A model generated the notes under the pieces. The model saw only the letters and a list, made by a program, of their open reading frames with translations, made no database searches and was not told where the DNA came from. From the IMG/VR virus record IMGVR_UViG_3300042892_004104: a stretch of 34,858 nt of DNA; one strand, written 5' to 3'. The position numbers and the translations under genes are program-made. Positions 1 to 34,858 of this stretch are shown piece by piece. The DNA is from a virus. Lineage: Duplodnaviria > Heunggongvirae > Uroviricota > Caudoviricetes. Within the stretch, counting starts at the first letter, position 1; every line of letters begins with the position of its first letter.

Positions 1-2
1 GG

Positions 3-554
3 ATGGCAGACAATGGACTACAGCGAGTTGATTTTAGATTAAATCGTGCAACAGGACAAGAACGAGCCGAACAGCGAGCCGGAGTCAGCAACTACAAAAT
101 CTATCAAATTTCTGATGGTAGAACAGTGGGCACATTCTATGCTGCCGATCAGGCTCAAGCTGACTCTGAATTCACTGACTGGTTGATGAGTCCCGAAGCC
201 GGTGGCAGAGACGACTTTAGATACGCACCAATTGACACCCCAATTCAAGGTCTTGCCGCCAGCACCCCGCGACCGCGGTCTGACATCATTGACATCGAGC
301 CAGATGTAGAGCAGAACTTTGTGCCTGGATCGACCCTGGATCTGCAACGACAACGACAAGCAGCACAGCAATCTGCTGCTGGAACATTTAGAGGCACCTG
401 GGCAATCAAGGACAGTCAAGGCAACACACTACACACCTTCGGCGGAATCGGCAATGCACAAGCAGATGCCAACAGAGTTGCAGCAGGTTGGCTGGCCCGT
501 GCAGGATATCAAGACGGCCTTGAAGTTGCGGTTGTTCCTGTGATGGAGCCGTAA
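3..554 (+). CDS. Hypothetical protein, probably the C-terminal part of a larger (head-internal?) protein cut by the window edge; two copies of a ~47-aa module
   Basis: The ORF is open to the window start. aa31-77 and aa133-180 share G.T..TF......AQAD.......WL. The stop overlaps the next ATG. Confidence 0.5.
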   Translation: MADNGLQRVDFRLNRATGQERAEQRAGVSNYKIYQISDGRTVGTFYAADQAQADSEFTDWLMSPEAGGRDDFRYAPIDTPIQGLAASTPRPRSDIIDIEPDVEQNFVPGSTLDLQRQRQAAQQSAAGTFRGTWAIKDSQGNTLHTFGGIGNAQADANRVAAGWLARAGYQDGLEVAVVPVMEP

Positions 555-2080
555 TGAGAGCAAAAGAATTCATCATTGTCGAATACAGAGATAGACTGTT
601 GCAATATGTAAAGAGTTTGTTACCTAACTACCCAGAGTATGTTCTTAAAGATTGGTTAGTACCCAACAAAGGCAACTTTAGCAATTTGCCAGACACAGAA
701 CTCAAAAATGGCATAATGGAAAAATTAAAAGGGGCAGGACTTACTCCTAACACCAAATGGCAACTTGTTCCTGACATGAAGTTTACTATGGATATGTTTG
801 AGCCAATGACCACTAAACGATTGATAGGTCGTGCTGGTGGAAACAGTGATATGGGCTTAGATGTACCACGAGACAAAGAAAGACACGCAACTCAAGCAGC
901 ATTAGCACAACAACAAGGTGGTGTGCGTAAAGAACCAGTGCTATTAATAAAAACAGACAAGGGCTACGAATTGTTAGAAGGGTGGCATAGAACTATACAA
1001 CACTTTGCCAAGTATCCAGATGGCTATACAGGTCCTGCTTATGTGGCAGTGGCTCAAGGTCAGCTGAGTCTAGCAGAAGGTGCAACAGTAACACGAATTG
1101 ATTCTAAACCTATCACAGATTTTTCGTCTAGTCTCAAAGCATACAAGCATACAGATGATTGGAGTCAGAGTGGTTTAGATACAGGTGACGATAGTTATTG
1201 GAAAAATAAAAATCTCAAAACTAACACTACCAAAGGATTGTTTGCTGGTGATCCACGTAGAACAGCACTATACGCCACAGGCAATGCACATGAAACACGC
1301 TATGTAGAGTTTACGCAAAACGGCCAACCTATTGTTTATTTTGACCAAAAAGATTTGCCAGCAATGCGTAGTCGTAAAACTTACTTGACTGTGTTTGATG
1401 CTAGCGATTTCAGACAATTACCAACAGGTGAATGGTTTAGTGAAAATCCTAGTAAACCTATCAAGCAGGTGCCCATTGGCGATCCATTCAAATATATTGC
1501 TAGTCAAGGGTGGATAGTCCGTGTTACTGATGATTTAGACAAAGTATTCAAACAAGTAAAAAACATGCACAAAGCAGGTAAAATTGCTCAATATGGTGCA
1601 GAGGGTATGAATGAAAGTAAACAAGGTGTAGCGGAAGACCTAACTGAAGTAGTCGATCTTGACACAGCATTTCCACTGAAGTGGGATCAACAGTTTGCGG
1701 CACAGGGCGAGATTCATGCAGCAGCAACAGATGCTGACGGCAGAGAAATTGGCATATCGTTTACCCCAGCAGGCAACGGTGAAATAACCGATGTGGCATT
1801 TACTCGTGGCGGCACACATGAGATGACTGGCCGGGGAGATGCAGGTCGAGTAATGGCCACTGTGATCAATGCCATCAACCTCTATACAAAAAAATATAAA
1901 CCACCATATCTAGCGTTCAGTGCCAAGTCAGGTGGTGGTAGATCCGGTGCATACACAGCAATGATTCGGCGCCATGCACAAGGATATGAACTGTTGCCCA
2001 CCGATAAATACCCAGCTGCCTTGAACAACTATCTTGAGTTCATTGGCACAGATCAACCATTTGTATTGGCCCGAACATGA
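554..2080 (+). CDS. Multidomain putative head-internal protein (ParB/Srx-like domain, possible ADP-ribosyltransferase-like domain, unassigned C-terminal domain)
   Basis: N-terminus MRAKEFIIVE; ParB-like PVLLIKTDKGYELLEGWHR; linkers SLAE-G and MNES-KQGVAE-DLTE between domains. Confidence 0.5.
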   Translation: MRAKEFIIVEYRDRLLQYVKSLLPNYPEYVLKDWLVPNKGNFSNLPDTELKNGIMEKLKGAGLTPNTKWQLVPDMKFTMDMFEPMTTKRLIGRAGGNSDMGLDVPRDKERHATQAALAQQQGGVRKEPVLLIKTDKGYELLEGWHRTIQHFAKYPDGYTGPAYVAVAQGQLSLAEGATVTRIDSKPITDFSSSLKAYKHTDDWSQSGLDTGDDSYWKNKNLKTNTTKGLFAGDPRRTALYATGNAHETRYVEFTQNGQPIVYFDQKDLPAMRSRKTYLTVFDASDFRQLPTGEWFSENPSKPIKQVPIGDPFKYIASQGWIVRVTDDLDKVFKQVKNMHKAGKIAQYGAEGMNESKQGVAEDLTEVVDLDTAFPLKWDQQFAAQGEIHAAATDADGREIGISFTPAGNGEITDVAFTRGGTHEMTGRGDAGRVMATVINAINLYTKKYKPPYLAFSAKSGGGRSGAYTAMIRRHAQGYELLPTDKYPAALNNYLEFIGTDQPFVLART

Positions 2081-2280
2081 GAGCACATGAGTTTTTACTA
2101 AAAGAAGGTGTGGCGCCGGGATTTGATGTGTACATGGCCCGGGTCAAGGTCAAAAATCCCATGTACTCTAGCAGCATTGACGTTGCTGTTTTTGCCAAAT
2201 CGCCTGCCATGGCCAGACTTTTGTTGCAGGGTCAGTATGGCACAGACAGTGTGGTCAGCAACGTAACTAAAATTTCTTGA
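2077..2280 (+). CDS. Small hypothetical protein with MRAHEFLLKE N-terminus
   Basis: ATGA overlap with the upstream gene; N-terminus shared with 554..2080 and 8397..8621. Confidence 0.6.
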   Translation: MRAHEFLLKEGVAPGFDVYMARVKVKNPMYSSSIDVAVFAKSPAMARLLLQGQYGTDSVVSNVTKIS

Positions 2281-2306
2281 CATTTGTAGGTCTGATACAT
2301 ACACAC

Positions 2307-3149
2307 ATGATTGATGTTATCACTGTGGTATTTAGAGACGAGTTGAAGATTCTGCAGGCACAAGCAGAAAGTGTTGCACGTTATTGCAAGCAACTGGACA
2401 TAGGCAACATCTACGTTGTGGTCAACGACGAAGACAATATCACCCAGTTGATCAACGGAAGTTGGTGGGGAGAATTGCACGATCGTGTGATTGTTACTCC
2501 TAGGTCTGTTTTTTCCACTCAATGGCACAGCAATGGATGGGTCAGTCAACAAGCACTCAAGCTAATGACTGCCAGCATCAGCTATGGTCATTACAGCATG
2601 ATTCTAGATGCTAAAACTATATTTGTTCGAGAACTCACACTAGACAAATTGTTCAATCAATCAGCACAGTTGCAAATAGGACAACTAGATGTGTCTCCTG
2701 TGTTTGAACCCAGTCGAAAAATAGTCAACCAGCTCTGGAACATTGACTTGCAAAAACAAGCAGGTCCAGGTGGTGTGCCATTCTTTGTAAGCAACGACGT
2801 TGTACGTGCCATGATTGCAGATGTGTATGCATACACCCATCAAAATTTTCCCACCTGGTTTCAAAGTCAAGGCATGGTAACAGAATTCATATTGTATTCG
2901 GGCTACATTGTGAAAGGTGCAGGCAGTCTTGACGTATTATACAGCCAACACAACCACATAGGTGGCATAGTCAATGTGTGTCATTCAGAAATTGCTGCCT
3001 GGGATCGCAAGTTTGCTGAAATGAAAAATCCCAACACTCTTACTGTGAGTGTGCATCGTGGTGCCTGGGTAAAGATGACTTCTGAGCAACAGCAACAATA
3101 TCAAATGTTCTTGATTGATCACGGAGTAACACAAGCATGGCAAATATAA
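2307..3149 (+). CDS. DUF6492-like nucleotide-diphospho-sugar transferase-like protein
   Basis: GWVSQQALKL...MILDAKTIF motif (W..QQ..KL followed by a DxD-like D-A-K), final TEFILY. Start chosen at MIDVITVVF. Confidence 0.6.
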   Translation: MIDVITVVFRDELKILQAQAESVARYCKQLDIGNIYVVVNDEDNITQLINGSWWGELHDRVIVTPRSVFSTQWHSNGWVSQQALKLMTASISYGHYSMILDAKTIFVRELTLDKLFNQSAQLQIGQLDVSPVFEPSRKIVNQLWNIDLQKQAGPGGVPFFVSNDVVRAMIADVYAYTHQNFPTWFQSQGMVTEFILYSGYIVKGAGSLDVLYSQHNHIGGIVNVCHSEIAAWDRKFAEMKNPNTLTVSVHRGAWVKMTSEQQQQYQMFLIDHGVTQAWQI

Positions 3150-3676
3150 AAGCTCTGTGCATGGTAGCTCATCCTGATGACTGTGTGATCTTTGCCTACA
3201 GCTATATCCATGCTCATATTGAAATGGACTGGACCATTGGATATCTAACCTACACACCACAAGATCCACGTGGTGCAGAACTTGCTGCATTTTGGCACCG
3301 GCGTGGTATTGAATGTGTGTTTTTGGGCTTTGAAGATCACTGGCATGACAATGAACAAAATCAACTCACACGTTGGAATAAGGCAGAGGCACAACATGCA
3401 TGTTGGGAACTAGCACGTGACTATAACCTAGTGCTCACACACGACAAACATGGTGACTACGGACACATACATCATAAGCTGGTGCATGACGCTGTAACAC
3501 ATCATCACAATGTGATCACGTTTGCTCCGCACAATCAAGGCACAGTCACATTGTCAATACCTGCAGAAACATACAGTCTAACTGAATTACCACTGCATGG
3601 TGAAATCATTTCCAGCTTTCATCTGACTCAGCACAAAAATAGTTATACAGAACCACACAAGGAAATAGCCCCATGA
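3137..3676 (+). CDS. PIG-L/LmbE-family deacetylase
   Basis: VAHPDDC and THDKHGDYGHIHH metal-binding motifs. Confidence 0.8.
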   Translation: MANIKALCMVAHPDDCVIFAYSYIHAHIEMDWTIGYLTYTPQDPRGAELAAFWHRRGIECVFLGFEDHWHDNEQNQLTRWNKAEAQHACWELARDYNLVLTHDKHGDYGHIHHKLVHDAVTHHHNVITFAPHNQGTVTLSIPAETYSLTELPLHGEIISSFHLTQHKNSYTEPHKEIAP

Positions 3677-4485
3677 AACTAATGGTAGCAGGGTGCAGTT
3701 ATTCTGCAACAAGCCAACGCCTGCCAGGCACCAGCTGGAGTGAATTATTGGCCAATCAGCTGGGCTGGGACCTGACAAATCTAGCACGGCAAGGCTGCAG
3801 CAACGGAGGAGTGCGTGTGCAGATTGACGAAATACTTAGACAACAGCCAGACTTTGCCATTGTCACGCCCACGTTCTGGGACAGAATGGAAATACCAGCC
3901 ACTGCTGCTCCGTTTGATTGGAAAAAAAGCACCAGTGGCTGGAACCCTGACGTGCAGCGACACTTGCAGGACCGAACTCTCAAGAACGGCTATGATCGTG
4001 CAGCTGGTATCAACAATGTCAACTACGGCAACAACAACTACAACATGATCTGTGAGACTATCTATACCTTGGCCGAAAACTTTGATCATCCTTATAGATC
4101 TGGTCTCATATCCAAAACAGCACAGACTGCCATACGTCACTGGGTTGATGGTATCTATGACTCAGAGTGGAAAAAGCAACAAGACGAGTGGATCATCAAG
4201 TCAGGTATATTTGAACTGTATCATGCAGGCATCAACTTCTTGTTTGTGCCTGTGCTGCTGTGGCCGTTTGATCCTGACCTAGGCGAAAAACAGTGGCAAC
4301 AGGTGATTTCCACCGCTGTGCCTGATCGCAACGTGATGTCAAACGAACCTGAAAGTGTGCTGCCCATATGTGGCAACAATCCGTTTGATGGTGAAGATCC
4401 AGGTTATCATTCAGGCACACGTGGCCAAGAAATCATTGCCGACAATTACTATCAACGAATCAGTCGAGACTTTGGTCTTGTGTAA
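3673..4485 (+). CDS. SGNH-hydrolase-like protein (possible acyl esterase/transferase)
   Basis: Block I VAGCSYS, block II NLARQGCSNG, C-terminal DPGYH (DxxH-like). Confidence 0.6.
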   Translation: MKLMVAGCSYSATSQRLPGTSWSELLANQLGWDLTNLARQGCSNGGVRVQIDEILRQQPDFAIVTPTFWDRMEIPATAAPFDWKKSTSGWNPDVQRHLQDRTLKNGYDRAAGINNVNYGNNNYNMICETIYTLAENFDHPYRSGLISKTAQTAIRHWVDGIYDSEWKKQQDEWIIKSGIFELYHAGINFLFVPVLLWPFDPDLGEKQWQQVISTAVPDRNVMSNEPESVLPICGNNPFDGEDPGYHSGTRGQEIIADNYYQRISRDFGLV

Positions 4486-5563
4486 TGCACTGTGTGGGAA
4501 TGTGCCGAGTCAGTAGTGCGTTGACCGCAGCACGAGCACGTGATTCTGTCTGCAGCAAGTGGCCATGATTGTGTTGCAACACTGGCTTTAGTTTTGCATA
4601 TACCTCTGCAGGATCAATATTTTGCAATTTGATCAACTGGTCAAATGCAAGACTCCATCTTTCATGATTGTTGTCCACAGTATCGTAGGTTTCGTCAATC
4701 ACACTGTCAAACGTTTGATACCCCAGGTGTCTGAGTTGAGTCAAAAAGCCCTTGATACCAAATACCAAAAACGGTCTCTGAGCAAACATGGGCTTGCTGA
4801 TCTTTTCGGCCATGAAGAATATTGACCCGTCACACACTGACTCAGCTGCCACAGAGTACCAAGAATTTTTATAAATGTTCCAGGGCACATGCTGACTCAC
4901 ACTGCTGGTCATGTGTGTTGCAACTTCCCATTCAGGCTGTAGGTTCTCACCAACATAAGGCCATTGCAACTGCACATTGGGAAACAGTGATTTCACCTGA
5001 TGGCTGCGATCATCTACTACACTGCCGGCAAATACATCTCGATAGGTCACTAGGTTAGCGTCCAGCAGCTGATGTTGCTGCAGACTCAGCATCACAAAAT
5101 CTCGGTTGGGGCGGCGACTGCCCAACAACACATCAAACACAAGAGGTCTTGGTGTGTTGGCGTCCAATGGTTGCCAGGTATTGTACTTGATGTCTCTGTG
5201 ATAAATCCACCAGGGACGGTATGCACACCTAGTACTGTCCATTGGCTGTTGGGTGTCATATCCACCCTGCAGCAGTGCCCAATTTTGTATGCGGTTTTCT
5301 TGTATCCATTGATCAATCCATTCTCGTGGGCGATACTCGATGTCACTCAACAGCACAAGATCAAATTGACTCAGGTCAACACAGTCAGCCTCGGGCGTGT
5401 AGGCAAAATCATTGGGCCTGTTGAACATCACGGGCACAGCAGCCACACGAAATGACTGGGACAACACTGTGCTAACATCAGCACAGTCCTGTGGGTCAAT
5501 GAACCAGTCCTGTGCACAGTTGACCGCATGTTGCCAGGCCCATATTTTAATGTTGAATTTCAC
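4460..5563 (-). CDS. Putative glycosyltransferase (GT10/fucosyltransferase-like C-terminal motif)
   Basis: YSVAAES...FFMAEKISKP...PFLVFG...LRHLGYQTFDSVIDETYD resembles the GT10 EN/TEK nucleotide-sugar motif. The 3' end overlaps the convergent SGNH gene. Confidence 0.5.
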   Translation of the reverse strand: MKFNIKIWAWQHAVNCAQDWFIDPQDCADVSTVLSQSFRVAAVPVMFNRPNDFAYTPEADCVDLSQFDLVLLSDIEYRPREWIDQWIQENRIQNWALLQGGYDTQQPMDSTRCAYRPWWIYHRDIKYNTWQPLDANTPRPLVFDVLLGSRRPNRDFVMLSLQQHQLLDANLVTYRDVFAGSVVDDRSHQVKSLFPNVQLQWPYVGENLQPEWEVATHMTSSVSQHVPWNIYKNSWYSVAAESVCDGSIFFMAEKISKPMFAQRPFLVFGIKGFLTQLRHLGYQTFDSVIDETYDTVDNNHERWSLAFDQLIKLQNIDPAEVYAKLKPVLQHNHGHLLQTESRARAAVNALLTRHIPTQCITQDQSLD

Positions 5564-6425
5564 ACAGTCTTTCTAGTACAATATTTTTGTAGTGATCAAA
5601 ATTGGGAATATCCAAGGTGTCCCAGTTGATCTGCATGCTGAGACTCAAATCAGGCACTGCATCGCACACAGCATTGTGTACCGCATCAAAGTCAGCAATT
5701 TTTTCCAGGCTGTCGTATTCAAATCTTCGTTGCGGTTGCAACACCACATGGCCACACACAGTGGCCCAATTGCCCAGCAATTCATATTCTGAAAACCACT
5801 TGATGATGTTGCCTGTGCCCCAAGGCAGTACCGTGGGCATGCCAGGCACAGTATCAATCACAGCATCCAACCATTTTTTGTTGGGCCAACATGCCTCGAG
5901 ATGTTGTTTTAGCAACACAAAATCTTGTTTACGCACAGCACACAGTTCTGTCACAAAGCAGTGCGGGCTTGGATGAGCAATGCCAGTAATGGCTTCAAAC
6001 ACTCCGTTGTAGCTGCCTTGCTGAGTGTTCATGATGGCCAGCATGTTGAGTTGGCCATTGACCACAGGTGAATAATCTTGGATCATAAACGTGTCAGCGT
6101 CTTGCATGAGCATGACATCTGCGTCCAGAAGATCCAGGTAAGCCAGTTTGATAGCCTGCTGGCGCAGCCACCAGCCTCGATAGTCATCAGGAAACACCCA
6201 ATGGTTGACTTCGGGATACTGATCATAGATTACTTGATCATTGACGTATACAAACTTTGAACTGTCAATGCCATACCTTGCCCACACAGGTTCTAGTTCA
6301 TCACGAGTCATGGGTGTGGCAATCACTGTGTGATCTATGTCTTTGAGATAATGATCAAACTGCATGGCAAACGCTGCATGCGGAACTCGATATCGTGCCA
6401 GAAACAAAACTCTAACAATTTTCAT
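5547..6425 (-). CDS. Second DUF6492-like sugar-transferase-like protein
   Basis: GWWLRQQAIKL...LMQDADTF (DxD) ...FSEYELLG; paralogous to 2307..3149. Confidence 0.6.
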   Translation of the reverse strand: MKIVRVLFLARYRVPHAAFAMQFDHYLKDIDHTVIATPMTRDELEPVWARYGIDSSKFVYVNDQVIYDQYPEVNHWVFPDDYRGWWLRQQAIKLAYLDLLDADVMLMQDADTFMIQDYSPVVNGQLNMLAIMNTQQGSYNGVFEAITGIAHPSPHCFVTELCAVRKQDFVLLKQHLEACWPNKKWLDAVIDTVPGMPTVLPWGTGNIIKWFSEYELLGNWATVCGHVVLQPQRRFEYDSLEKIADFDAVHNAVCDAVPDLSLSMQINWDTLDIPNFDHYKNIVLERLCEIQH

Positions 6426-7033
6426 ATCAAGTCTTTTATTTGATCTCTATGCCACAGTGCTAGGCAGCGACCTTGGCCTGATTCAAATTCAAAAATTTGA
6501 TTCACTGGCTCGGGAAAATTCCAGGGAGCAATGCACCAGTTGATCTCCGATGCTGGAAAATTATTGTTATATGTCACATCAGTGTTTTGAGAAATATACG
6601 GACTTTGTGTAATTAGTAACCAGGGCACTGCACTGTTAATCCAATTTTTTATAACCAAATGTCTATCCTGATTGTTTAAATGCAGTGTTACATCTCTAAC
6701 AAACAACACATCAACCCCAGGAATAGGGTCAGTAGTTATATCGTGCAGTATCACATTCAGGTGCGGAGATCTTGTCCAGGCTTGGGATACCATCGACAGG
6801 CTGATGTCTCCACCTTGGTACTCAAATTCTGGAAAATGAAATGTTCGAATCCATTCGCAATTGTTACATCCAGCATCAAACATTTTTTTTATATTGTATT
6901 TTTTAAACAGAATCAACAACTCATCTCGAATTTTTCTGGTACCATCAATGCTGCTGGCACCAGTGGAATTATCTCTACTGGTATCCAATGCATTGTAGAA
7001 ATTTGAAAAAAGTTTTTGTAGATATAAATTCAT
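6422..7033 (-). CDS. Class I SAM-dependent methyltransferase
   Basis: STGASSIDGT followed by motif I MFDAGCNNCEW and DVLFVRDVTLHL. Start 7033 gives an ATGA overlap with the radical SAM stop. Confidence 0.75.
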   Translation of the reverse strand: MNLYLQKLFSNFYNALDTSRDNSTGASSIDGTRKIRDELLILFKKYNIKKMFDAGCNNCEWIRTFHFPEFEYQGGDISLSMVSQAWTRSPHLNVILHDITTDPIPGVDVLFVRDVTLHLNNQDRHLVIKNWINSAVPWLLITQSPYISQNTDVTYNNNFPASEINWCIAPWNFPEPVNQIFEFESGQGRCLALWHRDQIKDLI

Positions 7034-8061
7034 GATTGCCCACAACTGTTGACGCAGGTATACAGTCTTCCGGCCGCAATGGACTCTTTGGCCCAGGATT
7101 GTTCCACCTGATCAAACCAGGTCAAGCAGTGCTCAAGATCATGTTCAAGAGCATTGTTTTGGTGTATCATTGGCCGGGTCTGATCGTTACCTGGGTGTTT
7201 CATTGTGTCAGGATAAAATCCAAGATAGCAACAAGGATACACTGCGCCATCCGCAGCAATATAAATTTCTCTATTCATCTTGTGAATGCAGCGTAGGTTC
7301 AAGGGAGTGACGTCTTTGGCACTGTGTACGGTTCGAGCATCAAACCAGGTGATATGACTGTGCACCATGTCTTGAATGTTGGGAATGGCTGCAGCGGGGA
7401 TTGAGTCTGGGCCTATCTGATGACTGTACTCTCCGGTGCGAGTAAACACTGGGGTTGAATCACGACCGTCATGAATATTTTCAAAGTTTGAGAATCCAAG
7501 TTTTTTTGCCAATGCACGGCAGTCTGCTTCTTGATGCTGATTGTGAGCAAAAGGAACAAATCTCCATACAGCTTGCCCACCTGCTGCAATAAGTGCTTGA
7601 GCATTGTTGATAATTTTGTTCCAACTGGTATCTTGTCGATACAGACTATGAGTGTCCTCTAAGCCATCTAGTGCAAAACCAACAGTCACTCGAGGGTGTG
7701 CAAGTTGTGCCCACCAAGCAGTGTTTCTTAAACTACCATTGGTGTTGACGTGCACGTTTACATTTTGATCTGTCAAGTATTTTACAATTTCAACAGCATC
7801 CCGAGCACTGGCAAAATCCCCAAGATTGCCGTTGAAACTAACTCCTTGGAACCCGTAACTGAACAAATCTAAAGGTCTCATGATCATGGCCAGCACAGCA
7901 GGTGTAAGTATGTGCTTGAATTGTTCAAGGCTTAGTTCACAATCTGGATAACCTGAATTGTATTCAAATCCTCGATAGTTCCGCATGCACATGGGGCAGC
8001 GAGCGTTACAGCGTGTGGTCAGTTCCACATGGATTCTACGTACTTGATCTAGAGTGAGCAT
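7030..8061 (-). CDS. Radical SAM enzyme with C-terminal twitch/SPASM domain
   Basis: CNARCPMC (CxxxCxxC); C-terminal C...IYIAADGAVYPCC...CVNSC. Start chosen at MLTLDQ directly after TATAAATA. Confidence 0.85.
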   Translation of the reverse strand: MLTLDQVRRIHVELTTRCNARCPMCMRNYRGFEYNSGYPDCELSLEQFKHILTPAVLAMIMRPLDLFSYGFQGVSFNGNLGDFASARDAVEIVKYLTDQNVNVHVNTNGSLRNTAWWAQLAHPRVTVGFALDGLEDTHSLYRQDTSWNKIINNAQALIAAGGQAVWRFVPFAHNQHQEADCRALAKKLGFSNFENIHDGRDSTPVFTRTGEYSHQIGPDSIPAAAIPNIQDMVHSHITWFDARTVHSAKDVTPLNLRCIHKMNREIYIAADGAVYPCCYLGFYPDTMKHPGNDQTRPMIHQNNALEHDLEHCLTWFDQVEQSWAKESIAAGRLYTCVNSCGQS

Positions 8062-8065
8062 GGAA

Positions 8066-8073
8066 TATTTATA
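8066..8073 (-). promoter_or_regulatory. T4-type late promoter TATAAATA (drives the minus-strand operon)
   Basis: Exact TATAAATA on the minus strand, 4 nt before the ATG at 8061. Confidence 0.7.
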
Positions 8074-8086
8074 GGCGTACATTTTG

Positions 8087-8093
8087 CTAAATA
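8087..8093 (+). promoter_or_regulatory. Late-promoter variant CTAAATA, divergent from 8066-8073
   Basis: TAAATA core 5 nt before the ATG at 8099; no Shine-Dalgarno. Confidence 0.55.
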
Positions 8094-8098
8094 TTCTT

Positions 8099-8410
8099 AT
8101 GCAAAAAGAATTTGTTATTGCCAAGTGCGATGTTTACTGCCGATGGACTGGTCCTTATCCCAGGTACCGTTGCTATATAAATGACGAGTTGTTTTCAGAA
8201 CGCACCTGGATCTGGCACGATGTGTACCTGGAAGAAAGCCTGCAGATTCTGGCAGAACCAGGCAAGTACACTGTGCGAGTCGAGCTACTAGATACCGAAC
8301 ATGCCACAATCAAGGTACGTAATCTGCGTGTGGACACAGGTCCCGGCGTTATGGCCCCCGACGGTCGAGTGCACATTTATATTCCGGAGAAGCCCAATGC
8401 GAGCACATGA
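8099..8410 (+). CDS. Hypothetical protein
   Basis: ORF follows the late-promoter motif and overlaps the next gene. Confidence 0.6.
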   Translation: MQKEFVIAKCDVYCRWTGPYPRYRCYINDELFSERTWIWHDVYLEESLQILAEPGKYTVRVELLDTEHATIKVRNLRVDTGPGVMAPDGRVHIYIPEKPNAST

Positions 8411-8621
8411 AATAATGGAAACAGCATCAGGTGGTGCGTCAGCAGGCGCCACCTCCGCAGGATCAATTGCAGTGGCGGTGCAACCCATGGGCATGATCTC
8501 AAGAAATGGCGGAAGCTTGCTGTCAGGTAAATATACTGACGACCCTACGCCTAACACGCCCAAGGAATACAAAAGGAATAAAAATGCTCGCGGACAGTTT
8601 AAAAATACTCCTAGCAACTGA
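8397..8621 (+). CDS. Small putative head-internal protein (MRAHEIME..., A/G/S-rich)
   Basis: N-terminus nearly identical to 2077..2280. Confidence 0.55.
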   Translation: MRAHEIMETASGGASAGATSAGSIAVAVQPMGMISRNGGSLLSGKYTDDPTPNTPKEYKRNKNARGQFKNTPSN

Positions 8622-9024
8622 ATACGCTTTCGTGATCAAAGCGCAACAGTTTCACTGGAATGTAGAAGGCCCAGATTTTGTGCAACTGCATGAGTTCTTT
8701 GGCAACATCTACGAAGATGTCTACGGTGCAATTGACCCCACTGCTGAATACATAAGAACACTAGACGAGTATACTCCGGGCAGCTTTGAACGTTATGTAG
8801 AATTGAGTATTATTTCTGGACAAACAAAAATTCCACGTGCTAGACTCATGATTGAAGAATTGCTGGCCAACAACGGTCAAATGATAGAACTCTTGGATCA
8901 GTGCTTTGCTGAAGCAGAGCAAGAAAATCAACAAGGCATTGCTGACTTTGTGGCTGGTCGTTTGACCGCACACGGCAAGCATGGCTGGATGCTAAAGAGT
9001 TTATTGAAAGATCAGCGAGCATGA
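8584..9024 (+). CDS. dps: Dps-family ferritin-like protein
   Basis: FHWNVEGPDFVQLHEFF...YEDVYGAIDPTAEYIR ferroxidase signature; C-terminal HGKHGWMLKS. Confidence 0.9.
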   Translation: MLADSLKILLATEYAFVIKAQQFHWNVEGPDFVQLHEFFGNIYEDVYGAIDPTAEYIRTLDEYTPGSFERYVELSIISGQTKIPRARLMIEELLANNGQMIELLDQCFAEAEQENQQGIADFVAGRLTAHGKHGWMLKSLLKDQRA

Positions 9025-9701
9025 GCAACGACATCAAAATGATTCTGGACCGATTGGCGCTAGTAGAAGCCAAAATATCGCCTGCCATGCCCAAGATGCC
9101 AGGACTAAATTCACAACAAAAGTCTGTGGGACAATTGCCTGCACTATTCAAACCCAAAAGTGCGTCTCCTGTATTGGGCAGCCGAACTGACCCAAAAAAT
9201 CCCTTTCGTGGTAAATTGGTAGGAGACAGCCGTGAACCTCGTGCAACCAGTCTTGCTGAAACCATGCAAGAGATTGAAGAAGACATGCTGGGCAAGGTCA
9301 AACGTGACTTTGTGGATTATCTAGAGAGTTTAGAAGATCGCAACAAGATTGACAAGGACTTGGTAAGCAAGGCCAAAAAAGAACTTGGCATGATCAGCAA
9401 GGCTGACGAAGATGTAGCAAATCCAGATTCGTTTCAGGACACTGAACTGGCACACGACATTGATCAAACTGCTGCCAGTCAAGCCGTGGCAGCAGAACAA
9501 CCGGTCAAAACAGTGGCCATGGAAGACGGTGCTGTGTTGGAAATCTACGGCGACCAGGGTCGAGGATTTGAAATACGGCACAGCGGTCGTAGTATGGCCA
9601 CTCGTTTTCCCAATATTGATCATGCTGACCTGGCAGTGAAACTGTTCCAGCAACGTCGACGTAAACAAGATCTTTCTCGAGACTATGTTGACGAGGCCTA
9701 A
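9021..9701 (+). CDS. Hypothetical charged protein, possibly head-internal
   Basis: ATGA overlap with dps; LVE and SLAE candidate cleavage motifs; E/K-rich. Confidence 0.55.
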   Translation: MSNDIKMILDRLALVEAKISPAMPKMPGLNSQQKSVGQLPALFKPKSASPVLGSRTDPKNPFRGKLVGDSREPRATSLAETMQEIEEDMLGKVKRDFVDYLESLEDRNKIDKDLVSKAKKELGMISKADEDVANPDSFQDTELAHDIDQTAASQAVAAEQPVKTVAMEDGAVLEIYGDQGRGFEIRHSGRSMATRFPNIDHADLAVKLFQQRRRKQDLSRDYVDEA

Positions 9702-9702
9702 C

Positions 9703-9774
9703 ATGTTGTTTAATAATCTTTTTGAATCTGCCATACACATGCCAGCAGCATCTGCTGCTCCTCGGACACATTGA
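9703..9774 (+). pseudogene. 23-aa ORF MLFNNLFES..., possible remnant of a longer internal-protein gene
   Basis: Starts 2 nt after the previous stop, has an LFE N-terminal motif and ends where the structured region begins. Confidence 0.3.
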
Positions 9775-9860
9775 ACATCCTTAGGACCGCACTAGTTGCG
9801 TGATGTAGGCGGCTTCTGCCTTGGAGAAACAATTCGCTACTGCGTATCCAGAAAGAGCAA
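9755..9860 (+). ncRNA. Candidate structured non-coding RNA, family unassigned
   Basis: Helices TGCTC(9756-60)/GAGCA(9855-59), ACATC(9775-79)/GATGT(9802-06), CGCA/TGCG, AGGCGG/CTGCCT and TGGA/TCCA in the longest non-coding gap of this region. Confidence 0.4.
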
Positions 9861-9867
9861 TAATACT

Positions 9868-9896
9868 TTGACATCTCCTACTGTATCAGTTATACT
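9868..9896 (+). promoter_or_regulatory. sigma70-type promoter
   Basis: TTGACA-17 nt-TATACT upstream of the replication block. Confidence 0.8.
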
Positions 9897-9920
9897 AGCT
9901 GAATACTTTAGGAGATTTCT

Positions 9921-10184
9921 ATGGACCAACCAAAAACATTCAACGGCGATCAAAAGATCAAACTGATTCAAATTATCAATGAGGGCATGCAAGTGACTCA
10001 AGAAATTGAAACACTCACGGGTGGACTCAATGACACCATCAAGGCCATTGCAGAAGAACTTGAAATCAAGCCGGGTGTGTTGAAAAAAGCCATCCGGCTG
10101 GCACACAAAGCCGAATTTGGTAAAGCCAAACAGGATCACGAATTGCTAGAAACAATTCTTGAGACTGTGGGCAAAACACTATAA
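9921..10184 (+). CDS. Small dsDNA-binding protein, T4 DsbA/GapR(DUF2312)-like
   Basis: 87-aa helical protein with pattern L..LIQ...E.......L...IK.IAEELEIKPGVLKKAIRL; SD AGGAGA; sits before the DNA polymerase. Confidence 0.55.
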   Translation: MDQPKTFNGDQKIKLIQIINEGMQVTQEIETLTGGLNDTIKAIAEELEIKPGVLKKAIRLAHKAEFGKAKQDHELLETILETVGKTL

Positions 10185-10187
10185 GTA
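10180..10187 (+). promoter_or_regulatory. Late-promoter variant TATAAGTA upstream of the polymerase leader
   Basis: One mismatch to TATAAATA; the same variant occurs at 22274, 33771 and 34382. Confidence 0.4.
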
Positions 10188-10255
10188 TTGCAGCAATACC
10201 GAGTCGCTCACGTTACGAGCATGAATCACGGCCCACCGGCCATAAACGGAGATAC

Positions 10256-12919
10256 ATGAGTTATATTGACAGTCTTTTTGATCGTGCCCACGATCGCATT
10301 CACGTGGTAGAACGCCGCAATGGTACCCGAGTCTACAGAGAATATCCAGCAAACTTTGTGTTCTACTATGATGACCCCAGAGGCAAACATCGTAGCATAT
10401 ATGACACACCAGTGTCAAGATTCAGTACCAAAAACAACAAAGAGTTTCGCAAAGAAGTCAGCATGCATTCCAGCAAGCAATTGTATGAAAGCGACATCAA
10501 TCCAATCTTTCGTTGTTTAGAAGACAACTACAAAGGACAAGATGCTCCGGACTTGCACACAGCATTTTTTGACATCGAAGTAGACTTCAACAAGGATCGC
10601 GGATTCTCACCTGTGGACGATCCGTTCAATCCCATCACTGCCATATCAGTGTACCTGAACTGGCTGGATCAAATGATCACCATGGCTGTGCCACCCAAGC
10701 ACATGAGCATGGAGACCGCACAAGAACTGGTTGCTGACTTTGACAACACATTCTTGTTTGAAGACGAGCGTGACATGATCAAGATGTTTCTGGACTTGAT
10801 TGACGACGCAGATGTCTTGAGTGGCTGGAACTCAGAAGGCTACGATATCCCCTACACCATCAACAGAACCATCCGAGTTCTCAGCAAGGATGATACTCGC
10901 AAGTTCTGTCTCTGGGGCCAACATCCCAAGAAACGCATGTTCGAACGCTTTGGTGCTGAACAAGAAACCTATGACCTGGTGGGACGAGTGCATATGGACT
11001 ATATGCAATTGTATCGCAAGTATACCTATGAAGAACGTCACAGTTATAGTCTGGATGCCATTGCTGAATACGAACTGGGCGAGCACAAGACACAGTTTGA
11101 AGGCACTCTGGATCAGTTATACAATCAACACTTCAAGAAGTTTATTGAATACAACCGCCAAGATACTGCACTCTTGGACAAACTGGACAAGAAACTGCGC
11201 TTCCTAGAACTGGCCAATGAACTGGCACATGCCAACACTGTGCTACTGCAGACCACAATGGGTGCTGTGGCAGTGACTGAGCAGGCTATTATTGTGGAAG
11301 CACATGAACGTGGCATGGTTGTGCCCAACCGCAAGCAACGCAACGATACAGAAGACAATCAAGCAGCCGGTGCCTATGTTGCGTATCCCAAAAAAGGTCT
11401 GCATGAATGGGTGGGATCAGTTGACATCAACAGCTTGTATCCTTCAGCCATTCGGGCACAGAACATGGGGCCGGAAACTATCGTGGGACAGTTGCGCCAG
11501 ACCATGACTGATCATTACATTCGAGAAAAGATGGCCAAGAACGGGGGCAAGTTTGCAGATGCCTGGGAGAACTTGTTTGGCAGTCTTGAATACACCGCTG
11601 TGATGAATACAGAGGTTGGCACAGAGATCACTATTGACTGGCAAGACGGCTCAGAAAGCACACATTCAGCAGCAGAGATCTGGAAACTGATCTTTGACAG
11701 CCACCAGCCCTGGATACTCACTGCCAATGGCACTATTATCACCTACGAGAAAAAAGGTATTATTCCCGGATTGCTGGAACGTTGGTATTCAGAACGCAAG
11801 GACATGCAGGCCAAGAAAAAAGCAGCAACAGATCCCAAGGACATTGCGTTCTGGGACAAGCGACAACTGGTCAAGAAGATCAACTTGAACAGCTTGTATG
11901 GTGCTATCTTGAATCCTGGCTGTAGATTTTTTGACAAACGCATTGGACAATCAACCACACTCACAGGTCGTGCAATTGCTCGACACATGGATGCATACAT
12001 CAACGAGTGTATCACTGGCAAATATGATCACGTGGGTGAAGCAGTTATCTATGGAGACACAGACTCGTGCTATTTTAGTGCATGGTCTGTGTTGAAAAAC
12101 GAAGTAGAACAAGGTCGCATGACCTGGAGCAAGGAAACTTGCATTGCCTTGTATGATTCAATTGCAGATCAGGTGAATGATTCGTTCCCAGGCTTTATGG
12201 AGCAGGCATTTCATTGTCCGCGAGACATGGGCGAGCTGATCAAGTGTGGTCGTGAGATGGTTGCAGATCGCAGCCTGTTTATTACCAAGAAGCGTTATGC
12301 TGTGAACATCATTGACCTCGAAGGCAAGCGGCTGGATGTCGACGGCAAGATTGGCAAGACCAAGGCCACTGGCCTGGATCTAAAACGCAGTGACACTCCC
12401 AAGGTCATTCAAGAGTTCTTGTTGGAAATTCTAAACAAGATCTTGAGTGGTACACAACGTGACGATGTGATTGAACATATTCGCAAGTTCAAGTATGAGT
12501 TCATGGAGCGGCCAGGTTGGGAGAAAGGTTCACCCAAGCGTGTGAACAACTTGACCAAGTATGGTGCTGCGGAAGCAGCGCAAGGTCGAGCCAACATGCC
12601 AGGTCATGTGCGAGCTGCCTTAAACTGGAACAACATGCGAAAGATGAACGGCGACAACTACAGCATGCAGATTGTGGATGGCATGAAAACCATTGTGTGC
12701 AAGCTCAAGTCAAATGCGCTGGGCTGGACTTCAATTGGATATCCCACAGATGAACAACGCTTGCCCACCTGGTTTACAGAACTGCCATTTGACAACAGTC
12801 TAATGGAAGCCACAGTTGTGGATCAAAAGATTGACAACCTGCTGGGCGTACTGGAATGGGATCTGGCGTCTGTGACCAACACTGACAACACATTTACAAA
12901 TTTATTTTCTTTTGAATGA
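10256..12919 (+). CDS. 43: Family B DNA polymerase (T4 gp43-like)
   Basis: ExoI FFDIEVD, ExoII GWNSEGYDIPY, ExoIII YNRQD, polymerase motifs DINSLYPS, KINLNSLYG, YGDTDS, KKRYA; no intein. Confidence 0.97.
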   Translation: MSYIDSLFDRAHDRIHVVERRNGTRVYREYPANFVFYYDDPRGKHRSIYDTPVSRFSTKNNKEFRKEVSMHSSKQLYESDINPIFRCLEDNYKGQDAPDLHTAFFDIEVDFNKDRGFSPVDDPFNPITAISVYLNWLDQMITMAVPPKHMSMETAQELVADFDNTFLFEDERDMIKMFLDLIDDADVLSGWNSEGYDIPYTINRTIRVLSKDDTRKFCLWGQHPKKRMFERFGAEQETYDLVGRVHMDYMQLYRKYTYEERHSYSLDAIAEYELGEHKTQFEGTLDQLYNQHFKKFIEYNRQDTALLDKLDKKLRFLELANELAHANTVLLQTTMGAVAVTEQAIIVEAHERGMVVPNRKQRNDTEDNQAAGAYVAYPKKGLHEWVGSVDINSLYPSAIRAQNMGPETIVGQLRQTMTDHYIREKMAKNGGKFADAWENLFGSLEYTAVMNTEVGTEITIDWQDGSESTHSAAEIWKLIFDSHQPWILTANGTIITYEKKGIIPGLLERWYSERKDMQAKKKAATDPKDIAFWDKRQLVKKINLNSLYGAILNPGCRFFDKRIGQSTTLTGRAIARHMDAYINECITGKYDHVGEAVIYGDTDSCYFSAWSVLKNEVEQGRMTWSKETCIALYDSIADQVNDSFPGFMEQAFHCPRDMGELIKCGREMVADRSLFITKKRYAVNIIDLEGKRLDVDGKIGKTKATGLDLKRSDTPKVIQEFLLEILNKILSGTQRDDVIEHIRKFKYEFMERPGWEKGSPKRVNNLTKYGAAEAAQGRANMPGHVRAALNWNNMRKMNGDNYSMQIVDGMKTIVCKLKSNALGWTSIGYPTDEQRLPTWFTELPFDNSLMEATVVDQKIDNLLGVLEWDLASVTNTDNTFTNLFSFE

Positions 12920-13860
12920 AACTAAGCGAAATAGTAGCATATTTGAATCTGCTGGAATCTCTGCAGGTGCATGAAGAGGCCAGCGAAGCCACACGTAAAC
13001 TGGCCGCTGTGTTGCATGTGGTAGCAAATCATGCAGTGCAGGTCAACACTTGCAGTCAAGATCTTGAACAAGACTTTGACGCAGTAAAGACTGCTCTTGA
13101 TAGTTTTGATACCACACTGACTCAAATAAAACAACGGCTAACTCAGATGCTGCATGAACAAGAGCCTGCGTACTTAACTGAAAGTTTTAGACTGTTTGAT
13201 CAAGAGATGCGACACGACAGCGTAACATACACATTGAGTCGTCGTCTTGCAATTGATGCAGAATCTAACATTGTGTTGAGATTTCGATTGAAAAATTTAA
13301 CCGACTGGCGCTGGCCTGGCATGATTATCGGCCCGGGTACAGAAACTTTTATTGAAGACCTAGTGCCATTGGATCCGTTGTATGTTGTGGACCAGCATGC
13401 AGATCTAATGTTGCCATCGGTGCAGAAGTTTACGGTGGAGTATCAGCGAAGATTGCGTCAGTATGTGGTACATGATCATGTACCACAGCCAATCTTGAAC
13501 GAGTTGCCCAATGGCCAATTTGGTTTGATATTTGCCTACAACTACTTTAACTATCGCCCTATGGAAGTGATTCGACGATATCTGCAAGAGATTGCTGTCA
13601 AACTCAGACCAGGCGGCACGTTTATTATGACCTACAACAACTGCGATCGTGCACATGGTATTGGTCTTGCTGAACGATCCTGGATGTGCTACACTCCAAA
13701 AAGACTGATAGTTGCTGTCGCTGAATCACATGGGCTTGAACTAGTGAATAGCCATGACGCTTCTGGAGATGTCAGCTGGCTGGAATTTGTTCGGCCAGGC
13801 GAACTAGAAACCTTACGAGGCGGCCAAAGCCTTGCCAAAATAATTGCTATCTCGCAATAA
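12916..13860 (+). CDS. Class I SAM-methyltransferase-like protein with N-terminal coiled coil
   Basis: MIIGPG (degenerate motif I), LPNGQFGLIFAYNYFNY, KLRPGGTFIMTY; ATGA overlap with the polymerase. Confidence 0.65.
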   Translation: MKLSEIVAYLNLLESLQVHEEASEATRKLAAVLHVVANHAVQVNTCSQDLEQDFDAVKTALDSFDTTLTQIKQRLTQMLHEQEPAYLTESFRLFDQEMRHDSVTYTLSRRLAIDAESNIVLRFRLKNLTDWRWPGMIIGPGTETFIEDLVPLDPLYVVDQHADLMLPSVQKFTVEYQRRLRQYVVHDHVPQPILNELPNGQFGLIFAYNYFNYRPMEVIRRYLQEIAVKLRPGGTFIMTYNNCDRAHGIGLAERSWMCYTPKRLIVAVAESHGLELVNSHDASGDVSWLEFVRPGELETLRGGQSLAKIIAISQ

Positions 13861-13872
13861 ATCCTATATACT
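13844..13872 (+). promoter_or_regulatory. sigma70-type promoter for the clamp-dpdA-GT operon
   Basis: TTGCTA-17 nt-TATACT, then SD AAGGAGA before ATG 13892. Confidence 0.6.
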
Positions 13873-13891
13873 AACACACAAGGAGAATTTT

Positions 13892-14614
13892 ATGAAAGAC
13901 TGTCTTAAAGACTTGGTAGAACACACATTTGATCTAGGCTGCATTGACCTGGTCAAGATCACTGGCACGGATGCCGACACTGAGATTTCGGCCTTGGCCG
14001 AAGACCTAAGTGTTGTGGTGCAAGCAAAGTTTCACAACCCTGTGGCTGACTTTGTGGGCACATTTGGCATGCCTAATCTGGGCAAACTCAAGACCCTGCT
14101 GAACTTGCAGGAGTATCGTGAAGATGCCAAACTCAGCATCACTCGCAGAGTCGGTGGCGAACTAGATGGCATCAACTTTGAAAACAAAGCAGGTGATTTC
14201 AAGAACAACTATCGTTTCATGGCCGAGGGCATTGTAAATGAAAAGCTCAAGACTGCTAAATTTCGTGGAGCCAATTGGCACATTGAGTTTGAACCAACCA
14301 ATGCTGCCATTCAACGACTCAAATGGCAAATGAGTGCCAACGCAGAAGAACCCAATTTCCAGGCCAAGACCGAAAACGGCGATCTCAAATTCTTCTTTGG
14401 TGACCACAGTACCCATGCTGGTAACTTTGTGTTCCAGGCAGGAGTAACTGGTCAACTCAAGCGTTCCTGGTCATGGCCTGCCCGGCAGTTTGCTAGTATC
14501 ATGGATTTAACTGGCGACAAAGTTGTTCGCATCAGCGACGACGGTGCAGCACAGATCACTGTGGATTCTGGCATGGCAGTGTACAACTACATTCTGCCTG
14601 CACAGAGCAAGTGA
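13892..14614 (+). CDS. 45: DNA polymerase sliding clamp (gp45/PCNA-like)
   Basis: About 240 aa, two-domain beta-alpha-beta pattern, C-terminal YNYILPA, position near the polymerase. Confidence 0.7.
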   Translation: MKDCLKDLVEHTFDLGCIDLVKITGTDADTEISALAEDLSVVVQAKFHNPVADFVGTFGMPNLGKLKTLLNLQEYREDAKLSITRRVGGELDGINFENKAGDFKNNYRFMAEGIVNEKLKTAKFRGANWHIEFEPTNAAIQRLKWQMSANAEEPNFQAKTENGDLKFFFGDHSTHAGNFVFQAGVTGQLKRSWSWPARQFASIMDLTGDKVVRISDDGAAQITVDSGMAVYNYILPAQSK

Positions 14615-14823
14615 TGGAAACCAAAAAAAGAACCATAGTCAGAATGCTGACTTATAGATTAACTGCTTGGTCATTTACTATACTATGGACTTATATGTTT
14701 ACAGGCAACATTGCCAATGCCACGGGATTTGCTACTGCACTACACATTCTTTTAAGCGTTGACTATTACATTCATGAACGAATTTGGCTCAAAATCAAAT
14801 GGGGTCAAGTTGACTCAAGATAA
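14614..14823 (+). CDS. DUF2061-like small membrane protein
   Basis: R....K/R..TYR...two hydrophobic helices...YYIHERIW..IKWG signature. Confidence 0.7.
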   Translation: METKKRTIVRMLTYRLTAWSFTILWTYMFTGNIANATGFATALHILLSVDYYIHERIWLKIKWGQVDSR

Positions 14824-15010
14824 TCTTATTGATCCGCTAACCAGGTACCGGGTATTACAAGAAGAAATAAGTATTCTTCAAGAACGTGTGCGCCCAACTG
14901 ACACTGGGCACATACGTACTACAATTAGTCAATTGAGAGAACGTTGTGAAGAAATTGAAAATCAGCTTTCTCCTGATATAAAAACCTGGGTGTTATTAAA
15001 TAAAAAATGA
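14810..15010 (+). CDS. Hypothetical protein
   Basis: Probable TTG start; RPTDTGHIRTTI motif; ATGA overlap with dpdA. Confidence 0.5.
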   Translation: MTQDNLIDPLTRYRVLQEEISILQERVRPTDTGHIRTTISQLRERCEEIENQLSPDIKTWVLLNKK

Positions 15011-16701
15011 CCAAACAAGATAATCTCACTGCCAAGCAGAACGACTATGCTGTGTTTCTGCCAGCCATTTCCGGTTTCTATGCCACCTTTGTGGGCAAAC
15101 AACGCAACGAGCCGTATGTAGATCCTGCAAGATTTCCACAGGGATTGACAGACATGGAACAGCTGAACTGGCTCAACAGTCAGAAGGCATTGTTTCCATA
15201 TCAATGGAGTTTGTATTCAGCAGGACATGCCAACTTGGATTTGACCAAACAAGATTGGTCTGAGGACATGGTTCGTAATCGCGAACCAGGCACGTTCATG
15301 CTGGGTGACTCTGGTGGATTCCAAATTGCCAAAGGTTTGTGGGAAGGTGAATGGCGTGATCCAACCAGTCAAGCAGTACAAGACAAAATGGCTGCATTGA
15401 TTGCACAAGGTCCAACTGAGGTGATCAATGCCAAAGGTAAAAAAATCAAAAAAGACCCAGCAGCTGACTATCAAAAGTTGTTGGATGCTGCTCAGAAAAA
15501 ACGTGACACAGTGTTGCGTTGGTTAGACAGCATTGCGGACTATGGAATGATTCTTGATATTCCTACCTGGGTCATACACGATAAAAAATCCAGCCAGGCC
15601 TGTGGTATTAGCACACTAGATGAAGCTGTTGCAGCAACCAAATACAACAACTTGTATTTTATGGCACACCGTCGAGGTGCCAAAGAAGGTGGAGCCCGGT
15701 TCTTGAATGTGTTGCAAGGCGATGGTCATGCCAGTGCCGAAGACTGGTATCAGGAAATGAAAGAATTTTGTGATCCTGCTGTGTATCCCAGCACACACTT
15801 TGACGGCTGGGCCATGGGCGGACAAAACATGTGCGATGTTCAACTGATACTGACTCGACTGGTTGCACTTCGTTATGACAATCTGTTACAGCAAGGAGTG
15901 CATGATTGGATGCACTTCTTGGGAACATCAAAGTTGGAATGGGCTGTGCTACTCACCGTGATTCAAAGGGCTGTTAGAAAATACGTTAATCCGAGTTTTA
16001 CTATATCCTTTGATTGTGCCAGCCCATTCCTCGCCACAGCCAATGGTCAGGTGTATTATGAGAATGTGTTCGAACATGATTCAAAATGGTCATATCGCAT
16101 GGCACCTGTGTTGGATGACAAAAAGTATTCACAAGATACTCGCAAGTGGAGTGCGGGATTGTTGGCTGATCTGCCGAGCACAAGTAATATCAAAAACTGG
16201 CAAGACAGTCCCATCAGTGACATGCTCAAGATGAAAGATATTTGCATCTACGGACCAGGTGATCTAAATAAAAATGGCAAAGAAGGCAAAACATCGTGGG
16301 ACAGTTTTAGTTATGCGCTGCTCATGGGTCACAATGTTTGGATGCACTTGACTGCTGTGCAGGAAGCCAACAGACGTTTTGATGCAGGAGAACACCCTGC
16401 TATGATGCAACGTGACGGCGGCGATTACGAGTATTTTGAAAACATTGTAGAAGAAATTTTTTCAGCACCAGACAGAGCCAGTGCTATGGCTGTTATTGAA
16501 CGGCCTGCTTACACAGGCAAGACTGGTTACTGGAATCAGATTGTTGGCACCCGTGGATTCAAGGGCAAAAACACCACCAACTCTCATAGCCAATTTAATG
16601 CGCTGTTTGATTTAGAGCAAACCGATATTGACGATAATGCAGACGATAGTGTACAATTGAATGAAGCAGCACTAACACAACTAGAACAGGATCAGACATG
16701 A
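15007..16701 (+). CDS. dpdA: TGT-superfamily transglycosylase, most likely DNA 7-deazaguanine-inserting DpdA
   Basis: Full TGT catalytic series DSGGFQ, ILDIP, VLQG, GWAMGG, HFLG, SFDCASP and late HN; lacks the CxCxxC zinc motif of tRNA TGTs; clustered with folE/queD/queE. Confidence 0.85.
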   Translation: MTKQDNLTAKQNDYAVFLPAISGFYATFVGKQRNEPYVDPARFPQGLTDMEQLNWLNSQKALFPYQWSLYSAGHANLDLTKQDWSEDMVRNREPGTFMLGDSGGFQIAKGLWEGEWRDPTSQAVQDKMAALIAQGPTEVINAKGKKIKKDPAADYQKLLDAAQKKRDTVLRWLDSIADYGMILDIPTWVIHDKKSSQACGISTLDEAVAATKYNNLYFMAHRRGAKEGGARFLNVLQGDGHASAEDWYQEMKEFCDPAVYPSTHFDGWAMGGQNMCDVQLILTRLVALRYDNLLQQGVHDWMHFLGTSKLEWAVLLTVIQRAVRKYVNPSFTISFDCASPFLATANGQVYYENVFEHDSKWSYRMAPVLDDKKYSQDTRKWSAGLLADLPSTSNIKNWQDSPISDMLKMKDICIYGPGDLNKNGKEGKTSWDSFSYALLMGHNVWMHLTAVQEANRRFDAGEHPAMMQRDGGDYEYFENIVEEIFSAPDRASAMAVIERPAYTGKTGYWNQIVGTRGFKGKNTTNSHSQFNALFDLEQTDIDDNADDSVQLNEAALTQLEQDQT

Positions 16702-17195
16702 AGCGTGAAGGACATCAGGACGTCAAGTTGTTTCGTGGTATTGAAGTAGAAAAAACTCCTGCATACGGCAAGAAGACGCTGTTTGTGGTAGGTGTTCAGC
16801 CCACTGATCACATAGCTTCAAATTTGGAAAATTGTGAGCACATCTTTTTTGGTGCCAATCACAGTTTTGATCCTCAAGATAATCTGGACTGGGCACGTTG
16901 GGAAGGCATGATTGGACATTTTCTTGCCAAAGGATATTTGTGCAGTCTTGATATCCCAATGAGCGCTGTGGAAGAATTTCACGAAAACGGTTTGTGTGAG
17001 TACCGAAACTTTATTCCGCAGATCAGGGTAAGCGTTCCATACACCAAGTTGTGGAACTATAACACAATGATCAAGATTGACGACAACGACTTTGACGCTA
17101 CCAATCCTGGTGTTTGGTGTCATAGTTTGCACAGCTTGATGAGCAGAGAAACATTCACTGACTGGGATCAGTACAACAAGGACCAAACCATATGA
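16698..17195 (+). CDS. Hypothetical protein coupled between dpdA and dpdL
   Basis: ATGA overlaps on both sides; N-terminus loosely resembles the QueE N-terminus. Confidence 0.7.
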   Translation: MKREGHQDVKLFRGIEVEKTPAYGKKTLFVVGVQPTDHIASNLENCEHIFFGANHSFDPQDNLDWARWEGMIGHFLAKGYLCSLDIPMSAVEEFHENGLCEYRNFIPQIRVSVPYTKLWNYNTMIKIDDNDFDATNPGVWCHSLHSLMSRETFTDWDQYNKDQTI

Positions 17196-17635
17196 ACCAA
17201 CAACAAAGATCAACTGTAGATAGAATTATGTCGGCCGCTGAACGAAAAATTTGGGTAACTTTCTCTAAAGAAGGCATCCATTGCTATCCTGCTGCTGCAA
17301 CTGATCCTGCCTTGGCCACTGGCAATGAGTACGATGTCAGCTTTTTGGCCAATCCTCATCGCCATATATTTCACTTTAGAGTCTGGATTGATGTTGTACA
17401 CAACGATCGAGACATCGAATTCATTCAGTTCAAACGTTGGTTGGAAAATCTCTACAGAGATGGCACACTACAACTAGACTATAAATCTTGCGAAATGATG
17501 TCAGATGATCTGTACATTCAAATTGCAGCAAAGTATCCTGATCGTGCGGTCTGGATTGAGGTATCCGAAGATGGTGAAAACGGAGCTTTAATAAAATATC
17601 AAACTCACCGCCCTGTGCAATCTCTTGCAATTTAA
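17192..17635 (+). CDS. dpdL: QueD-like T-fold protein with LxxxHRHxF motif; probable CDG decarboxylase DpdL
   Basis: LANPHRHIF at 17345-17371, plus SCEMM and VSEDGENGA (QueD-like TSENLA and V.E). A canonical queD is present separately. Confidence 0.7.
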   Translation: MNQQQRSTVDRIMSAAERKIWVTFSKEGIHCYPAAATDPALATGNEYDVSFLANPHRHIFHFRVWIDVVHNDRDIEFIQFKRWLENLYRDGTLQLDYKSCEMMSDDLYIQIAAKYPDRAVWIEVSEDGENGALIKYQTHRPVQSLAI

Positions 17636-17645
17636 GGAAAAACAA

Positions 17646-17873
17646 ATGGCCAAGCCGCTTATCAAACCCAATCAACGTCTTACAGAAATCTTTGAGGATC
17701 TCGAACAATATCTGGAGTTCTGTCAGGACTACGGATACCGCTACAACGAAGCGGATCTCTACAACTTCAAGAGTTATGCCTGGCAACAGTTCAGCAAACA
17801 TGCTCAAGGCAAGAATGCCAAAAACATGTGGTGGGAAGACGCTCGTCGACTTGCAGGATTTCGTCCAGCATGA
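17646..17873 (+). CDS. Hypothetical protein
   Basis: SD AAGGA; ATGA overlap with the next gene. Confidence 0.65.
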   Translation: MAKPLIKPNQRLTEIFEDLEQYLEFCQDYGYRYNEADLYNFKSYAWQQFSKHAQGKNAKNMWWEDARRLAGFRPA

Positions 17874-18259
17874 GTGCCGCTCGTGAAAAAGATCAAGCAG
17901 ACTTTGATCTCGAGCGATTTGTTGACATGTTCGACGAAGCCATGACCAGTCAGGATCCGCGTGTGATGGATTCATTACGCAGTCTCATGATGATTGTGAC
18001 ACTGACTCGTCCTGAAACCAAAACAGCACACAGTCGCAATCACGGGCCTCTAAGAAGATTGTTCGAAGATATGAACCATCTAAATAGACGTATGCATGAC
18101 ATGGAAGACAAAGTCAATGCTATGAGTCGATCTGGTGATTCAGCTGAAAAATATGCATACACACAATACCCCAACGAAAAGTATGTCATGACTGCTACAC
18201 AAGCTATGGCAGCGCAAATTGATCGAGATGTATTGAACCGAGTACAAGGACTAAAATGA
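17870..18259 (+). CDS. Hypothetical protein with coiled coil
   Basis: ATGA overlaps on both sides. Confidence 0.65.
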   Translation: MSAAREKDQADFDLERFVDMFDEAMTSQDPRVMDSLRSLMMIVTLTRPETKTAHSRNHGPLRRLFEDMNHLNRRMHDMEDKVNAMSRSGDSAEKYAYTQYPNEKYVMTATQAMAAQIDRDVLNRVQGLK

Positions 18260-19458
18260 GAAAACTATTTTATTGTGGTTTGGAGTCGTATGAAGCAAGG
18301 TACACTCTACAACTCACCGAATGGAACCGTAGAGTATTTGACCGTAGAGGGTTGGATGTAGTCTATGTGCCTGGCGAAACCCTAGACAACAGCAAGAGCA
18401 TTGTGGTGGGTCAGGTGCTGGACGCACATGGTCGCAGTTATTTTGGCATGAGCCAAATGATGAATCTGGTTCGAATGATGCGCGAAGGCGAAGTCACCAG
18501 TGAAGATGTGATCTACTTTGAAGACATGTTCCAACCAGGCATTGAGAGTTTGCCATACATCATGGACCAAATTCCCGCTAACATGCGACCACGTGTGTAT
18601 GTACGTTGTTTGGCACAGGCAATTGATCCTGATGACTTTGTTCATGTATGGGGCATGGAAAAGTGGATGGGCTTGTATGAAAAAATGGTCAATGAGTTTG
18701 TGACCGGTGTGCTTGCTACCAACGAAGAAATGGTTGCTCACATGCGTATTGCAGGTTGGACTGCTCCTATCTACAACATCTCAGGACTAGCATTTGGCAA
18801 GGCTGAAGTTCTGGAACGCATTGGTGGTGCAGAAAAAGTCCGACCATTTGAAGAACGCAAGCGGCGTGTGGGTTTTGCAGCTAGGTTTGATCAAGAAAAG
18901 CAGCCGGGCTTCTTCATGGATCTGATTGAGATGTATGGTGAACTTACTAACGAGCCTTGTGAGTTTGCTATCTACTCCGGCGGTACATTGCGCAGCAACA
19001 ATCCTGAATTTGTGACCCGTGCTAGACGAATGGAAGCAGCCGGTAAATTAAAAATCTACGACAACATCACAAAAAATGATTACTACTCTCACCTTAATGA
19101 TACTCGTGTGCTGTTTAATTGCGCCCTGCAAGATTGGGTTTCCAACACAGTCAGTGAAGCAGATACTCTTGGCTGTAATGTTCTATACCCTGCTTATAGG
19201 TCTTTCCCTGAAACTTTTTCTAATGACCCTAACAGGCTCTATGTTCCTTGGAGCATAGATGATGCTTATCACAAGATGCAGAACTTGTTGCGTGAACCAC
19301 ATCACAACATGGGCTTGATCAGTAACTGGAACAACGGCACAGTTGATCGCGTAATCGATATCATTGAAGGCAAGGGCGAACAATGGAATCGTGCTGGCAA
19401 TCGATATCGTGATCATGTGGCACAAGACAAATATCATGTGAGAAAGATTGAATCATGA
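18256..19458 (+). CDS. GT-B fold (GT4-like) glycosyltransferase, 400 aa
   Basis: GFAARFDQEKQP (GR...K motif) and QDWVSNTVSEADTLGCNVLYP (E.f....lEA..G.pv motif). Confidence 0.8.
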   Translation: MRKLFYCGLESYEARYTLQLTEWNRRVFDRRGLDVVYVPGETLDNSKSIVVGQVLDAHGRSYFGMSQMMNLVRMMREGEVTSEDVIYFEDMFQPGIESLPYIMDQIPANMRPRVYVRCLAQAIDPDDFVHVWGMEKWMGLYEKMVNEFVTGVLATNEEMVAHMRIAGWTAPIYNISGLAFGKAEVLERIGGAEKVRPFEERKRRVGFAARFDQEKQPGFFMDLIEMYGELTNEPCEFAIYSGGTLRSNNPEFVTRARRMEAAGKLKIYDNITKNDYYSHLNDTRVLFNCALQDWVSNTVSEADTLGCNVLYPAYRSFPETFSNDPNRLYVPWSIDDAYHKMQNLLREPHHNMGLISNWNNGTVDRVIDIIEGKGEQWNRAGNRYRDHVAQDKYHVRKIES

Positions 19459-20402
19459 GCACTGTTGTAGTCACTGGCGCCGCTGGCTACATTGGCGGGC
19501 AAATTGCCTTACAGCTCAAGGATGCAGGGCACGCCATAACAGGGATTGATCGTAGACCCCTGCCAACGCATCTTACAGGTGTTATGGATTTTGTGCAAGC
19601 AGACTTTGACTGTAATGAATCCTTCAGGAAACTGCTTGATGTCAGGCCAGATGCTGTTGTACACTGTGCTGGTTCCAGCCTGGTTGGCCCCAGCATGAAA
19701 ACTCCCAGCGACTACTATCACAACAACATGGCCAGAACCATGCACCTGTTGGACTTTGTGTTGGCAGCCATGCCACAGACTAGAATTATTTTTAGTTCAA
19801 GCGCCGCGGTGTACGGTGAGCCAGTTATGGCTAATTGTCACGAAGTTGATCCCAAAGAACCTATCAGTCCTTATGGCGAAAGCAAGCTGATGATTGACTG
19901 GATGCTGGAAGCATACCGACGTGCGTATGGTCTTGATTATGTCAGCTTTCGTTATTTCAATGCGTGTGGAGCTGATGCTCAAAAGCGACATGGTCAAGAA
20001 CCTGGTGCTACTCACATTATTGCGCGAGTTTTAGAATGTTTGCGTGATGACGCTGAGTTCACACTGAATGGCACCAACTATCCCACGCCGGATGGCACCT
20101 GCATTCGCGACTATGTACATGTGGAAGACATTGCTCGAGCTCATGCTCTTGCTCTAGATCGTGCTGTGCCAGCTGGAGTATATAATCTAGGTTCTGGTAC
20201 AGGCATCAGCAACCGAGAAATCATTGCTGCGGCAGAACGCATCACTGGCAAAGAACTAAAAATTATATCCGGTAAACAACGTGACGGTGATCCTCCGTTG
20301 TTAACCGCCAGTGCAGGCAAGTTTAATTCAGTAGCAGATCAGTGGCAACAACATGATCTTGACGCCATGATCGGTCATGCCTGGGCTTGGTATGTTCGAT
20401 AA
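19455..20402 (+). CDS. galE: UDP-glucose 4-epimerase-like extended SDR
   Basis: TGAAGYIG, FSSSAAVYG, YGESK, RYFNACGA, GTCIRDYVHVEDIA. Confidence 0.9.
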   Translation: MSTVVVTGAAGYIGGQIALQLKDAGHAITGIDRRPLPTHLTGVMDFVQADFDCNESFRKLLDVRPDAVVHCAGSSLVGPSMKTPSDYYHNNMARTMHLLDFVLAAMPQTRIIFSSSAAVYGEPVMANCHEVDPKEPISPYGESKLMIDWMLEAYRRAYGLDYVSFRYFNACGADAQKRHGQEPGATHIIARVLECLRDDAEFTLNGTNYPTPDGTCIRDYVHVEDIARAHALALDRAVPAGVYNLGSGTGISNREIIAAAERITGKELKIISGKQRDGDPPLLTASAGKFNSVADQWQQHDLDAMIGHAWAWYVR

Positions 20403-20979
20403 GATTCTAAAGTTTGAACATGCGCTGGCAGAGTTCACTGGCGCACCTTATGTGATCATGACTGATTGCTGCACACATGCCATTGAACTTTGTCTACGCC
20501 ATGATCGAGTACGAAGCTGTAGCTTTACTGCATTTACCTATCTGAGTGTGGCCATGACCATGCACAAGCTGGGCATCAAATACAGCTTGGAAAATGAAGA
20601 CTGGACTGGTGAGTATCACATTCATGACACTCGAATCTGGGACAGCGCTCGACGACTGGAAAAGAACATGTATCGACCTGGCGCTATGCAGTGTCTGAGT
20701 TTTGGCCACGGCAAACCTCTGCACATTGGCCGAGGTGGTGCTATCTTGCTGGATGACCCAGCCGCATACAAGACCATGATCCGTCAACGATATGATGGTC
20801 GCGACCTCGATATCACACCCTGGCAAGCACAACACACATTTCAAGTTGGTTATCACTACAAGCCCACACCCGAAGAAGCTGTTCAAGGCCTGGCCATGTT
20901 AGAAGGTATCAAAGAACAGGGCTGTGTGCCTGTGCCTGTCGCTTACCCAGATTTAAGAAACATTACCATAGTAGATTGA
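20392..20979 (+). CDS. Compact DegT/DnrJ/EryC1/StrS-like PLP-dependent sugar aminotransferase (195 aa)
   Basis: FE..LAEFTGA...CTHAIELCL, WDSAR, CLSFGHGKPLHIGRGGAIL (PLP Lys), GYHY; about half the usual length. Confidence 0.7.
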   Translation: MFDKILKFEHALAEFTGAPYVIMTDCCTHAIELCLRHDRVRSCSFTAFTYLSVAMTMHKLGIKYSLENEDWTGEYHIHDTRIWDSARRLEKNMYRPGAMQCLSFGHGKPLHIGRGGAILLDDPAAYKTMIRQRYDGRDLDITPWQAQHTFQVGYHYKPTPEEAVQGLAMLEGIKEQGCVPVPVAYPDLRNITIVD

Positions 20980-21004
20980 CTTTGCGGTCTAAATACTATA
21001 CAAT
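20976..21004 (+). promoter_or_regulatory. sigma70-type promoter with embedded CTAAATA late motif
   Basis: TTGACT-17 nt-TACAAT; CTAAATA at 20989-20995. Confidence 0.6.
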
Positions 21005-21045
21005 TAACAAAACGCAATCCACTGCGTCAACATCGGAGAACATAA

Positions 21046-21885
21046 TTGACAAAAGAATTTGTACCAGAAAAAATATTACGCAACACAGCTGAATTTGCGC
21101 CAGATCAACTACTACATCCTGTAGCCGAATCAAAAACACATAACAATATCATTGCAGGTGCAGAGCAACAAGGCGATGACGATAAAGATTATAAAGAAGC
21201 ATACCTAGGTGATCATCTTCGCTTCAAGATGAAACGTGAAGGCAAACGTTTCTGGGCAGGCGATAACATCAGCGAATATGTCACAGAAGAAAATAAAGAA
21301 CGCTTGATCGACGAAGCAGCCGAAGCATTTGAAACAGTGCTGGATCGACTGCTTATTGATCGAGAAACAGATCCCAACTCAAAAGGCACAGCAAGGCGCC
21401 TGGCCAAAATGTATTTTAAGGAGATCATGGAAGGTAGATATGAACCAGCACCAGACGCAACAGCGTTCCCAAATGATAGTGAAGACCGTTATGAAGGTAT
21501 GCTTGTTGTTCGAAGCGAGCTTCGTTCTATGTGTAGCCATCATCATCAACCCGTTAGCGGCGTTGCTTACATTGGTATTATTGCTGCTAATAAACTTATT
21601 GGTCTGTCTAAGTATACTCGCATTGCTCAGTGGTGTGCTCGCCGGGGCACACTTCAAGAAGAACTGTGTAATGACATTGCCCGAGAAATCTCCAAAGCTA
21701 CCGACAGTGAAAACGTAGCAGTGTATATTCAGGCCACACATGGCTGCTGTGAGAATCGCGGCATCATGGCACATTCAAGTCTAACACAGACCACAGTGCT
21801 CAAAGGTGCATTCAAGATGGACCAAGGTGTCAAGAAAGAATTCTTTGACAATATCAAACTACAACAGGACTTTGCACCACGATGA
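21046..21885 (+). CDS. folE: GTP cyclohydrolase I
   Basis: TARRLAKMY, SMCSHH, GLSKYTRI, LQEEL, HGCCENRG; TTG start with SD GGAG. Confidence 0.95.
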   Translation: MTKEFVPEKILRNTAEFAPDQLLHPVAESKTHNNIIAGAEQQGDDDKDYKEAYLGDHLRFKMKREGKRFWAGDNISEYVTEENKERLIDEAAEAFETVLDRLLIDRETDPNSKGTARRLAKMYFKEIMEGRYEPAPDATAFPNDSEDRYEGMLVVRSELRSMCSHHHQPVSGVAYIGIIAANKLIGLSKYTRIAQWCARRGTLQEELCNDIAREISKATDSENVAVYIQATHGCCENRGIMAHSSLTQTTVLKGAFKMDQGVKKEFFDNIKLQQDFAPR

Positions 21886-22277
21886 CTGATTTAGAACAAG
21901 CAATGCAGGACAAAATTGCTCCCTGGAACTTGGAAGTCTCTGAGTTAACAGATTTTCATGTGGCTGTGTTTCAGGATCGATATCCGGTGACTCATGGTCA
22001 CTTGTTGTTTGTACCCAAATACAATACTGCGGGAGTGATCCAGGATTGTTTTGAATCTGCCATGGCCGAAGGCAACCGAATGGTCGCAGCCGGCGAATGC
22101 GATGCATTCAACGTGGGTATGAACTCGGGTGCTGCTGCTGGACAAACAGTGATGTATCCGCATATACATCTGATTCCCAGGCGTACAGGCGACTGCACAG
22201 ATCCTGTGGGCGGTGTGCGTGGTGTTATTGCAGGCCAGGCCAACTACAAACAACCCGGCTATCAACAGCCGTCATAA
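21882..22277 (+). CDS. HIT-family nucleotide hydrolase
   Basis: DRYPVTHGHLLFVPK, FNVGMN.G.AAGQTVMYPHIHLIPRR (first triad His replaced by Tyr). Confidence 0.85.
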   Translation: MTDLEQAMQDKIAPWNLEVSELTDFHVAVFQDRYPVTHGHLLFVPKYNTAGVIQDCFESAMAEGNRMVAAGECDAFNVGMNSGAAAGQTVMYPHIHLIPRRTGDCTDPVGGVRGVIAGQANYKQPGYQQPS

Positions 22278-22310
22278 GTAATGATCAAGCGGTCTTGGTG
22301 TCATTCCCGC

Positions 22311-22339
22311 TTTACAAACTCTGCCACCTATGCTATAAT
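22311..22339 (+). promoter_or_regulatory. sigma70-type promoter with extended -10, upstream of queD
   Basis: TTTACA-17 nt-TATAAT with TG at 22331-22332. Confidence 0.75.
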
Positions 22340-22356
22340 CACATAGGAGAAAAAAC

Positions 22357-22908
22357 ATGGCAAACTCATCAGTCGACTTAATCCGTCATTTAGAAGAAAA
22401 CTTACAAAACACTAGACCAGTGAACTATAGGTACACCAGCACCAAAGAGTATCACGACTCTTTTCCCTGCGCTTATAGACAATGGCGGGCTGATAGTCAC
22501 TGTAATCTAATACACGGCTACAGCTTCAACATGAAGTTTTACTTTGGTACCAATGATCTGGATGCTCGCAACTGGGCTGCTGACTATGGCGGGCTTAAAG
22601 AACTCAAGGCTGTACTAGAAAGTCAATTTGATCACACTCTGCTGGTGGCCGAAGACGATCCTGAACTGGCATTTTACAAAGAAATGGAACAGCGCAAGTT
22701 GGCCAAACTGACAATTCTGCCTAAGCTGGGTTGTGAAGGTCTGGCAGATCAGCTGTACAAGTATGTGAATGGTGTTTACATTCCTGACATGTGGGGCCAA
22801 GCCGAGTCCAATCGCTTGTGGTGCTATCGTGTGGAAGTTCGCGAAACACAAGCCAACATGGCGTTCCGCGAAGGACATCGTGAGTGGAATGAAGATTTAT
22901 TTGCGTGA
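22357..22908 (+). CDS. queD: 6-carboxy-5,6,7,8-tetrahydropterin synthase
   Basis: SHCNLIHGYS, DYGGLKELK...QFDHTLL, GCEGLA, VEVRET. Confidence 0.9.
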   Translation: MANSSVDLIRHLEENLQNTRPVNYRYTSTKEYHDSFPCAYRQWRADSHCNLIHGYSFNMKFYFGTNDLDARNWAADYGGLKELKAVLESQFDHTLLVAEDDPELAFYKEMEQRKLAKLTILPKLGCEGLADQLYKYVNGVYIPDMWGQAESNRLWCYRVEVRETQANMAFREGHREWNEDLFA

Positions 22909-23126
22909 GAAAACTAGCAACAGGTGCTGAAGTTCCTGATCTGGACAAGGCTGTGACACTCACAATCAAAACCAAGTGTCCTGCCAAGTGGATGCTGGTT
23001 GACATGGAAACTAGCGAAATGTATTCTCCATACGATACTCCTGGAAAACTGCAATGGAAAAAAATTGATCAAGATCAACATCCAGTGCTGAAACTTTTAA
23101 AGATTTATCCAAATGAAAAAATATAA
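22905..23126 (+). CDS. Hypothetical protein
   Basis: GTGA overlap with queD; TIKTKCPAKWMLVDMET motif. Confidence 0.55.
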   Translation: MRKLATGAEVPDLDKAVTLTIKTKCPAKWMLVDMETSEMYSPYDTPGKLQWKKIDQDQHPVLKLLKIYPNEKI

Positions 23127-23967
23127 CATAGCAATTTTGCTGCCTACTCGTGGCAGAACACATGCGTTGGATCGCAGTGTACGTACCTTGATCGACAACG
23201 CACATGACATAAAGAATGTACAGATCATGTTTGGATTTGATCGCGACGACACAGTGGGACTTGATTATTTTCGCACCAGTCTCCAACCCAAACTGGATCA
23301 ACAGGGTGTGGATTATGTGGCTGTGCAGTTTAATCCCCTGGGCTATATCAACATCAACCGATATGGCAATATCTTGGCCGAACATGCTGACGCAGACTGG
23401 TACATGTTCTGGAACGACGATGCTATTATGGAGACAGCTGAGTGGGACAGAATGATCGGCGAACGCACTGGTGAGTTTCGACTGTTGGCGGTGCACACTC
23501 ACAATGATCACCCTTACAGCATTTTTCCCATTGTGCCTGCAGAGTGGATGGACATTCTTGGCCACTTGAGTCCGCATCAAATGATTGACGCTTGGTTGAG
23601 TCAACAGGCCTACATGTTGGACATCATGGACCGACTAGAAATCTATGTCACCCACGATCGTCATGATCTCACTGGCAACAATGCTGACGCCACGTTCAAA
23701 GGACGTATAGCACTGGAAGGCCGTCCTCATGATCCTGTAGACTTCCATCATATCTCCAACACTAAACGTCGCATGGCAGAATGTGAAAAACTTGCAGTTT
23801 ACATGCGATCTCTAGGCACGGATACTGCCTGGTGGGATAGCGTCAAAGCTGGTACACAAGATCCCTGGGTCAAACTCAAAGATTTTGATACCAATCATCA
23901 GATGGTACAGTTCAACATGAAAGTTGATCCTGCCAGTGGCCAAGTAAATTATACTCCTGACCAATGA
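23113..23967 (+). CDS. GT-A fold (GT2-like) glycosyltransferase
   Basis: IAILLPTRGR, MFGFDRDD, YMFWNDDA (DxD-like), FPIV, MIDAWL. Confidence 0.75.
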   Translation: MKKYNIAILLPTRGRTHALDRSVRTLIDNAHDIKNVQIMFGFDRDDTVGLDYFRTSLQPKLDQQGVDYVAVQFNPLGYININRYGNILAEHADADWYMFWNDDAIMETAEWDRMIGERTGEFRLLAVHTHNDHPYSIFPIVPAEWMDILGHLSPHQMIDAWLSQQAYMLDIMDRLEIYVTHDRHDLTGNNADATFKGRIALEGRPHDPVDFHHISNTKRRMAECEKLAVYMRSLGTDTAWWDSVKAGTQDPWVKLKDFDTNHQMVQFNMKVDPASGQVNYTPDQ

Positions 23968-24374
23968 CCCAGAAAATCCACAGTCGATCCCAACCAGACA
24001 CTTTGTTAGCGTGTGTGATGTCAGCAGCTGACGCTGCAGGTCGCACGGACGCAGCAGATGCAGAAGAAATTTTACAAGCCAGTATTTTGCGATTGCCCAC
24101 TGGCAAAACTATTGCTCCGCACTGTCATCTGCCACAGGTGCGAACTACTACAGGCACCTGTGAAGCCTGGGTTGTGGTGTCGGGTCGTGTGGTAGCACAG
24201 GTGTTTGATCTTGACCAGTCACTGGTCGCAACTGTGGGATTGACTGCAGGCGACTGTATGATCTTGTATCGCGGTGGGCACAACTTCACAGTGGTATCTG
24301 TAGATGCTGTGATATACGAAATCAAAAACGGTCCCTACAACGGACCCAAAGCTGACTCGGAAAAAATTCAATGA
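23964..24374 (+). CDS. Cupin-fold protein (WbuC-like/sugar isomerase-like)
   Basis: APHCH...CEAWVVVSG...GGHNF...YEIKNGPY cupin H/H/E/H pattern. Confidence 0.7.
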   Translation: MTQKIHSRSQPDTLLACVMSAADAAGRTDAADAEEILQASILRLPTGKTIAPHCHLPQVRTTTGTCEAWVVVSGRVVAQVFDLDQSLVATVGLTAGDCMILYRGGHNFTVVSVDAVIYEIKNGPYNGPKADSEKIQ

Positions 24375-24943
24375 AAACACTGGTATTTGGATCCACAGGA
24401 GGTATTGGTTCCTGTGTGAGTGATCAATTGACTCAACAAGGACATCAAGTTGTAACTGTCACTCGTGCTGAGTTAGAATGCAGCAATGACTTTTTAGAAC
24501 AACAGATCTCTGATATCATTGCCCGAACGGAACCAGACTGGATATTCAACTGTATTGGTACGTTGGGCACCAATCAAAGCAGGTACCGAGAAGTATTTGA
24601 TGCCAACTTTGGTAGTGCCTGGGCCATTGTGCGACACTATATCGACCACCCTGATCAAGCAGTCAAAATTGTACTGACCGGAAGTGCTGTACACAATCAA
24701 CCTCGTCGCAATCTGGTGCTGTATGCTGCCAGCAAATCGGCACTGCACAACATGTGGCAAAGCACTGAAGACATATTTGCCGGAACCAATGTACACATTG
24801 CCTTGATACATCCTCCCAGAGTCAACACACCAATGTTGAATGGTAGACCAGGTGCCAGTTTGGAGCCAGAATACATGGCTCAGGTCATGATAGATTTGAC
24901 ACGCACAATGAAAAGTCGTACACTACTAGAACTAGGAACTTAA
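24371..24943 (+). CDS. Short-chain dehydrogenase/reductase
   Basis: GSTGGIG Rossmann motif, catalytic YAASK, IHPPRVNTPM. Confidence 0.85.
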   Translation: MKTLVFGSTGGIGSCVSDQLTQQGHQVVTVTRAELECSNDFLEQQISDIIARTEPDWIFNCIGTLGTNQSRYREVFDANFGSAWAIVRHYIDHPDQAVKIVLTGSAVHNQPRRNLVLYAASKSALHNMWQSTEDIFAGTNVHIALIHPPRVNTPMLNGRPGASLEPEYMAQVMIDLTRTMKSRTLLELGT

Positions 24944-24945
24944 CA

Positions 24946-25923
24946 ATGAAAACAGCATTTATTACAGGCATTGCAGGACAAGACGGCAGTTATTTGGCCG
25001 AACACCTGCTGGAACAGGGCTATAGAGTCACTGGCATCATTCGACGCAATTCAACTGTGGAGCATCAAAAGGATCGCATTGGCAATCTACCAGTGGAAGT
25101 GGAATACGGTGACCTAACTGATCAAAGCAGTCTGGAACGTGCACTGCGACTGTATCAACCCAATGAAATCTACAACCTGGGTGCACAAAGTCATGTGCGT
25201 ATCAGTAGCGACATTCCACAGTTTACCACACAGGTCAATGCCTTGGGTGTGATCAACATGTTGGAGGCCTATCGCACTGTGGTTCCCGAAGCTAGATTTT
25301 ATCAAGCTAGCAGCAGCGAGATGTTTGGATCCAGTGTGGATGCTGACAATTATCAGCGTGAGACCACTCCCATGCGACCGGTGAGCCCATATGGTTGTAC
25401 CAAGGTGTTTGCCTACAACATGGTACATCACTATCGCAAGGCCTACCGGTTGCATGCGTCAAACGGTATATTGTTCAACCATGAGAGCCCGCGCCGTGGC
25501 TCAAATTTTGTGACCAACAAAGTGGTCAAAGGTGCTGTGGAGATTGCTCTGGGCTTGAGTAACCAGTTGGAGATGGGCAATATGGACAGTTATCGTGACT
25601 GGGGTCACAGCTATGATTATGTGCGAGCCATGCACCTGATTACACAACAAGACCAACCTGACGACTTTGTGGTGTCCACTGGCATTACTAGATCTGTGCG
25701 AGACATGTGTGAATATGTATTTGGACAACTGGGATTGAATTATCAAGACCATGTGATTCAGAATCCTAAATACCTTCGCCCAGAAGAACTGCCTTACTTG
25801 CGTGGAGACAACACCAAGATTGTCAAGCAACTGGGATGGCAACTCACATACACATTTGAAGCACTCATGGACGAAATGATTGAGCACTGGCAACACATTT
25901 ACAGCCGACAACGCAACGATTAA
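24946..25923 (+). CDS. gmd: GDP-mannose 4,6-dehydratase
   Basis: ITGIAGQDGSYLAE, YNLGAQSHV, YQASSSEMFG, PVSPYG..K, NGILFNHESPRRG, RDWGH. Confidence 0.95.
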   Translation: MKTAFITGIAGQDGSYLAEHLLEQGYRVTGIIRRNSTVEHQKDRIGNLPVEVEYGDLTDQSSLERALRLYQPNEIYNLGAQSHVRISSDIPQFTTQVNALGVINMLEAYRTVVPEARFYQASSSEMFGSSVDADNYQRETTPMRPVSPYGCTKVFAYNMVHHYRKAYRLHASNGILFNHESPRRGSNFVTNKVVKGAVEIALGLSNQLEMGNMDSYRDWGHSYDYVRAMHLITQQDQPDDFVVSTGITRSVRDMCEYVFGQLGLNYQDHVIQNPKYLRPEELPYLRGDNTKIVKQLGWQLTYTFEALMDEMIEHWQHIYSRQRND

Positions 25924-25924
25924 C

Positions 25925-26632
25925 ATGAAAAAACTATTTACATTCGGATGTAGTTTTACCAACTATCGCTGGAGTACGTGGGCTAATTGTTTGGCCCCAG
26001 AATTTGATTATTTTGAAAATTGGGGGCAAGCCGGCGGCGGCAATCATTATATTTTTAATTCAGTAATGGAAGCGGATCAACGGTATTCATTTGGACCTGA
26101 CGATACTGTAGTAGTTTGTTGGACCAGCATTGATCGAGAAGACCGGTACATACAAGACAGATGGCACACACCGGGTAATGCATATTTTGCCAAGACAGTG
26201 TATCATCCAGACTATCTTCGATCTCACATTGATGAGCGAGGATTTTTAATTCGCGATCTGGCATACATCAAAGCTGTAAAAACTTTGTTAGAAAACCGGC
26301 CGGGCATAAACTGGAAATTTTTAAGCATGGTAGAACTAATGGCTCGACCTGTTGCCGACGACAATGTCAGTGTTTATAGAGATGTTATGAGACTGTATTC
26401 AGATGTGCTAGATACTATTTTGCCTGGATACGACAAAACTGTTTTTTTAAACAACTGGCCTAAACCAGGAGATGATCCACATCCCAGTCCCGAAGAACAT
26501 TTGGCTTATCTAGATGTAGTGTTGCCAGGTTGGGTGACAAAAGAATCAACTCGTGTTAAAATGCATGAGGAAAGTATTAATTTAACAAAAACCCCTGCAC
26601 GTTCAGGAATAGCAAAGGTAAAAAGATTATGA
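25925..26632 (+). CDS. SGNH-hydrolase-like protein
   Basis: TFGCSFT, NWGQAGGGN, WTSIDRED, DPHPSP.EH; ATGA overlap with queE. Confidence 0.6.
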   Translation: MKKLFTFGCSFTNYRWSTWANCLAPEFDYFENWGQAGGGNHYIFNSVMEADQRYSFGPDDTVVVCWTSIDREDRYIQDRWHTPGNAYFAKTVYHPDYLRSHIDERGFLIRDLAYIKAVKTLLENRPGINWKFLSMVELMARPVADDNVSVYRDVMRLYSDVLDTILPGYDKTVFLNNWPKPGDDPHPSPEEHLAYLDVVLPGWVTKESTRVKMHEESINLTKTPARSGIAKVKRL

Positions 26633-27474
26633 AACTCAAAGTAAGTGAACTATTTTATTCAGCACAAGGCGAAGGTCGCTATGTAGGCGTTCCTTCAGTA
26701 TTTCTACGCACGTTTGGTTGCAACTTTACCTGTTCAGGATTTGGCTGCAAGCCTGGAGAAAAATCCACAGAAGCAGACAAAGTGGCCAAGAAAGTTGAAC
26801 TGTACAAGACTTTTGAAGAACTACCCTTGGTCACAACTGGCTGCGACAGCTATGCGTCATGGCACCCAGACTTCAAACATCTCAGTCCCACATACACTGC
26901 ACAAGAACTGGCAGACCGCATGACTGAACTGTTGCCCAATGGTGTGTGGCAACAGCCCAACGGCAATCCCGTGCACTTGGTAATCACTGGCGGCGAGCCC
27001 TTGCTGGGCTGGCAACGTGCTTATCCAGAACTGTTGGATATTCTAGCCGAACGTGGTCTGCGGCATATCACATTTGAAACCAATGGTACCCAAGAACTCA
27101 CTCGAGATTTCAAACAGTATCTGGCCAACTGGTTTGGTGAGATCACTTTCAGCGTCAGCCCCAAGCTGAGTGTGAGTGGCGAAGCTTGGGCAGATGCTAT
27201 ACGGCCTGATGTGGTCTGGGATTATGAATCCTACGGTGTGACCTATCTCAAGTTTGTGGTAGAAAAGCCTGCGGACTTTGACGAACTGGATCGTGCTGTG
27301 GCCGAATATCGCAGTCGTGAATTTGCAGGCCCTGTGTTTGTGATGCCTGTTGGCGGCGTGGTGTCAGTGTATAACGGCAACAGAATTAACGTGGCCGACG
27401 AAGCACTTAAACGTGGCTACTGGTACAGTCCACGATTGCATGTGGATATCTGGGGCAATGGCTGGGGAAAATAA
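26629..27474 (+). CDS. queE: 7-carboxy-7-deazaguanine synthase (radical SAM) with an expanded Cys motif
   Basis: ELFYSAQGEG..VGVPSVFLRTFGCNFTC...GCDS, VITGGEP, ETNGT, SVSPKL, SPRLHVDIWG. Confidence 0.93.
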   Translation: MKLKVSELFYSAQGEGRYVGVPSVFLRTFGCNFTCSGFGCKPGEKSTEADKVAKKVELYKTFEELPLVTTGCDSYASWHPDFKHLSPTYTAQELADRMTELLPNGVWQQPNGNPVHLVITGGEPLLGWQRAYPELLDILAERGLRHITFETNGTQELTRDFKQYLANWFGEITFSVSPKLSVSGEAWADAIRPDVVWDYESYGVTYLKFVVEKPADFDELDRAVAEYRSREFAGPVFVMPVGGVVSVYNGNRINVADEALKRGYWYSPRLHVDIWGNGWGK

Positions 27475-27891
27475 ATGTTCAACAAAATCAAAAAGTGGCT
27501 TGGCAATGACCGGCCTGCAGCAGGTGGCCTAGTGCCCCCAAAGCCTGAACCCAGGGCACCAAAAGCCAAGCCTCCGGTCAAGAGTGAGAAAGAGCTTGCA
27601 ACTGAAAAAGGCGAGCCTTATGTTGCTATCTTGCGCATGGACGTTGACCCCGAAAACTTGCACCAAGGTGCGTTTGAACTAGACTGGAACGAAATCTTTA
27701 TTGCTCGACTGGTCAAAGCTGGCTACATGATCAAAAAAGACGACACTGACACAGAAATTATGGATCGCTGGTTTCAGAACGTGTGCCGCCATGTGGTGAT
27801 GGAAACTTGGGAACAAGAGCAGGCCATAAACAAATCAGGCATCTGGGTACGCAGCACTGACATTGGCAACGGTCGCAGCGAGGTATCATAA
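27475..27891 (+). CDS. Hypothetical phage protein
   Basis: ORF abuts queE; ATEKGEPYV...FELDWN...IMDRWF. Confidence 0.7.
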   Translation: MFNKIKKWLGNDRPAAGGLVPPKPEPRAPKAKPPVKSEKELATEKGEPYVAILRMDVDPENLHQGAFELDWNEIFIARLVKAGYMIKKDDTDTEIMDRWFQNVCRHVVMETWEQEQAINKSGIWVRSTDIGNGRSEVS

Positions 27892-27893
27892 AC

Positions 27894-28076
27894 ATGTACA
27901 ACGTCGAAGAGCGCATGCAAGAATTGGCACTACCCATAGAAAAACAAATCCTAATGTGCGACAATCGCGAAGAACTGCTGATGATGGCTTGTGTTATGAT
28001 GCAACGTACTCGAGAAATTTTTGATCAAGAAATTGGTGAGGCAGGCAGAAAATTAATGTTTAAAGATTTAGTATGA
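27894..28076 (+). CDS. Small hypothetical protein
   Basis: Fills the gap; ATGA overlap with the next gene. Confidence 0.5.
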   Translation: MYNVEERMQELALPIEKQILMCDNREELLMMACVMMQRTREIFDQEIGEAGRKLMFKDLV

Positions 28077-28549
28077 TATTTAATCACATCAAACAACTCA
28101 AACAAGACGGAAAGAAAATTGGCATCACTTTCTCAACCTTTGACATGCTGCATGCTGGCCACATTGCCATGCTGTCAGAAGCCAAGAACCACTGCGATTA
28201 TTTGATATGCGGCCTGCAAACTGATCCCACAATTGACAGACCTGATACCAAAAACAAACCTATACAAAGCATTGTGGAACGACAGATACAATTGGCTGCT
28301 TGCCGTTATGTGGACGAAGTTGTGGTGTATCAAACTGAACAAGATCTCATTGACCTGTTGTTGATTCTGCCACTTGATGTGCGTGTGCTGGGTGTAGAAT
28401 ACAAGCATCAGGATTTTAGTGGTCGGTCCGAAGGTGCCCTGCGAGGAATTGAACTGGTATTCAACGGACGAGACCATAGTTTCTCCAGCAGTAGTCTACG
28501 CAAGCGTGTGGTTGCTGCCGAAAGTCACAAGGCACTGTCACACAAATGA
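28073..28549 (+). CDS. Cytidylyltransferase (TagD/RfaE2-like HxGH nucleotidyltransferase)
   Basis: FSTFDMLHAGHIAML, LICGLQTDP, YVDEVV, RDHSFSSSSLR. Confidence 0.85.
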   Translation: MIFNHIKQLKQDGKKIGITFSTFDMLHAGHIAMLSEAKNHCDYLICGLQTDPTIDRPDTKNKPIQSIVERQIQLAACRYVDEVVVYQTEQDLIDLLLILPLDVRVLGVEYKHQDFSGRSEGALRGIELVFNGRDHSFSSSSLRKRVVAAESHKALSHK

Positions 28550-29283
28550 TCTTGTACGTTAATGGTTGTAGCCATAGTGCAGCCGCTGAGGCGTTGGTCA
28601 AATACGCCTGGTCATGTGATGACGGTGATCTATGGGGAACTGGAGCTGAGCCGCATCCTGCTAACCTGGCAGTTAGTTACGGCAAAAGAATAGCAGACGC
28701 CATGGGCATGGACTTGATATGTCAGGCCAGTTCGGGCGGCAGCAACGATCGTGTTATTAGAACCACCACAGAATGGATCAATCACAATCAAGAACAATTG
28801 GCAAATACGTTTGTAATTTTGCAATGGACCACTTGGGAACGAGAAGAATGGTTGCATAATGGCACATGGTATCAAGTAAATGCTAGCGGAATAGACACTG
28901 TGCCATCTGAACTACAAGAACGCTACAAAAACTATGTGGTAAATGTAGATTGGCCCAGTAAAACTCTTGATGCACATGATAAAATTTGGGCAATGCATTT
29001 GTACCTCAAACAGCTAGGCGTGCGACATTTGTTCTTTAGTGGCCACAGTACATTTAGTGATATCCAGGATCAACTCGACTGGGGCAAATACTACATGTAT
29101 CCGTATGTTCGGGAAGAATCCTATCATAATTGGCTAATAAACAACGGTGGCACCTATGCCAATGCCAAAAGTTATCATTTTGATGCCAAAAGTCATAGAC
29201 TTTGGGCTGAACGTGTGCTACAATACATTAAAGATAACCAACTACTAGGCACCAATGAAATACCTGCTAATCGACACGTCTAA
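28546..29283 (+). CDS. SGNH-like (DUF6071-like) protein
   Basis: YVNGCSHS, ASSGGSNDRVIR, WTTWEREE, YHF...SH..WA. Confidence 0.6.
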   Translation: MILYVNGCSHSAAAEALVKYAWSCDDGDLWGTGAEPHPANLAVSYGKRIADAMGMDLICQASSGGSNDRVIRTTTEWINHNQEQLANTFVILQWTTWEREEWLHNGTWYQVNASGIDTVPSELQERYKNYVVNVDWPSKTLDAHDKIWAMHLYLKQLGVRHLFFSGHSTFSDIQDQLDWGKYYMYPYVREESYHNWLINNGGTYANAKSYHFDAKSHRLWAERVLQYIKDNQLLGTNEIPANRHV

Positions 29284-30289
29284 CATGTTCTTTCGTGCCA
29301 GGCATCAAGCACATCGTGCCAGTGACACATGGACCAAGCTGGGTTTTGCCCTGCACCTGACTTTTATGAGTGCCAACAAGGTTGCTCGTGATCTTGGAGC
29401 AGACCACGTGGTGTTTGCACTGGAAGGTCGCTCGTGGCGCAAAGACGTGTACAAACCCTACAAGGCCAACCGTGCTGTGGCACGTGGTGCCATGACTGAG
29501 ACTGAATCCGAAGAAGACAAGATGTTTTGGGAGACTTATGATTTGATGACCCAGTATCTCTCAGCCAAGACCAATTGCAGTGTGATACGCTGTGCCACTG
29601 CCGAAGCAGACGATGTGATTGCTCGCTGGATCGCACTGCATCCACAAGACGAACATGTGATTGTGAGTTCAGACTCAGATTTTGTGCAAATGATTGCACC
29701 CAATGTCAAACTCTACAACGGCATCAATGAACACTTGTTTGCTGTGGACGGTGTCACAGACAATCGTGGTCGCCGCCTGGCATTCACTGTTGAAAGCAAC
29801 AGTAAAATCAAAGTAGGCAAGCCTGACCCCAAGTTTGAAATACCTGCAGACTATCAGCATTGGGCATTGTTCATGAAATGTATGCGTGGCGACCCAGGTG
29901 ACAATGTGTTTTCGGCCTATCCTGGTGTGCGAGTAAAAGGCACCAAGAATCAGGTGGGCTTGACTGAAGCTTTCAAAGACCGTGATCGCCGTGGTTATGC
30001 CTGGAACAATCTCATGCTTCAGAGATGGTCTGACCACGAGCAAGCAGAACACCGAGTGCTAGACGACTACGAACGCAACCGTACCTTGATCGATCTCACA
30101 GCACAGCCCGATGATGTCAAGGCCGCGGTAGATGCTGCCATTCGCGAACAAGTCAGTCACAAAGATGTGGGCATGGTAGGTGCACACTTTTTGAAATTCT
30201 GTGGCAAGTACGATCTTGTCAAACTCAGCGACCATGCAGATGCCATGGGTCGTTGGCTGAACACAACATACCAAGGAGTATTAAAATGA
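29255..30289 (+). CDS. rnh: 5'-3' exonuclease / T4 RNase H-like FEN nuclease
   Basis: LLIDTSN, ALEGRSWRK..Y..YKANR, EADDVI, SSDSDF, GDPGDNV. Confidence 0.9.
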   Translation: MKYLLIDTSNMFFRARHQAHRASDTWTKLGFALHLTFMSANKVARDLGADHVVFALEGRSWRKDVYKPYKANRAVARGAMTETESEEDKMFWETYDLMTQYLSAKTNCSVIRCATAEADDVIARWIALHPQDEHVIVSSDSDFVQMIAPNVKLYNGINEHLFAVDGVTDNRGRRLAFTVESNSKIKVGKPDPKFEIPADYQHWALFMKCMRGDPGDNVFSAYPGVRVKGTKNQVGLTEAFKDRDRRGYAWNNLMLQRWSDHEQAEHRVLDDYERNRTLIDLTAQPDDVKAAVDAAIREQVSHKDVGMVGAHFLKFCGKYDLVKLSDHADAMGRWLNTTYQGVLK

Positions 30290-30729
30290 TCGAAGCAAAA
30301 CCAGTTATTCCCGACAGATACTGGATCCTCAAACAGGACAACCGCAAGGTTGGGCAAATCGAAGCAGATGAATCTGGAGTCACTGTAAAGATACAGAACC
30401 GTGTGGCCGGCTACAAAACCATCCGGATGGCTGGTCGCGAGGCCAATATTGAATTTACCAAGTTATCCAGTGTCAAGCCAGTCACCAACCAGGTGCATGG
30501 GTTTGAAGTCACCGGACGTGTGTACAATCCTGTATGGGATGTGAAACACCGATTGCCGTTGTTCACCCGCGACACCAAAAGCAAAAGCTGGTATGCTGCT
30601 GGATGGTACCGAGTCAAACAACATCGTGACTGGAAGACTGTGCAGAATCCCAAGTTGATTGCACTACAACGATATGACTATCAAGGCCCTTTTCACACCA
30701 AGGAACAAGCAAATGACAAATCCGTTTAG
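30286..30729 (+). CDS. Hypothetical protein
   Basis: SD AAGGAG; ATGA overlap with the rnh stop. Confidence 0.65.
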   Translation: MIEAKPVIPDRYWILKQDNRKVGQIEADESGVTVKIQNRVAGYKTIRMAGREANIEFTKLSSVKPVTNQVHGFEVTGRVYNPVWDVKHRLPLFTRDTKSKSWYAAGWYRVKQHRDWKTVQNPKLIALQRYDYQGPFHTKEQANDKSV

Positions 30730-31081
30730 AGATCAAGAGAAATTTATGCGAGCATGTGATCAGAAAACTGATGCGTATGCAATTTCTCAGTACAAGATGT
30801 ATCTGAATCTAATTGACGAAGAACATGCTGAACTCAAACAAGCAGTGGCAGACGACGACATGACTGAACAGTTGGACGCCTTGATTGACATCCTGGTGGT
30901 CACCATTGGTGCTATACATAGTGCTGGATTCAACGGCGAAGGTGCCTGGAAAGAAGTTATGAACACAAACTTTGCCAAGATTGATCGAGACACCGGCAAG
31001 GTGCGCAAGCGTGAAGATGGCAAGGTACTCAAGCCCATGGGCTGGAAAGCACCTGAGCTTACGCCGTTCTTGAAGAAATAA
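30713..31081 (+). CDS. All-alpha NTP pyrophosphohydrolase (MazG/DR2231-like, possible dUTPase)
   Basis: IDEEHAEL...EQLDALIDIL (EExxE...ExxD), NFAKI, REDGKVLKP..W. Confidence 0.8.
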   Translation: MTNPFRDQEKFMRACDQKTDAYAISQYKMYLNLIDEEHAELKQAVADDDMTEQLDALIDILVVTIGAIHSAGFNGEGAWKEVMNTNFAKIDRDTGKVRKREDGKVLKPMGWKAPELTPFLKK

Positions 31082-31106
31082 TATACAGACTCAACGGAGA
31101 AATACC

Positions 31107-31247
31107 ATGCGACTAATCAATGATGAATACGACGATTGCTGGGTCTGGGTCGAAGATCACAATGAAGATCTAGAACTCAGTCCGCATTTTGACTACGAAG
31201 AAGACGCAATTCAATGGCGTGATCAAATGCAACAGGAGATCAAATAA
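31107..31247 (+). CDS. 46-aa acidic hypothetical protein (not in the ORF track)
   Basis: MRLINDEYDDCWVWVEDH...; SD GGAG; stop overlaps the next start. Confidence 0.55.
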   Translation: MRLINDEYDDCWVWVEDHNEDLELSPHFDYEEDAIQWRDQMQQEIK

Positions 31248-31465
31248 TGAGTTTACACATCAATCGCTTTGTTGACAGCATCAAAGCACACGAAAGTCGT
31301 GGTCAAAAAGACTTTGTCATGAGCATGCGAGACGCCAAGGACTTGCACAGCGACATTACCAAGTTGTTGTTGACGCTGGAACAGTTGCATAACAAAGCAC
31401 CTGGTGCCCAAAAAGACGAAGTAATTACCGTAGAACTCACTGGTGGTGGTTTTAAAAGTACATAG
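31247..31465 (+). CDS. Hypothetical protein
   Basis: TAATG overlap with the previous ORF. Confidence 0.65.
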   Translation: MSLHINRFVDSIKAHESRGQKDFVMSMRDAKDLHSDITKLLLTLEQLHNKAPGAQKDEVITVELTGGGFKST

Positions 31466-31473
31466 TTTATGTG

Positions 31474-31480
31474 ATAAATA
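31474..31480 (+). promoter_or_regulatory. Late-promoter motif ATAAATA
   Basis: 5 nt before ATG 31486; no SD. Confidence 0.55.
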
Positions 31481-31485
31481 AATGT

Positions 31486-31782
31486 ATGAGTAGACCCAAA
31501 CCTCAAGTGTTGATTGAGAACACAAACAAGAAGACTTACAAAACTGAGCAGGTGCTGGCCAGCGAAGGCGTATGGGCAGTGTTTTATGAGTCAAAGCCTA
31601 TCAATTTAAAAACTTCAAACATGCTGACTCAGTATCCTGGACCCAAGTACAAAAAAGTATCTTTTTCAAATCCAGGACATGCTATCAATCTAGCTCGCAA
31701 ACTCAACACACAATTCAAAACAGACAAGTTCTCTGTGGTGGTGTTGACACAGGGAACCCAAGTGTTCCCCAATGCTGTCTAA
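31486..31782 (+). CDS. Hypothetical protein (MSRPKP...)
   Basis: Follows the late-promoter motif. Confidence 0.7.
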   Translation: MSRPKPQVLIENTNKKTYKTEQVLASEGVWAVFYESKPINLKTSNMLTQYPGPKYKKVSFSNPGHAINLARKLNTQFKTDKFSVVVLTQGTQVFPNAV

Positions 31783-32137
31783 ACTAGATTATACCAGGCA
31801 CATGCTGTCGCTGTTGCCCAGCGATCACGGTTTGAGTTTGGAAATAGCTTTAAAAGATTGGTGGCAAGATATTCGTCCCGACGGCGGCCTACGTTTGAGT
31901 TGCGAAGGATATCAAGTGTTCAAACAGCTGGGTATCGAAAGCTACGAATTTGATGTTCCTGTAGGTACACCAGCTAACCCGGGGCAGTTGGTTGCACTGA
32001 ACAAACACTTGACTCATCCATACTTTATACAACTAGGCAAAAAGCCTCGCTTGGTATTTTTTGATGGTCGAGAAGCCAGTGCGTTTGCACTGTATGGGGA
32101 CATTGTTAAATTTACCCGGGGCCTAAATAGAGGTTGA
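31772..32137 (+). CDS. Hypothetical protein
   Basis: Overlaps the upstream gene; WWQDIR..GGLRL motif. Confidence 0.65.
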   Translation: MLSKLDYTRHMLSLLPSDHGLSLEIALKDWWQDIRPDGGLRLSCEGYQVFKQLGIESYEFDVPVGTPANPGQLVALNKHLTHPYFIQLGKKPRLVFFDGREASAFALYGDIVKFTRGLNRG

Positions 32138-32162
32138 CCAAAAACCCCAGATCGCTTATACT
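32134..32162 (+). promoter_or_regulatory. Early sigma70 promoter, repeat copy 1
   Basis: TTGACC-17 nt-TATACT; near-identical to 32458-32486. Confidence 0.8.
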
Positions 32163-32203
32163 GTAATTGTAGTAGTTAGTGACCCAAGTGAAAGGAGCTC
32201 AAA

Positions 32204-32392
32204 ATGGCAGAAGTCAAACTTTCCACACTGTACAAAGTCACAGTGACAGAATACGACTGTGGTGTGCAACGAGTTGACCCCGACGACATCCGGTATTTTA
32301 CCACCCTGGAAGAAGCAGAAGCCTACAAATATCGCCAAGATTGTGGCGGCCCAGAATGCTACTGGCGTGCTAGCATTGAAAAAGTTGCATAA
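32204..32392 (+). CDS. Small early hypothetical protein
   Basis: SD AAGGAG downstream of the promoter. Confidence 0.7.
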   Translation: MAEVKLSTLYKVTVTEYDCGVQRVDPDDIRYFTTLEEAEAYKYRQDCGGPECYWRASIEKVA

Positions 32393-32457
32393 AAACAACA
32401 CTTTTTAACCCCAAAAAGTAGTAATTTTGTAGTAATACTTTTCATGTGCAAAAACGG

Positions 32458-32486
32458 TTGACCAAAAACGCAAGATCGGTTATAAT
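32458..32486 (+). promoter_or_regulatory. Early sigma70 promoter, repeat copy 2
   Basis: TTGACC-17 nt-TATAAT, 6 nt before ATG 32493. Confidence 0.85.
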
Positions 32487-32492
32487 ATACAC

Positions 32493-32831
32493 ATGAACAC
32501 AAAAACACTAGCCCGTAAAAAGCGCACCGATCGTACTCATGTGATCTACATGATTGAGTCTGGCGCTGATTTTTACATTGGTGTTACTGCCAAGACCGAA
32601 AGCACTGTGAAGAAATCAGTGATCACTCGTTGCCGCAAGCACTTTTATCGCATGCGTTCTGAAGACAAGAGCTGGATGCTGTACGAGACCATGCGAGCTC
32701 GTGGCGTTGGCAAATTCACTGTGCGTGTGATGGCTGTGGTGCGCGGCAAGACCGAAGCCCACAACCTGGAGCGTGGTTTGATCCGCGATATGAAACCCAA
32801 CCTGAACACAGATGTTCGTGGTGTTGCATAA
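32493..32831 (+). CDS. Stand-alone GIY-YIG-family nuclease domain
   Basis: HVIYMI...FYIGVT, R...H, EAHNLE...I...KPNLN. Confidence 0.7.
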   Translation: MNTKTLARKKRTDRTHVIYMIESGADFYIGVTAKTESTVKKSVITRCRKHFYRMRSEDKSWMLYETMRARGVGKFTVRVMAVVRGKTEAHNLERGLIRDMKPNLNTDVRGVA

Positions 32832-32840
32832 GGAGTTGAA

Positions 32841-33050
32841 ATGACAAAATTCGTACACATTGTTTATGTCCACCCCGTAGAACTGGGTGAACCTAACTTG
32901 ACAAAGGTCAAGGAAGAAAAAGAGTTTGAATCACATTTTAATGCACTGACTTGGGTAGACATTCGTAACGGTCGAGCAAAGCAAAAAGGTGAAGAGTTGC
33001 AGGCAGTCTACTACGGCTGTGTCAACGATGCTACAGGAGAATTGATATGA
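32841..33050 (+). CDS. Small hypothetical protein
   Basis: SD AAGGAG. Confidence 0.65.
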   Translation: MTKFVHIVYVHPVELGEPNLTKVKEEKEFESHFNALTWVDIRNGRAKQKGEELQAVYYGCVNDATGELI

Positions 33051-33181
33051 GTATACTTAGAGGGGGCAAGACAGGTGCTGAGCCCGGACTCTTGCAGGAT
33101 GATTCAAGAGCGTTGAGCCGCTGGTTTGCCAGCAGAATAGATGCTCGTTGGACACTCCGTAGGGTCTTGACAGATTTGTAA
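33047..33181 (+). CDS. 44-aa hypothetical protein (not in the ORF track)
   Basis: MSILRGGKTGAEPGLLQDDSRALSRWF...; SD AGGAG; ATGA overlap. Confidence 0.55.
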   Translation: MSILRGGKTGAEPGLLQDDSRALSRWFASRIDARWTLRRVLTDL

Positions 33182-33195
33182 AACCGTGTTATAAT
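33167..33195 (+). promoter_or_regulatory. Perfect-consensus sigma70 promoter
   Basis: TTGACA-17 nt-TATAAT. Confidence 0.85.
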
Positions 33196-33220
33196 ACATT
33201 CATTGCAACAAGGAATCATC

Positions 33221-33439
33221 ATGAAACAAATTACCACCATCGTCGGCACAATTATGTTTGGTATTGCGGGTCTACTGCTGCTGAGCTTTTTGCTGAGTTT
33301 GCCTGTGTATCTGCTGTGGAACGGTTGCTTGGTTGGCGCTGTTGCGGGAGTTAGTGAAGTGTCCTGGTTGCAGGCCTGGGGGCTGACTGTGTTGTGTGGC
33401 TTCTTGTTTAAATCTTCCACACATACCCCAAGCAAATAA
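33221..33439 (+). CDS. Small membrane protein
   Basis: Hydrophobic segments; SD AAGGA. Confidence 0.65.
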   Translation: MKQITTIVGTIMFGIAGLLLLSFLLSLPVYLLWNGCLVGAVAGVSEVSWLQAWGLTVLCGFLFKSSTHTPSK

Positions 33440-33454
33440 TCAAAAGGAATCAAC

Positions 33455-33628
33455 ATGGCTGGCAAAGCAAAATCAATCTATCTCACAGTCTTGCCCAAGG
33501 GCAAGCACCTGAGCGTGTTTAAAAAAGTGTTTTTTGAAGCCAAGAGCTACAATGAATACGTCAGAACAGATGAGTTCAAGGCACAATGGCCTGCTGATCA
33601 GTTTGACATTGTAAAAGAAACTTACTGA
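33455..33628 (+). CDS. 57-aa hypothetical protein (not in the ORF track)
   Basis: MAGKAKSIYLTV...; SD AAGGA. Confidence 0.6.
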   Translation: MAGKAKSIYLTVLPKGKHLSVFKKVFFEAKSYNEYVRTDEFKAQWPADQFDIVKETY

Positions 33629-33759
33629 TGTATATTGCCAACCACAACAACACCATACAGCTACCCTGGGAGCCAGGTCTGTTGGAATGGTTGCAGGAGA
33701 CTTATCCTTACTCCGGGTACAAGATTGTGACAAGGTCTTTGTCACAATGTGTCTGCTGA
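33628..33759 (+). CDS. 43-aa hypothetical protein (not in the ORF track)
   Basis: TGATG overlap; MYIANHNNTIQLPWEPGLLEWL... Confidence 0.45.
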   Translation: MYIANHNNTIQLPWEPGLLEWLQETYPYSGYKIVTRSLSQCVC

Positions 33760-33784
33760 AAAAACTACTGATAAGTAACACACT

Positions 33785-34198
33785 ATGGAATTTTTACCTG
33801 TACTAGAACTCATTGATCGACTGTGCATTGCCCGGATCAAATTTGAAAGAACCAAGGGCGGCAATCAAGCCGAACTGTCTTGGTATGAACAACGTTATCA
33901 GCAACTGATTGGCACTCTAACTCAGGGCCAACGAGCTGTGCTGGATCACAACATTGCAGAAATCACTGTGATACACAATCGTATCTGGGATCTGGAATGG
34001 CAGTTGAAATCTGGCGTAGAGCACCTGTTGCCCATGGACGAGATTGGCCGGCGAGCCATTGCCATCCGCGACTGGAACAACAAACGCATTACCTACAAGA
34101 ATTCGATTGCTGCCTTGTTTGACCTGGATCTGAGAGAAATCAAAACTGATCATTTAAGTGACTCTGAACAGTTGTTTAAAACTGTTGACACTAAATAA
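33785..34198 (+). CDS. Hypothetical helical protein
   Basis: ATAAGTA late-like motif 7 nt upstream; ELIDRL.I..IK...WDLE pattern. Confidence 0.7.
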   Translation: MEFLPVLELIDRLCIARIKFERTKGGNQAELSWYEQRYQQLIGTLTQGQRAVLDHNIAEITVIHNRIWDLEWQLKSGVEHLLPMDEIGRRAIAIRDWNNKRITYKNSIAALFDLDLREIKTDHLSDSEQLFKTVDTK

Positions 34199-34213
34199 TT
34201 TTCCTGTTAGAAT
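34185..34213 (+). promoter_or_regulatory. sigma70 promoter for the tRNA pair, with an overlapping CTAAATA
   Basis: TTGACA-17 nt-TAGAAT. Confidence 0.75.
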
Positions 34214-34221
34214 ATAATTTA

Positions 34222-34298
34222 GGGACCTTAGCTCATTAGGTTAGAGCAGCAGACTCATAATCTGTTGGTGGAGTGTTCGAATCACTCAGGTCCTACCA
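34222..34298 (+). tRNA. tRNA with CAU anticodon, most like tRNA-Ile2 (lysidine type); elongator Met not excluded
   Basis: Acceptor GGGACCT/AGGTCCT, anticodon arm GCAGA-CTCATAA-TCTGT, T loop TTCGAAT, encoded CCA. Confidence 0.9.
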
Positions 34299-34303
34299 AA
34301 CAT

Positions 34304-34378
34304 CTGGCGTTCGTATAATGGATAATACAGGGGATTTCTACTCCCCTAATAGCAGTTCGATTCTGTTACGCCGGACCA
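34304..34378 (+). tRNA. tRNA-Arg(UCU)
   Basis: Acceptor CTGGCGT/ACGCCGG, anticodon arm GGGGA-TTTCTAC-TCCCC, T loop TTCGATT, encoded CCA. Confidence 0.9.
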
Positions 34379-34394
34379 GAATATAAGTAATGGT

Positions 34395-34858
34395 ATGGAG
34401 CAAAAATCAAACCTAGTCAAAGGCAAAGACAGTTACGACTCTACATCAACCGGCGGATTGATTCCATTTTTTAATCGCAATGTAACACCTTATCCAACTG
34501 AAGCTGGTGGTCCTAAGTTTGATCTGGTGCCTGTCACACAGCAAAAAGATCTAATGATCAATCATGCCAGGATGTATGCACAACAAGAACACGATCGTAT
34601 CATGGAACTGGTTGCAGTACTAGAAAAACAAGCACAAGCAATCAAGCGTAGACTAGATGTTACAGATGCAGTGCATGCCGCAGTGTACCAATTTCAACCT
34701 GTTATGGGACAACAGTATTGGTTGGTGTGGAACCGGCGTCGACAACATACCTTGCTGACACAAAACGGCCCCGACGATTGGTCAAGTAGTGCTCCTGAAG
34801 ACTATGAATACCAGACACAAGTAAAGTACATGGGTGACCATACATGGTTAGAGATTTT
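34395..34858 (+). CDS. DUF2452-like protein, truncated by the window end
   Basis: TPYPTEAGGPKFDLVPV...IMELVAVLEKQA...AVYQFQPVMGQQYWL...PDDW...DHTW; TATAAGTA 5 nt upstream; no stop before the window end. Confidence 0.65.
   Translation, partial: MEQKSNLVKGKDSYDSTSTGGLIPFFNRNVTPYPTEAGGPKFDLVPVTQQKDLMINHARMYAQQEHDRIMELVAVLEKQAQAIKRRLDVTDAVHAAVYQFQPVMGQQYWLVWNRRRQHTLLTQNGPDDWSSSAPEDYEYQTQVKYMGDHTWLEI

Follow-up and report, generated by a model that had tools for sequence, protein, structure and literature searches.

A DpdL-associated glycosyltransferase in phage deazaguanine gene clusters, a candidate enzyme for sugar modification of 7-deazaguanine in DNA

Gene content of the module

The window analyzed here is a 34,858-nucleotide stretch of DNA from a virus of the class Caudoviricetes (IMG/VR record IMGVR_UViG_3300042892_004104) and is best explained as holding a QueC-less, DpdL-type 7-deazaguanine DNA-modification module of a giant uncultured phage (Table 1). 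As originally predicted, positions 13892-20979 are occupied by a run of + strand genes without a real gap, and all six ATGA start/stop overlaps (at 15007, 16698, 17192, 17870, 18256, and 19455) are present. However, the promoter suggested at position 13844 did not hold up: it matches the consensus at 9 of 12 positions, and such sites are no more common in this region than in shuffled sequence. Since every gene from ∼8.3 kb to the window end is on the + strand, co-transcription by itself is a weak argument.

Table 1. Features of the deazaguanine module and adjacent sugar genes
Positions	Strand	Product	Evidence or remark
13892..14614	+	Sliding-clamp-like protein (phrog_12062)	marks the replisome end of the module
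15007..16701	+	DpdA-family (TGT-fold) guanine transglycosylase, 564 aa	AF2 fold, Foldseek, motif
16698..17195	+	Unnamed 165-aa protein between dpdA and dpdL	
17192..17635	+	DpdL, QueD-like T-fold protein, 147 aa, proposed CDG decarboxylase	
17646..17873	+	Small conserved ORF (75-82 aa) between dpdL and the GT gene	
17870..18259	+	Small lineage-specific ORF, 129 aa from ATG 17870	ATGA overlap at each end
18256..19458	+	DpdL-associated GT4-type GT-B glycosyltransferase, 400 aa	
19455..20402	+	UDP-glucose 4-epimerase GalE	TIGR01179
20377..20979	+	Mini DegT/DnrJ/EryC1-like protein, 200 aa	PF01041
21046..21885	+	GTP cyclohydrolase I (FolE)	PF01227, E = 2e-39
22357..22908	+	QueD-like CPH4 synthase, motif CxxxHGY	PF01242, phrog_2389
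23113..25923	+	Second, lineage-specific sugar set between queD and queE	
26629..27474	+	QueE-like radical SAM 7-carboxy-7-deazaguanine synthase	phrog_2076, E = 4.8e-53

The first gene of the run had been called a clamp gene, which stands as a lead: its product hits gp45/PCNA clusters at 0.93-0.98 in the Atlas feature search, and its homologues come after PolB in PA5oct and Phosso, the Phosso copy being annotated as a clamp. Its start is more likely the ATG at 13892, after AAGGAG. The dpdA assignment is borne out by the TGT/DpdA fold of the predicted structure (AF2 pLDDT 89.3), for which the top 50 PDB matches in Foldseek were all TGTs (50/50, probability 1.00). The D101-S-G-G motif, D184, and D336 are invariant across 28 relatives, and homologues of this DpdA were found in PA5oct, Phosso, and Vibrio phage 2.275.O; the Pfam model PF01702 did not match the protein. 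The dpdL assignment likewise agrees with tblastn matches to the DpdL proteins of phiST and ACP17, a match to phrog_17812, and the LxxxHRHxF motif (L52..H56-R-H58-x-F60), which is accompanied by the invariant His/Glu set. dpdL is rare, being found in 29 of 50,697 phage records, and its decarboxylase role is unproven, having failed in E. coli (PMC10516641). A search for QueC in the complete ∼350-kb relatives returned nothing beyond a short partial match.

The glycosyltransferase

The predicted GT-B identity of the 400-aa protein was upheld by its predicted structure (AF2 pLDDT 94.8), which has a GT4-type GT-B fold. The closest structures are those of small-molecule GT4 enzymes (BshA, MshA, SenB, LmbT, and BGluT), not of DNA glucosyltransferases; MshA and BshA score Z 26-27 (VIA), tied with sucrose-phosphate synthase. 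The window protein had no Pfam GT match, and PF00534 was matched by 47 of 70 of its relatives. R210 and K215 align with the Arg and Lys of the MshA VGRL..FKGP motif, and D293 and E301 align with both Glu residues of its NE-x7-E motif, so that Asp replaces the first Glu of EX7E (D-x7-E). With the diphosphate-binding Arg/Lys pair and the D-x7-E motif retained, the protein looks catalytically competent. Its N-terminal (acceptor) domain is strongly conserved and contains many invariant aromatic and acidic residues. The family is acidic (median pI 5.7), which is non-discriminating because the DpdA family is acidic, too.

The resemblance to T4 glucosyltransferases that had been pointed out extends to the generic GT-B fold but no further. 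The T4 enzymes were not among the top PDB matches, and a cyanophage 'DNA alpha-GT' ranked only 44th among the viral models matching the GT. The acceptors of the T4 alpha- and beta-glucosyltransferases, as of other phage DNA GTs, are 5-hydroxymethyl or 5-hydroxy pyrimidines. Like these enzymes, the GT combines a GT-B fold and an NDP-sugar donor with a place in a phage DNA-modification gene set, whereas its proposed partner base is a purine analogue.

Linkage of the GT to DpdL

The GT family comprises 789 representatives at 50% identity and is almost confined to phage DNA. A search of 185,579 species genomes found only 4 loci, each of them on a short contig from a MAG or an isolate, and dpdL lies within ∼500 bp of the GT gene in 4 of the 4 MAG loci. 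We sampled 84 diverse loci whose GTs share 27-35% identity with P0224, a distant seed. dpdL was present in the flank of the GT gene in 77 of them (less than 200 bp away in 32) and in the same record in 79, as 2 of the 7 exceptions carry it elsewhere; in each of the remaining 5, either the record is a small fragment or the GT gene lies at the edge of its contig. The GT and dpdL genes frequently overlap. The same 84 loci contain dpdA in 61 cases, folE in 59, and queE in 53. Homologues of the 165-aa protein, which had no match in Pfam, PHROG, or Atlas, are found in 21 of the 84 loci and, in ACP17, upstream of dpdA. Those of the ORF at 17646, with no family match in Pfam or PHROG, occur in 35 (within 200 bp of the GT gene in 21 of these), and those of the ORF at 17870 are limited to 16 loci.

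Cultured phages with differing cluster layouts all keep the GT inside the cluster: the order is dpdA-GT-dpdL in PA5oct, dpdA-GT-dpdL-queE in ACP17, GT-dpdA-dpdL in X1 and BUDD, dpdA-dpdL-GT in BUCT-ZZ01, and dpdL-GT in Phosso, and in BCSR5 a GT-dpdA pair is located ∼2.7 kb downstream of dpdL. Vibrio phage 2.275.O encodes the same DpdA type along with QueF/QueC-route genes and has neither DpdL nor the GT; judging from such gene content, the GT follows DpdL and not the DpdA clade. It is also an add-on, since phiST has DpdL without a GT and its DNA carries plain dDG. The proposed co-occurrence was found to be almost perfect, with the GT family tracking dpdL and dpdA across very different phages.

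A rival acceptor was sought in four close relatives, three of them complete and one 89% complete, and no pyrimidine hydroxymethylase of the thymidylate synthase type, an enzyme that the original prediction had asked to be looked for, was found in any of the four. The Tet_JBP model did not match in these genomes, but its positive control gave no match either.

Accessory sugar genes

The galE call was confirmed at the equivalog level (TIGR01179, 283.9 bits against a cut-off of 262.3). In 88 loci, 28 of them from the set of 84, the gene that immediately follows the GT encodes GalE; this pairing is seen with GT identities as low as 52% and does not occur in lineages farther away. The suggestion that GalE supplies the donor is therefore supported for this sub-clade but not beyond it. 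The aminotransferase reported downstream is DegT-like only in part: the protein matches PF01041 (53 bits) in two separated stretches, with residues 8-67 and 105-181 aligning to PDB chain positions 38-100 and 180-252, but it lacks ∼75 internal residues and the C-terminal domain, and the family norm is ∼370 aa. The short form is kept in 80 loci; its activity appears doubtful.

Other sugar genes of the window are located at 2277-8124 and between queD and queE. The latter set consists of a GT (phrog_14945), a WbuC-type cupin, a short SDR, and a Gmd-like dehydratase; homologues of this GT2 were detected in only 3 of the 84 diverse loci. The X1 and BCSR5 clusters both encode a PIG-L/LmbE-type de-N-acetylase and a PP-loop protein. 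The PIG-L gene of the window itself (3137-3676) is 15 kb away from the GT gene and unrelated to those of BCSR5 and X1.

Comparison with known systems

MshA/MshB and BshA/BshB each pair a GT4 GlcNAc transferase with a subsequently acting PIG-L/LmbE de-N-acetylase. The PIG-L-like protein encoded beside the GT in X1 and BCSR5 echoes this logic, although MshA and BshA glycosylate inositol phosphate or malate instead of a base. QTMAN (GTDC1), the tRNA-queuosine alpha-mannosyltransferase, is also a GT4-type GT-B enzyme and glycosylates a 7-deazaguanine derivative within a nucleic acid, at a hydroxyl of the queuosine cyclopentenediol in tRNA. Bacterial QTMAN_N clusters were listed for the GT at 0.97 in the Atlas feature search; no member of the phage family matched PF12038, and QTMAN was not among the top Swiss-Prot fold matches.

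A similar pathway is that of Cellulophaga phage phiST, in which dDG is made with DpdL and the DNA carries plain dDG (Cui, Hutinet et al., NAR 2023, PMC10516641). The two share a QueC-less set of FolE, QueD, QueE, and DpdL (LxxxHRHxF), a TGT-fold transglycosylase, and a small gene between dpdA and dpdL. In contrast to the window, phiST lacks sugar genes, the GT and galE among them; its 259-aa DpdA3 has no detectable similarity to the 564-aa DpdA, and its middle gene, CGPG_00066, encodes a P-loop kinase-like protein unrelated to the ORF at 16698-17195. HuiG, the huimycin glycosyltransferase of Kutzneria albida and a GT4-type enzyme (PF13439), transfers GlcNAc from UDP-GlcNAc onto the 2-amino group of a 7-deazapurine (PMC7439116; bioRxiv 10.64898/2026.04.15.718813). 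Compared by description, it resembles the phage GT in its type, in its location beside FolE/QueD/QueE-type genes, and in its 7-deazaguanine-derived base. However, HuiG belongs to secondary metabolism, where it modifies a free base after the QueC and O-methylation steps, and its clusters have no DpdA.

Proposed function of the GT and alternatives

The original prediction was of a sugar-hypermodified deazaguanine system. The gene linkage and the lack of a thymidylate synthase-type rival acceptor in the close relatives speak for it, with HuiG as a precedent, and from the observed folds, motifs, and linkage we infer that the deazaguanine accepts the sugar and that this sugar is finally located in DNA. 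Counting against it are the small-molecule character of the closest structures and the synthesis of dDG in phiST without any GT. In the proposed pathway, FolE, QueD, and QueE would produce 7-carboxy-7-deazaguanine, DpdL would remove the carboxyl, and the TGT-fold DpdA would exchange the base into DNA. The GT, as a dedicated accessory enzyme of the DpdL route and presumably a retaining-type GT4 with an NDP-sugar donor (in this sub-clade UDP-Gal or UDP-GalNAc, most likely from the adjacent GalE), would put a sugar on the DpdL-route deazaguanine, so that virion DNA would carry glycosylated 7-deazaguanine. We assign this reading a probability of roughly 0.55. Sugar transfer is slightly more likely to take place on DNA after the DpdA step than on the free base before insertion. 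Plain 7-deazaguanine lacks a hydroxyl, which leaves the acceptor atom to guesswork; candidates are N2, the site used in huimycin, and a position close to C7/C8.

The GT could instead act on a small pathway molecule that stays free and never enters DNA, either a deazapurine base or a pterin intermediate, and yield a metabolite, for example for storage, as an antimetabolite, or as a by-product rendered harmless. This would be consistent with the small-molecule GT4 enzymes among the best structural matches, including tetrahydrobiopterin glucosyltransferases (Z 23-24), with the nature of DpdL as a PTPS/QueD-like T-fold protein handling pterin- or purine-like bases, with the frequent GT/dpdL gene overlap, and with the glycosylation of a free deazapurine base by HuiG (bioRxiv 10.64898/2026.04.15.718813). 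We consider it unlikely, as the clusters nearly always include DpdA and QueE as well and sit amid replication genes, which fits an end product in DNA; moreover, BGluT is no closer than generic GT4 enzymes and is missing from the sequence-profile matches. A free glycoside has no phage role known to us. Slightly less probable still is a helper function in making or inserting plain dDG, with no sugar left in the final DNA; the GT might then form a glycosyl intermediate that is only transient or assist DpdA or DpdL without catalyzing a reaction. In favor of this reading, the DpdA type of the GT-bearing phages is longer than that of phiST, and dpdL and dpdA of ACP17, where the GT gene lies between them, did not yield dDG in E. 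coli when expressed alone (PMC10516641). However, dpdL and dpdA3 of the GT-less phiST failed in the same experiment (PMC10516641), which makes the ACP17 failure uninformative, and the NDP-sugar motifs are conserved in the GT. The donor-supplying GalE and sugar-trimming PIG-L genes that travel with it argue for a lasting sugar product.

That the GT builds an unrelated glycan (of the capsid, tail, or host envelope) and is merely co-transcribed with the deazaguanine genes, an alternative raised at the outset, might be suggested by the additional sugar sets of the window and by the single + strand block formed by the entire region. It is nevertheless very improbable and close to refuted, given the co-occurrence of the GT with dpdL and dpdA and the lack of a thymidylate synthase-type rival acceptor. 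The GT adjoins dpdL in phages of cyanobacteria, Pseudomonas, Xanthomonas, Acidovorax, Burkholderia, and Sinorhizobium and on MAG contigs labelled Alistipes, Treponemataceae, and Altiarchaeales, in shuffled gene orders, whereas the other sugar genes of the window (GT2, HIT, and mini-DegT) are found in just 3 to 6 of the 84 loci.

Because nearly all GT-bearing phages pair the GT with deazaguanine genes, a sugar-bearing purine may be present in the DNA of these phages; if so, it is a modification not described in any paper that we found. One of them, PA5oct, has a modified G in its DNA, and nucleases that recognize hypermodified DNA attack this DNA (PMC12191111).

Genomic setting and gene order

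The source of the window is a 71.9-kb IMG/VR virus record (CheckV completeness, ∼20%), from which the window takes 34.9 kb; the close relatives of this phage are complete genomes of 343 to 353 kb with terminal repeats. No near-identical sequence was found among phage records when the region was searched with megablast. From ∼8.3 kb of the window onward, all genes lie on the plus strand, in the order family-B DNA polymerase (PolB), a 314-aa protein, a clamp-like protein, and two small ORFs, followed by the block that runs from dpdA to a DegT-like gene. The remaining pathway genes (folE, queD, and queE) lie downstream, within 7 kb. A parallel gene order is found in Pseudomonas jumbo phage PA5oct (PolB, clamp-like, DpdA-like, 353-aa protein, DpdL, queE, and RNase H) and in Sinorhizobium phage Phosso. 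The original prediction, which coupled a glycosyltransferase (GT), GalE, and an aminotransferase to dpdA and dpdL, relied on ATGA overlaps at positions 15007, 16698, 17192, 17870, 18256, and 19455, and all six are present; the promoter that it placed at 13844 is a consensus match at chance level.

ORF165 has no relatives in Atlas, Pfam, or PHROG, and the 314-aa protein shows a weak match to a methyltransferase domain (PF13649, E = 0.007). The QueD of the window carries CxxxHGY in place of the canonical CxxxHGH motif, which is found in only 5 of the 100 QueD-like ORFs of the fetched loci.

Features of the window and of the compared phage loci
Feature	Record	Position	Strand	Remarks
Separate sugar-tailoring set	Window	2277-8124	both
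PIG-L de-N-acetylase of that set	Window	3137-3676
PolB	Window	10256-12919	+
314-aa protein	Window	12916-13860	+	Between PolB and clamp-like gene
DpdA (564 aa)	Window	15007-16701	+	Predicted TGT fold
ORF165	Window	16698-17195	+
DpdL (147 aa)	Window	17192-17635	+	By homology and signature
GT (400 aa)	Window	18256-19458	+	Predicted GT-B fold
GalE	Window	19455-20402	+
HIT-family protein	Window	21882-22277	+	Between folE and queD; ATGA overlap with folE
QueD	Window	22357-22908	+
queD-queE sugar set	Window	23113-26632	+
RfaE-domain-II-like nucleotidyltransferase and DUF6071 protein	Window	28073-29283	+	Just 3' of queE
PP-loop and PIG-L pair beside the GT	L175; L002	8375-10652; 6338-7526		Burkholderia phage BCSR5; Xanthomonas phage X1
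Second GT (Glyco_trans_1_4, 447 aa)	L001	9010-10353		BUCT-ZZ01-like clusters
PF00156 protein	L001; L003	7093-7554; 12946-13377		Adjoins queE
gp176 (383 aa)	L173	7212-8363		Vibrio phage Bakedbeans

DpdA, DpdL, and the sugar-gene neighbors of the GT

The DpdA ORF has no sequence match in Pfam or the PDB, and the tRNA-guanine transglycosylase (TGT) domain PF01702 is absent from the protein and from the whole record. The X1 protein annotated as queuine tRNA-ribosyltransferase likewise lacks a PF01702 match, and the published DpdA3 and DpdA4 were detected by HHpred rather than by plain HMM search. For the AlphaFold model (pLDDT 89, based on 28 relatives), the 50 best PDB matches found by Foldseek are all TGTs (probability 1.00, E = 7e-8), and the D101-S-G-G motif, Asp184, and Asp336 are invariant in these relatives. 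DpdA is thereby predicted to be a TGT-type (β/α)8 barrel that carries the DSGG active-site motif along with the conserved Asp residues. It would act on DNA rather than tRNA, by analogy with Cellulophaga phage phiST, in whose DNA the 7-deazaguanine nucleoside (dDG) replaces all G (PMC10516641), and with PA5oct, whose DNA resists cutting at G-containing restriction sites (PMC12191111).

The 147-aa ORF can be assigned to DpdL, a QueD-like T-fold protein, by homology (tblastn identity of 56% to ACP17, E = 6e-38, and 35% to CGPG_00067 of phiST, E = 5e-10) and by its conserved residues Leu52, His56, Arg57, His58, and Phe60, which correspond to the published signature LxxxHRHxF that replaces CxxxHGH. 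A looser form of this motif, [LIVMF]xxxH[RK]Hx[FYW], is present in 154 of 158 ORFs of the family. In Vibrio phage Bakedbeans, DpdL forms the C-terminal third of gp176, the N-terminal ∼260 residues of which match no family.

GalE scores 283.9 bits against TIGR01179, above the equivalog cut-off of 262.3. The DegT-like ORF, originally predicted to encode an aminotransferase, falls short of a full-length (∼370 aa) fold-type I PLP enzyme: it has 200 aa, covers profile or chain positions ∼24 to 100 and ∼180 to 260, and is missing ∼75 internal residues and the C-terminal domain. Its Lys113 lies, by reading of the sequence, within an SFxxxK-like motif. This mini-protein looks like a remnant and is conserved in relatives; it is not to be counted among functional aminotransferases.

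Family assignment of the GT

The AlphaFold2 model of the GT (pLDDT 94.8, pTM 0.92) consists of two Rossmann-like domains in a GT-B arrangement, matching BshA, MshA, and PimA in Foldseek at E = 1e-12. Structural alignment with VIA to solved GT4 enzymes gave Z scores of 26.9 to 24.5 (rmsd of 3.3 to 4.0 Å over 314 to 339 residues), the closest structures being MshA, BshA, and sucrose-phosphate synthase (Z of 26 to 27). Arg210 and Lys215 align to the Arg and Lys of the diphosphate-binding VGRL..FKGP motif of MshA, and Glu301 aligns to the second Glu of EX7E, the first being replaced by a nearly invariant Asp293; this Arg/Lys pair and the D-x7-E version of EX7E are conserved. By predicted fold, the protein would belong to the GT4-type GT-B enzymes (Glycos_transf_1 clan). 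The assignment required relatives as well as the fold because Pfam, PHROGs, and NCBIfam gave nothing for the window's own protein (including PF00534 and PF13692, at E ≤ 0.01); among 70 aligned relatives, 47 match Glycos_transf_1 in Pfam scans (best E, 4.5e-10). Among viral GT models, those of the ACP17 GT and one other viral protein stood far above the remainder (E = 1e-17 to 1e-21 vs 1e-10 for the next).

Two more specific identities were rejected. QTMAN, suggested by QTMAN_N clusters listed in Atlas, found no support in Pfam scans of the 70 relatives or in a Swiss-Prot fold search. The pterin-glucosyltransferase BGluT scored no better (Z of 23 to 24) than generic GT4 enzymes and was absent from the profile-versus-PDB matches. 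The pI and net charge of the family are uninformative as proxies for DNA binding, since DpdA is equally acidic, and a complex prediction for the GT with DpdL (score 0.00, no verdict) counts neither way on binding.

Linkage of the GT to dpdL

The GT family comprises at least ∼8,000 clusters at 90% identity, with 789 representatives at 50% among the matches listed. Single-linkage clustering at 50% merged 151 GTs into one cluster and was unusable for counting lineages. Four distant metagenomic members, chosen blind to context, all have a dpdL gene beside the GT. A scan seeded on distant members added 80 more viral loci, and iteratively built HMMs were applied to the resulting 84. The co-occurrence with dpd genes expected from the original prediction is borne out: the fetched flanks contain dpdL in 77 of the 84 loci (within 200 bp of the GT in 32), dpdA in 61, folE in 59, and queE in 53. 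As for the seven loci without dpdL in the flank, two carry it elsewhere in the record, and the other five are either small fragments or records in which a contig edge falls at the GT. With the same HMMs, the GT was found inside the deazaguanine clusters of the cultured phages PA5oct, ACP17, X1, BUCT-ZZ01, Phosso, and BCSR5, in differing gene orders; in BUDD, it lies 1.6 kb from dpdL (tblastn). Among 185,579 prokaryote species, each represented by one genome, only four GT loci were detected, all on short contigs of metagenome-assembled genomes or isolates with dpdL within ∼500 bp. Since only 29 of 50,697 phage records contain dpdL, this linkage cannot be due to chance. The other sugar genes of the window (GT2, HIT, and mini-DegT) are found in only 3 to 6 of the 84 loci and do not travel with the GT; the HIT-family protein has homologs in 6.

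The presence of the GT follows DpdL and not the DpdA clade: Vibrio phage 2.275.O, whose DpdA is of the same type and which has genes of the QueF/QueC route, lacks both DpdL and the GT. GT-bearing phages have no real QueC; the PP-loop matches in 4 of the 19 large records and in 1 of the 4 close relatives are short and partial. DpdL can occur without the GT. One case is the phiST group, in whose DNA plain dDG has completely replaced G (PMC10516641); RHph_I1_18, Bakedbeans, Ahp1, and D479 are others, with no GT within 8 kb of dpdL. The GT is therefore an addition to the DpdL route that is not needed for dDG as such. It forms a new family of accessory enzymes in a type of system already known. In RHph_I1_18, the ORF adjoining dpdL, annotated as a macro domain, has no Pfam match.

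A predicted glycosylated 7-deazaguanine

Folds, motifs, and gene linkage form the basis for proposing that the GT glycosylates the deazaguanine of the DpdL route and that this sugar ends up in DNA. The observation behind the original prediction stands, and its reading as glycosylated deazaguanine is partly supported. We put at roughly one in two the probability that a large and environmentally abundant set of phages, including freshwater and marine giant phages, T4-like cyanophages, and cultured phages like PA5oct, ACP17, X1, BCSR5, and Phosso, carries glycosylated 7-deazaguanine in DNA, made by a dedicated GT4 family that is coupled to DpdL, with donors or trimming specific to sub-clades producing different sugar decorations. 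Transfer on DNA, after DpdA, would be the slightly favored order because the clusters sit among replication genes and because TGT-type pockets recognize the 2-amino group; the only direct precedent, HuiG, is for transfer to the free base. The same precedent makes N2 a candidate attachment atom. A position near C7/C8 is hinted at by the exclusive tie to DpdL, since the proposed product of DpdL differs from other deazaguanines only in its bare C7.

Against a glycosylated deazaguanine stand the structural neighbors of the GT, which are small-molecule enzymes, and the activity of DpdL itself: decarboxylation of 7-carboxy-7-deazaguanine (CDG) to 7-deazaguanine is a proposed activity even for the founding members (PMC10516641). 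A T4-type system would instead depend on a dCMP/dUMP hydroxymethylase or a TET/JBP enzyme to make the acceptor, and the gene content points away from it. The original prediction had named a pyrimidine hydroxymethylase as a possible source of a competing acceptor; the thymidylate-synthase-type domain of such enzymes (PF00303) has no match in the 72-kb record or in four close relatives of 89 to 100% completeness. The TET/JBP model PF12851 gave no match either, a weak negative because the model was equally silent in every control genome.

We know of no DNA glycosylation other than on modified pyrimidines, and the 7-deazaguanine modifications described to date carry, to our knowledge, small C7 groups or none; searches of a library of papers found no glycosylated deazaguanine in DNA. 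If correct, the proposed base would be the first purine analogue with a sugar attached to be described from any genome, uniting two anti-restriction strategies in a natural DNA base of a new class. The implications would extend to the behavior of such DNA in sequencing, restriction, and CRISPR cleavage and to why END nucleases see PA5oct-type DNA as “hypermodified”; PA5oct DNA has been reported to contain modified G of undetermined chemistry (PMC12191111). It could also explain the failed reconstitution of dDG from ACP17 genes; the GT adjoining dpdL in ACP17 goes unmentioned in the founding DpdL paper (PMC10516641). The family is very common in metagenomes. Several host-phage pairs are in culture, which makes the prediction of a new base directly testable.

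Predicted sugar donors and decorations

Decorations would vary with the neighboring genes: GalE here, a PIG-L de-N-acetylase in X1 and BCSR5, and a second GT in BUCT-ZZ01-like phages. In 88 loci of two cluster layouts, down to 52% GT and ∼36% GalE identity, the gene immediately downstream of the GT encodes GalE, which was not seen in more distant GT lineages. GalE is therefore probably a sub-clade-specific donor supplier (of UDP-Gal or UDP-GalNAc); lineages without it would draw on host sugars. The GT neighbors that X1 and BCSR5 have in common include a PAPS-reductase-like PP-loop protein and a PIG-L/LmbE-like de-N-acetylase, the latter recalling the MshA/MshB and BshA/BshB pairs, in which GlcNAc transfer is followed by deacetylation. 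The second, different GT adjoins folE/dpdA in BUCT-ZZ01-like clusters and was found in 14 diverse loci besides L001. Between queD and queE, the window encodes a GT (phrog_14945), a WbuC-type cupin, a 190-aa SDR, a Gmd-like dehydratase (364 bits vs a cut-off of 415), and a 235-aa ORF; this lineage-specific set, found solely in near relatives, looks like a GDP-6-deoxyhexose branch.

The separate sugar-tailoring set near the start of the window includes two DUF6492 proteins, a radical SAM/SPASM enzyme, a protein resembling methyltransferases, and a PIG-L de-N-acetylase. The last is not related to the GT-adjacent PIG-L of BCSR5 and X1. The nucleotidyltransferase that follows queE is of the sugar-phosphate adenylyl/cytidylyl type. 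In many GT/DpdL clusters, including those of BUCT-ZZ01 and PA5oct, queE is adjoined by a gene for a small phosphoribosyltransferase-domain protein (PF00156), which is absent from the window's 72-kb record and present in 40 of the 84 diverse loci; this protein hints at a nucleotide-level branch, as in tubercidin/toyocamycin biosynthesis.
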